A DNA stretch of 64,000 bases, taken from contig CAWALO010000022.1 in the NCBI GenBank assembly GCA_963782945.1, positions 801 to 64,800 of the forward strand. Direction: 5' to 3'. Below, piece by piece: positions 1 through 64,000 of this stretch. Source of the DNA: an uncultured Bacteroidales bacterium. GTDB taxonomy: Bacteria; Bacteroidota; Bacteroidia; Bacteroidales; VadinHA17. The position numbers and the translations under genes are program-made. Under the pieces are notes generated by a model. That model did no database searches. It was not told where the DNA came from and saw nothing but the letters and a program-made list of their open reading frames with translations. Positions within the stretch are counted from its first letter, which is position 1, and each line of letters begins with the position of its first letter.

Positions 1-5
1 AATCA

Positions 6-398
6 ATGTTGAAGATCCATCGTAATTACATCATCGGGAATATCAATATTGTTGCTTCTAACATCAATTACGAAAGAAATCTTTTTCGAACCCCCGCATT
101 CCTTGCCAATATAAGATTAGGCTATGGTATAATAAATGATTTACAGGGAGGCGGTAATGTATATAGTGCTGCTATGGTCGGATTGATTGGACAGAAAAAT
201 TCTCATTTTGAACTAGATCTTGGAATAATTGCATATAAAGCCTTCAAAACTAATTTTAATCCGTCTTCCTCTGGTGTAATGACGGATGGCTTTATAGGTT
301 ACCGATACGAAAAACCTAATGGTATATTTGTTTTCCGTACAGGTTTCATCTATCCATCAATTTATAGTCTTACACTTGGGGCAGGATTTAAATTCTAA
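6..398 (+). CDS. Hypothetical protein, probably the C-terminal part of a small outer-membrane beta-barrel (likely starts before the window)
   Basis: Alternating hydrophobic/Gly beta-strand pattern and terminal aromatic residue (LGAGFKF). Confidence 0.5.
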   Translation: MLKIHRNYIIGNINIVASNINYERNLFRTPAFLANIRLGYGIINDLQGGGNVYSAAMVGLIGQKNSHFELDLGIIAYKAFKTNFNPSSSGVMTDGFIGYRYEKPNGIFVFRTGFIYPSIYSLTLGAGFKF

Positions 399-664
399 AT
401 ACTCTGAAATGGAAGCATATTCTTAAAATAATCCCGAATATTTTATCTCCCTCTGTACTTTAATCTAAGTTAATTTATTATAAATATTTACATCCGGCTT
501 TAGACGGTCATTTTTCTCAGGCCAGGAGTAGTTAAAGTCACCGGATTTTCAAGTTGCATCTTTGCCGAAAAACTATTTTTGGAGACAAGGAAAAGTTTCA
601 GCTCCTGTCTTCACAGAACCCATACAACTCATACTTAGAATTAGTGTGGGTTACAGAATGTCAT

Positions 665-737
665 AAAAAGAAGCAAGAGGTCGATTTTGACCTCTTGTGC
701 CGTTTGGTACCCCGGAACGGACAAAAGCGGCAACCAG
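665..737. repeat. att-like site 1: hairpin followed by a core resembling the tRNA-Leu 3' end
   Basis: Inverted repeat aagaggtc-gatttt-gacctctt, then gtaccccggaacggacaaaagcggcaaccag (707-737), which matches 3463-3492 at about 25 of 31 positions and resembles gtacccggagcgggac at the tRNA end (61214). Confidence 0.45.
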
Positions 738-923
738 TTTAGGAAAATTTATAACTTAAAAATGCTCCTGTCTAAGTCTGATATAGTACAGTCAGGATTA
801 TTGTGAAGAGGTATAAAGATTATTACAGAAAACTATTCAATACGCATCAAATTATAGAAACTTATGTCTTTTTAATGAAGAACGAAAGAGAATTGGTTGA
901 AAATTATTAACTAATTATAAATC

Positions 924-3350
924 ATGTTATTCAACTATCTGAAAATAGCTATTAGAAACGTTGGAAGACATAAATTCTATGCATTCATTAATATAGCAGG
1001 TCTGACAATTGGATTAGTTACAAGTTTTCTAATTATACTTTATGTTGTTGATGAATTCAGTTTCGACAAGTTTCACAAAGATGCCAGTATGATCTACAGG
1101 GTTAATCTTATGGGACGCATGTCTGGTCAGGAATTTACATCTGCATACTCATCGGCACCTCTGGCAGCAGGGTTAGCTGAAGAAATCCCAGAGATTGACA
1201 ATACATGCCGTATAGCACCATGGAAGGATATTTCAATTGTAGATGCGGAAGATTCGTATACAGAAAAAACTGTATTGCTGGCTGATTCTGGTTTTTTTGA
1301 TTTTTTTAGTTTTAAACTAATTCATGGTGATCCAAAATCAGTTTTAAGTAACCCCTACAGCATTGTATTAACAGAAACTGCAGCTAAGAAAATATTCGGG
1401 TACACCGGACCTGGTGACAGCAAACCTATTGGTAAGACACTGGAATTTGGAACAGAAAAATGGACCTGTACAGTAACGGGTATTGTTAAAGATCCTCCTC
1501 TCAATTCTCACTTCCACTTTAGTATGATCCTCTCGATGGGATCATGGGATTATAGCAGGAATCCAAGCTGGTTAGGAAATTCCCTGATCACCTACATCAA
1601 GCTTCATGAGAATGTTGATTGGAAATATGTTGAGTCGAAAATTCCGGAACTGGTAATAAAGTACATTGGTCCTCAGGCACAGCAATATCTGGGAATAACA
1701 ATGGAAGAATTCTTAAAGCAGGGAGGGGCTTATGGTTTTTACCTTCAGCCATTGCTGGATATCCATTTTGCTCCTGAACCTGATCTACAGCTGGAGCCTG
1801 GTGGTAATATGAATACAATCTATCTGCTTGTAGGCATTGTAATTTTCATTATTATGATTGCATGTATTAATTTCATGAATCTGTCAACAGCAAAATTTTC
1901 AGGAAGGGCAAAAGAAGTTGGAGTAAGAAAATCACTTGGAGGATCAGTAAGCAGGCTTCGTACCCAATTTCTGATGGAGTCAGTAATGTATACATTGATC
2001 TCATTTATTATTGCTCAGATCATCTTAGCACTTATTATTCCTCAGTTTAATATTCTTTCTGGCAAATTGCTTACTGTTAAGTCTTTATATAATTTTTATT
2101 ATTTGAGTTTCATTGTTGTAATGGTAGTGATTATTGGAATACTGGCTGGCAGCTATCCGGCTTTTTATCTTACATCCTTCAAGCCTGTTGAAGTTTTAAG
2201 AGGAAGGCTAAAAACCGGGATGAAAAGCAAAGGGATAAGACGTATCCTTGTGATTTTTCAATTTACCATGTCTATTGGACTTATAATTTGTACCATACTC
2301 ATCTATAAACAGTTGCAGTACCTTAAGACAAAAGATACAGGGTTTGATAAAAATAGTCTGATAGTAATAAAAAATGCAGAATCGTTAGGATCATATAAAA
2401 ATGCTTTTAAAGAGGAATTACTTAAGATTCCCGAGGTAGTAGATGCGAGTATATGCAATCTGGTTCCTCCAAATGTTAATTATTCTGATATTTTCAGGCC
2501 GGTTGGATTAGACACCAAGGAACGAGGAAGTAATTATTGCTTTGCCGATGAGGATTTGATAAAAACATTGAAAACTTCAATGGTTGATGGGAGATTTTTT
2601 TCAAAAGAATTTTCTTCCGATTCCAAAGGAGTTGTTATCAATGAAGCTGCAGCTCGACTTTTTGGATGGGAGAATCCTGTTGGTCAGAAGATTCAGACCT
2701 TCTGGAAAGAAAATAACGAAGATGAAAGGGAGGTAATTGGAGTTGTTAAGGATTATAATTTTCAATCACTGGAGGAAGAAATAAGCTCTCTGATAATTTT
2801 CCCTGGAAATGAAGGAAACAGTATTCTTGTCAGGCTGACACCTGGCGATGTCAATAGAAAAATAAGTTTAGCTCGATCGATATGGAAGTCTTTCCCCGGC
2901 AATGGACCATTTGATTTCTCTTTTATAGCGGATGACTTTAATGCAAAGTTCCGTAAAGAACAACAGCTATGTAAAATCTTTATTATTTTTACTCTTCTGG
3001 CAATAATTATTGCATCATTGGGATTATTTGGGCTTGCTACATTTACTGCTGAACAGCGATCCAGGGAAGTTGGCATTCGCAAAGCTATGGGGGCTTCTTC
3101 AAACAGCGTTATTGGCTTGATATCGCGGGAATATCTGAAACTGATTTTTATTTCATTTATGATTGCTGCACCAATCGCATATTTTACAATTAGCTGGTGG
3201 CTTCAGAATTTTGCATATAAAACCAGCATTGGAATTTTAAGTTTTATTATTGGAGGAGCCTTAGCCCTGATTATTGCAGTTTTTTCTGTAGGTTATCAAT
3301 CTCTAAAAGCAGCTTCAAGGAACCCTGTTGATTCGTTAAAATTTGAATAG
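924..3350 (+). CDS. ABC transporter permease, MacB/FtsX family (duplicated architecture)
   Basis: 808 aa; MLFNYLKIAIRN start; two FtsX motifs (INFMNLSTAK...RAKEVGVRKSLG; GLFGLATFTAEQRSREVGIRKAMGA); C-terminal NPVDSLKFE. Confidence 0.92.
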   Translation: MLFNYLKIAIRNVGRHKFYAFINIAGLTIGLVTSFLIILYVVDEFSFDKFHKDASMIYRVNLMGRMSGQEFTSAYSSAPLAAGLAEEIPEIDNTCRIAPWKDISIVDAEDSYTEKTVLLADSGFFDFFSFKLIHGDPKSVLSNPYSIVLTETAAKKIFGYTGPGDSKPIGKTLEFGTEKWTCTVTGIVKDPPLNSHFHFSMILSMGSWDYSRNPSWLGNSLITYIKLHENVDWKYVESKIPELVIKYIGPQAQQYLGITMEEFLKQGGAYGFYLQPLLDIHFAPEPDLQLEPGGNMNTIYLLVGIVIFIIMIACINFMNLSTAKFSGRAKEVGVRKSLGGSVSRLRTQFLMESVMYTLISFIIAQIILALIIPQFNILSGKLLTVKSLYNFYYLSFIVVMVVIIGILAGSYPAFYLTSFKPVEVLRGRLKTGMKSKGIRRILVIFQFTMSIGLIICTILIYKQLQYLKTKDTGFDKNSLIVIKNAESLGSYKNAFKEELLKIPEVVDASICNLVPPNVNYSDIFRPVGLDTKERGSNYCFADEDLIKTLKTSMVDGRFFSKEFSSDSKGVVINEAAARLFGWENPVGQKIQTFWKENNEDEREVIGVVKDYNFQSLEEEISSLIIFPGNEGNSILVRLTPGDVNRKISLARSIWKSFPGNGPFDFSFIADDFNAKFRKEQQLCKIFIIFTLLAIIIASLGLFGLATFTAEQRSREVGIRKAMGASSNSVIGLISREYLKLIFISFMIAAPIAYFTISWWLQNFAYKTSIGILSFIIGGALALIIAVFSVGYQSLKAASRNPVDSLKFE

Positions 3351-3356
3351 CGGTAT

Positions 3357-3378
3357 TACTCCCGCCCTGGCGGGGATT
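3357..3378 (+). terminator. Putative intrinsic terminator hairpin after the ABC permease
   Basis: cccgcc-ct-ggcggg GC-rich stem just after the stop codon; T-tract is weak. Confidence 0.4.
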
Positions 3379-3423
3379 AGTTTACACTGTCCCTTATACA
3401 GATTCTTATGTTACTACTCAAAA

Positions 3424-3492
3424 ACAAAAAAGCCTCATATTTCCATGAAGCTTCTCTGTGCTGTACCCCCAACGGACAAATGTTGCAATCAG
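3424..3492. repeat. att-like site 2: imperfect hairpin plus tRNA-like core
   Basis: aagcctcat-atttcc-atgaagctt, then gtacccccaacggacaaatgttgcaatcag (3463-3492), an imperfect direct repeat of 707-737. Confidence 0.45.
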
Positions 3493-3552
3493 AATTGAGA
3501 TAGATCTCAGTATGTACCTATAACTCTGCCGATCAACTTTACACCCCGCAAA

Positions 3553-4533
3553 TTATTGAGTGATAGGAGTATCACCAATTCTTTCTCCCATTTTAACTGC
3601 AGTTTCATATCCATTTGCTGTATTGATCAATATATCCTTATCAATGTCGATTTTACTTTTTTCAAACAGCAATACTACCGTTGAACCTCCAAACTTAAAG
3701 TAGCCTTTCTCCTCACCTTTCTTTACCGAATTTCCCTTATAAGTCTGTACGATGCCTCCTACCATGGTGGCACCAACTTCAGCCATAATAACATCACCAA
3801 ACAAAGGATTTGAAATAATTGTATATTCTCTTTTATTCAAAAAGAATACTTCAGCCTTTTTACGTAAAGCAAATGGATTGACGGAATAATAGTCACCTTC
3901 AATCTTTTTGTCTGGAGTCAGATTTCCACTGACCGGGAAATGGAAACGATGATAATCGACTGGGGCCAGCCGGATGATAATAAGGGTACCCTCAAGGTAC
4001 TTTTGTGCAAGAACTGGATTATCCAGAAAGGAAGATACATCAAAACGAAATCCTTTTATTATGAAATCAGAGTTGCTGATATCGGCATACGCCATGATTT
4101 TACCATCTGCGGGAGATATAACAATATTTAAACTGGTATCAACCGGTCTTGCATTATCCTTTAGTTTTCGGGTAAAAAAATCATTAAAATTTTTAAACTC
4201 CTGTTCCTGGACACCGCTCATTTCTATATCAAAATCTTCAACAAAGGGATGTATTCTTTTAGCTGATGAAGTGCGATCCATCATTTTACCATAAATAGAT
4301 GAAACCAGCTTTCTTTTTGCCAGGGTCCACAAGGTTGCTTCTCCTATTGGATTATAATACAACCATACCAACCACTTTTCTCCGGCCACCTTTTCTGTTT
4401 TTAATTGCCCGGTTTCTCTTTCGTAATATTGAATGGGATCTTGAGGTGGTGGTGTAATGCAGGCAATAATTATAATTATTGAAAGCAACAACAAGCTGAT
4501 GCCCCACCTCATTGTTGTTTTTGTAATTCTCAT
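3553..4533 (-). CDS. psd: Phosphatidylserine decarboxylase proenzyme
   Basis: FNDFFTRKLK, SPADG, RLAPVDYHRFHFP, VGATMVG and the self-cleavage motif GYFKFGGSTVVLLFE; N-terminal membrane anchor. Confidence 0.93.
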   Translation of the reverse strand: MRITKTTMRWGISLLLLSIIIIIACITPPPQDPIQYYERETGQLKTEKVAGEKWLVWLYYNPIGEATLWTLAKRKLVSSIYGKMMDRTSSAKRIHPFVEDFDIEMSGVQEQEFKNFNDFFTRKLKDNARPVDTSLNIVISPADGKIMAYADISNSDFIIKGFRFDVSSFLDNPVLAQKYLEGTLIIIRLAPVDYHRFHFPVSGNLTPDKKIEGDYYSVNPFALRKKAEVFFLNKREYTIISNPLFGDVIMAEVGATMVGGIVQTYKGNSVKKGEEKGYFKFGGSTVVLLFEKSKIDIDKDILINTANGYETAVKMGERIGDTPITQ

Positions 4534-4620
4534 TTTTGCTTTTATTTACTTGAGTAAAAAAATAAGGCGGGAGATCTTTCAGACTGGCCGGTGTTGATCA
4601 TCGCAAAGATCTTCATAATG

Positions 4621-7600
4621 TTATTTAAAGGTGTATATCTCAATAGCCGAAAGGTTGAATACCTTTGAAGCGTCTGCCTGACGTATGCCGCCTGCACTTT
4701 GCCCTGATGCTCCCGATTCATCACCGCCTCTCATGCCGACAGCCGGAGACATTCCAGTCAGCCCGGAAGGTATGATCCTTACATAACGTCCTCTCGCCTG
4801 TGCAGGGATGATAATGTTGGTCATTATCGAACCCATATTACTGTTATCATAACTCGCAATTTCCGTGTACTGCACATTGTCATTGCTTACCTCAATCCTG
4901 ACATGATCCGGCCGGCCTCGCAGACTGTTCATACGGTTCCAGCGCAGCATTATCCGGTCGAAACTCCTTACACTGTCGAGATCCACTACAAAGGCTCCCT
5001 GTTCCGGCGATAGCGTGGCAAAGGTGTTCATGTCGGAGTCAATGAATGTCCTGCCTTCACCGGCATTTGCCTGTCCGCCCGGTGTTACGTCCGTGGTATT
5101 GAGAGGATCAGTGCCTCCTGTCACTGTTTTGCCGCGGGCTATGTTATTGGATCCACCCTGTGGCACAGTGGTGTAGATGCTTGTTGCAGCCCTGGAGTCT
5201 TTCCCTCTGATCACGTTGTTGTAACAGCTGACAGCGACAAAGGCTTTCCCTGACAGATCCGACCGGTTATACGAAATATCGATGTCGCGGCTCTCACCCG
5301 GGAAAAGGGTAAACAGGTTATCGTCATAGATGACAGGAGCCACAAGAGTCCTGCGGTCGCTGCCTGTGTATGCCTTAAGTTCAACAGCATATGCGATATT
5401 GCCAGTCGGGTTGCTTACCCTGCAGGTCAGGATGTTCTTTCCGGAAGCTTTTTTGAATGCCGGTTGCGTAACTTCCAGTTCAACAAGGGGAAGCTGATTC
5501 AGCAAGGTCATGTCAGGAGCCTGGTAAGTGCCTGACCGGTTCCAGGAGTGGCTTGCTCCTGCCACATCATTTCGCAATGGCTCGGCATAGGAGTTCAGGC
5601 TGAGCAACCTGCCATCCGCAGCCCTCAGTTCCAGCCGTATGAAATACACATCCGAAGGTGGACCGGTCAATGCAGTCTGTATATCATCGTAATCCCATAT
5701 TTCCGTAACTCCATAAGCTTCAGTAAGCTTTCCGAAATAGTTGATCCGGTAAGGTTCATAGGAATTGTTTTCATTCTTTACCAGACCTATTGTCCTGGGG
5801 GATAACCTGTTTGTTCCCGAAACTGCATATTCAACCGCATCGGGTGCGCCGTCAGCCCGGATATCTATTGTTTTTTCAAGTGTGTTGCTGATCCGGTTTC
5901 CCACGATGTCATAAACCTCCAGCGTGGCCACAGCTCCCGGGTACTCTGCAAATGTATTGTTGACAACATTGACGCACTTCCGGTACATGTTGTACATTAT
6001 ATGAACGGGTTCATTGCCTTTCCTTGCACCGTATGTGGTGCCATTCGGATTCATGTAATAGTCAAACTGGTTCCAGAACATAATTGGCCAGGCATTGTTG
6101 AGCATCCAGTTTATAAAACCGCTTGTGTTCCGGTACCGGTTTGAATTCAAAGCTTCATACTGGGCCCTCTGCAGATCATATTGAAAGACCTGGGCCCGTG
6201 CAATGAATTCATCAAATGTGGCAGAGGCTCCGTATGAGCCGTCAATGAACAGAACATGCTGGCCAAGGTTGTTGAAGCTTCCTCTGCAGACATGATAGTT
6301 CCACAGATTGTAATTCTCCGCGGAGTTGTAAGGCCAAAGATTAGATTCAGGAAGTATCCTGCGCATGGTTTCCTGAACGGGGATGCTCCCTCCCCCTCCG
6401 CCCTCGGAGATGAATCCATACAAACCCCTGGGGTCAGAGTAATACCATGTGGGCGTCTGACTGTCGTATGTTGCATCCATGTGCATGCCTCCCGTAACCC
6501 CGGTCAGGGTGGCGAGCTTGGCAGAGCCACTGTTGCAATTTGCACCGATCTCGAGCCAACGCAGGTTTGCTTCTATCTCAAAGTATTTCTGCTCGACATT
6601 CTGACCATTCACACCCTGGGCTTTAATGCTTGGAGGGTCGTCGCTTCCGTTGAACCAGAGAAACATGCACGGATGCTGCCTTGCATTCCTCAGCTGGGCG
6701 TACAATGATTCAAAAGCCACGAAACGCTCAGCTTTGGAGAACTCGCCCGGGCTCTGCCAGCGGTCGCAGCAGCACCAGCCTGTCATGAGCAGTATCCCGT
6801 TTTCATCCATGAGATCAAGCAGATTGTTGTCGAAGAATTTGCCTTCGTCACGGATCATGTTCATTCCCATGTATTTTACGTATTCCACAACTGCCTTGTT
6901 GGTTTCACGGTTATGGCGCAGGAACAGATCCGATGCACAATAACCTCCGCCTTTCAGCAACACAGGTCTGTGATTGACGTATATCTGCAGCATGTTCGCC
7001 AGGTGTGATGCCGATATTGAGTCGGAATTATTGTTGGCATACGGCGACACATTCACTTCGGCGCTTATTTCCCGTATGCCGAACCGGTGATGAAGCCTGT
7101 CACTGACGATACCGTCAGCTGAGAATTCATAATCAACAGTGTACAGCGGTTGTTCACCGGAGAGATACGGCCACCAGAGCCGCGGATTTTCAATGTTCAA
7201 TACGGGAAAGTCTGAGGCTCTTAATTCAATCTCACTGTTGTATGCACCTGAAGGAACGCTTACAGGTTCTTTGGTGATTGTCGCAACTACTTTCCCTTCC
7301 GGGTCCTTGATCACAGCGGTGAGTGATCCGCTTACCCCCTCCTCAGTGAAGTTGCTCACATCAACATATAAATTCAAACGGGCAGTTGAATGATCGACTG
7401 TTACCTTTGAGGCTACGGCGGGATTTGCAAGTCTTGCACTTCCGGTGGAATGCAGAAAAACTTCGCCGGTCAGACCCATCATTGCGTCTGCAGGTTTGGG
7501 ATTCCAGTCGACCCAGTAGTATGTCAGGTCATCGCGGTACACGGGTTTAGTAACTTTTACCTTGATATTGTTTTTTGCGCTTCCCGTTTTTACAAGATCC

Positions 7601-8268
7601 GTGACATCCAGGTCGTATGTGCGCATCGTCCCTATAAACTGATTTTTGTACTCCTCAAAATCCGTGACACCTGTCAGAGTGCCGGAACCATCAGCCTGGA
7701 AATCGGTCACCTCAGCACCAGCATCAACAAGGGTTGGTCCGTTCTTCAGATAGTTTTCGTCTGTAATGTTGATGTACTTGTTGCTGACTAAGGTTCCGTT
7801 TATATATATTTCGCCTGAATAGCTTATGCCTTTGAACGTGAGGATGATCTTTTTTCCTGCTTCGCCTGAAGGAATCGTAAAATCGGTGCTGTACCACCAC
7901 TGATTCTCAAAATCTCCTTCAGGTATCCTTGATAAATTATCATTGAAATATTCGTTTATCTCTCCATCATTATCCGGCTGAAAAATGTCATTGTAAACAC
8001 CGTCATCGACAAGGTTGCCCAGGACGGTTCCGGGAGCCACGGCCTTCAGCCAGTCAGAAGTAGAGTAGTCTGCTGCTTTTGCTGCATCATCTTTAACAGC
8101 AATTGCATTAAGGGCAGGTGTTGCTGCAGACACAGCAGGCGCTATCTTCCATTCTGTCAGCTGACGCGAAAAAGGCTCGTCTTTTGTTGCGCAGCCGGGA
8201 GATACTGAAATTGCAAGCAGGATGGGCAAAACTGCTTTTATACATCTTTTCAAACCGAAATTTATCAT
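4621..8268 (-). CDS. GH2 glycoside hydrolase, exo-beta-D-glucosaminidase (CsxA)-like, probable lipoprotein with a C-terminal F5/8 type C (CBM32-like) domain
   Basis: WVDWNPKPAD, PRLWWP, GMNMIRDEGK, GWCCCDRW, NGSD and SEGG motifs typical of CsxA-like GH2; C-terminal discoidin-like segment (VVDL...RGRYVRI...SAIEIY). Confidence 0.8.
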   Translation of the reverse strand: MINFGLKRCIKAVLPILLAISVSPGCATKDEPFSRQLTEWKIAPAVSAATPALNAIAVKDDAAKAADYSTSDWLKAVAPGTVLGNLVDDGVYNDIFQPDNDGEINEYFNDNLSRIPEGDFENQWWYSTDFTIPSGEAGKKIILTFKGISYSGEIYINGTLVSNKYINITDENYLKNGPTLVDAGAEVTDFQADGSGTLTGVTDFEEYKNQFIGTMRTYDLDVTDLVKTGSAKNNIKVKVTKPVYRDDLTYYWVDWNPKPADAMMGLTGEVFLHSTGSARLANPAVASKVTVDHSTARLNLYVDVSNFTEEGVSGSLTAVIKDPEGKVVATITKEPVSVPSGAYNSEIELRASDFPVLNIENPRLWWPYLSGEQPLYTVDYEFSADGIVSDRLHHRFGIREISAEVNVSPYANNNSDSISASHLANMLQIYVNHRPVLLKGGGYCASDLFLRHNRETNKAVVEYVKYMGMNMIRDEGKFFDNNLLDLMDENGILLMTGWCCCDRWQSPGEFSKAERFVAFESLYAQLRNARQHPCMFLWFNGSDDPPSIKAQGVNGQNVEQKYFEIEANLRWLEIGANCNSGSAKLATLTGVTGGMHMDATYDSQTPTWYYSDPRGLYGFISEGGGGGSIPVQETMRRILPESNLWPYNSAENYNLWNYHVCRGSFNNLGQHVLFIDGSYGASATFDEFIARAQVFQYDLQRAQYEALNSNRYRNTSGFINWMLNNAWPIMFWNQFDYYMNPNGTTYGARKGNEPVHIMYNMYRKCVNVVNNTFAEYPGAVATLEVYDIVGNRISNTLEKTIDIRADGAPDAVEYAVSGTNRLSPRTIGLVKNENNSYEPYRINYFGKLTEAYGVTEIWDYDDIQTALTGPPSDVYFIRLELRAADGRLLSLNSYAEPLRNDVAGASHSWNRSGTYQAPDMTLLNQLPLVELEVTQPAFKKASGKNILTCRVSNPTGNIAYAVELKAYTGSDRRTLVAPVIYDDNLFTLFPGESRDIDISYNRSDLSGKAFVAVSCYNNVIRGKDSRAATSIYTTVPQGGSNNIARGKTVTGGTDPLNTTDVTPGGQANAGEGRTFIDSDMNTFATLSPEQGAFVVDLDSVRSFDRIMLRWNRMNSLRGRPDHVRIEVSNDNVQYTEIASYDNSNMGSIMTNIIIPAQARGRYVRIIPSGLTGMSPAVGMRGGDESGASGQSAGGIRQADASKVFNLSAIEIYTFK

Positions 8269-8307
8269 AATATCATTATTTTGATTAAGACTTCAACTGG
8301 CAGGTGA

Positions 8308-9582
8308 TTATAATTTCACGATTTCATGTTTTTTGATCCATTCCGGATCGAGGTTCACTCCCATACCGGGCCCGGTTGGAACTTTAAGCTTCCCTTTAAC
8401 AACTTTTAATGGAGAAGTTGGACATTCAAATGGAACATTTGTATCCAATCCCTTGAATTCATGATGTTCACCTGCATTCGGAACAGCTGAAACGAACTGA
8501 ATATTGTAAAGGAAGCCGAGTCCTCCGCCAGACATGTGCGGTATGATCTCCTTACCGAATGCATGAGCCATGCGTGCCACCTTCATGCTCCGGATCAGCC
8601 CGCCGAAATAATAATTGTCCGGCTGAACTATCTCAAGGCCGTCATTTGCAAGCAGCCACCTGAAATTGACAAAACTCGTGTCCTGCTCACCGTTTGAAAC
8701 CGGTAACTCAAGTGCATCCGCAACGGCTTTGATGTCCTCGAAATGATCATACATAACAGGCTCCTCGAAATACCTGTATTTGTATTCCTCGAGCAGCCGG
8801 CCAACCTTTATTGCACCCTGGACATCATAATAGCCATTTGAGTCGGCATACAAAGACATGTTATCGCCGTATGTTTTACGCAGAAGCGGAATCAGTTTTT
8901 CAGTCTTCCCCGGCACTCCCTTGTAGTGGATATCCTTCGTGCCGGCAAACTGGTAACCTATTTTTACCTTAAGGGCATTCGTATCGTATTCCGAGACAGC
9001 CTTTTTGATAAGGTCAAAATGCTCTTCAAGCGGCTTCTCCCTGAACTCCGTTGCGACATAAATGCCGACTTCAGGATTGTGCACTTCGCCGATCATCTGC
9101 CCCATAGTTTGTCCTGTCATGCGTCCGAGCATGTCGAGTATTGCGAACTCTGCACATGCAAGCGGCAAGCCCAGGGTGATTCCGTTGTACCTGAAATTGA
9201 AATTATAGATATAGATGCGTTCAAGAATAAGGTCGAGTTCCCGGGCATCCTGACCAATGAAGAAAGGCTGCACGTTTCTCAGGAAAACCGGAAAGAGCGT
9301 GCTTATTGTGCTGTGTGCGATGGAGTAACCTTCAGCGCCTGACTCTGATCGTATATGAACTATCCAGCTGCCGCCGTACTTCAGAAGTTCAAGCGTCTCA
9401 ATTATGACAGGTTCCTTCAGCTTTTCTGTTTTAAGCACGGGTTCCTTCATGATTTTATCGATGATTGCATACCTGGATTCTGGCGTTGTTGTTTCCTGAG
9501 GTTCGATAAGAAATTCAGGAATTCCAGCTGCAAAGCCTCCTGCAAATGCTGTTGAAATGAAATCTCTTCTGCTGGTTTTCAT
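8308..9582 (-). CDS. Mandelate racemase/muconate lactonizing enzyme family (enolase superfamily) protein with Tat signal
   Basis: SRRDFI twin-arginine motif after the probable start at 9582; KVK catalytic motif; metal ligands in DSN, EEP, GEQ; C-terminal VPTGPGMG. Confidence 0.85.
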   Translation of the reverse strand: MKTSRRDFISTAFAGGFAAGIPEFLIEPQETTTPESRYAIIDKIMKEPVLKTEKLKEPVIIETLELLKYGGSWIVHIRSESGAEGYSIAHSTISTLFPVFLRNVQPFFIGQDARELDLILERIYIYNFNFRYNGITLGLPLACAEFAILDMLGRMTGQTMGQMIGEVHNPEVGIYVATEFREKPLEEHFDLIKKAVSEYDTNALKVKIGYQFAGTKDIHYKGVPGKTEKLIPLLRKTYGDNMSLYADSNGYYDVQGAIKVGRLLEEYKYRYFEEPVMYDHFEDIKAVADALELPVSNGEQDTSFVNFRWLLANDGLEIVQPDNYYFGGLIRSMKVARMAHAFGKEIIPHMSGGGLGFLYNIQFVSAVPNAGEHHEFKGLDTNVPFECPTSPLKVVKGKLKVPTGPGMGVNLDPEWIKKHEIVKL

Positions 9583-9586
9583 TGTT

Positions 9587-9740
9587 TCATTCATTTTTGA
9601 AAATTTCGAAACGGTCAATTTCAGTAGTCTGGTGCGAAGCCAGCATTATCTGTTCTTCCCTTTTTATTATTTCCGGATGCTTTGAAGACACATCATCGCT
9701 CTCCTTGAGATCAGATGAAAGATCAACCAGTTTTATCCCG
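9587..9740 (-). pseudogene. C-terminal remnant of a sulfatase-like gene
   Basis: LVDLSSDLKESDDVSSKHPEIIKREEQIMLASH resembles the arylsulfatase C-terminal motif (LYdL..D..E..nla..hPeiv); no upstream catalytic domain. Confidence 0.5.
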
Positions 9741-9865
9741 ATGCAGCAGATAACCGATGACTGCAACTGTATCATAAGTTGTTTTAGTTGCAATGAAATT
9801 ACGAAAACATTTGAATTATAAACAGGGATACCGGATTTAAAAAGTCAACGGCAATCTGTATCTTC

Positions 9866-9930
9866 GAAAAAGAGCGAGAGTGAGTGCAATCGCTACTCGC
9901 TCCCGCTCTCACTCTCGCTCTTTTTTCAGT
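9866..9930. repeat. Left copy of the island-bounding hairpin repeat
   Basis: gaaaaagagcgagagtg[agtgcaatcgcta]ctcgctcccgctctcactctcgctcttttttcagt is a same-orientation copy of 61165-61215, differing by a 13-nt indel, one substitution and one T. Confidence 0.85.
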
Positions 9931-10683
9931 CCCCAGCTGACAAAATCATCAAGCGGTTTGGTCAGAAAATGGCTCTGTACTGAACAACTCTCTTTAGAAA
10001 AATAGATTCGCCAGATGGAGGAGCCGCGGTTCCTCTTAGTTTTAGAGGAAAAGTTGGAGACGATCTGAAGTCTTATTTGTAGATCTCTTTCCTATGCCCA
10101 AGTGAAACTAAGGTAACTATATCTAAATTTTAAATACTTAGGAGTCAACTTTTTCCTTACAATTTACATTCAGAAGAAAGTACCGATGCTCGAGAACCAC
10201 CTGGAATATTACAGGAAATCAGACGGTGTTAAAATGAAGAATACTTTTAGTTGCAACCCGCTATAAGAAATTTTAATCTTGCAGGTAACCTATTGGAACT
10301 ATCAGTACACCATAGGGCCGCCTGTATGCAACCTGCCCCCTGTTAACACCATAAGAAAGGAAGGCCTATTCGTGTTTTCAGTTTTATTTTTTTAATTAGG
10401 TTTAAATAAGAAAGTATTGTAATTAAATCAATTTGAAATAACATTCCGTATTAAAGCTTGCTATTATTACCATTTTAGGCCTCTTTTTACTCCGGTTTTT
10501 GGCAAATTACTATTTCAACTTCAATTGAATCAACATATAATAGAATTGAACTTTTACAGAAGAGGGATTAAATCCAAATCCCTCAGAAAAGGTTCGGAAA
10601 AAAGTTTGGTTAGGGATACTGTAAAAGAGCAAGCGCAAAAGCAATCCCGAACACTCGACTCACAACTGTTTTTAGTTGTTTTT

Positions 10684-12336
10684 CTATTCTACAGTAACAA
10701 TAAATTCTTTTTTTAATTCGTTCGGTAAGCGGATATTTGTTGAATTGGGACCCATGATTTTAATGACCTCCGTCATTTCATCGGGAAACCTAAACTCCGA
10801 AAGGATGAAATTTTTTACATTTTTCAAATTCAGGGCCGGAGATTTGGCTGAATTAATATTGATATTTTTGAAGCTGATACCATCCGATTCGCTCAATTCA
10901 ACTCCAAGAGTAGATGTGATAGATACATTTTCCACATTGATGTTTGTAATATTCATTTCGGGCAACCCGTTAAAATACATTGCTCTGCCTGCATTGGTGC
11001 AATTTATGTTTTTAATGTAAATGTTTCTAAAAACAGGAGTTGTTTCATCCACAACCGGTACTAGTAACCCTGATTTTTGACTGTCTCCGTCAATTAGAGC
11101 CTCAACTGCCGATTTCCCACCGTAGAACAAGTCGAAAAGTATGGGTTCTGTTATGATATTCAGCATAGTAATATTCTCTAAATAAATATTCTCAACTATT
11201 CCTCCCCTGCCTCGTGTGCTTTTAAAACGTAAACCAACATCTGTACCCAGAAATTTGCAGTTGGTAACCTTTATATTCCGCACGCCACCAGACATTTCGC
11301 TGCCTACGACAAAGCCGCCATGGCCCTTATAAACCGTGCAATTATCCACAATCAGATTTTCACAGGCCCGCGCACGCCTCCGACCATCCTCATCTTTTCC
11401 GCTTTTAATACAAATACCATCGTCACCGCAATCGAAACTGGAATTAATAATAAGTGAGTTTTTGCATGATTCCAAATCAATACCATCTCCGTTCTGTGAA
11501 TAAGCCGGATTGCGTACCTGTATGTTATCAACAATTACATTTTCGCACATCAGCGGATGAATATTCCATGCCGGTGAATTTTGGAATATTACACCATGGA
11601 GAAAAACATTTTTGCATTCATAAAAACTAATCATTACAGGTCGCAAAAAATCACGGATGGATTCAAACTCCTCCTTACTCTTCAAACCCTGAGGAACATT
11701 CATGCCTGAGATTTTCTGACCTTTCAGAAACTGTTCTGAAGGAACCCAGTAATCGGGACCGTCAAAAACACCACCTTCAGAAGTAAACTCCTTCCACTCG
11801 GCATCTGTTAATTTTTGTCTTTTCAATGCACGCCAGTAATGTCCGTTCCCATCAATCGCACCTTCGCCGGTGATTGCAACATTGGTCAGATTTCGGCCGT
11901 TCACGGGAGATTGGCAACGATAGGTATCCAAACCTTCAAATACTATATCGACCAGTGGGTACATTTTTTTATCAGGTGAAAATAAAATTAATGATCCTTT
12001 TTCGAGATGCAGATTGATGTTCGATTTGAGTGTTATCGGTCCGGTGAACCATACTCCGGCAGGGATATTTAAAATTCCACCCCCTTTTTGCGATAACGAT
12101 TCAATCGCATTTGAAAATGCTATTGTGTTTAATGTAATCCCGTCAGGAACACCACCAAAATCGAGGATGGAAACCTCGTTATCAGGAAAAACTGGCGGAA
12201 CCAAAACAGGCATCTCAAATGGCAGATTCGTAAAGAGATTCGAATACCGGGACTCTTTTATTTCTTTACTTTCGCATGAAAACAAGAAAAAACCCAAAAG
12301 CAGGATAACGTAATTTTTTAATCTATTGATTTTCAT
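10684..12336 (-). CDS. GH28 polygalacturonase-family glycoside hydrolase, lipoprotein
   Basis: NGDGID, GDDGICIKSG, GHGG and RFKS motifs; lipobox LFSC. Confidence 0.92.
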   Translation of the reverse strand: MKINRLKNYVILLLGFFLFSCESKEIKESRYSNLFTNLPFEMPVLVPPVFPDNEVSILDFGGVPDGITLNTIAFSNAIESLSQKGGGILNIPAGVWFTGPITLKSNINLHLEKGSLILFSPDKKMYPLVDIVFEGLDTYRCQSPVNGRNLTNVAITGEGAIDGNGHYWRALKRQKLTDAEWKEFTSEGGVFDGPDYWVPSEQFLKGQKISGMNVPQGLKSKEEFESIRDFLRPVMISFYECKNVFLHGVIFQNSPAWNIHPLMCENVIVDNIQVRNPAYSQNGDGIDLESCKNSLIINSSFDCGDDGICIKSGKDEDGRRRARACENLIVDNCTVYKGHGGFVVGSEMSGGVRNIKVTNCKFLGTDVGLRFKSTRGRGGIVENIYLENITMLNIITEPILFDLFYGGKSAVEALIDGDSQKSGLLVPVVDETTPVFRNIYIKNINCTNAGRAMYFNGLPEMNITNINVENVSITSTLGVELSESDGISFKNININSAKSPALNLKNVKNFILSEFRFPDEMTEVIKIMGPNSTNIRLPNELKKEFIVTVE

Positions 12337-13973
12337 ATCAGTATTTTTTCAATTTTGAACCAATCAATATCTGCCGAACCGGCATCGTTGATAATGCCTT
12401 CACGAAGCGCATAAAAGCCAACTTTAGCCCCAATCCATTTACCTTCGCAGGCTTTAAATGTGTTGCCCAAAGCAATAAACGATTGCCCGTCGGTACTGTA
12501 ACTAAAACTACTTTCAGCACCTTTCGCCACTTGAACCCTGAACCAGATTATATTTGATTCCACCACAGATCCGGCGACTATTTCTTCTTTCGTACCTTTA
12601 TCTGCCTGTTTGCAAACTGCTGACTGAAGTACCAATTTTCCATTCTCACGTTTAATGGCAATTCTTCCATAATCGAGCCCCATGACTATCAACCCAATTT
12701 CTTCGCCATCGAAACGGGCATCAAAAGTAAATTTGGCAGTTGCTGTAAATTCAGCAGCCGGGAATTTCTGCAATAACATGTTTGGAACATCCCAGAGATT
12801 TACTGCCTTGGCAGGACGAGGAATGCAATTCAACCTGAAAAAGCCGAGGTTCCCGGAAGCAAAACCCCAGGATGTCTGATAATTGGCGTGCCACTGCCAC
12901 TGCAAACCCAATTGGTTTCCGTTGAATTCATCGCTTTCAGGAGGAGTTCCTTTGGGATAAGATTTGTCAACCTTTGGCTTTTTATAGGTTCTGACGGGGT
13001 CACCACAACCATCGCCATCGTCATCAAGGCCAATCACCGGCCAGTCGTTTACCCATTTCATCGGATTCAGGTGCAATACACGACCATAAGCTCCCAAATC
13101 CTGAAAATTCAGGAACCAGTGTTCACCCGTTCTGGTGTCGACCCAGGCACCCTGATGAGGGCCGTTAATGTCGGTTTTGCCCTGCGCCATCACTGTTTTT
13201 GCTTCATACGGACCAAAAATAGTTGCTGACCGCAGCACCAATTGCCAACCGGTGGCTACTCCGCCTGCCGGGGCAAAAATGTAATAGTACCCGTTTCGCT
13301 TGTAAAATTTTGGGCCTTCAACCGTGGGATGATCTTTGTGCCCGTCGAAAACCATTACGCTTTTGCCAATCAGTTGGGTTCCTTCGGTATTCATTCGGCT
13401 AATAAGTATGATACTTTTTAACCCGGCCCGGCTTCCTGCCAGTGCATAAGCCAGGTATGCTTTTCCGTCATCGTCCCAAAGCGGTGAAGGATCGATCAAA
13501 CCTATCCCACCCTGCACCAAAACGGGCTCTGACCACGGACCGGCAGGATCCGCAGCCTTTACCAGGTAAATGCCAAAATCAGGATCAGGGTAATAAATGT
13601 AGAATTCGTTTTTATGGTAGCGAATGCAAGGCGCCCAAACACCACCGCCGTGCTGCACTTTGTTGAACACGTCAAACGGAGGCAGTTTTGGCAATGCATG
13701 CCCGATCAGTTCCCAGTTGACCAAATCGCGCGAGTGCAAAATGGGCAGTCCCGGCACACAGTTGAACGACGAAGCAGTCATGTAATAATCTTCGCCAACG
13801 CGAACTACATCGGGATCGGAATAATCGGCATGCAAAACAGGATTGGTGTAGGATCCATCGCCATTATCGGCAACCCACGATTTCGAGATTTCGTTTGTAT
13901 TTTGTGCCTGAACCGAAATGGTGACAATCAAACAAGATGAAAAGGCGAAAATTAATAATAGCTGTTTCATCAT
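12333..13973 (-). CDS. GH43 beta-xylosidase/arabinofuranosidase with C-terminal beta-sandwich
   Basis: NPVLHADYSDPD, SRDLVNW, WAP, IDP, EGP and HQG motifs; signal peptide. Confidence 0.9.
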   Translation of the reverse strand: MMKQLLLIFAFSSCLIVTISVQAQNTNEISKSWVADNGDGSYTNPVLHADYSDPDVVRVGEDYYMTASSFNCVPGLPILHSRDLVNWELIGHALPKLPPFDVFNKVQHGGGVWAPCIRYHKNEFYIYYPDPDFGIYLVKAADPAGPWSEPVLVQGGIGLIDPSPLWDDDGKAYLAYALAGSRAGLKSIILISRMNTEGTQLIGKSVMVFDGHKDHPTVEGPKFYKRNGYYYIFAPAGGVATGWQLVLRSATIFGPYEAKTVMAQGKTDINGPHQGAWVDTRTGEHWFLNFQDLGAYGRVLHLNPMKWVNDWPVIGLDDDGDGCGDPVRTYKKPKVDKSYPKGTPPESDEFNGNQLGLQWQWHANYQTSWGFASGNLGFFRLNCIPRPAKAVNLWDVPNMLLQKFPAAEFTATAKFTFDARFDGEEIGLIVMGLDYGRIAIKRENGKLVLQSAVCKQADKGTKEEIVAGSVVESNIIWFRVQVAKGAESSFSYSTDGQSFIALGNTFKACEGKWIGAKVGFYALREGIINDAGSADIDWFKIEKILI

Positions 13974-13985
13974 CGGTTAATTCTG

Positions 13986-15392
13986 TTAATTATTCGTTTC
14001 TAAAATCAGTACCCAGTCGTTCCCGTTTTCAGGGTCTCCCGGTGGATCAAATTCGGCAAATTCGGCTTTCCTTAATGTTCGGCCATCAATCAGGTTGCCA
14101 TCGCGCGGACAAAACCATGAAAGCCTGAATTCAACTCCCGATAATTTTTCCTGATTCAGGCTGATCGATCTTCCGTTGTAGCTGTAAACCATCAAACATT
14201 TTTCACCACGAAGAGCCGCCTGATAATCGTATCGTTCACCCTGATTGGTTACCAGGGAATAATCGGGAACTAAGTCTGAAAAATGATATTTCAGCATCAG
14301 GTTTTTCAGGTGACCCATTTGCCATGCCCCCGGACTATTTATTGCCTTCTCCCAGGACTGGCTTGCCCCGTAGGCCCCTGGTTTTCCGTCGGGTTTGTAA
14401 AATTGCATCACCGAATTATTTCCATAGGTAAATCCACAGGCTCCTGAGAAAACCGACCAGTAAGCATATCGGCGCAAATCATTGTCGTTCCAGCGGGGTT
14501 GTAAAGTATCGTGCAGTCCCTGCGGAATTCCTTCGTACGAAGGTTCACCATCCAGAGTAGGCTTAACAGGTTTTTTCACGTAATCGGCCTGAACATAGCG
14601 CCAGTTGTCTTCACCATAGCGTGTGTCGTTTCGCGCGGTATCCTGGTCGTACCGGCGATGACCCGACTGAAACATATTGAAATTGAGCCAGGGTTCGTCG
14701 TGAAACCAGGTAGACGATTGTGTCCTTCCAAACGGATGGAAAGTAATCAGATGCCCGGGAGCAAATTTTTTGAGCGTTTTCCCGATGGTTTTCCAAACCT
14801 GAATCGAATCGCTCCCACGCACATCGCCGCCGTTCAGCCAAACAATGTTTGATTGGTTGCAGTATCTTTTTGCCAGAAATTCGGCGTACTTTTCGGCTTG
14901 CCGCGAGCTGACATGTCCAACTCTTACGTTGCTTCCCCAAACAGGAACCAAACCAATATAGATGCCTTTGTCTGCCGCCTTATCAATCACATAATCCACA
15001 TGGTCCCAATAATCATATTGTACCGGGTCCTCAAAATTATTTCCTTCAGTAACCAGCGGAGTCGCTACATCCATATTAATTAAAGCAGAATCGCCATACG
15101 TATTTTTTGTATTTAAGGAATGCAATACCATAACCTGAATGACATTGAATCCTTTGTCGGCTCGGTCAGTCAAATATTGATCAGCCTCCTCGCGATTGAG
15201 TTTTGTGAAAAGCAGCCAGCCTGTATCACCCAACCAGAAAAATGGATTACCTTTCTCATCGACCAGAAAACGATGGTTCTCGGATACTTTCAAAGCAGGC
15301 GGACCTTCTTTTTCAGATTGAACCCTTTGAGAACAAGCCACGATTACAATTGTCAGGACTAATAAAACCGAAGTAATAATTAATTTATTCAT
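13986..15392 (-). CDS. GH140 (DUF4038) apiosidase-like lipoprotein
   Basis: LKVSENHRFLVDEKGNPFFWLGDTGW, GFNVIQ, WLNGGD, TFHP, MFQSGH, DGEPSYE and GFTYG motifs typical of BT1012-type GH140. Confidence 0.88.
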   Translation of the reverse strand: MNKLIITSVLLVLTIVIVACSQRVQSEKEGPPALKVSENHRFLVDEKGNPFFWLGDTGWLLFTKLNREEADQYLTDRADKGFNVIQVMVLHSLNTKNTYGDSALINMDVATPLVTEGNNFEDPVQYDYWDHVDYVIDKAADKGIYIGLVPVWGSNVRVGHVSSRQAEKYAEFLAKRYCNQSNIVWLNGGDVRGSDSIQVWKTIGKTLKKFAPGHLITFHPFGRTQSSTWFHDEPWLNFNMFQSGHRRYDQDTARNDTRYGEDNWRYVQADYVKKPVKPTLDGEPSYEGIPQGLHDTLQPRWNDNDLRRYAYWSVFSGACGFTYGNNSVMQFYKPDGKPGAYGASQSWEKAINSPGAWQMGHLKNLMLKYHFSDLVPDYSLVTNQGERYDYQAALRGEKCLMVYSYNGRSISLNQEKLSGVEFRLSWFCPRDGNLIDGRTLRKAEFAEFDPPGDPENGNDWVLILETNN

Positions 15393-15440
15393 AAGAGTTG
15401 ATTTTTAACATCGACATCCCATGTCAGTTCAGGATGACTT

Positions 15441-17636
15441 TTACTCAATATTTTTATATTCCACCACCACTTTCTGTCCTTTTTCAATTGTCAGTTCGTA
15501 TTGTTTATCAGCAATTTGTTTGATGGTTCCGGTTTTGCAAAATGGTTTCGATTGACTTTTGAACTTCAGGGTTCCGGTTCCTTCATCCGATTTCACTATG
15601 ATTTCTTTTGTACTGCAATATAAATGGATCTTTCCTTTGGGTGTAGGAACATCACCTTCCATCCAAAGCAATTCACCTAAACAGGGTTCTATAGCATAAG
15701 TCTGATATCCTGGAGAAGTGGGTTTTACCCCCAGAAAATACTTGCCCAGAAGGTAAATCGGACTGGCACCCCAGGCATGGCACAGACTTTTTCCAAACGG
15801 ACGACCATACATGGCCAGAAACTCAGGATTTTTTTCGTGTGGATTATATTTTTCCCAGAACGAAGTTGCTCCCAGGTTAATCATACCTCCCCAGTAGTTG
15901 CGTATTTCATCGAGTACATGTTTTTGTTCGCCAAGGGCACACAAAGCTTCCAGCTCATAAAACCGCATGTATGGCGTAGTAATTTTCAAAGCATCTGGGT
16001 TGAGCAATACATTCTCTTTTACCGCCCTTGTTTTATCCTGATCGAGGTAATGGAACAACACGGCAAACATGTTGGTAAACGGAGTTACCCGGGTGCTTTT
16101 CACACCATTCTCACGGTTGTGGACAAAAGCGTTGTCCCTGTCGGACCAGAAAGCGGTAAAAAGCTTCGATTTCAGGTCGGCAGCCAGTTGGTTGTATATT
16201 TTAGCATTTTCAGCATCGTTCAACAGGTTGGCACACAAAGCCATTGTTTCGAGACTGCGGCAGAAAAGCAACTGTTCGAAGCTTACCTCTCCTGCCTTAC
16301 TCATTTCAAAGTCGGCCCAGTCAATAAACACCCAGTCACCGGGAAGTCCCTGCATCATCCCGTTTTCATTGCGGCGCGAAAGGCAATATTCCATCAGTGA
16401 CTTCATACGCGGGTATAATTGTTCAATCAGCAGTTTGTCTCCGGTATATTGATAGTAATCGTACACACCCATAAACCAGTAGAACGTGTAATCCATGATT
16501 GTGTTAATGTGACTGGTCACTGGGTCTTTCCCACGTAAAGCAAAGGTGGTCCGGGTTACCGAGGGAGAGTCAAAAAACAAATAGTAATTCATAAGGTAGC
16601 TCTGGTAAGCGTCGCCACTCCAAATCCAACGGTCGCGCTTGATCCCGTCGATAAAAAACTCGCGGGTGGTGAGGTGCAGGGTATAAGCCGACACATCCCA
16701 GATCTTATTGATTTGCTCATCGTTACACCTGAAACTACCTTTGCAGTCGAGTGGCAGATATTCGTATAGCATTGAAAGCGAGTCGTAAGTCAGGCTGTTA
16801 TCTTTTTCAACATAAACATACCTGAACGCTTTTGACAACGAAACTGTGTAATCACTTGCATTACTTAAATCAACAGGCAGACGATCAAGGGTTTCGCAAT
16901 GACCGACCGACAACGCTTCTTCTGCCGATTCGCCGTAATACATATTCAAAGTACCTTTGCCTTTCAGTCCGTTAAATTTCACGAAGCCGAAAGTTTCTTT
17001 CCCGAAATCGTACAACATACCCAGGTTTTTCTTTTCGGCTGAAACTGCCGACATAGGTGTAGTAGCCAGTTTGAATGCTGATGGAAGGGTTTCAGCAGAA
17101 TTGAAATTCCAGGAAGCCGCGTCGAGGTAAACGGTTCCGGAGGAAGTATCCGAAGCTTTTCCCGATTCATCAATCCATTCCTTGTCTTCGTAAGTAACTT
17201 TCCAGCTATTGTCCGACCGGATTGTTTTTCCGTCTACAAAAATTGCAGGTGGACTGCTCTGGTTGTGTACTTTGATGTTTATTGAATGTCTGCCTGCCGG
17301 GATAGTCAGCGTTTCGGGCATACCGAACAGGAGTTTTCCGTCGAGTTTAACATTATACTGGCCTTCGGCTTTCAGGCTGATGGTTTCTTCTTCAGCCAGA
17401 TCGAGCTTTTTTGAGAATTCTACCAGTACATAATGGCTGTCCATTTTCCAGAAAGGAGGAAAGAATGAGCCCCTTTCGCTGCGCCGGTTTTGCATCTGGT
17501 TACTTAACCAAATGTCGTAATCGCCTGGATACCAAATCCATGTTGCGTGTTGGGCCTGTGCCATTGGTGTGAAGGCCAGCACAAACAGGATAACCGGAGC
17601 GAAGTGTTTGAAAGTGTGGGAGTAAGTTTTTCCCAT
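15441..17636 (-). CDS. GH78 alpha-L-rhamnosidase, BT1001-like
   Basis: ATWIWYPGD...FFPPFWK N-terminus; DGIKRDRWIWSGD; GATSFWEKY; SLCHAWGASP. Confidence 0.9.
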   Translation of the reverse strand: MGKTYSHTFKHFAPVILFVLAFTPMAQAQHATWIWYPGDYDIWLSNQMQNRRSERGSFFPPFWKMDSHYVLVEFSKKLDLAEEETISLKAEGQYNVKLDGKLLFGMPETLTIPAGRHSINIKVHNQSSPPAIFVDGKTIRSDNSWKVTYEDKEWIDESGKASDTSSGTVYLDAASWNFNSAETLPSAFKLATTPMSAVSAEKKNLGMLYDFGKETFGFVKFNGLKGKGTLNMYYGESAEEALSVGHCETLDRLPVDLSNASDYTVSLSKAFRYVYVEKDNSLTYDSLSMLYEYLPLDCKGSFRCNDEQINKIWDVSAYTLHLTTREFFIDGIKRDRWIWSGDAYQSYLMNYYLFFDSPSVTRTTFALRGKDPVTSHINTIMDYTFYWFMGVYDYYQYTGDKLLIEQLYPRMKSLMEYCLSRRNENGMMQGLPGDWVFIDWADFEMSKAGEVSFEQLLFCRSLETMALCANLLNDAENAKIYNQLAADLKSKLFTAFWSDRDNAFVHNRENGVKSTRVTPFTNMFAVLFHYLDQDKTRAVKENVLLNPDALKITTPYMRFYELEALCALGEQKHVLDEIRNYWGGMINLGATSFWEKYNPHEKNPEFLAMYGRPFGKSLCHAWGASPIYLLGKYFLGVKPTSPGYQTYAIEPCLGELLWMEGDVPTPKGKIHLYCSTKEIIVKSDEGTGTLKFKSQSKPFCKTGTIKQIADKQYELTIEKGQKVVVEYKNIE

Positions 17637-17669
17637 GGCTCGTTTAATCTTTATAAATGTTTACTTTAT

Positions 17670-19712
17670 TTACCTGACAACGGGCATCCAAACCGACATT
17701 TCTGATTTCCCGCGGTTTCCCCATGCAAAATAAGGTATAAGTCTGATCTGAATTTTACTCAGCTCGCTATTGCTGTTCATCGGTTTATATAAAGCCGAAT
17801 TCCAATTGCCCGGCTTTTGCAGCAAGGCTTCGCCGGTTAAAAATGCGATTTCGGCACCAGCCACTTTTTGTTTTACCGGTTTTAAACTGATCGATGAAGG
17901 GATTACCACATCAAAAATACTTTTTTCGGAAAGGTCGGGCGATTCAATGCAATACACAATCGGGCCACGCATCACCGCTACCTGATTCCGTGTTTCTTCA
18001 ACCAAACGATTGGCTTCCATCAGTTTGGCCCCCATTGGCAGGTTTAGTTCAATCACATCGCCTTTGCTCCATTTTTGATTCAGCACGGCGTACGATCCGG
18101 CTTTTGTTTTTACTGATGATTCTCTACCATTAATCCGGATGGTTGCTTTGTCGGCCCAGCCCGGAATACGCAGACTGATGTCGAACGGATCTTTTGAATC
18201 CTGCTGAATGGTTATCCTGATTTTTCCATCCCAGGGGTAATTGGTTTCCTGCGAAAGCCTTACTGGTCCATTCTTAAAGGTCGTTTTCAAATCGTTGCTT
18301 CCATAAAAATTTATATAGAGTCCATCATCGGATAATGAATAGGAATATTCCTGTAATTCAGCAATTGTTCGGATGGTATTTGGAGGACAGCAGTTACAAT
18401 AACTGATGTAAGGTTCGCGGTTTTTTGACCAGCGCAGGTCATTACTTAATTCATCAACTACACAGAGTGGATTTGTATAGAAGTAGCCTTTACCATCGAG
18501 ACTAACACCGGCCAGAAGGCTGTTATACATAACCGTTTCCATTATATCAGCATAACTTGCATCGCCTGTTATTTGCAGCATCCTCCAGTTCCAAAGCAAA
18601 TTCCCTATGTTAGCACAAGATTCGTTATGGGCGGTGATATTGGGAAGTTGATATTCTCTTCCAAAAGCTTGATGGACTTGTTGTATTGAAGACTGATTGT
18701 ATGTTGTACCATTTGGCGATACACCATCATACAGAGCACCACAAGCACCAGTTATATACAGTTTGTGTTCAACCATATCATGCCAGATGTTGTTTAGTGC
18801 AATCATTAATGAATCATCTCCGGTTTCTGAATATACATCGGCAACACCGGCATATAAATAATTGGCACGGACAGCATGTCCAACAGCCTGGGTTTGTTGC
18901 TTAAACGGAATTCTGTCCTGGTTATGGTCAGTGCCATCTTTAACAAGGCTTCTGATTTTAATCAGATTTGAAGCAAGTTCAAGGTATTTTGGATCACGGG
19001 TAGTCCGGTACATTTCAACAACCCCCATATAATGAGATGGACAAATGGCACTTTGCGCCAGTTCTGCCGAAGCATTTAAATAGAAGTTGCATAGAAAATC
19101 TATGGCTTTTCGTGCAATATCCAATAAATCTGTATTTCCTGTAACACGGTAATGAAGACAGGCCGCAGTCATCAAATGTCCCATGTTGTAGGTTTCAAAA
19201 TCAAGTCTGTTTGCAAACTCATGTTTTTTATCGGGCTCGATTTTTTCTTTTATCGATACCGGAGTATGAATGTATCCATCACTGCGCTGAGCTTTTCCGA
19301 TTACACTGATGATTCTGTTAATTTCATCTTCAAGTTTCTTGTCATTCGACCGGGCATAAACCATAATTTCAGCCTCCAGCATCTTGTAAAAGTCTCCATC
19401 ATGAAATGGAGGCCCCTCATGCTCACCTTCATCAAGACCTGCGGCAATCTCAAAATTTTTAAAAGCATGGCTTATTTCATCATCCATATAATTACCCATC
19501 ATGTGGGGAACCATGGAGTTCTTACAAACGTCATAACGCTCTGCCCAAAAACCGCTTGTCCAGCTTACATCACCAATATTTACACTTTGTAACTTAACAT
19601 AAGGACTCCTGCTATAATTTGTCAGCCCCTTTTCCTGTGAATACAGATTTCCGGCAAAGAGCAAAAAAAACAGGATTGCTATTGAGAAACTTATCTTTTT
19701 GGAGGTTCTCAT
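17670..19712 (-). CDS. GH127 glycoside hydrolase, BT1003-like (aceric acid hydrolase subgroup)
   Basis: GPPFHDGDFYK, GHAVRANYLY, HNESCAN, CNCCPPN Cys cluster, YPWDG, LIPYFAWGNRG. Confidence 0.85.
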   Translation of the reverse strand: MRTSKKISFSIAILFFLLFAGNLYSQEKGLTNYSRSPYVKLQSVNIGDVSWTSGFWAERYDVCKNSMVPHMMGNYMDDEISHAFKNFEIAAGLDEGEHEGPPFHDGDFYKMLEAEIMVYARSNDKKLEDEINRIISVIGKAQRSDGYIHTPVSIKEKIEPDKKHEFANRLDFETYNMGHLMTAACLHYRVTGNTDLLDIARKAIDFLCNFYLNASAELAQSAICPSHYMGVVEMYRTTRDPKYLELASNLIKIRSLVKDGTDHNQDRIPFKQQTQAVGHAVRANYLYAGVADVYSETGDDSLMIALNNIWHDMVEHKLYITGACGALYDGVSPNGTTYNQSSIQQVHQAFGREYQLPNITAHNESCANIGNLLWNWRMLQITGDASYADIMETVMYNSLLAGVSLDGKGYFYTNPLCVVDELSNDLRWSKNREPYISYCNCCPPNTIRTIAELQEYSYSLSDDGLYINFYGSNDLKTTFKNGPVRLSQETNYPWDGKIRITIQQDSKDPFDISLRIPGWADKATIRINGRESSVKTKAGSYAVLNQKWSKGDVIELNLPMGAKLMEANRLVEETRNQVAVMRGPIVYCIESPDLSEKSIFDVVIPSSISLKPVKQKVAGAEIAFLTGEALLQKPGNWNSALYKPMNSNSELSKIQIRLIPYFAWGNRGKSEMSVWMPVVR

Positions 19713-19755
19713 ACCAGGTCCATTTAAATTCGATTAAAATATTAATTACTTTTTC

Positions 19756-23157
<3,402 letters not shown>

Positions 23158-24645
23158 TTATTCCTGATAAACCATTTTTACATTATCAAAAATAACATTT
23201 TTGCCTTCTATGATTTCCATATTTTGGACCTTACTTCTAATGGTAGAATTGCGAATGACAAAGTCTTTGACGTCTCTTAACAAAATCGATTCATCACAAG
23301 TAACATCCATATTTTCCAATACTACATTTGTTAGTGGAATTTCAGGAATACATTTAGCTACTATAAAATTATTGTTTGTAATAATTTTCGTATCCCGAAT
23401 AAATATATTGCAAATTACAGGAGTCAGCCTATTGATTGGGCGTTTGGGTAAACGATCGGCAAGCTCACCCACATAGGTACGACTGCCAAGCAGATCCCAT
23501 TCCAATGCATGCTTGCTAATATTCATTACAACTCTTTCATAAAAAATGTTTTCAACTCCGCCTCCACGCGGGCGCCGTGTTTTGAAACGAAAACCTCTGT
23601 CTGTTCCATCAAAAATGCAATCATGCAGATATATGTTGCGTATCCATCCGGCGGTTTCGCTACCTGTGGTGATTGCTCCGTGACCAGCTTCAGAAAGACA
23701 GTATCTAACGACTACATTTTCCGTAGGACGGTTCACACGGATTCCATCTTTATCCCGCCCGGATTTCATTGTAAAACAATCGTCTCCGTTATTTAGAGTT
23801 GAATATTCTATCAATACATTACGCGATGATTCTATGTCTATACCGTCTCCGGTTGGTATCCCGACTGAGTTTACGGTAATACCACGAATGATCACACCAT
23901 CGCAGTAAATAGGAGTTACATTCCATGTTACACTTCGTTCGATAGTGATTCCTTCGATCAATACATTTTTGCATTCAACCAGACAAATGGATTTAGGTTT
24001 ATAAAAAAACCGACCATTGGCACCGTCATATATCCTGTCTTTTACTGGCATATTTTGATCGATGACAACTTCTACTACACCGGGAGGACTTTTTGCAGTG
24101 CGAACCGGAGTGTCCATTTCAGGTCCCACAATTTTACCTTTTCCTGTTATAGCTATATTCTCAGCATTGAGTGCATAAATAAATCCTCCACTCGACATGA
24201 CTTCTATCCCTTCGACACGAGTAAAAACTGCGGGTAGAAAATCTTCTATTTCACCACTTATATGAAGTTCAGCACCTTCCTGAAGATGCAGATTCACATT
24301 GCTTTCGAGCGTAATACGTCCTGTTTCCCAGATTCCCGCAGGAACAACAACGGTTCCTCCGCCACGTTTGCTCACCTTATTTATTGCATTTTGAATATTC
24401 TTTGTTGCTTTTTTCCCCGTTTTTGCCCCCAGCCCTTTTATGGTAAGAGTGTAAGCCGGAAATTTTGGTTTCTCAAGTTGAGGCATATCAAATGGTGCAG
24501 AGATGGGCGCAATTTGGTCGGGCATGACTTCAGCCCCTACCTGGCTTTTGTTTAAAAATGGTTCATTTGATCGGGGCGTTTTGAACTGAGCCCAGGAACT
24601 AAATGCAATAAATGAAAATGCTATGATTATTGTAATTTTTTTCAT
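23158..24645 (-). CDS. GH28 polygalacturonase-family glycoside hydrolase
   Basis: TGDGID, GDDCFTMKSG, GHG and RFKT motifs; signal peptide. Confidence 0.9.
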   Translation of the reverse strand: MKKITIIIAFSFIAFSSWAQFKTPRSNEPFLNKSQVGAEVMPDQIAPISAPFDMPQLEKPKFPAYTLTIKGLGAKTGKKATKNIQNAINKVSKRGGGTVVVPAGIWETGRITLESNVNLHLQEGAELHISGEIEDFLPAVFTRVEGIEVMSSGGFIYALNAENIAITGKGKIVGPEMDTPVRTAKSPPGVVEVVIDQNMPVKDRIYDGANGRFFYKPKSICLVECKNVLIEGITIERSVTWNVTPIYCDGVIIRGITVNSVGIPTGDGIDIESSRNVLIEYSTLNNGDDCFTMKSGRDKDGIRVNRPTENVVVRYCLSEAGHGAITTGSETAGWIRNIYLHDCIFDGTDRGFRFKTRRPRGGGVENIFYERVVMNISKHALEWDLLGSRTYVGELADRLPKRPINRLTPVICNIFIRDTKIITNNNFIVAKCIPEIPLTNVVLENMDVTCDESILLRDVKDFVIRNSTIRSKVQNMEIIEGKNVIFDNVKMVYQE

Positions 24646-24704
24646 TCAAATGAATATATGTATTTAATAATCAATATGCTTGGCTTATTGCATAATCTCT
24701 CATT

Positions 24705-25445
24705 TTATTTGATACAATAATTATCTAAGAAAGCCTTTAAATCAACTGTGCCGACCGGAGCAAACATTTTTTCCATAGCAAAAAGGCTAAATTCACTGTT
24801 TGACACAACACCTACTAGTTTACCATTTTCGTCAAGAACCGGGGCTCCGCTCAAGCCTCCCATTTGGTCAGGAATAATTAGCTTCTTTACAAGGAAGTGC
24901 GTACCTTTTGTTTTATAGAATTCAAACTCGTAAACACGTTGGTTGCCTTCCTTCATATGGCGTGTCCAACCTACAGCATATAACTTTTCACCTTTTACCA
25001 ATGGTGTTTCCCGAAATTCAAGCGGAATAACCTTTGAATTGTTCTCTTTAATGGAAAATATTAGCCAATCTTTTTCAAAAAGGCTTTTAGACTTTAAGCT
25101 TTCCGACTTATCTTCATTTAAAAGCTTTTCTGCAACCACCATCTCGTTTTCTTTGGTTAATGGACTCATTGTCCACCTTCTGATAAAATTTTCAAGAGAA
25201 ACGTTCTTAATACTATCGGGCTTAAGTACGGCCAGTATGTGCTTCGCAGTTATGGCAAAAGTATCTTTCTGGTATTTTAGCAAAAATGCAGTGCCAAGTT
25301 GATTGTACATATGGTTTCCATCAAAATACTCATAATGATTAACTAAACTAACGGGAGGAAACTGTTTGTCAGAAACTGAAATCTTTGCTTTTGAACAAGA
25401 AACAAGCACAGTTAAAATTATTAGATAATAAAACCGATTTTTCAT
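24705..25445 (-). CDS. Trypsin-like serine protease domain lipoprotein
   Basis: TAKH (His), KDW (Asp) and GLSGAPV (Ser) triad motifs; lipobox LVSC. Confidence 0.7.
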   Translation of the reverse strand: MKNRFYYLIILTVLVSCSKAKISVSDKQFPPVSLVNHYEYFDGNHMYNQLGTAFLLKYQKDTFAITAKHILAVLKPDSIKNVSLENFIRRWTMSPLTKENEMVVAEKLLNEDKSESLKSKSLFEKDWLIFSIKENNSKVIPLEFRETPLVKGEKLYAVGWTRHMKEGNQRVYEFEFYKTKGTHFLVKKLIIPDQMGGLSGAPVLDENGKLVGVVSNSEFSLFAMEKMFAPVGTVDLKAFLDNYCIK

Positions 25446-25477
25446 AATATTAAGTAAAATTTTAATTTCTATATTTC

Positions 25478-26719
25478 TTACGCTTTTTCTATTAATGGTT
25501 TTGAGGCATCGAGCCTGGAGAACAGGAATGCGCTGATTAGTAACATGCCTGCAATGACATACAATGGAAAGTTATAATTTTCTGTATATTTAACCAAATA
25601 ACCAAAAACGACGGCACAAACGAAACCGCCAAGGTTTCCTGCAGTATTCATGGCTGCTGAAATGGTGCCTCCCAACTCTTTCCCAATATCAATGCAGATA
25701 GCCCAGGCGCTTGGCAACATTAAATCGATTACACCAAAACAAAGAGATAAAAATACAAACACTTCAACTTTACCTGGAATAAAACCAGCAAGGAACATAA
25801 AGACTGCGGACGCAAGCAGCCCCGTGACCCCTAAAACCCGTCGCCCGATTTTCAAACCATATTTTATGGAAAATTTGTCGCTTAGATATCCGCCGGCAAT
25901 GTTTCCAATCATACTCATCAGAAAAGGAACAGCAATGGCATAGGTTAATTGACTTTTGGAAAATCCGCGCCCCTGTTCCATAAATGTAGGGAACCACGAA
26001 AAGAAAAACCAACTTCCCCAGGCATAAAACCAATACATGGTAATCAAAATCCAGAATTGCCTCTTTTTTAGAATAATTCCCCAGGGGGTTTTTATTTTTT
26101 CAATCTGTATATTTTTAACGCCAATTTCTTTAATTTCTGCTTCTTTTATCCCTTTCATTTGTGCCGGATAATCACGAAACCAGAAGTACCAAACTGCCAC
26201 CCATATTATTCCCAGTGAGCCTAAAATATAGAAAGCAGTTCGCCAGCCAAAAGCAATGATTACCGGAATAACAATAAAAGGAGTTAAAGCTCCTCCGACC
26301 CGGCTGGCAGCCCAAATAAAACCTTGAGCCCTGGCTGTTTCCGTTTTAGGGAACCACCGCCCAATTGTTCCTGTCATACACGGATATGCACCGGCTTCGC
26401 CAATTCCAAATAAAAACCGAATAATGATTAAAGCGGCAAATCCACCGGCCATGCCGGTAAAAATGGTGAACAACGACCACCACAGGACAATAATTGACAA
26501 AACTTTCCGCTGTCCGGATTTGTCTCCCCAAAGACCAAGCGGCACCTGAAAAAGTCCGTAAGAAAGAATAAAAGCGCTCAAGGTCCAACCCCATTGTTCT
26601 TTGGTGAGCTTCAGGTCCTCCATGATGCTCACCCCGGCAACACTGATGTTAATACGGTCGAGAAAAGTGATTACTCCAATCAGAACCAGCAGGGTCAATA
26701 CAATGTTTCTTTTTTTCAT
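25478..26719 (-). CDS. MFS transporter, anion:cation symporter (sugar acid) type
   Basis: DRINISVA, RFLFGIGEAGAYP, RWFPKTETARAQG and MNTAGNLGG motifs; about 12 hydrophobic segments. Confidence 0.88.
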   Translation of the reverse strand: MKKRNIVLTLLVLIGVITFLDRINISVAGVSIMEDLKLTKEQWGWTLSAFILSYGLFQVPLGLWGDKSGQRKVLSIIVLWWSLFTIFTGMAGGFAALIIIRFLFGIGEAGAYPCMTGTIGRWFPKTETARAQGFIWAASRVGGALTPFIVIPVIIAFGWRTAFYILGSLGIIWVAVWYFWFRDYPAQMKGIKEAEIKEIGVKNIQIEKIKTPWGIILKKRQFWILITMYWFYAWGSWFFFSWFPTFMEQGRGFSKSQLTYAIAVPFLMSMIGNIAGGYLSDKFSIKYGLKIGRRVLGVTGLLASAVFMFLAGFIPGKVEVFVFLSLCFGVIDLMLPSAWAICIDIGKELGGTISAAMNTAGNLGGFVCAVVFGYLVKYTENYNFPLYVIAGMLLISAFLFSRLDASKPLIEKA

Positions 26720-26732
26720 CAGGGAAGGAAGA

Positions 26733-27395
26733 TTATTTCAGGCTTTCGAGCACTGATTTTACCTGTAATGTACCAAGTAACGGACTGGAAAACACATCCT
26801 TTCCTGTCTTCTTAATTATTTCATCCTGCATTTTTGCCATCGATCCCTGGGCCAGCACAAATACATCAACTTTCCCGGCCAATGCCAGGGCTGTTTCAAG
26901 TATCTTCTGATTATGGCTTTCGACATCACCTTCCATCAATTTCCGGAAAGCTCCTTCAGCCAAACCCTTTTCAATTTCAACCGGTTTATTCAATTCTGCT
27001 GAGAATCTTTGTACCAGTCTGGCTGTTGGGTCAAGAGTGGTTGGTAAGGTAGCTAATACGCCAATCCGTTTATAGGTTCGTACTGCCTTCTCAGCCATGG
27101 CATCATCAATCTTTACAAGGGGTACCGAAACCTTTTCGCGTCCTTCAATGGCTACATCGCCAACCGACGAACAGGTATTAAAAATCACATCGGCACCAGC
27201 GTCGATAGCAGCATTGTAATAGCTGAGCAAACGCTTCCTAACAGATACGGGGACTTCCCCTGCCATGATTACATCCTGGATCAGGCTATCATCAGCAATA
27301 TTTATTAAACGGACATTTGGCAGATGTTCGGCAAACAGCGCCTTTGTTGGTTCAACCATGGTAATGGCTGTATGAATTGCAACTACTGTTTTCAT
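26733..27395 (-). CDS. Asp/Glu/hydantoin racemase-fold protein with a single catalytic Cys
   Basis: NTCSS, RIGVLATLPTT and VLAQGSM (the usual second Cys position is not Cys); 220 aa, no signal peptide. Confidence 0.7.
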   Translation of the reverse strand: MKTVVAIHTAITMVEPTKALFAEHLPNVRLINIADDSLIQDVIMAGEVPVSVRKRLLSYYNAAIDAGADVIFNTCSSVGDVAIEGREKVSVPLVKIDDAMAEKAVRTYKRIGVLATLPTTLDPTARLVQRFSAELNKPVEIEKGLAEGAFRKLMEGDVESHNQKILETALALAGKVDVFVLAQGSMAKMQDEIIKKTGKDVFSSPLLGTLQVKSVLESLK

Positions 27396-27415
27396 AATAT
27401 TTGTATTTTATTTTT

Positions 27416-28363
27416 TTATATTTTCCTTGCAATGGTAGCTTCAGCGGCATTTACAATGTCAGCAACACTCATTTTGTAAAAATCCAGTAATTCCTGTGGC
27501 AGACCAGATCCGGGGAATTTATCTCTGAGACCAATACGTGCAACAGGAACCGGAAAATTTTCAGCTGCGACTTCCATGATTGCACTGCCCAATCCATTTA
27601 TAATATTATGATCTTCAGCTGTTACCGCGGCACCGCAACTTTTTAAAACTTTAATTACACCTTCTTCGTCAAGTGGTTTTACTGTATGAACTTCTACTAT
27701 GGTTACTCCAATACCTTTCTTATCAAGAATCCCGGAGGCTTCAAACATTCGAGGTATTAAAATGCCATTACCAAATATTGCAATATCGTTGCCTTTCTGT
27801 TGCAGAATATTAATTTTTCCGGGAACAAAAGGAGTGTCTTTTTCAAAAACAACAGGATCGCGTCCACTACCCAATCGGATATAAACAGGGCCCGGGATCG
27901 ATGCTGCTGCAATAGCAGCTTGCCTGGCCTGATCAGCATCGGCCGGAACTAAAATGGTCATGTTAGGAATGGTTCGTAGTATGCCCACATCTTCGAAAAA
28001 CTGATGTGTGGTGCCTTCTCTTTCACCTCCTGAAATTCCTCCGTTTACTCCAACCAATTTTACGTTCAAATTTGGATAAGCAATAAACGTTCGAATTTGC
28101 TCACATGCGCGCATAGTAATAAATCCGGCATATGTGGCAAAAAACGGAATTAATCCTTCTAAAGCAAGTCCGGCTGAGGTTGCAGCAGCATTTTGCTCTG
28201 CAATTCCAATTTCAATGTACTGATCAGGATATTTTTCAACAAAATCAGTAGCGCGCATAGCCAGAAGACTGTCGGCGCATACCAGTATAATTCTTTTATC
28301 TTTCTCAGCCAGGGTATCTAAACCCTGCATAAAACCAACCCGTGTGCTTTCTATTTTAATCAA
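27416..28363 (-). CDS. Split transketolase, C-terminal (pyrimidine-binding) subunit, set 2
   Basis: GIAEQN, RACEQIR, EGTTHQ, GPVYIRL, KPLD and EDH motifs. Confidence 0.9.
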   Translation of the reverse strand: MIKIESTRVGFMQGLDTLAEKDKRIILVCADSLLAMRATDFVEKYPDQYIEIGIAEQNAAATSAGLALEGLIPFFATYAGFITMRACEQIRTFIAYPNLNVKLVGVNGGISGGEREGTTHQFFEDVGILRTIPNMTILVPADADQARQAAIAAASIPGPVYIRLGSGRDPVVFEKDTPFVPGKINILQQKGNDIAIFGNGILIPRMFEASGILDKKGIGVTIVEVHTVKPLDEEGVIKVLKSCGAAVTAEDHNIINGLGSAIMEVAAENFPVPVARIGLRDKFPGSGLPQELLDFYKMSVADIVNAAEATIARKI

Positions 28364-29252
28364 GGTCCTGTCCTCCTAAAATTGACATGGCTATTTTATG
28401 TTCTTCATCTGTAGGCACTCTTTTGTGCCAGGCATTATTTCCTTCCATGTAAGGTATGCCTTTCCCTTTTATTGTTTTAGCAACAAAAACAATTGGCTGA
28501 TCAGCTTCTGGTGGTTCCATATTGGGAACAATGGTCATGCCTTCTCTTTCTTCTCTCGATAAGGTTCGTCCACGTCTCGCAGCATTTTCAAAAGCCAGTG
28601 TTAGTTTTTCTACGTCGTGTCCGTCAATTTCAACGGTATACCATCCAAAAGCTCTCCATTTCTCAGCTAAATTCACCAAACCACTGATTTTGTCAACGGA
28701 TCCTCCACTTTGAATCCCATTATAATCGACTATAGCGATGAGGTTAGTTAATTTATACTTTGCTATATTCATTGCAGCTTCCCATACAATTCCTTCATTT
28801 AGTTCTCCGTCGCCGGTCACAATAAAAGTCAGGGTATCATCTCCTCGTCGACGAGCTGCAATAGCCATTCCACATCCTTGTGGTAATCCATGTCCCAAAG
28901 AACCTGAAGTTGCATCAACTCCTGGTGTCAGTTTTTGAACAGGGTGTCCCTGTAACCGGGATCCCAACGATCGTAAAGTTTTTAATTCAGCCGGAGGCAG
29001 GTAACCACGCCTGGCTAAAGCAGCATAATAAACCGGGCATGCATGACCTTTTGAAAGAATAAAACGATCCCGTCCTGTCCAGTCCGGATTTTTCGGATCT
29101 AATCTCAAAATATCAAAATAAAGTACCGATAATATATCAGCAATCGACATACATGGTCCCGGATGTCCGTCTCCGGCATAGTATATTGCATTAACTACAT
29201 CACGACGCAATTGGGTTGCATTGGTAATTAATTTTTTAATTCTCTCATTCAT
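28356..29252 (-). CDS. Split transketolase, N-terminal (ThDP-binding) subunit, set 2
   Basis: GHPG, RDRFILSKGH, GSLGHG, GDGELNEG...N ThDP motif, KGKG, WH; overlaps the start of the partner gene. Confidence 0.9.
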   Translation of the reverse strand: MNERIKKLITNATQLRRDVVNAIYYAGDGHPGPCMSIADILSVLYFDILRLDPKNPDWTGRDRFILSKGHACPVYYAALARRGYLPPAELKTLRSLGSRLQGHPVQKLTPGVDATSGSLGHGLPQGCGMAIAARRRGDDTLTFIVTGDGELNEGIVWEAAMNIAKYKLTNLIAIVDYNGIQSGGSVDKISGLVNLAEKWRAFGWYTVEIDGHDVEKLTLAFENAARRGRTLSREEREGMTIVPNMEPPEADQPIVFVAKTIKGKGIPYMEGNNAWHKRVPTDEEHKIAMSILGGQDLD

Positions 29253-29358
29253 TTGATATTTATCAATGTTAAAATTATTCTAAATTACACCTTCTAAGGC
29301 AGCCTTTCATATCGGTTTTGAAAAACATAAACTAATATCCGAATTGAATAGAAGTTCA

Positions 29359-30759
29359 CTAATCAAGATATTCTGGTCGCGCCGGATTAAAAAACTCTAT
29401 TAAATCGGTTTCTTCCAGCGCAACAGATCCGTGAGGCTCATTTGAATCAAACATATAGCCATCTCCGGAACCAAGAATTCGTTTTTTCCCCTTCTTATCA
29501 AAGAACTCAACTTTTCCTTTTAACACGAATCCACTCTGAGCGGCAGGATGAACATGAAGATTCACACGGGCACCTTTCTTTTCATGAAAATGACAAAGCA
29601 TGTTATTGGCATTATAAACCAGTGTTGATCGTAATATGCCCGGACGTATCTCAACAGGAGGCTTATCACCAACTCCACAGAATCCGCGCTTTACAAAAAC
29701 TATAGTTTTCACAGACGCGGTACGTCTTTCACGGATCACTTCCAATAATTTATCCCAACCATTAAGAAATGCTGTTCGGAAGCGTACAACTGGTCCAAAA
29801 TCATGAAATTCATCAGGTTGTAAACCATCCTCAGCATAAGCCTTAACAAATGTTGGTAGTTTATCCTGTAACTCTTGCATAACAGTATCTGGAACAGGTT
29901 TGCTAAAATTATTTTCGATGACTGGTGATTTTTCCTCAAGTACAGATGCAGTAGAAGCCCAATTTAAAGTGACGTGAACATTACCTCCTACAAATTCTGT
30001 AAAATGGTGTAAATCGCGGGCACCACCACCTAAAATAATACCTGGTAATTTTTGATCCTGCATAAGCCTGTATTGCTTTTTAGCTACCAAACATCCCGCG
30101 AGCTTTATTGCATCAGGGCTTAATGTAACGCCTAGCGATTCAGCTTCAGCCTTAAGCTCTTCATCAAGAATACCAGAAATATGGGTAACAAAAAAAGCAG
30201 GTGCATTTCCCGATTCTTCTGAAGCCTTTTTATACACTTTACAAACCTCAATGGCTTGTGATATTGCCATAATTTCAGTTGCAATAACAGGTTTATTTAA
30301 ACGCACCAGGCAATCAATTGCAACAAGCCCCGAAGGAATTACAGGTATCTTGGCTATACAATTTGGAATCATTTCAAAATCCGCAAGCGCTTCAGTAACA
30401 ATTTTTGCTGAATTTTTTTCAAGGTGTGGATCCATCTGGAGTGAAACAAATCCTTCACGTCCGTTGGTATCCTTGTATCGGGGTAAAAAACTTTCGGCCA
30501 TTTTGGCAACTAGTAGTCTTTGTATCAAAGCGGCAGCTTCTTTATCATCCTGTGTTTCAGATATTGCCTTATCAACAATTCGAAGAGTCTCCTCCTGTGT
30601 TTCCGGAAGGATCAGCAAACGTGCAACATAAGTTGGATTTGTAGTGCATGATATAGCTCCGGCTTTCAATGCTATCTCTGCTTCTTCAACAGTTGGATTA
30701 TTGATCCAAAGGCGGGTTTGAGTCTGGGTAGCAACTTCCCTGAAATATCCTCTTGTCAT
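29359..30759 (-). CDS. Transaldolase-family protein fused to a C-terminal cupin (KdgF-like) domain
   Basis: TTNPT, GFVSLQMDP and Schiff-base KIP motifs; last ~100 aa HVHPAAQ...GDGY...EPHG...FNPARPEY is a cupin. Confidence 0.8.
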   Translation of the reverse strand: MTRGYFREVATQTQTRLWINNPTVEEAEIALKAGAISCTTNPTYVARLLILPETQEETLRIVDKAISETQDDKEAAALIQRLLVAKMAESFLPRYKDTNGREGFVSLQMDPHLEKNSAKIVTEALADFEMIPNCIAKIPVIPSGLVAIDCLVRLNKPVIATEIMAISQAIEVCKVYKKASEESGNAPAFFVTHISGILDEELKAEAESLGVTLSPDAIKLAGCLVAKKQYRLMQDQKLPGIILGGGARDLHHFTEFVGGNVHVTLNWASTASVLEEKSPVIENNFSKPVPDTVMQELQDKLPTFVKAYAEDGLQPDEFHDFGPVVRFRTAFLNGWDKLLEVIRERRTASVKTIVFVKRGFCGVGDKPPVEIRPGILRSTLVYNANNMLCHFHEKKGARVNLHVHPAAQSGFVLKGKVEFFDKKGKKRILGSGDGYMFDSNEPHGSVALEETDLIEFFNPARPEYLD

Positions 30760-30795
30760 GATAAGGTATATTATGTTCTTTTAAATTTTTTCATG

Positions 30796-30823
30796 CAAAA
30801 CTAAATATGGAAAATTATTACAA
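30796..30823 (-). promoter_or_regulatory. Putative Bacteroidota primary-sigma promoter for the transaldolase module
   Basis: TAGTTTTG (-7 consensus TAnnTTTG) at 30796-30803, with TTG 17 nt upstream. Confidence 0.45.
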
Positions 30824-30880
30824 TTTATTTAGAACAGGAAACAGATCAATTCAATCCCGAATATTGTTTGTCGCATAATT

Positions 30881-31729
30881 TTATTTAACAAGTTCGAATT
30901 TTGTGTAATGTAACCCTTTGTTTTCCATACCGTCCAGGACCTTTAAGGCATATTCAATTCCGTGAACTGCCATTTGGGAAGCATAAGCATCAATGGTTGC
31001 TATCATTTTACCAGATTGAATTAATGGGCGTACTGAAGCATCATTATCAAAACCTACCACGAGAATTTTGCCTGCTTTTTCATTTTTCTCTAAAACTCTT
31101 AAAACACCTAATGCCATGGCATCATTGCAACACATTACTCCTTTAATATCCTGATATTTAGCTAATATTTCTTCAAAAACCTTTGCAGCCTTGTCTGTTT
31201 CCCAATCTGCAGCTTCCGAAGCAATTAAGTTTAGTTGGTACTCAGCTATGGTTTTTAGAAAGCCTTGTTTACGCTGTTGGGCATTTTCTGCAACCACGAG
31301 ACCTTCAATTAAAACTACATTAGCACCTTTGTGCAGCTTTTTCGCCATCACGTTGCCAACCATATATGCTGCATTTTCATTATCCGGTCCAACAAAGGTT
31401 AATTCGATATTATTTTCTATCAGCAGTTGTTCGTCGAGTTTTATATCGATATTAATTACCTTGATTCCTGCTTTAACAGCTTTCACAACTACAGGGACCA
31501 ATGCTTTTGAATCAATTGGTACAATTACAATTGCATCTGCATTATCTTCAATCAGCAATTCAACAAGTTTTATTTGTAAATCAATGTCAGTTTGATTTGA
31601 TGTTCCAACTACAACCAACTCAAATCCATCGTGCTCAGCAGCAAATTCCAAGGCACCTTTTTTCATTTCCTGAAAAAATTCAGCATGTAGCGACTTCATT
31701 ACCAAGCCTATTATCGGTTTGTTTTTCAT
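30881..31729 (-). CDS. RbsB/LacI-type sugar-binding domain protein, no signal peptide
   Basis: IGLVMKSL.AEFF, AIVIVP.DS, VGPDN, R..GF, ADW, NDAMALG and GFD motifs; starts directly at the first strand. Confidence 0.85.
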   Translation of the reverse strand: MKNKPIIGLVMKSLHAEFFQEMKKGALEFAAEHDGFELVVVGTSNQTDIDLQIKLVELLIEDNADAIVIVPIDSKALVPVVVKAVKAGIKVINIDIKLDEQLLIENNIELTFVGPDNENAAYMVGNVMAKKLHKGANVVLIEGLVVAENAQQRKQGFLKTIAEYQLNLIASEAADWETDKAAKVFEEILAKYQDIKGVMCCNDAMALGVLRVLEKNEKAGKILVVGFDNDASVRPLIQSGKMIATIDAYASQMAVHGIEYALKVLDGMENKGLHYTKFELVK

Positions 31730-31735
31730 TATGCT

Positions 31736-33058
31736 CTAGTCTTGAATATATACGCAACGCTCCATCCTTTTAGCAAAATCTTTCAGAAATTCCTCCCTCC
31801 ACCGGTTTACCGTTTTGGCACCAATATGTTCTCCCTCTGAAAATTCCGGATTGGGATTATCGGTCCACCAATTTGGATATTTTAAGGATGGATGGCTAAC
31901 CAATTCCGCAGGTGGAATATAAGCAGTTACACTTCCCGTTTTTCCATTGAAACTGTTAATGTTGCTTTCAATTATAAAATCAAATGTTTTGGCACTTTTA
32001 GGAGAAAAACGAAACCTGACTTTACCATCACCCAAAAAATATCCGGTTAAAGCCTGATTTTCCACGAGAAGCCTTGCTACCGGTTTTTCCGGCAGATTTT
32101 CTTTCAGGGAAAGGGCAATTTCAAGAATTGAAAACTCCTGAATACTGTCAGATTTCAATGGAAGTTTATCGAATAAATAATACGGCCGTTCCCATGCTTT
32201 AACGTATTGCCCTCCCCAGTTCGAAAGCGTAGGGTCTTCGGGATCAGGGCTGTTCAGCAGCCAGGCGAGCGATGGAGTGTCTCCCATTTTTATTGAGCCA
32301 CCTAACTGGGTCATAAAAAATGCCCCAAGTGCCCCTTTATCCTTGATATGCTTTTCAGGAAAACCTTCGTTACCCCATTCGCCTTCCTGATTTCCGCCTG
32401 TGAACCAACCCCGGTATGTTGCATTCGATTCGATCATCCACAACTCAGGAAAATGATCGGCGATATACTGGTACGCATCGGGAGACCATTTCTTATTTGG
32501 TCCTCCGATATAATATACCCGGAGTTTTGATAAAATATCCGGAGCATCGTGTAAAGCCTGCGCCAGGTCTTCAATGCCCCCCCAAACCAGAATATATAAA
32601 GGGCGGGAATCATCTTTCCGGGCACATTTTATAATCCATTCCGAACCTTCAGTAGGTTTGTCGAAGCCTGCAAACCCGGCAACATCTATCGCACCCTGTT
32701 TCGTAATTGACCTGAGTGAATCAGGCGCAGGGTATTTTTCAGAATAATCTTTCAGGTTGGGATAATCTTTTTCGTATTGATCGATTACCTTGAGGATATG
32801 CTCTTTTCGCCCGGGTCCGAATGGGGATGAAATTAATCCTTCGATTTCAAGTGTATCGGCATATAAAAGCAGGTGCACCATGGATTGAAAATCATCGGGA
32901 TCTGTTCCTCCAATGTCGGTGGACACGACAACACGATACTTTGATTCTTCCGGTTCTGACTCATTTTTGTTCCCCTTTTGAGCACTGCACGAAACGAGCA
33001 ACAAGAAGCCTGAAAGGATTATACCGCAAAGGGGGTGGAGTTTTTTAATTTCCTGCAT
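31736..33058 (-). CDS. DUF1593 (Sde182 nucleoside-hydrolase-like) lipoprotein, copy 1
   Basis: RVVVSTDIGGTDPDDFQSMVHLLLY, IEGLIS, WGG...LAQAL, MGDTPS, WGG; lipobox VSC. Confidence 0.85.
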   Translation of the reverse strand: MQEIKKLHPLCGIILSGFLLLVSCSAQKGNKNESEPEESKYRVVVSTDIGGTDPDDFQSMVHLLLYADTLEIEGLISSPFGPGRKEHILKVIDQYEKDYPNLKDYSEKYPAPDSLRSITKQGAIDVAGFAGFDKPTEGSEWIIKCARKDDSRPLYILVWGGIEDLAQALHDAPDILSKLRVYYIGGPNKKWSPDAYQYIADHFPELWMIESNATYRGWFTGGNQEGEWGNEGFPEKHIKDKGALGAFFMTQLGGSIKMGDTPSLAWLLNSPDPEDPTLSNWGGQYVKAWERPYYLFDKLPLKSDSIQEFSILEIALSLKENLPEKPVARLLVENQALTGYFLGDGKVRFRFSPKSAKTFDFIIESNINSFNGKTGSVTAYIPPAELVSHPSLKYPNWWTDNPNPEFSEGEHIGAKTVNRWREEFLKDFAKRMERCVYIQD

Positions 33059-33066
33059 TGCTGAAT

Positions 33067-34503
33067 TTAATTAACATTAATAATAATTCTCCTGTAACGG
33101 GTTAACCGGGGAGAACCATGGTCCGTAACAGCCAGAATAACATGAATTGTTCCCACGCCTGGTGCCATTACCCGAGATGTTGGTACCGTAAACCATGCCT
33201 TTTGCTGATCAGAATTTTTAATTTCAATTGGCTGGCCGCTTCGTGAGTTTGAAACAGGGAAGGTTCCTGCTTCGCTGTAGCAGAACCAATTGTAAGCAAG
33301 TGCATCTCCATCGGGATCGGTTGAACCAACTGCACTTAATTCAACACGGTCGCCTATTTTTGATTCCAGATATAGGTCTTGCTCAATTTTTACCACCGGC
33401 GGATGGTTTGCGCTTTCAACAGGTTGAATAGTCCAGTCCATGCGGGCAGCAAAATCGTTTTGAAAAGCCTGACGCCAACGCCAGATGGTTTCGTGGTTGC
33501 CATCGTGCCATCGTCCATCCACCCCAAAAACCTCATCATCGGCATCGCTCCAGAATGGCCTTGTTTCAGCATACAAATGCCATTTTTGCATCCTCGGAGT
33601 GTAAAATTCGTAACGGCCTCCCCAGCCCCCCCAGTCGGGGTGTTCGGGGTAGCTCAGCCCATTGTTTATCAGGTTTAAAAACGAAGGGGTATCACCTTCC
33701 ATGAGGTACTCCCATAGGGGATATTCAGTTCCAAGTGGTCCTTTCCTTCGAATGTTCTGGTCGAGCCATTCGTTGGTTACCAGGGTAAAATCGGCGCCAT
33801 CGCAGCGGGCATGAAAATAGTCGCCGCTTATACCGCTCCATGTTGCGTGGTGGTAAGCTCCTCCGGCACTAAATCCGGGACTAACGATATAAAACAGTTC
33901 CGGAAATTCTTTTCGTATCCACGGGCCACTGTCGTCCTGATCGGAGATGGTATAAACGCGCAGTTTTGCCACGAATTTATTAACTTCCGCAGCCGTGCGT
34001 GTTTTTTTTACTTTCCAAAGCGCTTGCGCCAGCACATTCGGGCCACCCCACACCGAAACCCATAGCGGCCGGGGGTCATTTTTATCGACAGCCTTAATAA
34101 GAAGTTCTGAAGCAGGCGAATCTTTGCCCTCACCAACAGCTGACATGCCATATTCCGGGAGTCCTTCGGTAATAACAGAACGAATGAATTCAATGGTTGG
34201 GAAGCCGGATTCGTGTTTTTCGAGGTTATCGCGCACTTTACCATAAGCTTCCGCTATTTGCCGGATTCGCTCCGGCGCGATTCTTTTTTGCTGGTGAATG
34301 GAAGTTGTGGCAGCAAGTCCTTCAACATCATACTGATTGGCATAAACCAGAAAACGGACCATAGACATGGCATCATCTGGCTCGTTTTCAATATCAGTCA
34401 GAACGAAAACACGCTGTTTTTCATTCGCTGCTGCAACCAGGCAAAACAGTGATAAAAAGACAAAAAGAATATTTCGCAGCAGGTAATTCTTTAAAATTAT
34501 CAT
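33067..34503 (-). CDS. DUF1593 nucleoside-hydrolase-like protein with C-terminal Ig-like domain, copy 2
   Basis: [61 protein letters not shown]; probable start 34503. Confidence 0.88.
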
Positions 34504-34548
34504 TTTTTTGTATTTTGAAGTTATTAATATTAATCGATAGGGATTCAA

Positions 34549-35544
34549 TCACTTACACCAGTCAGCACGTTCCCTGAACTCCGATTGAAAATCGTTCTTC
34601 CACCTGGAAATTGATGAACCCCCTGGCCCGTCAACATAATGATTTGTAGTTCCCTTTCGCACGTACTGTCCTCCCCAACCGGGCTGGGTTGGATCTTCAG
34701 GATTATTGATTCCACGGTTTGCACTTACCAGGTAAAGAAAGGAAGGTGAGTCACCCTCAATCACTCCGGGGCCGGACATTGCTTTGGGCGGGTATATCGC
34801 ACAGAGAGGACCGTGGTTGTTAATGATATTTGTTTCGACCCACTCCCTGCTATCGCTGCTGAACATTCCCTGGTAGGTTTTTTTCGACTCGATGATAAAT
34901 AAATCAGGAAACTCATTGATGAGCCAATCGTGTGTTGCATCCTGACAGGCAATCAGAAAGATGCGGAGTTTACTTATGAAAACCTTGAACTCCTGTTCAC
35001 TACGCGTGTTTTTTACATCCCAGATTGCCTGTGCAACCTCCCGTGGACCTCCCCATACACTGATCCAAAGAGGACGTGGATCTGGCTTGTCAGCAGCAGC
35101 AATAATAGCATTCGAAGCCTCACTGTCCAGGCCCTTCCCAATAATCTCAGTATGCATTTGTTTTCCACATCCCCATTGAATTTTAACACCATTGTTATTA
35201 CCCTTGCCCTCGTATGTAACAGCACGCAGAGCATCAGCAGTTGGATAGCCGGGATCATGTTTTCTCAGGTTCTCATCCACCTTGTCGTATTCATCAAGCA
35301 CTGCCAGAATATTTTTCTTTTCGGCAACCATTTCAAAAGTACCCGCCGAAGCAATCAATCCCTCAACGTCAAATTCGCTGGAATAAAGGAGGAAACGAAC
35401 CATCGACTGCACATCATCAGGGTCGCTGTTGGTAACCGGAAAAGGTGGGAAATCGGATGAAATTATAATACGTTGTTGAGAGTATCCTGTTTTAAATATA
35501 ACAAGGAATAATGAAAATATAAGTATGTGTTGTATCCTATTCAT
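34549..35544 (-). CDS. DUF1593 nucleoside-hydrolase-like protein, catalytic domain only, copy 3
   Basis: SSDFPP...SDPDDVQSMVRFLLY, WGGPREVAQA, QD, EGDSPSFL, WGG; ends RADWCK; signal peptide. Confidence 0.85.
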   Translation of the reverse strand: MNRIQHILIFSLFLVIFKTGYSQQRIIISSDFPPFPVTNSDPDDVQSMVRFLLYSSEFDVEGLIASAGTFEMVAEKKNILAVLDEYDKVDENLRKHDPGYPTADALRAVTYEGKGNNNGVKIQWGCGKQMHTEIIGKGLDSEASNAIIAAADKPDPRPLWISVWGGPREVAQAIWDVKNTRSEQEFKVFISKLRIFLIACQDATHDWLINEFPDLFIIESKKTYQGMFSSDSREWVETNIINNHGPLCAIYPPKAMSGPGVIEGDSPSFLYLVSANRGINNPEDPTQPGWGGQYVRKGTTNHYVDGPGGSSISRWKNDFQSEFRERADWCK

Positions 35545-35562
35545 TTTAATATTGCAGATTTC

Positions 35563-36972
35563 CTATTTTGCCGGTTCAAAAATTACTCTTCGGTAACTGG
35601 TCAGATTAGGCACGCCGTCATCTGTTATTTCGCATATTACATGAAAATTTTTTCCTGCCGAACCGGCCGGAACATCAATGGCAACAATGCTTGTGTTACC
35701 TTTTGCTATGGTTATCTCATTCGAGTATGTACCTGCTTCAGGTTGTACCCACCATTTGAAGGTCAGTTTATCGCCATCAGGGTCATATGATTCTGATGCC
35801 TCAAGAGTAATCGTAGTTCCTTGCCGGGGTTTCTTCTTCAGGATTTCAACCCCCTCATTTTTATCAATAACTGCGACTGGATTCCGGTTTCCCTTGCCTT
35901 CATTCGCCCAATCCATACGTGCTGCAAAATTGTTAAATGTTGCCGTGTAGAAATGTTCTTCATATTTTCGGCAGGTATTGTAGGTTGAGTTTCTGTGGTT
36001 TGTAAATGCATAAGTTGAATTGTCTTCACACAACTGCCATTCAGAGTATCCACCCCAGCCAGCCTGTGTTGGTTCGTCCGGGTTGTTCAGTCCGTTGGGC
36101 AAAATATGCAGAAATGCGGGTGTGTCACCTTCCACACCATATTTGTATTTCGGATAAACCCTGCCAAGATTTCCATGGTTCTGAATATGAGTTGCATATT
36201 CTTCCCAACTACTTTTTCCGGTTCCGTTCTGGTATTTCCAGGCACATTCATCCCAAATAAAAAACAGGTCTTTTTCAAACTCACGGCGCATCCATTGGTG
36301 GGAACTGATGTCAAAATCGGTTCTTTGGTCACGGTCCTGATCGGTAATGGTGTAAACACGAAGTTTATGCAGGAAAGCTTTTAACTCTTCGGGGCTCCGG
36401 GTTTGCTGAACGCGCCAGATTGCCTGCGCCAGTGTGTTGCCTCCACCCCAAACAGTTATCCAAACCGGACGGTCATCATTTTCATCAGCAAGTTTAATAA
36501 TCAGGTCGCTGCCGGGAGAATCATTGTTTTTCCCGATAAATCTGAAGCCCCTGTTTTTACTTCCAAACATGGTCTGTTTTCTTAAGTATTCTGCACTTGG
36601 CCAGTAACCGGTTTTTTGTATTGATTCCTCTTTTAAAAATTTCTTCTGTCCTGAACGTTTCATCAGATTCGGTAAATCTTTTTCGTAGGCATCAGTTGCA
36701 TCATGAATTAAATGAAAAAAATCATCGCGGGTTTTATCCAGACTCCAGCCCGTAGTAAAAATCATTCCTTCGATTTCGAAAAGGTCGGCATGAACAAGTA
36801 GCCTGACAAGTGATTCGCTATCGTCTGTTTCCCAGGTTGAGACATCAGTAAGTACAACTATTCTGGGCTTAAGTGGACCTGATTTGGGTATTAATTTTTG
36901 CTTTGGTTGAGCACAAATACCTTGCAAAAAGGTTATAACCAGTAAAAGAACCAGAGGAAGTTTAATTCTCAT
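35563..36972 (-). CDS. DUF1593 nucleoside-hydrolase-like protein with C-terminal Ig-like domain, copy 4
   Basis: RIVVLTDVSTWETDD, WGGGNTLAQA, ITDQD, EGDTPAFL, NNFAARMDW, DPDGD; probable start 36972. Confidence 0.88.
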   Translation of the reverse strand: MRIKLPLVLLLVITFLQGICAQPKQKLIPKSGPLKPRIVVLTDVSTWETDDSESLVRLLVHADLFEIEGMIFTTGWSLDKTRDDFFHLIHDATDAYEKDLPNLMKRSGQKKFLKEESIQKTGYWPSAEYLRKQTMFGSKNRGFRFIGKNNDSPGSDLIIKLADENDDRPVWITVWGGGNTLAQAIWRVQQTRSPEELKAFLHKLRVYTITDQDRDQRTDFDISSHQWMRREFEKDLFFIWDECAWKYQNGTGKSSWEEYATHIQNHGNLGRVYPKYKYGVEGDTPAFLHILPNGLNNPDEPTQAGWGGYSEWQLCEDNSTYAFTNHRNSTYNTCRKYEEHFYTATFNNFAARMDWANEGKGNRNPVAVIDKNEGVEILKKKPRQGTTITLEASESYDPDGDKLTFKWWVQPEAGTYSNEITIAKGNTSIVAIDVPAGSAGKNFHVICEITDDGVPNLTSYRRVIFEPAK

Positions 36973-37069
36973 GAATGATAAGATTATTATAAGTATTAGT
37001 ATCAATTTCCGGAAGACGGGCCTTCCAGAACAATTTTAAAGACATCCCATTGTTCAATCTGGGTTTTTT

Positions 37070-37165
37070 CTTTTTGCAGATTGCGCCTTTTTTCATAGCC
37101 AGAAAAAAAAACTCGGCTTCCAGTGATTTCATGACCAGCCCGACAACAGGGATCTTATTTTTCAT
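37070..37165 (-). pseudogene. 5' stub of a second RbsB-like sugar-binding gene
   Basis: MKNKIPVVGLVMKSLEAEFFFLAMKKGA versus intact MKNKPIIGLVMKSLHAEFFQEMKKGA; similarity then ends. Confidence 0.75.
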
Positions 37166-37196
37166 GCCTGAATTATTATTTAATTTAAAATATCAG

Positions 37197-37781
37197 TTAG
37201 GCTTTATCGTGGTTATAGAGGTCCCAGCCTAAATAGTGACCGATGGCTTCATCCAGTATCTCTGCTACATGACCTCGTACCATTGCAACATGGTGTTCGT
37301 ACCCGTTTTTGCACATGTATTTCATCAGTTTATTCAGGTTCCCGGTAAAATAATACTTCATTTTAACGGGTGCACCTTCTCCCGGTTTTGCTTCAATTAT
37401 GAAATTAAAAATTATTCCGCCTAGCCAGGCTATACCGCTGCCAATCGGGAATGCAACAGACATTCCGGCAACAGCAATGGCTGCAACAAGTAGAAGGTTT
37501 CCGAGATTCCAGACAGTACCAACCAGCGTGGCGTAAAAAATGCTGCGGCCATTTGCCTGATTCAGATCTTCAACAAATGTTCTGCCATGCTCACCAAAAC
37601 TTCCGGCGGTAAATCCCCATAACAGAGCAGTCAATACGAGGCCTAAAACAAAATCCCAGTAGAATAATTCAAAGCGCCATGTTTTTGCAGCCAGTTTTTG
37701 GGTATTTGACCACGAACCCCAACAGACCATGCAAAATACAAAAGCACAAACTGCGAGTCAGTAATTTTCAATGAGAAACAT
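37197..37781 (-). pseudogene. Chimeric remnant: internally deleted GRP-family sugar transporter fused to an isomerase C-terminus
   Basis: ATG at 37781 with in-frame TGA at codon 8; N-part matches 55851-56870, jumps to GAPVKM..YF.G, then to LMKYMCKNGYEHHVAMVRGHVAEIL, which matches the C-terminus of 56882-58297. Confidence 0.85.
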
Positions 37782-37816
37782 AGTGTATCCCTTTCGTTAG
37801 ATTAGTTATTAAATAC

Positions 37817-38776
37817 TTACACATTCTTAATCATTTTTTCTGCTTCATTGCTTAATCCCGGACCAGATATCCCATAATGGTTAAATACTTCCAACTGCGA
37901 ACCGGTTACAGTATCTTCCTCAGGGATCCCAATCCTTCTAAATGGGACCGACAAGCCTGCTTCCATAATGACTGCTGCACATGCTTCGCCTAATCCGCCA
38001 TTTATGCTATGTTCTTCAACTACAATAATTGCCTTGCACTCTTTCGCGGCTTTCAAAATGGCTCCGGTATCGAGGGGTTTAATCGTGTGCATGCTCAATA
38101 CACGGGCACTTATGTTTTTTGTATTTAATATTTTCGCAGCTTCAACAGCAGGCAGAACTGTTTCGCCACAGGCAATAAATGCAGCATCATTTCCTTCCAG
38201 GATGGTCGATGCTTTTCCTAATTCAAATGTGTCACTAACTGAATGCAGGTCAGGAATTTTCTTCTTTCCGAACTTTATATAGAATGGTTTATCCGAACCT
38301 GATGCCGCTTTTATTGCTTCTCTTGTTTCGAAGTTATCGGCCGGGACAACAATGGTGATATTATTTATGGTTCTTAATACTGCCACATCGTGCAGGGAGT
38401 GATGGGTGTTTCCCAGTGCACCATAACTTACCCCTGAACTTATTCCGACAAGGTTTACCGGATAGTTGGAATAAGCTACATCATTTTTTATCTGCTCCAG
38501 AGAGCGGGTCGACAGGAAACAACCCGGAGAGCTCACAAATACTTTCTTACCTGTCGAAGCGAGACCGGCTGCCACACCTACCAGGTTTTGTTCAGCAATA
38601 CCTACCTCAACAATTTGTTCAGGATATTTCTCAGCAAACGGGATTAATCGGCTGGAACCACGGGAGTCGCTTGTAACTGCTATGATTGTAGTGTCGTTGG
38701 CGGCAAGGTCAATAAGCGTGTCGCAAAAAACCTCGAGATTAGCCTTGCCTTCAATGAGTTGATCGGTTATCTTCAT
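37817..38776 (-). CDS. aptB: Split transketolase C-terminal subunit, putative apulose-4-phosphate transketolase B
   Basis: TSDSRGS, GIAEQN, RSLEQIKND, SYGALGNTHH and KPLD motifs; the specific name rests on gene context. Confidence 0.7.
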   Translation of the reverse strand: MKITDQLIEGKANLEVFCDTLIDLAANDTTIIAVTSDSRGSSRLIPFAEKYPEQIVEVGIAEQNLVGVAAGLASTGKKVFVSSPGCFLSTRSLEQIKNDVAYSNYPVNLVGISSGVSYGALGNTHHSLHDVAVLRTINNITIVVPADNFETREAIKAASGSDKPFYIKFGKKKIPDLHSVSDTFELGKASTILEGNDAAFIACGETVLPAVEAAKILNTKNISARVLSMHTIKPLDTGAILKAAKECKAIIVVEEHSINGGLGEACAAVIMEAGLSVPFRRIGIPEEDTVTGSQLEVFNHYGISGPGLSNEAEKMIKNV

Positions 38777-38869
38777 GAAAAGAATGTATTACTTTTTTTT
38801 TCTTAAATCATATACCATCTGTTTTATTTCAGGCTTTTCTATAGATTCTAACACGATGGCAAATTGTAG

Positions 38870-39721
38870 TTAAATTAATTGTGCTTCTAATTCTTTAACT
38901 GCTTTTTCATATTCTTCGTCTGAAGGAACTCTGTGGTGCCATTTTTTAACATCTTCCATAAAGCTGACACCCTTGCCTTTAATGGTATTGGCGATTATTA
39001 ATGTTGGTTTGTCTTTTACTGTAGGGACTTCCTTTAACACTTTACGAAGCTCCGTGATATTATGACCATCGGCAGTAATTACATTCCAGCCGAAGGCTTT
39101 CCATTTTTCATCTATTGGATAAGGGCTGCAAACTTCGGTAGTCCTGCCTGTAATCTGCAATGTATTACGATCCAGAATGGCCACAAGATTGTCGAGCTTA
39201 TAATGTGCCGCCAGCATAGCCGCTTCCCAATTCGAGCCTTCAGCAAGTTCCCCGTCACCGATAAGAGTGAAAACACGATATGAGGCTTTGTCTTTTTTAC
39301 CAGCCAGGGAAATTCCTGATGAGATGGCTAAGCCGTGCCCAAGGGCTCCGGTATTAAATTCAATGCCATTAACTTTCCGTGTTGGGTGACCAATATAGGG
39401 TGATTTATATTTGCCGATAGTTTTAAGATCGGATTCTGGGAAAAAACCACGTTCTGCAAGTACAACGTACAATATTTCAACTGCATGACCTTTGCTTTGA
39501 ATATATCGGTCACGGTTTTTATCATGAAAGTTCTCCGGGGAAACATTCATAACATCATTATATAGCACATTAAGTATGTCGACACTGGAAAGATCGCCTC
39601 CTGTATGTCCTGCCCCTGCCATTTTAATATACTTCAGCAGGGCCAGTCTGTACCTAATCGATTTATGCTGAAGTTCTAAATCCGTATATTTTTCCATTTT
39701 TATAGTTTCATTCTCAATCAT
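38870..39721 (-). CDS. aptA: Split transketolase N-terminal subunit, putative apulose-4-phosphate transketolase A
   Basis: GHTGGDLS, RDRYIQSKGH, TGALGHG, GDGELAEGSNWE and WHH motifs; the specific name rests on gene context. Confidence 0.7.
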   Translation of the reverse strand: MIENETIKMEKYTDLELQHKSIRYRLALLKYIKMAGAGHTGGDLSSVDILNVLYNDVMNVSPENFHDKNRDRYIQSKGHAVEILYVVLAERGFFPESDLKTIGKYKSPYIGHPTRKVNGIEFNTGALGHGLAISSGISLAGKKDKASYRVFTLIGDGELAEGSNWEAAMLAAHYKLDNLVAILDRNTLQITGRTTEVCSPYPIDEKWKAFGWNVITADGHNITELRKVLKEVPTVKDKPTLIIANTIKGKGVSFMEDVKKWHHRVPSDEEYEKAVKELEAQLI

Positions 39722-39784
39722 ATGGTCTTTAGCTTTTTCAGGCTTACCAGATATTTCGTTTACAAGCTTAAAACACTTTTAAAG

Positions 39785-39792
39785 CAAACATA
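39785..39792 (-). promoter_or_regulatory. Putative -7 promoter element upstream of the transketolase pair
   Basis: TATGTTTG on the minus strand about 65 nt upstream of the ORF start. Confidence 0.4.
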
Positions 39793-39931
39793 AAGAAAAT
39801 AAACGTAAATATAGGTAATTAATAAATAAAAATTAAAAAGACCAACAAAAGTCAGATTTTTATCCTTTGTCAGTACGATTTGAATGAGGTGTATTGGAAA
39901 TAGCCTGACGTTTAAGACAGCAACATTTTCT

Positions 39932-40693
39932 TTATGCAATAATGATCTTAATGTCATTGTTTCTAAGCATAATGCTATCTTCCTCGCTAATATCCGGGTC
40001 AGTGATCAGAAAATCAATCAATGAAAGGGCGCCGAGACTGGCAAAAGAACTTTTACCGACTTTGCTGGAGTCAGCAACAAGGTAAACTTCATTGGCTGAA
40101 TCGATCATGGCGCGTTTAACGACAATGTCACTTATACTTGGGTATGTAAGACCAGACTTCAATGTGATACCTGCAGTTGCCAGAAAGAGTTTGTCTACAT
40201 TTAAACCATTAAAAAAATCAGCGGCTTTCTGTCCAGTTAATGAAAGGGTAGGGGCTTTGAATTCACCCCCTGTTACAACAAGGTTAATCTCAGGTATCTC
40301 ACCGAGTATCAGAGCAATATTCAGAGAATTAGTGATTACTGTCAGGTTTTTAAAGTTCATGATCAGTTTGGCAATTTCGGTAGTTGTAGAACCTGAATCC
40401 AGAATAATAATGTCACCATCGTTAATATACTCAAGCGCTTTCCTGGCAATGGCAGCCTTTTCAGGCAGGTGGTCCTGGTTTTGAAGTACAATGTTCTTAA
40501 CATTCAGTCCGATATTTTTCAGATATGCACCTCCATGCTCTCTCTCTATAGTACCTTCTTTTTCAAGCTTTTCCAGATCCTGACGAATTGTGACTTCAGT
40601 GACTTTAAAAATCTTACTGAGCTGAATGACTGTCGCATGTCCGTCTTCTGTGATCAGATCCAGGATTTTTTTTCTTCGTTCGTGTGGTAACAT
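39932..40693 (-). CDS. DeoR/GlpR-family transcriptional regulator
   Basis: ERRKKIL, VTEVTIRQDL..LE, HGGA, EKAAIA, LDSGSTT, ITNS and ADSSK motifs. Confidence 0.93.
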   Translation of the reverse strand: MLPHERRKKILDLITEDGHATVIQLSKIFKVTEVTIRQDLEKLEKEGTIEREHGGAYLKNIGLNVKNIVLQNQDHLPEKAAIARKALEYINDGDIIILDSGSTTTEIAKLIMNFKNLTVITNSLNIALILGEIPEINLVVTGGEFKAPTLSLTGQKAADFFNGLNVDKLFLATAGITLKSGLTYPSISDIVVKRAMIDSANEVYLVADSSKVGKSSFASLGALSLIDFLITDPDISEEDSIMLRNNDIKIIIA

Positions 40694-40978
40694 TGATCTT
40701 ATCTTATTTATGAGTTCTGTAAATATCTATGGTGTTTGACACACTATTAAAGCATGAATATATAAAATTTCATAGAAGATTTATAATATCGAAAGATATA
40801 TATTTCCTCAATTATAAACGAAGCTAAACGAAAGTTAAATTTTTCAAAGAATAAAACATCCAAAGAATAGTAAGTATATTTACGGGAATTATACGAATAA
40901 ATGCAGGTTTATATACTTATAAATGGTTCCTGTGAAATCTTAAAATAAATCCATATCAGGAAATTTCTGATCGACAGT

Positions 40979-41235
40979 GTGAGTAAATATTTATTGCTTT
41001 TCCTGGTAATAATTTCCATTAGCTAACTAAGTTGTTCGCGAAATAAGAACAAAAACATATCAGAACTTAAAGAAAAGCCCCGGGTAGTTGTAAGTTCAGA
41101 TATTGGAGGTACAGATCCGGATGATTGAAAATAATATTAAAGGTATCGGAGTAATGAGCACCGATTTTGGTAATTATTATGGCGGTTCCATCAAAATGGG
41201 AGATATCCCTTCGTTAGCTTATCTCTTGAATGGAA
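40979..41235 (+). pseudogene. Decayed DUF1593 gene, paralog of 31736-33058, on the opposite strand
   Basis: Reads VSKYLLLFLVIISIS*LSCS...KPRVVVSSDIGGTDPDD*, then shifts frame to GGSIKMGDIPSLAYLLN; large internal deletion. Confidence 0.75.
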
Positions 41236-42001
41236 AAGCTGATCGAACAGTATACGAGGGAATCTGGTGTCAGGAAGCTCGACAAACGACTGGCAAAAAT
41301 CGTAAGGATAACTGCCAAAAACATTGCATCTGAAACAAAATACAATCCGGAGCTTTTCGAAAGGAAACTGGGCGAAATACCCGGCCCTCCAAAATTCAAC
41401 CGTGATATTTATTCCGGCAACGATCAAGCTGGTGTCGTAACTGGCCTTGCATGGACGGCGGCTGGAGGAAAGATATTGTTCGTGGAGACAAGTCTCAGCA
41501 ATGGAACAGAAAAGCTGACTCTTACTGGAAACCTGGGTGAGGTGATGAAGGAATCTGCAATAATTGCCCTTGAATACCTCAAATCAAAAGCTGATCTTTT
41601 GAACCTTCCCGATAATTATGCGAAGAAGTGGAATATTCATATCCATGTCCCTGAAAGTGCCATACCCAAGGATGGACCGTCACCAGGAATAACAATGGCC
41701 ACATCAATTGCCTCCGCCTTACTCAGAGAAAAGTAAGGAAATACCTTGCCATGACCGGAGAGATTACACTCAGGGGCAAAGTATTACCGAAGGAGGAATG
41801 AAGGAAAAAATTCTTGCTGCGAAACGTGCCGATATTAAAGAAATAATTATTTCCGAAAAGAACCGGAAAGATGATGAGGATATTAAGGAAATATATATTA
41901 AAGGACTGAAGTTCCATTATGTGGGAACCATTATGGGAGTACTGGATCTGGCCCTTCTGAGGCAAAAGGTGAATAATCCTAAGAATATGTCATTCGAATA
42001 A
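41236..42001 (+). pseudogene. lon: Lon protease 3' fragment with two frameshifts
   Basis: YTRESGVRKL, GLAWT..GG, LTGNLGEVMKESA, HIHVP...PKDGPS; AMTGEITLRGKVLP and GGMKEKILAA lie in different frames; N-domain and most of the AAA+ domain absent. Confidence 0.85.
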
Positions 42002-42103
42002 AGAAGTAAGTTTTTATTGTAAACGGCTGATTAATTCAGAGCATCTATTATAAATGACCGTCTTCAGGGCAAGCTAAGGCAACGGTGCCAACTATTAAAG
42101 AGA

Positions 42104-42138
42104 AGGGAAACACACGATAAGAATATGTGTGTTTCCCT
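42104..42138. terminator. Hairpin between susD and the convergent lon fragment
   Basis: 12-bp perfect stem agggaaacacac / gtgtgtttccct. Confidence 0.6.
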
Positions 42139-42204
42139 CACCTAATCTGGAACGAGAAAATTTAACGATTACTATAAATACCCTTTGATATGGGTTAGTT
42201 CATA

Positions 42205-43947
42205 CTAATATCCGTCATTCTGAGCATTTCCGGCTGTATTGAGGTTGAGTGCCTGCTGCGGTATCGGGCGATATACTTTTTGTTTACCGTCGGGGCCAAT
42301 GAAGTCGGCTTCTTCACCGAATTCCGGATTGTAAAGCACGTTATACTCAACCAGTTTTTTGGTACGACGAAGGTCTGTCCAACGGAACTTTTCAAATGCA
42401 AGTTCCAAAGCACGTTCCTCAAGGAGATCATCGATATCTGCATCCGTAACCTGGTATTCTGCCGGAAGGAGACCGCTTCCCATGAAAGCGCGTTCGCGTA
42501 CTACATTGATATATTGATCAACTTTGGTCTGATTACCACCAACTTTCAGCCAGGCTTCTGCTGCTATAAGATAAGTTTCGCCCAAACGGGCCAATACTAT
42601 GTCACGATAACATTTATTAGCTCCAAAAGTAGATTCCGGATCGTCAAATTTCGTGATATTAACAATACCAAATGGAGCATTTCCTACAGTACAAGCTTCA
42701 TAATAGCTACACGGTTGCTCATCAGGATGTATTGTCGGATCTTTCATCGGAATTACAATAGTCTGACTACGGGCAGCAGGGTCTTCAGCACGCCAGGCTG
42801 CGATATCAGCCGGGTCACTAGCATACCAGGGAGGATAATAGAAGGCTACAGAAAGACCAGCCGTACCACCTGTTATGTATGGTGCATAATAATTGCCGGT
42901 TGTTTGCTTCAGAACAAGGGTGGAAGCGTCGGTGCAATATAATTCCTCCATGAATGAGGCGTTGTAACGAGAGTCTCCTGGTTGGAAGAGCATCATCAGA
43001 CGTAAGGATGGCAGTGCCGTTGAAGAGGTATATTTGTAACCCTGATCAGCGCCTCCAAGATATTGGCCGTACCAAAATTGTAGGTTGTTGCCATTATCCT
43101 CTTCAGTAATACCAGCCGCAAGAGATGAAGCACGGTCATACTGGATAGCAAAGAGTACTTCCTGATGTGCATTGTCTTTCGAAGGCCACCATAGCTGATC
43201 GTAAGTTTCGTCGAGGCCAGTGCCCATGGCTATTGCAGCTTCGGCATAAGTTGCAGCCGTTGTAAAATAAGCAGCATTGTTAAGGTCCCAGCCAGCAGTC
43301 AGATAGGCTTTTGCCAGAAAGTGCTTAATCGCCTGTTTGTTTACACGCCCATTTAAGTCTTTATCGGGCAGGGTACTATTATTAAGGATATCTTCCCATT
43401 CAGTAAAAATAAAACTGAAAACAGTCTCTTTGGTATCACGGGGCAAATTAATTACAATCTCGTTCACATAATCCTGAACAATAGGCACGCCACCAAAATG
43501 CTGTACCAGTTCATAATAAAAATAGGCGCGTAAAAACCTGGCTTCAGCTTTACGAAGTGCAATCAGAGTTGCATCCGCATCTACTTTATCAGCATAATAG
43601 AGTACGCAATTTGCTGCCTGTATCCCTATATAACAATCGGTATAAAAGTCCTCAACAGTGGAGTTAGTGGAGACTAAATCTTTGTAGTTATGCAAAGCTA
43701 CATCGGGCATATCGCCACGTCCGGAGTTGTACAAATCGGTACCACTGCTGAACATAGCAATGCTACCACCGTACAGTGGTTTTAATCTTGCATAGGCGAA
43801 ATTTACCAGCGTTTCAAAACCTGCCTCAGTGGTAAAATAGGTATTAGAATCTACTTTCGATTTATTTTCAGCATCAAGGAAATCCTCACAGCTATGTAGC
43901 GTAAGCAAACCCATTAATGTTGCTACTATAAATAATATCTTTTTCAT
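42205..43947 (-). CDS. susD: SusD/RagB-family glycan-binding lipoprotein
   Basis: MKKILF...HSCEDFLD lipobox; AEARFLRAYFYYELV..FGGVP, RLGETYL..AEA, ERALELAFE..RW.DL.R and PIP...QNDGY motifs. Confidence 0.93.
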   Translation of the reverse strand: MKKILFIVATLMGLLTLHSCEDFLDAENKSKVDSNTYFTTEAGFETLVNFAYARLKPLYGGSIAMFSSGTDLYNSGRGDMPDVALHNYKDLVSTNSTVEDFYTDCYIGIQAANCVLYYADKVDADATLIALRKAEARFLRAYFYYELVQHFGGVPIVQDYVNEIVINLPRDTKETVFSFIFTEWEDILNNSTLPDKDLNGRVNKQAIKHFLAKAYLTAGWDLNNAAYFTTAATYAEAAIAMGTGLDETYDQLWWPSKDNAHQEVLFAIQYDRASSLAAGITEEDNGNNLQFWYGQYLGGADQGYKYTSSTALPSLRLMMLFQPGDSRYNASFMEELYCTDASTLVLKQTTGNYYAPYITGGTAGLSVAFYYPPWYASDPADIAAWRAEDPAARSQTIVIPMKDPTIHPDEQPCSYYEACTVGNAPFGIVNITKFDDPESTFGANKCYRDIVLARLGETYLIAAEAWLKVGGNQTKVDQYINVVRERAFMGSGLLPAEYQVTDADIDDLLEERALELAFEKFRWTDLRRTKKLVEYNVLYNPEFGEEADFIGPDGKQKVYRPIPQQALNLNTAGNAQNDGY

Positions 43948-43971
43948 ATCACAGATTTTATATGTCATTAA

Positions 43972-46900
43972 TTAGAATTTAAGGTTGATACCAAACTGAT
44001 AGGTTACAGTACTTGGTCCACCCTGGTCACGACTAGCGCCGGCCCATTCAGGATCAAAACCTACATATTTGGTAAAAACGAACGGGTTCAGGATATTGGC
44101 ATATAAATGCAGGGAACTGACCCCCAGCCTGGTTAAGAACTTATCGGGAATAGTATACCCAATAGTTATGTTTTTCACCTTTACATACGAAGCATCCACT
44201 AAATCATAAACATCTCTGTAAAATGCACCAGTTCCACCATTTGTAACCGCATTGGTAGGGTAAGGCATGTCAGAATAATGAGATTCCGGCTGGACAGATA
44301 CCTTTCCCTCAGATGTAAGAATTGGAACACCGCCGGGAATATAATAATCCCAATCCAGGTGCATCCTTCCGCGGTCGCTATAGCCCATATAACGGTTAAT
44401 GAAAGGTGATCTTACCATAAATCCCTGTTTTGCGTATACTGATGCAGAAAGATCCCAGTTTTTGTAGGTTAATGATGTACTAAAGCTTCCTGTCCAACTG
44501 GGTTCAGCAACTCCTAATATTTTCCTGTCTTTATCACCAGTGATTGATCCATCATTGTTAAGATCTTTCATAATTGGCGTTCCTTCGGTCCATCCATATG
44601 TAGCATAATAGTATTCGTAGGCATGGTCGAAAGTAACTACATCACCTGCAGCCCCTGAAAATGTAGTACCATCTTTCAGTTTAGCATTAGTAAGGGCTTT
44701 TGGAAGGGTTACTGTAATTGGTTTATCACTTACCACGCCATCATATACATAACCATAAAATACACCAACAGGTTGGCCAACAAACCATAAGTTACCAAGG
44801 TCCTCGGTTACACCACCGCCATAAAGTTCTTCAATTGAATTTTTATTTTTGGCAAACGAGATGGCTGTCTTCCACATTAAGTCTCTTGTTTTAACATTAA
44901 CAGTATTAATCATTAATTCAAAACCTTTATTACTTACCTTACCAATATTGTCAACCACAGTTGCGCCACCACCAGCTTCTATAGCAAGCTTGCGATCCAT
45001 CAACAATCCGTCGGATACTTTATTGTAGACATCGGTAACAATAGTCACACGATTGTCGAATGCAGAAAAGTCAATACCAAAGTCTATTTCTGATGTTTTT
45101 TCCCATTGAATGGCTGAATTCACGATTCCATTTGGCCCTAAACCATAAGCAATACTCGGTCCATAAGCATAATATGCTGAAGAACTTGCCACGGTAGATG
45201 TTGCATAGTCGTTAACATTATTATTTCCCGACATACCATAGCTCAGACGGAATTTTAAGTCATCCAACCAGTTGTTTTTCAAAAAATCCTCCTCGGAAGC
45301 ACGCCACGCGATAGCAGCAGACGGGAAAGAGCCCCATCTGTAATCTTCTCTAAACCTTGAAGAACCATCGGCCCTTATAGTTGCTGTGACCATGTATCTA
45401 CTCTTGTAGGAGTAATTCAAACGACCGGCATAAGACAACAGGCTATGTTCTGTATACTGACTGGCAGGTGACACAACGACAGCTGCTGATCCCAGATCAT
45501 AAAAAGTAGTGTTCGCCGGGAAATCTTCACCATATGTATCAAATTCTTCCCTGGTATATTTATTCATGCTGATCAATCCCATGGCGTCAAAAGAATGATC
45601 TCCAACATTCAAGGAATAATTAAGCTGGTTATCCCATGTCCAGTCGAACATGTTTGTAATTTCAACTGCGGCCCTATCGGTTTTTTTCGACTGACGTGAC
45701 GAAGTCAGTGCCTCCTCATATAAGAATTCTTTCCCCTGATAAATATTTGGAGACAGGGTAGACTTTAAAGTCAAATTCTTTATTGGAGTAAAAGCCAGGA
45801 ATACATTACCCAGAATATTAAGTTTCTGGGCTCCGTTAATTGTATTTTCCATATCGATCAAAGGATTGACCATTGAGGAAAACTGACCTCCAGCTGTCGA
45901 ACCAGTAGCAACCGCACTACCTGGTTGGAAAATCAGATTGCCATCTTCATCTCTGGGGATAAAGTATGGGTTACAATAGAATGCCTGATCAGCTCCTGTG
46001 TCGCTTCCCCATTCGTCAGTAGTACGAGCCAGGTTCAAAGACATCCCTGCTGCAACCACTTTATTGATTTGGGTTTGGATTGCCGCTTTGAAGTTAATCC
46101 GGTTTTCATTATCTTTCAGGTAGATACCTTCATCTTGTTGATAACCAATGCCAAAATGATAATTTGAATTGTCTGTCGACCCGCTGACACTCATGTAATG
46201 GTTTTGTTGCATTGCATTCTGTGTCACCAGATCCATCCAGTTGTATTCTTCACCGTCTGCCATTAATCTTTCAATATTTGACATACCGGTTCCACTGGGG
46301 TAATACAAATCCCAATAATCCGGCCCTACCTGTTGAATACCATTAACATCCAGTATGGGGTCATAGTTGAGCAGTAACACAAGTCTGGTGTTAGGATTTA
46401 TATAATTAAGGGATCCATCCCCGGGATTATTTGCTGCCTGTGTGTAACGGGCAAAACGATATTGCATGAATTCCATCCCAGTCTGAAAATCGGGCATACG
46501 GGTTTTCCTGCGCATGCCGACATAACCATCATAGGAGATAACCGGTTTTGTGGCTTTATAACCCAGTCCTTTTCCCGATTTGGTGGTGACCATAACTACC
46601 CCTTCGGAAGCACGTGAACCATAAATGGCAGTAGACGAAGCATCTTTTAAAATATCAATACGTTCGATATCTGCAGGGTTAAGCATCTGAATATTGCTGA
46701 CAACGAGCCCATCTACTACATAAAGTGGGCCAGCGCTGTTTCCTATAGATTGTATCCCTCGAATCTGAATGTCAAAACCACCACCGGCACGACTACTATT
46801 CTGCGTTATAGAAACTCCCGGTACTTCTCCCTGGATCGATTCCAACAAGGTTGCTGTTCCTTTGGTAACAATGGCATCGGTGCTGATAGATCCTACTGAT

Positions 46901-47343
46901 CCGGTTAGGTCGGCTTTCTTCATTGTGCCATACCCAACCACAACTACTTCTTCAAGCAATTCGATATCAGCAACCATTGTCACATTTATCACCAACTGTG
47001 TTCCAACGATGATTTCCTGTGCTATGTACCCGATAGAACTGAATACAAGTATCGATGTCGTGGATGGAACATCTATACTGAAATTCCCGTTCGCATCACT
47101 TATTGTTCCACTTAAAGTTCCTTTAACTGTTACGTTGACACCAGGTAATCCTTCTGAGGTATCATCTGCTGTAACCTTGCCCGTTACTTTAATCGGAACT
47201 TGTTGAGTCTCGACTGCTCCCGGCTTAGCCCCAACTTCTGATGCAGAGGCTGACATAGTACCCCAGATAGCAAACTGTAGGAATATTCCACAGGCAGCAA
47301 TCCGGGATAAAAATTTTAAACTCTTCAAAATTTTTACTTTCAT
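43972..47343 (-). CDS. susC: SusC/RagA-family TonB-dependent transporter
   Basis: LPGVNV.VKGT, LEEVVVVGYG, PLYVVDG, ILKDASSTAIYGSRA, ADGSSRF and WEK motifs; terminal Phe. Confidence 0.95.
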   Translation of the reverse strand: MKVKILKSLKFLSRIAACGIFLQFAIWGTMSASASEVGAKPGAVETQQVPIKVTGKVTADDTSEGLPGVNVTVKGTLSGTISDANGNFSIDVPSTTSILVFSSIGYIAQEIIVGTQLVINVTMVADIELLEEVVVVGYGTMKKADLTGSVGSISTDAIVTKGTATLLESIQGEVPGVSITQNSSRAGGGFDIQIRGIQSIGNSAGPLYVVDGLVVSNIQMLNPADIERIDILKDASSTAIYGSRASEGVVMVTTKSGKGLGYKATKPVISYDGYVGMRRKTRMPDFQTGMEFMQYRFARYTQAANNPGDGSLNYINPNTRLVLLLNYDPILDVNGIQQVGPDYWDLYYPSGTGMSNIERLMADGEEYNWMDLVTQNAMQQNHYMSVSGSTDNSNYHFGIGYQQDEGIYLKDNENRINFKAAIQTQINKVVAAGMSLNLARTTDEWGSDTGADQAFYCNPYFIPRDEDGNLIFQPGSAVATGSTAGGQFSSMVNPLIDMENTINGAQKLNILGNVFLAFTPIKNLTLKSTLSPNIYQGKEFLYEEALTSSRQSKKTDRAAVEITNMFDWTWDNQLNYSLNVGDHSFDAMGLISMNKYTREEFDTYGEDFPANTTFYDLGSAAVVVSPASQYTEHSLLSYAGRLNYSYKSRYMVTATIRADGSSRFREDYRWGSFPSAAIAWRASEEDFLKNNWLDDLKFRLSYGMSGNNNVNDYATSTVASSSAYYAYGPSIAYGLGPNGIVNSAIQWEKTSEIDFGIDFSAFDNRVTIVTDVYNKVSDGLLMDRKLAIEAGGGATVVDNIGKVSNKGFELMINTVNVKTRDLMWKTAISFAKNKNSIEELYGGGVTEDLGNLWFVGQPVGVFYGYVYDGVVSDKPITVTLPKALTNAKLKDGTTFSGAAGDVVTFDHAYEYYYATYGWTEGTPIMKDLNNDGSITGDKDRKILGVAEPSWTGSFSTSLTYKNWDLSASVYAKQGFMVRSPFINRYMGYSDRGRMHLDWDYYIPGGVPILTSEGKVSVQPESHYSDMPYPTNAVTNGGTGAFYRDVYDLVDASYVKVKNITIGYTIPDKFLTRLGVSSLHLYANILNPFVFTKYVGFDPEWAGASRDQGGPSTVTYQFGINLKF

Positions 47344-47446
47344 AGGTTTAGTGATAAGGTTATTAAATAATGGTTAAAGAAATTGATTGATTTTCATAGT
47401 CGATAATATCTCGTATAATTGTCTTATAAATGAATCAGTACGCAAA

Positions 47447-47477
47447 CAAATATAAAATATAAATAAATAAAAACAAA
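47447..47477 (-). promoter_or_regulatory. Bacteroidota primary-sigma promoter of susC
   Basis: TTTG (47474-47477), 19 nt spacer, TATATTTG (47447-47454): matches the -33/-7 consensus. Confidence 0.65.
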
Positions 47478-47780
47478 ATATAAGAAAGCTAAAACAAATA
47501 AAAATAATAATAATAATGATATAATTATTGGAATGCATATTACGATAAACATATAAATATGTATATGTATATCAATTGAATAACAGAATTATAAATTAAT
47601 ATTCCCGTGATTTGCGGAATGAAATGTTTTTGATTAAAAGTGTGGCAGTAGTAATTTACGTATATTTATTTTTACTTTTACAGTAAAGATTCAGTAAAAA
47701 GCCCGGTAACCTTCCGTGCACCATAGCCGCTCAGATGTGTAGAATCCTTAGCGTTGTGTATGCCAGGATAATCCCCGGGA

Positions 47781-48490
47781 TTATTTTGTTACCGTTGCTA
47801 TTACACGCTGGTAGCGTGTCAGACGAGGAGTATCATGGTCTGTTACTGCCAGAATTATATGCATTGTGCCTGTATCAGATAATATTCGTGTTCTGGGCAC
47901 ATCAAAACAGGCTTCAGGCTGATCGTAATCATGAATCTCTACAGGATATCCGCTTCGTGAATTTGAAACAAACTCCCTGACTTCATTTTCCGACCTTGTT
48001 TCCCTGACTTTCCACAGGGCTTGTTCCAGTATGTTGGGCCCACCCCAGACTGTTACCCATAAAGGGCGGGGATCCTTTTTATCTACAGCTTTGATTAATA
48101 GTCCTGATGCAGGCGAATCTTTTCCTTTTCCCACAGCCGCTATCCCATATTGCGGAAGACCCTCGGTAATTTTAGAAAGCAAATAATCACCGGAAGGAAG
48201 TCCACCTTCATGCTTTTCCAGATTTTCCCATACCTTTGTTATATACTTCAACGATTTCTCTTATCCGCCAGACAGCAACTTTATCCTGCTGATGTACAGA
48301 GGTAATTGCGGCCATACCTTCTATTTCAAACTGATTGGCATAGACCTGAAAACGAACCACCGGCATGGCGTCGTCAGGTTTGTTCTCTATATCAGTAAGC
48401 ACGAATACCCTTGGCTTTTCTGAAGCTTAAGCGAAGCTAAACACTGCAATTGATATAATTAATACCAATGTCACTTTTCTAATGATGCAG
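47781..48490 (-). pseudogene. Decayed DUF1593 gene, paralog of 33067-34503
   Basis: Signal peptide with in-frame stop, [14 protein letters not shown], a frameshift near 48240, and a deletion joining EVREFV directly to SNSRSGYPVEI of the C-terminal domain. Confidence 0.85.
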
Positions 48491-48514
48491 CATCCTGAAA
48501 AATTGCTTTTTGTT

Positions 48515-48740
48515 CTCATCTTATAATATTTTTCCAGTAAATAGAGAGGACTGGCCCCCCAGGCATCGCACAGGCTTTTACCGTATGGGCGTCCGTACAT
48601 GGCCAGCTGCTTTGGATGCCCCTCATCCGGATTATATTTTTCCCAGAAAGATGTGGCTCCCTGGGCAAATACCGTTTCTAAAGATAGATGTTAAAAAAAA
48701 CAGAAAAAAAACAAATGTTTCTATCTTTTTGAAGATGATT
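48515..48740 (-). pseudogene. GH78 rhamnosidase remnant (not in the ORF track)
   Basis: Minus strand reads FAQGATSFWEKYNPDEGHPKQLAMYGRPYGKSLCDAWGASPLYLLEKY versus intact GATSFWEKYNPHEKNPEFLAMYGRPFGKSLCHAWGASPIYLLGKY; preceded by a decayed hydrophobic leader. Confidence 0.8.
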
Positions 48741-48751
48741 TATAGTCGTTA

Positions 48752-50122
48752 TCATTTCGCCGGCCATTCGCTTTTCAGAAGATAATGGAAAGTACTGTTA
48801 ACCGAATTACTTTTAGCTTTTTGTACTTCAATTTTATCATTTTGCAACAACCGGATCATTTCTGCACCGGCATATAGTACCGGGCCATAGCCATGAGTAG
48901 CATAAATGCTTTTACCACGATTGTAGTAATATGTGTTGTCATGAGCAAAAGTGGTTCCTTCACAAGTACCATCCACAGCACCATTGTCAAGTACTCGGGT
49001 TGTGATGGCATTCCAGCCTGTAAGTGCAACCGGACCGTAAACATGACTGATCCAATCCTCATTTATGCCCTTGGCAATTGCGAAGGTGAACATGGCCGTG
49101 CATGATGTTTCGAGGTATGTATCTGTTTTGTCGAGCATATTGTGCCAGAACCCGGTACCATCCTGAAGACCTGCAAGAGTGCGGACCATCGAACGGTATA
49201 AGTGCAGTATTTCGTCCCTTCCTTTATAGTTTTCAGGCAGGACGTCCAATAATTCCGCCATAGCCATTAATGTCCAGCCACATGCACGTCCCCAGTAGAA
49301 ACGGGGATCATATTTACCGGAAATCACGCTCCAGCCATGATCAAACAGTTCTTTTTCAGGGATATAGAGCCTGGCGGCCATCTGCAGTACCTGCTTTACG
49401 GCATCATCAAAGTACTTATTATCTTTTGTCAGCACTCCCATATTCGCAAGAAAAGGGACGCTCATATACATATCGTCGGACCATACCGACTGGTATTGCG
49501 GGCGATGACGCGCAAGCGTGCCATCCTCCAACCGGAACTGCTTGTTTGATATATAATCAGCGATTGTATTTATAAGCTCCAGATAAGCATCATTCTTATT
49601 CTTTAAATAGGTTTTAATCATTGCCGCCCCTATAGATCCGCAATCATCCAGCGCCTCAAAATCAGGAGTCCTTCCCCAGCCACCCCTTGCTTCACTGCCA
49701 AATTTCTCACGGTTCTTAATGAAATAAGGAAGTGTTTCTATGACCAGATCAAAATACCTGGTATTATTGGCAAAGAATTCCGGGTCTCCTGTGATATCGT
49801 CGATATATTCGAAAGCAGAGAAAACCACTCCGTTCGTATAGGACCATTCGCTGGCGATCCCGCCCGGAATATATGCATTTTTATTAGGCCTTGTCAGGTC
49901 AGTAATCACTTGCCCGGTTTCAAAATCGACAATTTTCAATTCGCTTGTTGACTCATAATAGATCCTTACACGGTTCAGAACCTCCTTGATACTTTCTGCC
50001 GTTGGATATTCATATGGCACCTTATATTCAGGGATTCGACTTACAGCAGTTTCCTGTGCTGACAATCCTGTGTTGATTAGTGCCAGTGAAAGAAGGCACA
50101 GATACAATTTACTCTTATACAT
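48752..50122 (-). CDS. GH105 unsaturated (rhamno)galacturonyl hydrolase
   Basis: WSYTNGV, LDDCG, WSDDMYMSVPFL, HGW, WGRACGW, GFWH and ETSCTAMF motifs; signal peptide. Confidence 0.9.
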   Translation of the reverse strand: MYKSKLYLCLLSLALINTGLSAQETAVSRIPEYKVPYEYPTAESIKEVLNRVRIYYESTSELKIVDFETGQVITDLTRPNKNAYIPGGIASEWSYTNGVVFSAFEYIDDITGDPEFFANNTRYFDLVIETLPYFIKNREKFGSEARGGWGRTPDFEALDDCGSIGAAMIKTYLKNKNDAYLELINTIADYISNKQFRLEDGTLARHRPQYQSVWSDDMYMSVPFLANMGVLTKDNKYFDDAVKQVLQMAARLYIPEKELFDHGWSVISGKYDPRFYWGRACGWTLMAMAELLDVLPENYKGRDEILHLYRSMVRTLAGLQDGTGFWHNMLDKTDTYLETSCTAMFTFAIAKGINEDWISHVYGPVALTGWNAITTRVLDNGAVDGTCEGTTFAHDNTYYYNRGKSIYATHGYGPVLYAGAEMIRLLQNDKIEVQKAKSNSVNSTFHYLLKSEWPAK

Positions 50123-50180
50123 TGGTATTAATTTTAATAGTATAATTTATATGATCTTCTGTTTTTAATATAATCGCAAA

Positions 50181-50993
50181 TTATTTAATAACACCTTCAT
50201 TTGGTGAGGGAAGGATCTTTATCAATTCCTGAAAATACATGACAGCCATTTTCCTATTCCCCGAATCATTAGGGTGATACCTGTCATGATCAACACCCGG
50301 GAATCTCGTTCCCAGCATATCGCCTCCCTCGTAAGGAGGATTTGCGTCAGGATCAGGAAAGTTATCAGTATAATCCAGCCCGGCACCTTTTTCCATATCT
50401 ACGAGGATGATCCTTATTCTGTCTCCTGCTCGGGCATCGACCATCCTGGTAACCTCATTATTAAACCTGGTGGTGGGTGCCTGATCCTCCACGGCAAACC
50501 GGTTTATGATCAGGCTCAGGAGTACAGTGACAGTGTGATTGTTCTTAACTGAAAAGCTGTCAATCATGTTGAGCATCTCCTCGACCTGCCGTGGTTTTTC
50601 GTCCCAGTCTTTGCCGTTTGTGCCAACGTGAACGAGCAGAATATCAGGATTATAAGATTTAAGCGCAATTCTAAGCCTGCCTCTTATTTCCGGGATTTTC
50701 CACCCCGGATAGGCCTCACAGTTCCAGTCGTACCAGTCCTTATTCCCTCTTGGCCTGATGCCATGGTTTTGCGAACCAACAAAATCCACCTCATAACCGG
50801 CTTCAGTAAGCATCTCAAAGAGATATTTCCGGTAGCCCGTACGCTCCTCAATGGAAGGAAATCCATAATGTTCTCCGGCAGTAATTGAGTTTCCTACCGG
50901 CATGATCTTAATCGTATCGACAACTCCATACAAATTACCGGAGATGATAAAAAAAAGGCAAATAGGCAGAATAGCTTTCATCTTATTTATCAA
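50181..50993 (-). CDS. SGNH/GDSL hydrolase, putative carbohydrate esterase
   Basis: IMPVGNSIT (block I), GW, HVGTN (block III), DRYHPN (block V); signal peptide. Confidence 0.8.
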   Translation of the reverse strand: MINKMKAILPICLFFIISGNLYGVVDTIKIMPVGNSITAGEHYGFPSIEERTGYRKYLFEMLTEAGYEVDFVGSQNHGIRPRGNKDWYDWNCEAYPGWKIPEIRGRLRIALKSYNPDILLVHVGTNGKDWDEKPRQVEEMLNMIDSFSVKNNHTVTVLLSLIINRFAVEDQAPTTRFNNEVTRMVDARAGDRIRIILVDMEKGAGLDYTDNFPDPDANPPYEGGDMLGTRFPGVDHDRYHPNDSGNRKMAVMYFQELIKILPSPNEGVIK

Positions 50994-51002
50994 AAAATGG
51001 TT

Positions 51003-52463
51003 CTATGGTCTGGTCCTGACTATAATCCGCTGGTAACGCGTTAATTCAGGAGTACCATTGTCTTTTACTTCACAGACAATATGAATAGTTTGTCCTGCTT
51101 CCATATCAGCCGGAAAAGACAACGAAGCTTTCCGGTCTGTTTCATTCCTGATAGTAACCTTTCCGGGATAGGTATCTGCCTCCTCATACTGCCACCAGGT
51201 AAAGCTAAGTTTATCTTTATCGGGATCATATGTCCCTGCTGCATTCAGCTCTACTTCTTCTCCAGGTTTCGCAGTAATGTTGAGATCGTTCTTTAGTATT
51301 ATCACCGGAGGATGGTTTGTTTCAGATAAAGGTAATACACACCAGTCAGCCCGTGCCGCGAAGTCGTTCTGCATTGCATCCGACCAACGCCAAATTGGTT
51401 TAAAGTATTCCTTATATTGCTCGTTGGCAACAGATGTTGCTCCTCCTCTCGTCATATGCCGACCCCAGGCTGAACCGGTATACCAGCGGCCTTCAGGATA
51501 CTCATAACCCGAAACAGGAACAGGATCGAGCCAGGTATTCTCACGTACCAGGACATAGCGTCCTCCCCAGCCGCCCCAATCTGGAGATTCCATGTTCCGC
51601 AAACCGGTCACGATGTTATGAAGAAAGGATGGTGAGTCTCCTTCAGAACGGAAATCACCATCATCAAATCCTTCTTCTCCTTCAGTATGTGCCTTATAAA
51701 GTGAACAAAGCGGGCCATGGTTATGCAATATATTTTCCTTCATCCAGGCGGCGGTGAAATACTGATACATCGGTTCAGGCTGGATCCCTTTCCAGCGGTA
51801 TGCAATTGCCTCAAACTGGTCTGATATAATTGTCAGAATATTATACTTGCCCCACTGTGGCCTGATATATGTCTGGTAAGTGGAATCCTGTTCCCAGATA
51901 AAGAAGAACCTTATTTTCCGGGCCACTTCAGCCATTTTTTCCGGATGCTCCTCCTCAATTGTTTTCAGCGCCCTTGCAATTGTGTTGGTCCCGCCCCAGG
52001 CCTGGATCCACACCGGCCGGGCGTCTGTTTCATCAAGAAGAACCTTTACTATATGCCTTGATCCGGGAGTGATTGAGTCCATTTCACCTTCTGTTTCCAC
52101 ATTCCCGAGGAAAGTGACCGATCTCAAATATTCCGGTGAAGGATAATTACCGTCGTGTAAAACCAGATTTGGATATACCTTCTCGTAGACATCCAGGTAT
52201 GGATCGATCCAGTCGTCGCCGGCCCATCTGTGACCATGCCAGTGATACTGCGAACTTGATGTGATTATCCCCTCAACATCCCATTCATTGGTGTACAGGA
52301 GAAATCTCACCATAGAGCATTCATCGTCAATTTCACCGTCTGATGTAACGATAACTCTTGGTTTCATATCTGTGTCAGAAGCTTTAACCTGCCGGGTAGG
52401 ATTACTGGAACATGCACAAAGTATTATTATACAGAATAACGGAAGGAGCAGGATGTTTTTCAT
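51003..52463 (-). CDS. DUF1593 nucleoside-hydrolase-like lipoprotein with Ig-like domain, copy 5
   Basis: [55 protein letters not shown]; lipobox CAC. Confidence 0.88.
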   Translation of the reverse strand: MKNILLLPLFCIIILCACSSNPTRQVKASDTDMKPRVIVTSDGEIDDECSMVRFLLYTNEWDVEGIITSSSQYHWHGHRWAGDDWIDPYLDVYEKVYPNLVLHDGNYPSPEYLRSVTFLGNVETEGEMDSITPGSRHIVKVLLDETDARPVWIQAWGGTNTIARALKTIEEEHPEKMAEVARKIRFFFIWEQDSTYQTYIRPQWGKYNILTIISDQFEAIAYRWKGIQPEPMYQYFTAAWMKENILHNHGPLCSLYKAHTEGEEGFDDGDFRSEGDSPSFLHNIVTGLRNMESPDWGGWGGRYVLVRENTWLDPVPVSGYEYPEGRWYTGSAWGRHMTRGGATSVANEQYKEYFKPIWRWSDAMQNDFAARADWCVLPLSETNHPPVIILKNDLNITAKPGEEVELNAAGTYDPDKDKLSFTWWQYEEADTYPGKVTIRNETDRKASLSFPADMEAGQTIHIVCEVKDNGTPELTRYQRIIVRTRP

Positions 52464-52498
52464 GATCTGTAAAATTTTCTGATATGTAATGTGAAATT

Positions 52499-53878
52499 TT
52501 ATTTGATACTGTTTAAATACCTTTCCAGCATTGTATAACCATCCGGATCTATCTTATTTCTATCTTCCGGATTCCTTTTATCCAGTTTATTCTGATCCTC
52601 CCATAAATCAGGCATCCCATCATGGTCCGCATCAGCCGGCGCAGGAGAGCTTTTATGCTCGGGCCACCCACCCACATCTTCTTGTGTATCAATAATGCCG
52701 CATACTATTAAAGAATCAAATACCTGGTGTTCTTTTTTGTAGCTTTTACCTTCGTAGGTAGCATATCCATCCTTCACTTCATTAATAATACGCTCATCAA
52801 TCATATCTCTTTTTGGCATGTTAGCACCGGCATTTTTAAGAACGGATAGAAAGGCTTCTCCTGCTGTTTGTTCATTAATAGGCATCGAAGGCCAGGGTTC
52901 TTCAAGTTTAATTTCATCAAAAGAAAGTTCTGTTTGCACCCCTCCATTCCAGTTATCAGTCGAAACTTCTTTATTGCCTTCAACTGTATTTTCTGCTATA
53001 TACCATTTCCCATGGTCATCTTCACTTCTGAATGACGGGTTTGCAATTCTATACATTACCTCACCTGGTCTGGTTGCTGGTCCGGATTTATAATAGTTGG
53101 AAACAATATTGAAGTTTGAGAAATTGAATTTATCATTTCCTTGTTGATACTTTTCACCACCGTATAAACTCTGATAGCCCCAATTATAAATTACATTATT
53201 CCTATAATCGGTATTTCCGCAACCGGAGGCCATACGAGGATTTCGGCTTGAATGGTGCGCCAATAGATTGTGATGATATGTTCCATAATTGCTTCCCCAG
53301 ATGCCTCCGAAACCATGTGAGCCTTTAACATGATTCGATTTGCTCATACTTTCTGAGATAATGCACCATTGAACAGTTATACTGTCGCAATGATAAACCG
53401 ACAGGCATTCATCGACACTCCAGCTTGCCGAAACATGGTCTAAAATAATATGTTTAACGTATCTGGCCGACACTGCATCATAGTCATCCCCGGACTCATC
53501 ACCTAATCTAACCCGTAAGTATCTTACAATCACATGGTCAGCTCCAATATTAAGAGGGTGCCTTCGAATGCATATACCGTCACCGGGAGCTGTCTGCCCT
53601 GCAATTGTAATATAAGGATGCCTGATGGTTAGCGGGCTTTCGAGAATTATTGTCCCTGATACCCTGAAAACAACGGTTCGTGGTCCGGAGGCTTCAACAG
53701 CCGCTCTCAGACTTCCTGGACCGTTATCATTTAAATTCGTTACCTCGTAAACGGCTCCTCCACGCCCGCCCTTTGCATACTTTCCATAACCTTCAGCGGT
53801 TGGAAATGCCAGTTGTTGAGCATTATTGCACGATACGAAAAATATTAGAAACAGAATTCCCGCTAAAATTGGTTTCAT
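52499..53878 (-). CDS. Pectate lyase, PL1 (Bacteroidota type), lipoprotein
   Basis: AFPTAEGYG...GGRGG, GPGSLR, TIAGQTAPGDG, IILDHVSASWSVDE, SRNPR; C-terminal DADHDGMPDLWE. Confidence 0.9.
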   Translation of the reverse strand: MKPILAGILFLIFFVSCNNAQQLAFPTAEGYGKYAKGGRGGAVYEVTNLNDNGPGSLRAAVEASGPRTVVFRVSGTIILESPLTIRHPYITIAGQTAPGDGICIRRHPLNIGADHVIVRYLRVRLGDESGDDYDAVSARYVKHIILDHVSASWSVDECLSVYHCDSITVQWCIISESMSKSNHVKGSHGFGGIWGSNYGTYHHNLLAHHSSRNPRMASGCGNTDYRNNVIYNWGYQSLYGGEKYQQGNDKFNFSNFNIVSNYYKSGPATRPGEVMYRIANPSFRSEDDHGKWYIAENTVEGNKEVSTDNWNGGVQTELSFDEIKLEEPWPSMPINEQTAGEAFLSVLKNAGANMPKRDMIDERIINEVKDGYATYEGKSYKKEHQVFDSLIVCGIIDTQEDVGGWPEHKSSPAPADADHDGMPDLWEDQNKLDKRNPEDRNKIDPDGYTMLERYLNSIK

Positions 53879-53890
53879 AAGCTTTATTTA

Positions 53891-55354
53891 TTAGATAATA
53901 TTAATGATTATCCTTTTGTACCTTGTCAATTGCGGTATCCCTTTATCTTTTACTTCACAAATAATGTGAATGTTTTGTCCCTTTGCGGCATTGGCCGGGA
54001 TTACAAATGAAGCATCCCGGTCATCTGAATTATCGATGGTAATATCTCCCGGATAAGTGTCAGCTTCACCATACTGCCACCATTTGTAACTGAGTTTATC
54101 TCCATCCGGATCAGAAGTACCCTTTGCACTTAGTTTTATTCTTTCACCGACATTTGCTGTTATGTCCGGATCATTCTGCAGAACCACCGACGGAGGATGG
54201 TTTGCATCCTCATACGATTTTACACACCAGTCGGCTCTGGCGGCAAAATCATTTTGCATGTCTTCTGTCCAGCGATAAATAGGTCTGAAATACTCAGCCA
54301 TAAGCTCTTTGTTTGCAGGATATTCCTCCCTCATAAATTTTCTGCCCCATGATGTATTGGTATACCATCTTCCTTCCGGATATTTATAATTTGCGACAGG
54401 TACAGGATCGAGCCAGGTATTGTTGCGAACGTTCACATAACGTCCTCCCCATCCACCATAGGCTGGTGATTCCGCATTCCGCAATCCGGTGTTTATAAGA
54501 TGTAAAAAAGCAGGAGAATCTCCTTCTGACCTGAAGTCTCCTGGATAAAAAGCAGTATCGCCCGAGAGGCCATGACTGCCAGGTACGTGAGCCTTGTAAA
54601 GGGAACAGAGTGCACCATGATCTTCCAGAATGTATAATCTCATCCAATCACTCTTAAAATATTCTTGTTTGTCTTCAGGCAGTATCTTGTTCCATTGATA
54701 AGCAATGGCCCAGAACTGGTCACTTATGATTGTCAGGATATTATATTTTCCCCAATGCGGCCTTATGTAGGCCTGATAGGTAGAATCCTGTTCCCAGATA
54801 AAGAAGAACCGCAGTTTCGCAGCTACTTCATCCATTTTTTCCGGATATTCTTCTTCGATAGTTTTAAGCGCCCTGGCAATAGTGTTGGTACCTCCCCATG
54901 CCAGGATCCAGACAGGATTTTTGTCTGTTTCGTCAATTAAAACTTTAACAATATGTTGCGACCCTGGTGTAATGGAATCCATTTCACCTTCAGCCTCCAC
55001 ATTTCCGAGGTAAGTGCAAGACTGGAGATATTCAGGTGTGGGGTAATTGTTGTCGTGTTTGATCAAATTAGGATAAACCTCTGAATAAGCTTTCAGGTAA
55101 GGTTGAGCCCAGTCATCTCCTGCCCAGTTGTGTCCATGACAGTGGTATTGTGAACTTGAAGTGATGATCCCCTCAATTTCAAATTCATTTGCATAAAGTA
55201 TGAACCTAACCAGTGAACATTCATCGTCAACTTCACCATCAGAAGTAACTATTATTCGAGGATTGGTGTAATTCGTAGGTATAATATCCTTATTCGAAGT
55301 AGTACAAGAAGTTAATAGTATTGTCAGAATTACAATTGAATAATATATTTTCAT
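53891..55354 (-). CDS. DUF1593 nucleoside-hydrolase-like lipoprotein with Ig-like domain, copy 6 (close paralog of copy 5)
   Basis: RIIVTSDGEVDDECS, WGGTNTIARAL, EGDSPAFL, QNDFAARADW; lipobox TSC. Confidence 0.88.
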   Translation of the reverse strand: MKIYYSIVILTILLTSCTTSNKDIIPTNYTNPRIIVTSDGEVDDECSLVRFILYANEFEIEGIITSSSQYHCHGHNWAGDDWAQPYLKAYSEVYPNLIKHDNNYPTPEYLQSCTYLGNVEAEGEMDSITPGSQHIVKVLIDETDKNPVWILAWGGTNTIARALKTIEEEYPEKMDEVAAKLRFFFIWEQDSTYQAYIRPHWGKYNILTIISDQFWAIAYQWNKILPEDKQEYFKSDWMRLYILEDHGALCSLYKAHVPGSHGLSGDTAFYPGDFRSEGDSPAFLHLINTGLRNAESPAYGGWGGRYVNVRNNTWLDPVPVANYKYPEGRWYTNTSWGRKFMREEYPANKELMAEYFRPIYRWTEDMQNDFAARADWCVKSYEDANHPPSVVLQNDPDITANVGERIKLSAKGTSDPDGDKLSYKWWQYGEADTYPGDITIDNSDDRDASFVIPANAAKGQNIHIICEVKDKGIPQLTRYKRIIINII

Positions 55355-55451
55355 TTTTAATTTCGATTTTATTGTTGCAATCTGGCACTTGTGGTTTAAG
55401 TTTTTTAAGGTTTGTAATTCATGTTAAAATCATAATGCATGATAAAAGGGG

Positions 55452-55485
55452 AAAAAAATCCGTCGATATAGCATCAACGGATTTT
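55452..55485 (-). terminator. Intrinsic terminator of the kinase-isomerase-transporter operon
   Basis: aaaatccgtcgat / atcaacggatttt stem with a T-tract on the minus strand. Confidence 0.6.
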
Positions 55486-55635
55486 AATTCACCCAAAAAT
55501 ACTACCTATCCAAAGCCTAAAATTCTTATCCGAAGAATCCCTGAATAATTCGACAGGAACATAAGTCTTTGATTTTAAGTCCATACACTAACAATTTTCA
55601 AGCTATTATTGATACCCTTGGTTCTGTGTGAATTC

Positions 55636-55840
55636 ATCCTTGCTCATAATAAAGCGATCGCGCCCCTTCATTTCAGGATTTTCCGGGTCGATGTTCATGA
55701 TTGCTAAATTGCAGAGAAACCAAAATATCAACAGAGGAAAGGGAGCCACCGATGTGGCCACCGGAGGCTCTTCCCACAACTTCTATCGTTCTCCTCCTAA
55801 CCAAAACAGCAAGCCTAACCAACTCTTTTACCTCTGTCAT
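55636..55840 (-). pseudogene. 5' stub of a third transketolase N-terminal subunit
   Basis: MTEVKEL...GGHIGGSLSSVDILVSL, frameshift, IMNIDPENPEMKGRDRFIMSK, then truncated. Confidence 0.85.
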
Positions 55841-55850
55841 TTTATACTCT

Positions 55851-56870
55851 CTAAGAATTCGACATCGTAATGAATACCAGCCCAATCAGGAACAAAACGA
55901 ACATAGCGACCAATAGTGCATTGGTTCCTTTTGGGGCTCCTTTAAATTCTTTCCACACAAGCACACCCCAAAGTATGGCCACGACAGGGGCAGCATTACT
56001 CAGGGCGTAAGCAATAGTAGATCCTTCGCCTGAAGACATGAAACTCACCACCATCCCCAACATCCAGATTGAACCACCCAGAACGCCCCATAAATGTGAT
56101 TTAAACGAACCTTTAAAATATTCACTCATCTTTACCGGAGCCCCTTGCACGGGTCGTGCCATAAAGAAAGGATTGAAAATAAACGTGCTCAAAAAAGCTC
56201 CAAGTGCAAAAAATACTGCTCCGGAATACGGAGTTAAAGTACCTGTACCACTTAACCCGAAAGCGGGGTCCATTCCGTACATGGTAATTGTATAAAACGG
56301 AGCTATAAACAATCCAGCCAAAACCGACAGGACAATACCTTTCAGGCTCGCTTTCTTTTGGTAAGCTGCCAGTCGTTTATAGGATAACATACTCATATAA
56401 ATTGCAATGATGGCCAAAGCCATTCCGGTGAAAAGCAGCCATGGATCACTGTTGCTGCTTCCTTTGGTTGCTATTTCAATGGTAAAACCAAGAATAGTAC
56501 CACCCAGCCAGGCAATTCCGCCTCCTATCGGGAATCCGACTGCCAGTCCGGCAACAGCAATGGCGGCTACAAGCAATAAATTACCAATATTCCATACAAC
56601 TCCACCCAACATACTGTATGCAATGCTCCTGGCATCGGCATATGCCAGGTCTTCCATAAATGTTCTGCCACCGGGTTCATTTCCCATACTTCCCAGCGTA
56701 AATGCAGCAATTAGTGAGAACATAAGTAAACCCAATACCACATCCCAGTAGAAAAGTTCGAATCGCCAGTTTCTGGCAGCAAGCTTTTGTGTGTTTGCCC
56801 ACGATCCCCAGCAGGTCATGGCAACCACAAAAAAGAAAACAGCTAATGTATAATTATGAACCAGTACCAT
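55851..56870 (-). CDS. GRP/DMT-superfamily sugar transporter (putative apiose uptake)
   Basis: CWGSWANTQK, RFELFYWD, GGVVWNIGN, GG.IW..G and LWGVLVWKEF motifs; about 10 hydrophobic segments. Confidence 0.82.
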   Translation of the reverse strand: MVLVHNYTLAVFFFVVAMTCWGSWANTQKLAARNWRFELFYWDVVLGLLMFSLIAAFTLGSMGNEPGGRTFMEDLAYADARSIAYSMLGGVVWNIGNLLLVAAIAVAGLAVGFPIGGGIAWLGGTILGFTIEIATKGSSNSDPWLLFTGMALAIIAIYMSMLSYKRLAAYQKKASLKGIVLSVLAGLFIAPFYTITMYGMDPAFGLSGTGTLTPYSGAVFFALGAFLSTFIFNPFFMARPVQGAPVKMSEYFKGSFKSHLWGVLGGSIWMLGMVVSFMSSGEGSTIAYALSNAAPVVAILWGVLVWKEFKGAPKGTNALLVAMFVLFLIGLVFITMSNS

Positions 56871-56881
56871 ATCGCTTTATA

Positions 56882-58297
56882 TTATTGGTGTTTATAAACT
56901 TCCCATCCCAGATAATTACCAATGGCTTCTTCGAGAATGTCGGCAACATGACCGCGAACCATACCTACATGGTGCTCGAAACCATTTTTACACATAAACT
57001 TCATGAGGGTTTGCAGATTTGGAATTTCGCAAACAGCAATTCCTCCGTCCATTCCATAAGGGTCATCAGTAATTCGTCCTTCTCCTAGGTAAGCTTTTAT
57101 TATCCCTTTTGTATCGTCGGTAGAAATGCGGAAAAAGGTCATTTTCCCCGATGCAACCTTGCCTTTAACAGCGCCGAAAGTGTCCTCCTGGCCTAAAACT
57201 GTTCCCAGGATATCGAGACTTCCGATTTCAATTTCGTTTTCAAAAAACGACTTTGGGTAGTTGCTGCAATGTGTACAAACCACTTTGTTGCGTTCTTCGC
57301 CATAATTGTTGTTCCAGTCGAGCAGAGCTGAAGGTTTACCTGCCGCCAAAGCAAGTGCATACATCCCAATTGTTCCTGCTACATCCACCTCGCAGGCCGA
57401 AGGCATCAGTTTTTCTCCCATCATACTCATTGTTACACATGCTGCACAGCCGTAATTTTTTTCAATCGACTCCCAGCATTGAAGAGCAGAAATATTGATA
57501 TTGTTCTCTTCAATCCAGCGTTCAACAGCCAGGCCAAAGCGTGCCTGTTTTGAAATTTGTCCTTCGTGAAGGATGGAGCAAGTTCCGTATTTTTTAATAG
57601 CTTCAACTTTTTCCACAACTTCTGGTGCATTGACATCGATTTTTTCGGCTGCGGCAATTATTTCCGACATATCAACCGGGACAGTTGTTATATCGGACTT
57701 TTGTAAAATTTTCTCGCTGAAACGCATAGTTTGAAAACCGATGGGGCGGGTTCCGATAGCTCCTACCCGCAGACCTTTCATACCTTTTACAACACGGCAA
57801 ATTGCGGCAAATTTGTAAATGTCGGCAGTGAATTCATGACTGTCCAGACTGTAGGTGTGGTAGGTTGTATCAGTAAATTTTATACCATATTGATACAAGT
57901 TGTTACAAACCGAAAGTTTTCCGCAGAAAGCATCGCGGCGGCTTTTTACATCCACCTTATCGTTGTCATCGTCGCAGGCCTGAACCAGTACCGGAATATT
58001 CAGACCAGCCATTTTTATAGTATTTACCACACCCAGTTCGTCTCCAAAATTGGGAAGCACAACAATGATTCCATCAATTTTGCCGGCATTCTGTTTGAAA
58101 TGACGGGCGCATTTTATAGCGTCTTCGTAGCCTTCAATGTTACCTGTTGGGGTTTCGTTTTCAGGAAGAATAATGCTTCCGAAACCCATTGAATCAAGTT
58201 TTGATAGTACTTTTTTACGTGCCTCAACTGCAAGTTTAAAGTTGAAGATGTTTCGGGTGGCGATAATAACACCAAATGATAGTTTAGTCTGATTCAT
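56882..58297 (-). CDS. L-fucose/L-arabinose isomerase family protein (putative apiose isomerase)
   Basis: NFGDE, RDAFCG, QCW, ACEVD, HCS and GFEHH motifs; substrate inferred from context. Confidence 0.8.
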   Translation of the reverse strand: MNQTKLSFGVIIATRNIFNFKLAVEARKKVLSKLDSMGFGSIILPENETPTGNIEGYEDAIKCARHFKQNAGKIDGIIVVLPNFGDELGVVNTIKMAGLNIPVLVQACDDDNDKVDVKSRRDAFCGKLSVCNNLYQYGIKFTDTTYHTYSLDSHEFTADIYKFAAICRVVKGMKGLRVGAIGTRPIGFQTMRFSEKILQKSDITTVPVDMSEIIAAAEKIDVNAPEVVEKVEAIKKYGTCSILHEGQISKQARFGLAVERWIEENNINISALQCWESIEKNYGCAACVTMSMMGEKLMPSACEVDVAGTIGMYALALAAGKPSALLDWNNNYGEERNKVVCTHCSNYPKSFFENEIEIGSLDILGTVLGQEDTFGAVKGKVASGKMTFFRISTDDTKGIIKAYLGEGRITDDPYGMDGGIAVCEIPNLQTLMKFMCKNGFEHHVGMVRGHVADILEEAIGNYLGWEVYKHQ

Positions 58298-58321
58298 GAG
58301 TATAAATGTTTTATTAGGTTT

Positions 58322-59821
58322 TTATACAGTTAATCTTACACGCTTTACAGCCCGTTTCCATCCTTCATACAGTTCCCCCACTTCGGATGGCGACATTTCG
58401 GGATGAAAAGTTTTATCAGCTTTTCGGAGCGCTTTTATTTCATCCAGATCTTTCCACAAACCACAGGCTAGTCCTGCCATAAATGATGCACCTAAAGCGG
58501 AAATCTCTTCAATATTGCTGATGACTACCTCCTTGCGAAGCATATCGCTTTGGAATTGCATCAAAAAATTATTCCGGGTTGGACCACCATCCACTCGCAT
58601 CTCCACAAATGGAATAGTGGTTTTTTCAACCATCAGGTCAGTCAGGTCTTTTATCTGATATGCAATACTTTCGAGTGCGGCACGGACAATGTGTGCTTTT
58701 TTTGTGTTTCGCGCCATGCCCGAGATAGAAGCCCTTGCTTTATTATCCCAGTAGGGTGCGCCCAGGCCAACAAAGGCAGGTACAAAATATACCTGGTTAT
58801 TATCAGCTACCGATAACGCAAGTTGTTCCGATTCAGCTGCATCTGAAATGAGTTCAGCATCGTTCACCAGCCAGTTGATTGTATCGCCGGTGCAATGAAC
58901 GTTCCCTTCAAACACATAATCAATTTTTCCGGCACGGCCATAACCAATAGAAGTAACCAACCCGGCCGGAGCTGCCAATGGCTCATTCCCAATATTCATC
59001 ATGATTGAAGAGCCTGTTCCGTAAGTTGCTTTGGCCATCCCAGACTCAAAACAATTCTGACCAAACAAAGCGGCATGTGAATCGCCAAGCAATCCGGCAA
59101 TTGCCACAGGTTCATTAAAAACAACCTCGGGTTCGGTATAGCCAAAAATCTGGTCGCTGTATTTTACTTCAGGAAACATGGAAGGATACAGATCAAACAA
59201 CCCAATAAGCTCTTTATCCCATTTCAATGTGTTTATATTGAACAGCATAGTACGGCAAGCGTTCGAATAATCGGTCGCATGTATTTTCCCGTTGGTCAGT
59301 TTCCAAAGCAACCAGCTGTCGATTGTTCCCAGCAATAAATCACCTTTTCGGGCTGATTCTTTAGCACCTTTAACATGATTTATGAGCCAACGCAGTTTAC
59401 TTGCTGAAAAATACGGATCGACTATTAATCCTGTTTTTTTCCTGATTTTTAGAGCATAACCCTGGTCATTCAAGGTTTTACAAAAATCTTTGCCGCGCTG
59501 GCATTGCCAGACTGCAGCATTGGCAATAGGCTTACCGGTATTTCGATTCCATATAAGGCTGGTTTCTCTCTGATTTGTTATTGAAATAACAACCAGATCA
59601 GAAGCGCTTTTCCCCGTGGCCCTTAACACATCCAGCATGCCGGTAACTGTATTTTCAAATATCTCCTCAGCATCATGCTCAACAAATCCATCAGCCGGAT
59701 AGGATTGACGGTGGGCCAGACTTACCCGATGAACCAAATTCGCAGATGCATCAAAAAGCATCACTTTAGTAGCCGAAGTACTTTGATCGATCGAAAGAAT
59801 GAATTGATTCTTTTTTGTCAT
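58322..59821 (-). CDS. FGGY carbohydrate kinase, glycerol-kinase-like (putative apulose kinase)
   Basis: IDQSTSATK, ITNQRET, WQCQR, DPYFSASK, GDSHAALFG, TYGTGS and VDGG motifs; departs from canonical GlpK DQGTTS and GDQQ. Confidence 0.82.
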   Translation of the reverse strand: MTKKNQFILSIDQSTSATKVMLFDASANLVHRVSLAHRQSYPADGFVEHDAEEIFENTVTGMLDVLRATGKSASDLVVISITNQRETSLIWNRNTGKPIANAAVWQCQRGKDFCKTLNDQGYALKIRKKTGLIVDPYFSASKLRWLINHVKGAKESARKGDLLLGTIDSWLLWKLTNGKIHATDYSNACRTMLFNINTLKWDKELIGLFDLYPSMFPEVKYSDQIFGYTEPEVVFNEPVAIAGLLGDSHAALFGQNCFESGMAKATYGTGSSIMMNIGNEPLAAPAGLVTSIGYGRAGKIDYVFEGNVHCTGDTINWLVNDAELISDAAESEQLALSVADNNQVYFVPAFVGLGAPYWDNKARASISGMARNTKKAHIVRAALESIAYQIKDLTDLMVEKTTIPFVEMRVDGGPTRNNFLMQFQSDMLRKEVVISNIEEISALGASFMAGLACGLWKDLDEIKALRKADKTFHPEMSPSEVGELYEGWKRAVKRVRLTV

Positions 59822-60001
59822 TATAATATATAGTAATACTAAAAAAACCTCAGTTATACTTTAATTAACCCGAAGTCTAAACATGAATGCCAGTTATCAG
59901 AGGGAAGCAGATACCTTAGATACTAACATGTACAACCAAAAACTGAAATGAAAATGCGTAGTATTATTTACAGGAAACAGAAAAAAATCTTTCAACAGAA
60001 G

Positions 60002-60029
60002 TTGAATCAGCGAGAATTCTTTAAATTTG
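60002..60029 (+). promoter_or_regulatory. Putative promoter of the AraC regulator
   Basis: TTG at 60002-60004 and TAAATTTG at 60022-60029. Confidence 0.35.
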
Positions 60030-60206
60030 CAAAGTGTAGTGTTAGACGACATTTTAATACTGCATTTTCAACAGGGAGGCGCGCCAACGTTTTCCTGTTT
60101 TTTTTCAGTTATCAAGTTAATTTCACAAAATTTCAGCCGATATCTTTTGATATTCTGAAATATTTATCCAAATTTAACCTCGTTTTTACATTAAAACCAC
60201 CTGTTT

Positions 60207-61067
60207 GTGGATATAAATATATCGAATTCCGGGATTTTAAAAACATTTAATGAAAAACGGGATGAGTTTGTCCCCTATGGTTTAACCTGCGAGATTTGGT
60301 CTCCCTGTTTAATGAGAAAGCCAGACCGGCACAATGAGATTGAAATCAATTATTCTTCTGAAAGTACAGTTACCTATCTTATTCAGGATAAAAGAATCAC
60401 TATTCCTGCTAAAAAGCTTGCAATTTTCTGGGGGTTGGTTCCACACCAGATTATAAATTTTGAGGGGACCAAGCCATATTATGTATGCACAATCCCTTTT
60501 ACTCAGTTTCTGGAATGGAAACTCCCTGATTCATTTGTTGACAGAATATTAAAGGGTGAAGTTCTCTTCGAAGCTTCTGAGAATTCTTCATCGTTCGATG
60601 AGTTCCTCTTAAATAACTGGTTTTATGACCTTAACGAAAATAATTCTTCTGAAGTTGCCTTACTTGAGATGCGTTCCCGTTTACACCGGATGGCTGTAAG
60701 TAATTTGTCCAAAAGGGAAGTTGTCCAAACCCCGATACATCTGAATGAAATAAGCCTGGTGGAACGAATAGCGATATACATTGGCCAGAATTATCATAAT
60801 CCAATAAAAGTTGCTGAAATTGGAAAAAGTGTCGGACTGCATCCCGATTATGCAAATACTCTTTTCAGAAAAGCTTTTGGTTGCACTTTAAGCGATTATA
60901 TCACTGAAGAAAGGATATCGAATGCCAAACGGAAATTAGTGGCTACCAACAAAAGCATCACAGAGATTTCCTTTGAATGCGGTTTTAATTCAATCAGTCG
61001 TTTTAATGAAGCTTTCCGGAAGTATAATAATTGTACGCCCCGTGAATTCAGAAAGACATGTAAGTGA
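60207..61067 (+). CDS. AraC-family transcriptional regulator (MelR-like)
   Basis: RHNEIEINY and FWG..PHQ sensor segment; GLHPDY..LF and SITEISFECGFNSISRFNEAFRK...TPREFR double HTH; GTG start. Confidence 0.9.
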   Translation: MDINISNSGILKTFNEKRDEFVPYGLTCEIWSPCLMRKPDRHNEIEINYSSESTVTYLIQDKRITIPAKKLAIFWGLVPHQIINFEGTKPYYVCTIPFTQFLEWKLPDSFVDRILKGEVLFEASENSSSFDEFLLNNWFYDLNENNSSEVALLEMRSRLHRMAVSNLSKREVVQTPIHLNEISLVERIAIYIGQNYHNPIKVAEIGKSVGLHPDYANTLFRKAFGCTLSDYITEERISNAKRKLVATNKSITEISFECGFNSISRFNEAFRKYNNCTPREFRKTCK

Positions 61068-61164
61068 ACTGACCCTGGATGTAATTTTTACAAAAAATCC
61101 GATTTTTCAAATTTAAAAGTTGCAACCCCCTATCAAAAAGTGTGAGTGTCAGAGCGAGAGCGAG

Positions 61165-61214
61165 GAAAAAGAGCGAGAGTGCTCGCTCCCGCTCTCACTC
61201 TCACTCTTTTTCAG
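61165..61214 (-). terminator. Hairpin/terminator directly downstream of tRNA-Leu; right copy of the island-bounding repeat
   Basis: aaaaagagcgagagtg...cactctcactcttttt inverted repeat; near-identical to 9866-9930. Confidence 0.75.
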
Positions 61215-61298
61215 TACCCGGAGCGGGACTTGAACCCGCACAGCCTTAATGGCCACAGGATTTTAAGTCCTGCGTGTCTACCATTCCACCATCCGGGC
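61215..61298 (-). tRNA. tRNA-Leu (anticodon TAA), CCA not encoded
   Basis: Reverse complement GCCCGGATGGTGGAATGGTAGACACGCAGGACTTAAAATCCTGTGGCCATTAAGGCTGTGCGGGTTCAAGTCCCGCTCCGGGTA: acceptor stem, anticodon arm CAGGA-CTTAAAA-TCCTG, long variable arm, GGTTCAAGTCC T-arm. Confidence 0.97.
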
Positions 61299-61310
61299 TC
61301 CTTTTAATAA

Positions 61311-61351
61311 GTCGTGCAAGTCATGCAGGTCTTGCAGGTCGTGCAGGTCTT
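61311..61351. repeat. 9-bp tandem repeat (about 4.5 copies) in the tRNA leader
   Basis: gtcgtgcaa gtcatgcag gtcttgcag gtcgtgcag gtctt. Confidence 0.8.
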
Positions 61352-61371
61352 ATTACTTCAGATGGTCTGTG

Positions 61372-61379
61372 CAAAATTA
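61372..61379 (-). promoter_or_regulatory. Putative -7 element of the tRNA promoter
   Basis: TAATTTTG on the minus strand about 75 nt upstream of the tRNA. Confidence 0.45.
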
Positions 61380-61383
61380 GCAA

Positions 61384-61974
61384 TTAATTCTTAACAAGCA
61401 CCGGTTTGCCAAGTCCGACCTTTTCGAGCGGACCGAGCTGCGTCGCTGCATCACCGGCTACTACAAAATACATCCTGGCAGGATCAATATACTTGGTTGC
61501 CAGTTCAAGTACCTTGTTTGTTGTTAATTCTTTAACAAATGCTTCCTCCTTCTTTATGTAATCGGCAGGAAGATCATACAATGCCATATTATTCAACATA
61601 TTAAGAAGACCGCCAAGTGTTTCAAAGCTCCTGGCATTCCCTTTAAGGAGGGCCGACTTTGTAAAGTCAACATACTCCTGAGGTATTTCCTTGCGGTACT
61701 TCTCCATCTCTGTCTTGAAAATACTGACAGACTCCAGGGTGGAATTCGTGCTTACCATTGAGGATGCCACGAAAGTTCCGTAATTCCTCGCACTGCTGAA
61801 ATTCGACCTGGCGCCATAGGTGAATCCTTTTTCTTCACGAAGAATAAGATTAAAGATCCCGTTAAAGGATCCGCCAAGCTTATAGTTAGTCACAAATGCA
61901 GGGTAATAGTCGGGATTTGTCCTTGCTATTGAAGGAGCACCGATATAAATAACCGATTGCTTGGCTCCGGGCAC
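61384..61974 (-). CDS. M16 zinc peptidase, C-terminal part (separated by a frameshift)
   Basis: LGGSFNG..NLILREEKGFTYGARS motif; the frame stays open upstream (APEKSQIYFVDVP) to the junction near 62010. Confidence 0.8.
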   Translation of the reverse strand: MPGAKQSVIYIGAPSIARTNPDYYPAFVTNYKLGGSFNGIFNLILREEKGFTYGARSNFSSARNYGTFVASSMVSTNSTLESVSIFKTEMEKYRKEIPQEYVDFTKSALLKGNARSFETLGGLLNMLNNMALYDLPADYIKKEEAFVKELTTNKVLELATKYIDPARMYFVVAGDAATQLGPLEKVGLGKPVLVKN

Positions 61975-61999
61975 ATCGACAAAATAGATCTGCGACTTT

Positions 62000-63991
62000 T
62001 CAGGAGCATTCAGGAACCTTTATCTCAGGAAGACTGACATCCTTAGGCTGCCACTTCTCATTTAACCCTGCCAGCGCGGCTTCCACTCTTTGTTGATCAA
62101 CATCACCTGCCACGATGAAACTGGCAAGCGTGGGTGAGAAACTACTGCTGTAGAAATTCTTAAGATCATCGATTGTTATGGAGCTTACCGATTCTTCTGT
62201 ACCTGCTGTTTCAACAGCAAGGATATTACCTTCGCCATAGACAAGACTGTTAAGGGTGTTCGAGGCAAGATAGCTCGGATTGGCTTTGTTTCTCTTAAGG
62301 TTATTGATAACCCTGCTTTTTGCGAGACCAAACTGCTCCTCATCCCAGCGGGGTTCAAAAAGCATCTCTTCCACAAGTGCCAGCGTCTTTTCAAAATTGC
62401 GCGCAAGAGTGCTGACCCTGACAGTTATGTTTTCATTACCGCCGGAGAATGAGATACTGGCGCCAAGCAGACGGATTGCATCCTCAAGTTCCTCAGGGGT
62501 CTTATTTGCCGTTCCTTCATTCATGAGAGATGCGGTCAGACTTGCCAATCCTGCCTTTTCAAGTGGATCAAGCAGGTGCCCTCCCTGCATAATGATCGAA
62601 TACTGTACTAGCGGAAGCTCACTATACCTTATGCCGTAAAGCTTCATTCCGTTACCCAGCGATCCTGTCCATACTGACGGAAGAGTTACTTCAGGATCAG
62701 GACCGAGGGGCGGCTGAACCGACCTGTCGATCTTTGTGGGGGTCTTGACTACCAGCTCCTCCTCTACCGCTGTCAGTTTGATCTCGGCAGCTGAAGCAAG
62801 ATCTTCCTCAACAATTCCTGCATCGACCGATCCCTCAACAATAAGATTAACTTCACCTTTCGGGACAAAACTTGTCATCACATAGTTCTTGCCCTTGATG
62901 TATTTCTGAAATACGTTTTTAATGTCTTCGGATGTAACTGCCTGCTGACCTGCGAAATCATCAGCATAAAAGGAAGGATCATCCTTATACATCTGATACT
63001 GACCGAGTGTAAATGATTTGCTTAGAATACTGCTGAAGCTATTGTAAAATCCCGTCTCGTTCCTGGCTTTCAGGGCTGTCAGGTCTTCCTCGGTGAATCC
63101 TTCCTTTTCGAAAAGGTCAAAAGACTCAAATATCGCTCTCTCAACTTCATTCAGGTTCACGCCCGGATTTGCCGTCACCGATATCTGGAAAATGCCCGCC
63201 AGTTCCAGGGCCATATTGTATGCGCCTACTCCTGAAGTCAGCTTCTTGTCCTTTACCAGAATCTTGTACATGGGTGTTTTCTTGCCGCCCGACAGAAGCT
63301 GTCCAAGGTAGTCAAGTGCGTAGGCGTCCTTTGAAAACTGCTCGACTGCAGGGAATACCATTGTAAGCCTGGGAGCCCGTGCAAAATTATCTTCGTGATA
63401 AAGTTTCACTGTAGAAGCTACTGATGTGGGGACAGGACTTCTTTTCTCAATTGGTTCGCCGGCAGGGATCTCGCCGAAATACTTTTCGACCATCGCCTTG
63501 ACCTCATCCTTGCTTATATCGCCGGCAATAACCAGGGTTGCGTTATTTGGAGAATAGAACTTTCTGTGGAAAGCCTTCACATCCTCAACAGTGGCATTCA
63601 TCAGATCCTCCATTTCACCTATTACGGTCCAGCTGTATGGATGCCCCTGGGGAAATGCGTTTGCAAGGATCAGAGCATTATTGTGTCCGTAAGGAGCGTT
63701 GTCGACACTCTGTCTCTTTTCGTTCATCACGACATTCTGCTGATTTGCAAATGCAGCCTTTGTAACAGTATTCTCCAGGTATCCCATCCTGTCCGATTCA
63801 AGCCACAGAGCCATTTCAAGAGCATTCTTCGGGACAACCTCATAGTAAACGGTGTTATCATAACTTGTTCCCCCGTTGAGTTCGCCTCCTGCTCCCTGAA
63901 TAAGTTTGAACAGCTGATCTTCTCCCACGTTCTCCGACTTCTGGAACATCATATGTTCGAAAAGATGTGCAAAACCCGTCTTGCCAGGCAC
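62000..63991 (-). CDS. M16 (pitrilysin/insulinase) zinc peptidase, N-terminal part; gene starts beyond the window
   Basis: GFAHLFEHMMF (HxxEH), NGGT, LWLESDRM, VMNEKRQ and YSPNNATLVIAGD motifs. Confidence 0.9.
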   Translation of the reverse strand: MPGKTGFAHLFEHMMFQKSENVGEDQLFKLIQGAGGELNGGTSYDNTVYYEVVPKNALEMALWLESDRMGYLENTVTKAAFANQQNVVMNEKRQSVDNAPYGHNNALILANAFPQGHPYSWTVIGEMEDLMNATVEDVKAFHRKFYSPNNATLVIAGDISKDEVKAMVEKYFGEIPAGEPIEKRSPVPTSVASTVKLYHEDNFARAPRLTMVFPAVEQFSKDAYALDYLGQLLSGGKKTPMYKILVKDKKLTSGVGAYNMALELAGIFQISVTANPGVNLNEVERAIFESFDLFEKEGFTEEDLTALKARNETGFYNSFSSILSKSFTLGQYQMYKDDPSFYADDFAGQQAVTSEDIKNVFQKYIKGKNYVMTSFVPKGEVNLIVEGSVDAGIVEEDLASAAEIKLTAVEEELVVKTPTKIDRSVQPPLGPDPEVTLPSVWTGSLGNGMKLYGIRYSELPLVQYSIIMQGGHLLDPLEKAGLASLTASLMNEGTANKTPEELEDAIRLLGASISFSGGNENITVRVSTLARNFEKTLALVEEMLFEPRWDEEQFGLAKSRVINNLKRNKANPSYLASNTLNSLVYGEGNILAVETAGTEESVSSITIDDLKNFYSSSFSPTLASFIVAGDVDQQRVEAALAGLNEKWQPKDVSLPEIKVPECS

Positions 63992-64000
63992 TTCACGACT

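What the first reader, a model, noticed from the sequence alone, without database searches (positions are those of the whole stretch)
25478..30803. Kinase-less transketolase/transaldolase module: candidate undescribed aceric acid catabolic pathway
Seen: a candidate promoter, then transaldolase-cupin, split transketolase, single-Cys racemase-fold protein and a sugar-acid-type MFS transporter. It has no kinase or dehydrogenase and lies just upstream of the GH127 cluster; a separate transketolase pair already fits apiose. Known: aceric acid is 3-C-carboxy-5-deoxy-L-xylose, anionic, C3-branched like apiose and lacking a C5 hydroxyl. Apiose is debranched by a split transketolase, and sulfoquinovose transketolase/transaldolase routes bypass kinases. 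I know of no described aceric acid pathway. Inference: isomerisation gives a beta-keto acid that is either decarboxylated or cleaved by transketolase, leaving a 2-oxo-3-hydroxybutyrate or lactaldehyde-type product.
Basis: inference. Interest (0 to 1): 0.88.

Follow-up and report, generated by a model that had tools for sequence, protein, structure and literature searches.

The report
Candidate aceric acid breakdown genes
Five genes inside a locus for digesting the pectin rhamnogalacturonan-II most likely let this Bacteroidales bacterium import and break down aceric acid, a rare branched plant sugar acid whose breakdown I found described nowhere.

Summary
They sit in one same-strand array with GH2 beta-galactosidase, GH127, GH78 and GH140. 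The GH127 passes NCBIfam's aceric acid hydrolase cut-off.

Comparative genomics supports the aceric acid (AceA) reading but changes its shape. The conserved core is RAC plus an anion transporter.
- RAC occurs in 9 of 401 genomes of the order, and 8 of those are among the 16 with the hydrolase.
- Outside the order, 4 of 4 RAC-like-positive genomes also have the hydrolase. In one it directly abuts the cassette.

Downstream enzymes are swapped between genomes:
- TK1 + TAL-cupin (this window; rare);
- TK1 + aminotransferase;
- DUF1537 kinase + BKACE;
- DUF1537 kinase + RuBisCO-like protein.

As I recall the apiose work, these are the families that process branched keto acids and ketoses there. A separate AptAB-like transketolase pair covers apiose.

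The TAL-like domain keeps the Schiff-base lysine but has Asn and Gln where transaldolases have catalytic Asp and Glu. The cupin is KdgF-like.

I put about 0.6 on AceA as substrate. No biochemistry exists and the individual step assignments are inferred. I found no such pathway in print.

The parts
30796..30803 (-). TAGTTTTG, a candidate Bacteroidota -7 promoter motif (TAnnTTTG) in the 121-nt gap before the module
   Evidence: Read directly and listed. The motif is not enriched in the window (49 found, 63 expected), so it is a candidate only. The consensus itself is recalled, not from a call.
29359..30759 (-). Fusion of a TAL-fold domain (residues about 1-350) and a KdgF-like cupin (about 365-466). 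The Schiff-base Lys137 is kept; Asn20 and Gln108 stand where transaldolases have Asp and Glu.
   Evidence: Pfam. Alignment to N. gonorrhoeae transaldolase. The signature is conserved in 85 relatives. Model pLDDT 90.9. Foldseek: transaldolases TMt about 0.75, KdgF TMt 0.86-0.91 at 32-36% identity.
28356..29252 (-). TK1 N subunit (ThDP-binding PP domain) of a split transketolase
   Evidence: Pfam Transketolase_N, 169 bits. 38% identical to E. coli AptA and to the window's second pair.
27416..28363 (-). TK1 C subunit (Pyr and C-terminal domains). Its active-site loop reads GEREG(T/V)(T/S)HQ, with an extra Arg, and has Asn in place of the His of the THD motif.
   Evidence: Pfam. Alignment with the genome's canonical transketolase, the AptB-like pairs and orthologues.
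26733..27395 (-). RAC: a racemase-fold protein with one catalytic-site cysteine (T74-C75-S76-S77). LAQ(G/A)SM stands where the second cysteine would be.
   Evidence: Pfam. Invariant residues. Model pLDDT 93.7. Foldseek to Glu, Asp, allantoin and hydantoin racemases, TM 0.7-0.8 at 12-19% identity. Co-occurrence with the aceric acid hydrolase.
25478..26719 (-). Anion:cation-symporter-type MFS transporter, the proposed aceric acid importer
   Evidence: TIGR00893, 245 bits, below cut-off. Best solved relative is DgoT, E 4e-41, with the DR and E motifs aligned. 58-81% identical orthologues sit beside RAC in five other genomes and 72-94% identical ones in module-bearing loci.
19756..23145 (-). GH2 beta-galactosidase (context). 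Proposed to remove the Gal that caps AceA in RG-II chain B.
   Evidence: Pfam and NCBIfam. 65-84% identical copies lie beside the cassettes in L019, L114 and L117. The chain B structure is recalled.
17670..19712 (-). GH127 aceric acid hydrolase (context). It releases the proposed substrate.
   Evidence: NF049879, 1098.6 bits against a cut-off of 950.

Best explanation
The module is one variant of a modular cytoplasmic pathway for L-aceric acid (AceA, 3-C-carboxy-5-deoxy-L-xylose), which the neighbouring GH127 releases from RG-II side chain B.

What is shown: gene content, family membership, conserved residues, co-occurrence and synteny.

What is inferred, step by step:
1. The DgoT-like MFS imports the AceA anion.
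2. RAC, the partner found in every variant, converts AceA without a cofactor into its 2-ketose. That ketose is a branched beta-keto acid, 2-C-(1-hydroxyethyl)-3-oxo-tetronate, the methyl homologue of 3-oxo-isoapionate. A single cysteine base would suit a suprafacial 1,2-proton shift.
3. TK1, a paralogue of apulose-4-phosphate transketolase, removes C1-C2 as a ThDP-bound glycolaldehyde unit. It passes the unit to an aldehyde acceptor such as glyceraldehyde 3-phosphate, giving xylulose 5-phosphate. Because C3 is tertiary, the other product is the 2-oxo acid 3-hydroxy-2-oxobutanoate.
4. The KdgF-like cupin tautomerises that alpha-ketol acid. The fused TAL-fold domain binds the resulting beta-keto acid through Lys137 and decarboxylates or cleaves it. 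This is the least certain step.

In other genomes steps 3 and 4 are replaced by TK1 + aminotransferase, by DUF1537 kinase + BKACE, or by DUF1537 kinase + RuBisCO-like protein.
For: Context
- The module lies in one same-strand array with GH2 beta-galactosidase, GH127, GH78 and GH140. The GH127 passes the aceric acid hydrolase cut-off.
- An 85%-identical relative (L019) is again flanked by GH78 and GH140 on one side and by GH2 beta-galactosidase and GH127 on the other, in a different arrangement.
- Loci at 46-49% identity (L035, L036, L066, L078) hold RAC, TK1, TAL and cupin among a PL10 lyase, a GH137-like gene and an AptAB-like pair. L035 also holds a GH140.

Co-occurrence
- The hydrolase is over its cut-off in 16 of 401 genomes of the order.
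- RAC is present in 9 of the same 401, and 8 of those 9 are hydrolase-positive. Fisher p is 7e-12 by genome and 1.3e-6 by family.
- Besides the window (7 kb), the two genes share a contig in five of the eight, 3-40 kb apart.
- In a separate phylum draw, 4 of 250 other genomes have a RAC-like gene. All 4 have the hydrolase.
- In G611 the order GH127, RLP, DUF1537, RAC', SBF is contiguous and co-directional.

Interchangeable cassettes
- Among the 8 RAC-positive, hydrolase-positive genomes, TK1 orthologues occur in 3 and BKACE in the other 5, with no overlap.
- Two species of one genus (G377, G272) hold different cassettes among the same neighbouring gene families in their RG-II loci.

Chemistry constraints
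- The RAC product must suit a transketolase, DUF1537 acid-sugar kinases, a beta-keto acid cleavage enzyme and a RuBisCO-like protein. The AceA ketose meets all of these.
- It needs no redox step, which matches the absence of dehydrogenases.
- An aminotransferase after TK1 in G272 fits a 2-oxo acid product.
- All transporters paired with RAC-type genes are carboxylate types: ACS-MFS, SBF and GntP.

Apiose is covered separately
- The second pair is closer to AptAB.
- Orthologues of that pair are in all 8 RAC-positive genomes.

Not in print
- Two full-text searches found no paper on AceA catabolism.
- NCBIfam (June 2026) gives these proteins only generic hits below its cut-offs.
Against: - There is no biochemical, genetic or expression evidence.
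- The hydrolase marks the whole RG-II locus. The statistics therefore tie RAC to RG-II degradation and cannot by themselves single out AceA among the RG-II acids. The AceA choice rests on adjacency to chain B enzymes and on chemical fit.
- The carbon alpha to AceA's carboxylate is quaternary. The classical racemase-fold mechanism is impossible, so RAC would need chemistry not known for this fold.
- The canonical BKACE mechanism, as I recall it, needs an alpha-hydrogen. The AceA ketose has none.
- The role of the TAL-cupin fusion is a guess.
- The best relatives of the cupin act on unsaturated uronates, and a GH88 gene sits inside the module in L013 and L020.
- In G170 and its metagenome relatives (L025-L031, L033) the module lies among polysaccharide-synthesis genes, not in a PUL.
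- L082 (GH42, ABC transporter) and L037 (ABC transporter, two-component system) show no RG-II genes within 10 kb.
- 8 of 16 hydrolase-positive genomes have no RAC.
- BKACE is missing from the Bacteroides thetaiotaomicron control genome.
- One RAC-like gene (G091, 41% identical, beside GntP) is in a genome without the hydrolase.
- The AceA ketose has L-threo-type configuration. Ordinary transketolases want D-threo (recalled).
Confidence: 0.6

Rival explanations
1. The cassettes handle another RG-II acid, most plausibly Dha. An aldolase encoded elsewhere would split Dha into pyruvate and a four-carbon uronate. RAC would isomerise that to 3-oxo-tetronate. This would then be phosphorylated by DUF1537 and decarboxylated, or cleaved by TK1 to glyoxylate, which an aminotransferase converts to glycine.
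For: - 3-oxo-tetronate is a known DUF1537 substrate (OtnK; passages of PMC13753588).
- It has an alpha-hydrogen, so it suits the racemase fold and BKACE better than the AceA ketose does.
- The L036-type loci carry a DHDPS-family aldolase, DUF1537 and PdxA next to the module.
- The racemase fold usually binds dicarboxylates (recalled).
- The co-occurrence statistics fit any RG-II sugar equally well.
Against: - No aldolase lies in any of the Bacteroidota cassettes examined.
- The neighbours are chain B enzymes (GH137-like, GH78, GH2 beta-galactosidase, GH127), and no chain D enzyme was recognised among them.
- GH127 directly abuts the cassette in G611.
- A transketolase related to the branched-sugar AptAB is not needed for an unbranched substrate.
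Confidence: 0.12
2. The module is an alternative route for galacturonate, glucuronate or the 4,5-unsaturated uronate released by GH88/GH105. The KdgF-like cupin linearises the sugar, and transketolase or the TAL-like enzyme cleaves a keto-uronate without phosphorylation.
For: - The cupin is 32-36% identical to KdgF proteins, with TMt 0.86-0.91.
- A GH88 gene lies between MFS and TK1 in L013 and next to TK1 in L020.
- A GH88 gene is in the window at 48752-50122.
- The MFS belongs to the family that holds hexuronate and aldonate carriers.
Against: - Uronate use is far commoner than RG-II use (recalled). Yet RAC occurs in 9 of 401 genomes and 8 of those have the aceric acid hydrolase.
- The cupin is absent from the three other cassette types.
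- The 4-deoxy keto-uronates have no hydroxyl where a TAL-type cleavage needs one (inference).
Confidence: 0.08
3. The module is a second, kinase-free apiose route. An isomerase makes apulose, the transketolase splits it into a C2 unit and dihydroxyacetone, and the TAL-like enzyme acts like fructose-6-phosphate aldolase, condensing dihydroxyacetone with glyceraldehyde 3-phosphate.
For: - TK1 is a paralogue of AptAB.
- The TAL-like domain has Gln where FSA also has Gln (the FSA residue is recalled).
- In the L036-type loci a FucI/SftI-like isomerase directly precedes RAC and an AptAB-like pair follows the cupin.
- GH140 apiosidase is in the same array.
Against: - The window already holds an AptAB-like pair, a kinase 39% identical to E. 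coli AplK, a FucI-like isomerase and a neutral-sugar permease.
- Every RAC-type gene is paired with a carboxylate transporter.
- RAC, BKACE, DUF1537 and RLP all point to an acid. RAC cannot oxidise apiose.
Confidence: 0.07
4. The module acts on an unrelated keto-acid or sugar, for example the aglycone of a beta-galactoside. It merely hitch-hikes in RG-II loci as a mobile five-gene unit.
For: - The unit moves as a block into non-PUL settings in G170 and relatives.
- It sits beside GH42 and an ABC transporter in L082.
- Stand-alone TAL-like relatives lie in quite different settings: a xylose-isomerase-like TIM barrel in 16 loci, plus SDR, 2-hydroxyacid dehydrogenase and HpcH aldolase.
Against: - 12 of 13 RAC-type genomes have the aceric acid hydrolase, often within 3-55 kb.
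- Four different cassettes sit at or near RG-II loci in at least eight families.
Confidence: 0.1

Closest known systems
D-apiose transketolase pathway (ApsI isomerase, AplK kinase, AptA/AptB apulose-4-phosphate transketolase). Carter et al. 2018 was not held; names come from passages of PMC13001218 and PMC13753588, and details are recalled.
   Same: - A split ThDP transketolase debranches a C3-branched ketose derived from RG-II, leaving a ketone rather than an aldehyde.
- TK1 is 38% and 35% identical to E. coli AptA and AptB.
- The pathway begins with an aldose-to-ketose isomerisation.
   Different: - There is no kinase.
- The proposed substrate carries a carboxylate instead of a phosphate.
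- The TK1 active-site loop differs: GEREG..HQ against G(A/P)L-G..HH.
- The window's other pair, not TK1, is the AptAB-like one (49% and 38%).
- RAC, the TAL-like domain and the cupin have no counterpart.
Oxidative D-apiose/D-apionate routes and tetronate routes (3-oxo-isoapionate kinase OiaK and OtnK = DUF1537; RuBisCO-like OiaC/OiaX). Recalled from Carter 2018 and Zhang 2016; partly seen in passages of PMC13753588.
   Same: - Sister cassettes pair RAC with a DUF1537 kinase and a RuBisCO-like protein. As I recall, that is the enzyme pair that processes the branched beta-keto acid 3-oxo-isoapionate.
- The AceA ketose is the methyl homologue of that compound.
   Different: - No dehydrogenase, lactonase or oxidoisomerase is present.
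- A racemase-fold protein stands where ApnO would.
- The window's own variant uses a transketolase and a TAL-cupin fusion instead of a kinase and an RLP.
Sulfoglycolytic sulfo-TK and sulfo-TAL pathways (SqwGH, SftT, SftI). Recalled; the SftI model is NF048012.
   Same: - They are kinase-free.
- An anionic sugar is isomerised to a ketose. It is then cleaved by a split transketolase or a transaldolase, with glyceraldehyde 3-phosphate as acceptor.
   Different: - The window's FucI-like isomerase scores 103 bits against the SftI cut-off of 700, and it lies 26 kb away beside a kinase.
- The TAL-like domain matches the solved sulfofructose transaldolase only at E 0.29.
- The setting is pectin degradation, not sulfoquinovose use.
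KdgF (YeKdgF 5FPX/5FPZ, BeKdgF 7ZYB/7ZYC, Halomonas 5FQ0)
   Same: - The cupin domain is 32-36% identical, with rmsd 1.4-1.6 A.
- The His, His, Gln and His positions are invariant in the fusion family.
- The setting is pectin degradation.
   Different: - It is fused to a TAL-fold domain in Bacteroidota. Elsewhere it is a separate gene next to the TAL-like gene.
- It always travels with TK1 and RAC, not with KduI/KduD-type genes.
Arylmalonate decarboxylase and two-cysteine racemases (Asp/Glu/hydantoin racemase superfamily)
   Same: - The fold is the same.
- One of the two catalytic cysteines is missing, as in arylmalonate decarboxylase (recalled).
   Different: - The retained cysteine is the N-terminal one (TCSS). 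The C-terminal site reads LAQ(G/A)SM. This is the mirror image of arylmalonate decarboxylase.
- Identity to any solved member is 12-19%.

Membership tests
Transaldolase/FSA (PF00923) | TIM-barrel transaldolase fold | tested here: met
   Pfam 62.6 bits against a cut-off of 27. Foldseek to transaldolases at TMt 0.74-0.77.
Transaldolase/FSA (PF00923) | Schiff-base lysine | tested here: met
   K137 aligns with the lysine of the IKVP motif of N. gonorrhoeae transaldolase. It is K in 84 of 85 relatives.
Transaldolase/FSA (PF00923) | Catalytic Asp (TalB D17) and Glu (TalB E96) | tested here: not met
   N20 and Q108 stand at the aligned positions. Position 20 is N in 81 of 85 relatives and position 108 is Q in 85 of 85. 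The TalB numbering is recalled.
Transaldolase/FSA (PF00923) | Phosphate-binding Arg (TalB R181) | tested here: inconclusive
   My manual realignment of THISGILD with the S-x-F-x-x-R-x-D motif puts I197 there. HMMER's own alignment of this stretch differs.
Transaldolase/FSA (PF00923) | NCBIfam equivalog score | tested here: not met
   The best score is 50 bits against cut-offs of 234-712.
Transketolase, split type | PP, Pyr and C-terminal domains on two adjacent polypeptides | tested here: met
   Pfam. The two genes overlap by 8 nt.
Transketolase, split type | Canonical substrate-binding His (THD motif) and Asp (GED motif) in the Pyr domain | tested here: not met
   Asn replaces the His, and GEREG replaces GED-G, in all six TK1-group sequences aligned. 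The residue roles are recalled.
Apulose-4-phosphate transketolase AptAB | Closest relationship to characterised-cluster AptA/AptB, with an AplK kinase alongside | tested here: not met
   TK1 is 38% and 35% identical. The window's other pair is 49% and 38% identical. No kinase lies in the module.
KdgF | Small cupin with a conserved His/His/Gln/His site and sequence and fold likeness | tested here: met
   E about 7e-11 to YeKdgF. TMt 0.86-0.91 at 32-36% identity. H402, H404, Q408 and H443 are invariant. The metal-binding role is recalled.
KdgF | Acts on 4,5-unsaturated uronates | not testable with these tools
   This needs an enzyme assay.
Asp/Glu/hydantoin racemase superfamily | Two-domain racemase fold | tested here: met
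   Pfam 62.4 bits. Model pLDDT 93.7. TM 0.7-0.8 to racemases.
Asp/Glu/hydantoin racemase superfamily | Two catalytic cysteines, one per domain | tested here: not met
   The protein has one cysteine in all, C75. Position 184 is Gly or Ala in all relatives.
Anion:cation symporter MFS (DgoT-like) | Family-level likeness and the proton and carboxylate-coupling residues | tested here: inconclusive
   TIGR00893 scores 245 bits, below the cut-off of 395. DgoT is the best solved relative, with the D-R and E positions aligned. The residue roles are recalled.
Sulfo-TK / sulfo-TAL sulfoglycolysis | SftI/SqwI-type sulfoquinovose isomerase and sulfofructose-specific TK or TAL | tested here: not met
   SftI model: 103 bits against a cut-off of 700. 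Sulfofructose transaldolase: E 0.29.

The most novel reading that the evidence does not exclude
RG-II degraders carry a modular aceric acid system. Its constant core is an anion transporter plus a single-cysteine racemase-fold enzyme. That enzyme would work as a cofactor-free aldose-ketose isomerase and make a branched beta-keto acid.

At least four interchangeable downstream cassettes follow it: TK1 + TAL-cupin, TK1 + aminotransferase, DUF1537 + BKACE, and DUF1537 + RuBisCO-like protein.

This would add several new enzyme activities at once:
- a racemase-fold sugar isomerase;
- a carboxy-ketose transketolase;
- a TAL-fold Schiff-base decarboxylase fused to a KdgF-type tautomerase;
- new BKACE and RLP reactions.

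It would also supply the missing catabolic pathway for aceric acid.
Probability: 0.35. Interest if true: 0.9.

Novelty: new variant of a known kind. Interest (0 to 1): 0.8.

Why it matters
Aceric acid appears to be known in nature only from RG-II (recalled). My two full-text searches found no description of its catabolism. The RG-II preprint (passages only) shows that B. thetaiotaomicron secretes part of the AceA-containing trisaccharide.

If the reading is right, three things follow:
- It names concrete, testable genes for the missing pathway.
- It shows that different bacteria solve the same branched beta-keto acid problem with four different enzyme sets.
- It gives first functional leads for a large uncharacterised TAL-like clade (Asn/Gln signature), for a single-cysteine racemase-fold clade with 2202 relatives at E <= 1e-10, and for BKACE and RuBisCO-like proteins in glycan metabolism.

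It also marks which RG-II degraders may gain carbon from AceA. That bears on cross-feeding in gut and sediment communities.

Tried and rejected
**Tools and papers that gave nothing**
- Carter et al. 2018 (by DOI, then by PMC id) and Zhang et al. 2016 were not held. What I say of OiaK, OiaC/OiaX, OtnK and ApsI is recalled, or taken from passages of PMC13753588 and PMC13001218.
- Supplementary files of the papers were not seen. Gene tables in them could bear on whether any RG-II study listed these genes.

**Searches with thin or no yield**
- The genome-contig scan with the single fusion protein found one locus only.
- The phylum draw with the fusion found nothing beyond the window's own genome.
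- Paper searches found nothing relevant: apiose + transketolase + apulose gave 0 papers; RG-II + transaldolase + transketolase gave 5 irrelevant; DUF1537 + BKACE gave 0; rhamnogalacturonan, racemase, PUL and transketolase gave 6 irrelevant.
- The ESM Atlas gave only generic 'Asp/Glu racemase family' clusters for RAC.
- The type-A DUF1537 kinase has no solved relative by sequence. Its family rests on Pfam and hhalign.

**Scans at chance level**
- Promoter and terminator consensus scans were at chance.

**Readings considered and dropped**
- Sulfoglycolysis: the SftI model scores far below its cut-off.
- The kinase at 58322-59821 as part of this module: it lies 27 kb away behind other operon starts, passes the GlpK cut-offs and is 39% identical to E. 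coli AplK. It fits the apiose route.
- A canonical transaldolase role: the Asp and Glu are missing.
- RAC as a classical racemase or epimerase of AceA: there is no alpha-hydrogen.

**Not done**
- TK1 was searched only in 17 chosen genomes, the 16 hydrolase-positive ones plus G091. It was not searched in the whole order draw.
- The background rate of the hydrolase in the phylum draw was not measured, because the genome cap was nearly spent (1976 of 2000).
- No expression data were sought.

Full report
**What is there.** The window is G000:C22:801-64800, from a genome of 35 contigs. On the minus strand, 30759 to 25478 holds five tightly packed genes:
- a 466-aa fusion of a TAL_FSA domain and a Cupin_2 domain;
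- the N and C subunits of a split transketolase (TK1);
- a 220-aa Asp/Glu-racemase-fold protein (RAC) with a single cysteine;
- a 413-aa MFS of the anion:cation symporter type. Its best solved relative is the D-galactonate carrier DgoT, E 4e-41.

A 121-nt gap precedes the fusion gene. It holds TAGTTTTG at 30796-30803. That motif is not enriched in the window, 49 found against 63 expected, so it is only a candidate promoter.

Downstream, with gaps of 12-59 nt and no terminator-like site in the gaps, come an S1-like ORF, GH28, GH2 beta-galactosidase, GH127, GH78, GH140, GH43 and GH28. The GH127 scores 1098.6 bits on NCBIfam's 'aceric acid hydrolase' model, cut-off 950.

Upstream lie:
- a PBP-like ORF and four DUF1593 genes;
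- a second split transketolase with a DeoR regulator;
- SusC and SusD, then GH88;
- an AraC-headed set of a GlpK-like kinase, a FucI/SftI-like isomerase and a sugar permease.

**Apiose is covered by other genes.** The aptA and aptB genes of E. coli SE15 are named in PMC13001218 (passages) and were fetched.
- They are 49% and 38% identical to the window's second pair (38870-39721 and 37817-38776).
- They are 38% and 35% identical to TK1.
- The window's kinase at 58322-59821 is 39% identical to E. coli AplK.
- Orthologues of the second pair (46-69% identical) occur in 11 of 17 genomes tested. These include all 8 that have both RAC and the hydrolase.

So TK1 is a paralogue for something else.

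**The fused module is rare.**
- Of the 120 best database relatives of the fusion, 23 are fusion-length. The rest are TAL-like proteins of about 350 aa at 45-54% identity.
- No orthologue was found in 36 other genomes of the genus; the best match was 32% identical.
- In a draw of 401 genomes of the order, 4 matched at E <= 1e-30. Only G000 and G170 (64% identical) are orthologues.
- In a draw of 401 genomes of the phylum, only G000 matched.

Settings of the module elsewhere:
- All 16 metagenome loci with a fused gene at 59% identity or more have TK1 and/or RAC and MFS beside it.
- L019 (85% identical) is again in an RG-II setting: GH78, GH140, esterase, module, GH2 beta-galactosidase, GH127.
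- In G170 and its relatives the five genes sit among polysaccharide-synthesis genes. G170 has GH127 and GH140 on another contig.
- In L013 and L020 a GH88 gene is in or beside the module.
- Six loci at 44-49% identity have TAL and cupin as separate genes, together with RAC and TK1.
 - Four of them (L035, L036, L066, L078) lie among a PL10 lyase, a GH137-like gene, an AptAB-like pair, DUF1537, PdxA and DHDPS-family genes. L035 also holds a GH140.
 - L082 has LacI, an ABC transporter and GH42. L037 has an ABC transporter and a two-component system.

**The turn: RAC is the conserved core.** RAC has far more close relatives than the fusion, 2202 proteins at E <= 1e-10. The counts in the order draw are:

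| Feature | Genomes of 401 |
|---|---|
| Aceric acid hydrolase over its cut-off | 16 |
| RAC at E <= 1e-30 | 9 |
| RAC-positive and hydrolase-positive | 8 of those 9 |

- Fisher p is 7e-12 by genome and 1.3e-6 by family. With G000 left out, the values are 1.6e-10 and 1.8e-5. Kin are not independent, but five families are involved.
- The exception, G091, has a 41%-identical RAC-like gene beside a GntP permease and a DUF1537-like gene.
- RAC and the hydrolase share a contig in G244 (3 kb apart), G114 (11.5 kb), G272 (25 kb), G377 (30 kb) and G290 (40 kb).
- In a separate phylum draw, 4 of 250 other genomes have a RAC-like gene at 41-46% identity. All 4 have the hydrolase over its cut-off, 2.7, 25 and 55 kb away in three of them.

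**Four cassettes.** The contexts show one core, a RAC-type gene plus a carboxylate transporter, with exchangeable partners.

| Type | Core | Partner enzymes | Where found |
|---|---|---|---|
| A | MFS + RAC | DUF1537 kinase + BKACE | G377, G244, G114, G290, G396 |
| B | MFS + RAC | TK1 + TAL-cupin | G000, G170 and metagenome relatives |
| C | SBF transporter + RAC' (39% identical) | TK1 (76-85% identical) + class I/II aminotransferase | G272 |
| D | SBF + RAC' | DUF1537-family kinase + RuBisCO-like protein | G611, G498, G482, G670 |

- The type D kinase matches the Pfam-verified DUF1537 group at hhalign probability 99.2%.
- The type D RuBisCO-like protein matches 3NWR at E 3.7e-114.
- In G611 the genes GH127, RLP, kinase, RAC' and SBF are contiguous and co-directional.
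- Among the 8 genomes positive for both RAC and the hydrolase, TK1 (3 genomes) and BKACE (5 genomes) never coincide.
- G377 and G272 belong to one genus. They carry types A and C among the same neighbouring gene families: GH137-like, GH78 and three PelZ-like genes.
- RAC and RAC' share the TCSS and LAQ(G/A)SM motifs.
- The neighbours are enzymes of RG-II side chain B: GH137-like, GH78, a GH2 beta-galactosidase 65-84% identical to the window's, and GH127. As I recall it, chain B runs ...Gal-beta1,2-AceA-alpha1,3-Rha-beta1,3'-Api. The AceA-Rha-Api piece is given in the preprint passages.

**What the proteins look like.**
- *TAL-like domain.* It has the transaldolase fold (pLDDT 90.9; TMt about 0.75). 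It keeps the Schiff-base lysine (K137) and a threonine (T161). Asn20 and Gln108 stand where N. gonorrhoeae transaldolase has the Asp of WLDN and the Glu of SLEV. Glu162 and His193 are conserved as well. This signature holds in 85 relatives, fused or not. It therefore defines an uncharacterised TAL-like clade, not a degenerate copy.
- *Cupin.* It is KdgF-like: 32-36% identity, rmsd 1.4-1.6 A.
- *TK1 C subunit.* Asn replaces the His of the canonical THD motif. The loop reads GEREG(T/V)(T/S)HQ, with an added Arg. The genome's ordinary transketolase has GED-GPTHQ there, and the AptB-like proteins have G(A/P)L-G(N/S)THH.
- *RAC.* It folds as a racemase (pLDDT 93.7; TM 0.7-0.8 to Glu, Asp, allantoin and hydantoin racemases). 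Its invariant residues are T74, C75, S76, D97, H161, Q183, S185 and M186.

**Inference.** The common RAC product must satisfy four constraints:
- it is a transketolase donor;
- it is a substrate of acid-sugar kinases;
- it, or its phosphate, is a beta-keto acid fit for BKACE or an RLP;
- it is reached from an imported carboxylate without redox chemistry.

The 2-ketose of aceric acid, HOCH2-CO-C(OH)(COO-)-CH(OH)-CH3, meets all four. It is the methyl homologue of 3-oxo-isoapionate. As I recall, DUF1537 (OiaK) and RLPs (OiaC/OiaX) process that compound in the apiose routes.

Transketolase cleavage at the tertiary C3 would give 3-hydroxy-2-oxobutanoate. This explains the aminotransferase in type C. 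In the window's type B, I propose that the KdgF-like cupin tautomerises this alpha-ketol acid and the Lys137 domain decarboxylates or cleaves the product. That step is a guess.

Weak points:
- The racemase fold and BKACE are not known to work on substrates without an alpha-hydrogen.
- The co-occurrence marks RG-II as a whole, not AceA alone.
- Some module copies are outside RG-II loci.
- Half of the hydrolase-positive genomes lack RAC.
- There are no experiments.

**Novelty.** 'Aceric acid' + 'catabolism' returned 8 papers, none on a pathway (listing and abstract starts only). 'Aceric acid' from 2019 on returned 61 papers, 40 of them listed. None had more than 3 mentions and none concerned catabolism (listing only). 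NCBIfam of June 2026 has equivalogs for the B. thetaiotaomicron RG-II hydrolases, yet it gives the module proteins only generic hits below its cut-offs. Subscription journals are not covered.

**Verdict.** The aceric acid reading is the best-supported one, at about 0.6. The window holds a rare transketolase/TAL-cupin variant of a wider, previously unnoticed RAC-centred system.

Noticed in passing
window 31736-37005, 51003-52463, 53891-55354 (minus strand): Six paralogues of DUF1593 (Pfam Sde182_NH-like, a nucleoside-hydrolase-like domain) lie in this RG-II locus, four of them in tandem. The Pfam domain starts at residue 25-48, which may leave room for a signal peptide (not tested). A ribosidase-like fold in a locus that deals with furanosides (Api, AceA, Araf) suggests an unrecognised glycosidase family.
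   Followed up: no
window 30881-31729 (minus strand): A 282-aa periplasmic-binding-protein-fold ORF (Peripla_BP_4, RbsB/AlsB-like) sits directly upstream of the module. Pfam found no HTH domain, and I saw no signal-peptide-like N-terminus by eye. It is not conserved beside the module in L019 or G170. It may be a cytoplasmic sensor or a remnant.
   Followed up: partly
window 37197-37730 (minus strand) and 41230-41736 (plus strand): A 177-aa chimeric remnant combines a piece of a GlcU/ureide-type permease with the C-terminus of a FucI-like isomerase. Intact copies of both lie at 55851-58297. A 168-aa Lon protease C-terminal fragment is also present. Both look like scars of rearrangement inside the locus.
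   Followed up: partly
window 55851-61067 and 37817-40693: A likely apiose route is split over two sites. One site has AraC, a GlpK-like kinase (39% identical to E. coli AplK; it just passes the GlpK cut-off, and a second GlpK-like gene is on contig C13), a FucI/SftI-like isomerase and a sugar permease. The other has DeoR and an AptAB-like split transketolase.
   Followed up: partly
L109 (G377), L110 (G244), L111 (G114), L112 (G396), L113 (G290): A BKACE (PF05853) and a DUF1537 kinase lie next to RAC and MFS in RG-II loci. In G244 and G114 a 914-934-aa CotH-like protein with lamin-tail and Fn3-associated domains sits between BKACE and the kinase.
   Followed up: partly
L116 (G611) 9374-16111; L117-L119: A RuBisCO-like protein (best solved relative 3NWR) lies in an operon-like array with GH127 aceric acid hydrolase, a DUF1537-family kinase, RAC' and an SBF transporter. 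This points to a new role for an RLP in pectin side-chain catabolism.
   Followed up: partly
L038-L098 (stand-alone TAL-like loci), e.g. L052 8911-12278: The TAL-like clade with the Asn/Gln signature mostly occurs without TK1 or RAC. In 16 loci it sits next to a xylose-isomerase-like TIM-barrel gene. URO-D-like, double-SDR, 2-hydroxyacid dehydrogenase or HpcH-aldolase genes are often nearby. Its function is unknown.
   Followed up: partly
L035, L036, L066, L078 (e.g. L036 2679-3764) and six stand-alone TAL-like loci: A URO-D-like (methyltransferase-type) gene recurs in 10 loci, including the RG-II-type loci of the distant lineage. It might bear on the 2-O-methyl sugars of RG-II. This is pure speculation.
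   Followed up: no
window 8308-9618 (minus strand): An enolase-superfamily protein (MR_MLE_C) lies at the end of the glycosidase array. It is a candidate acid-sugar dehydratase for another RG-II sugar.
   Followed up: no
window 24705-25445 (minus strand): A 246-aa ORF between the MFS and GH28 has only weak trypsin-like hits, one below and one just above their Pfam cut-offs. It is absent from the same position in L019.
   Followed up: no
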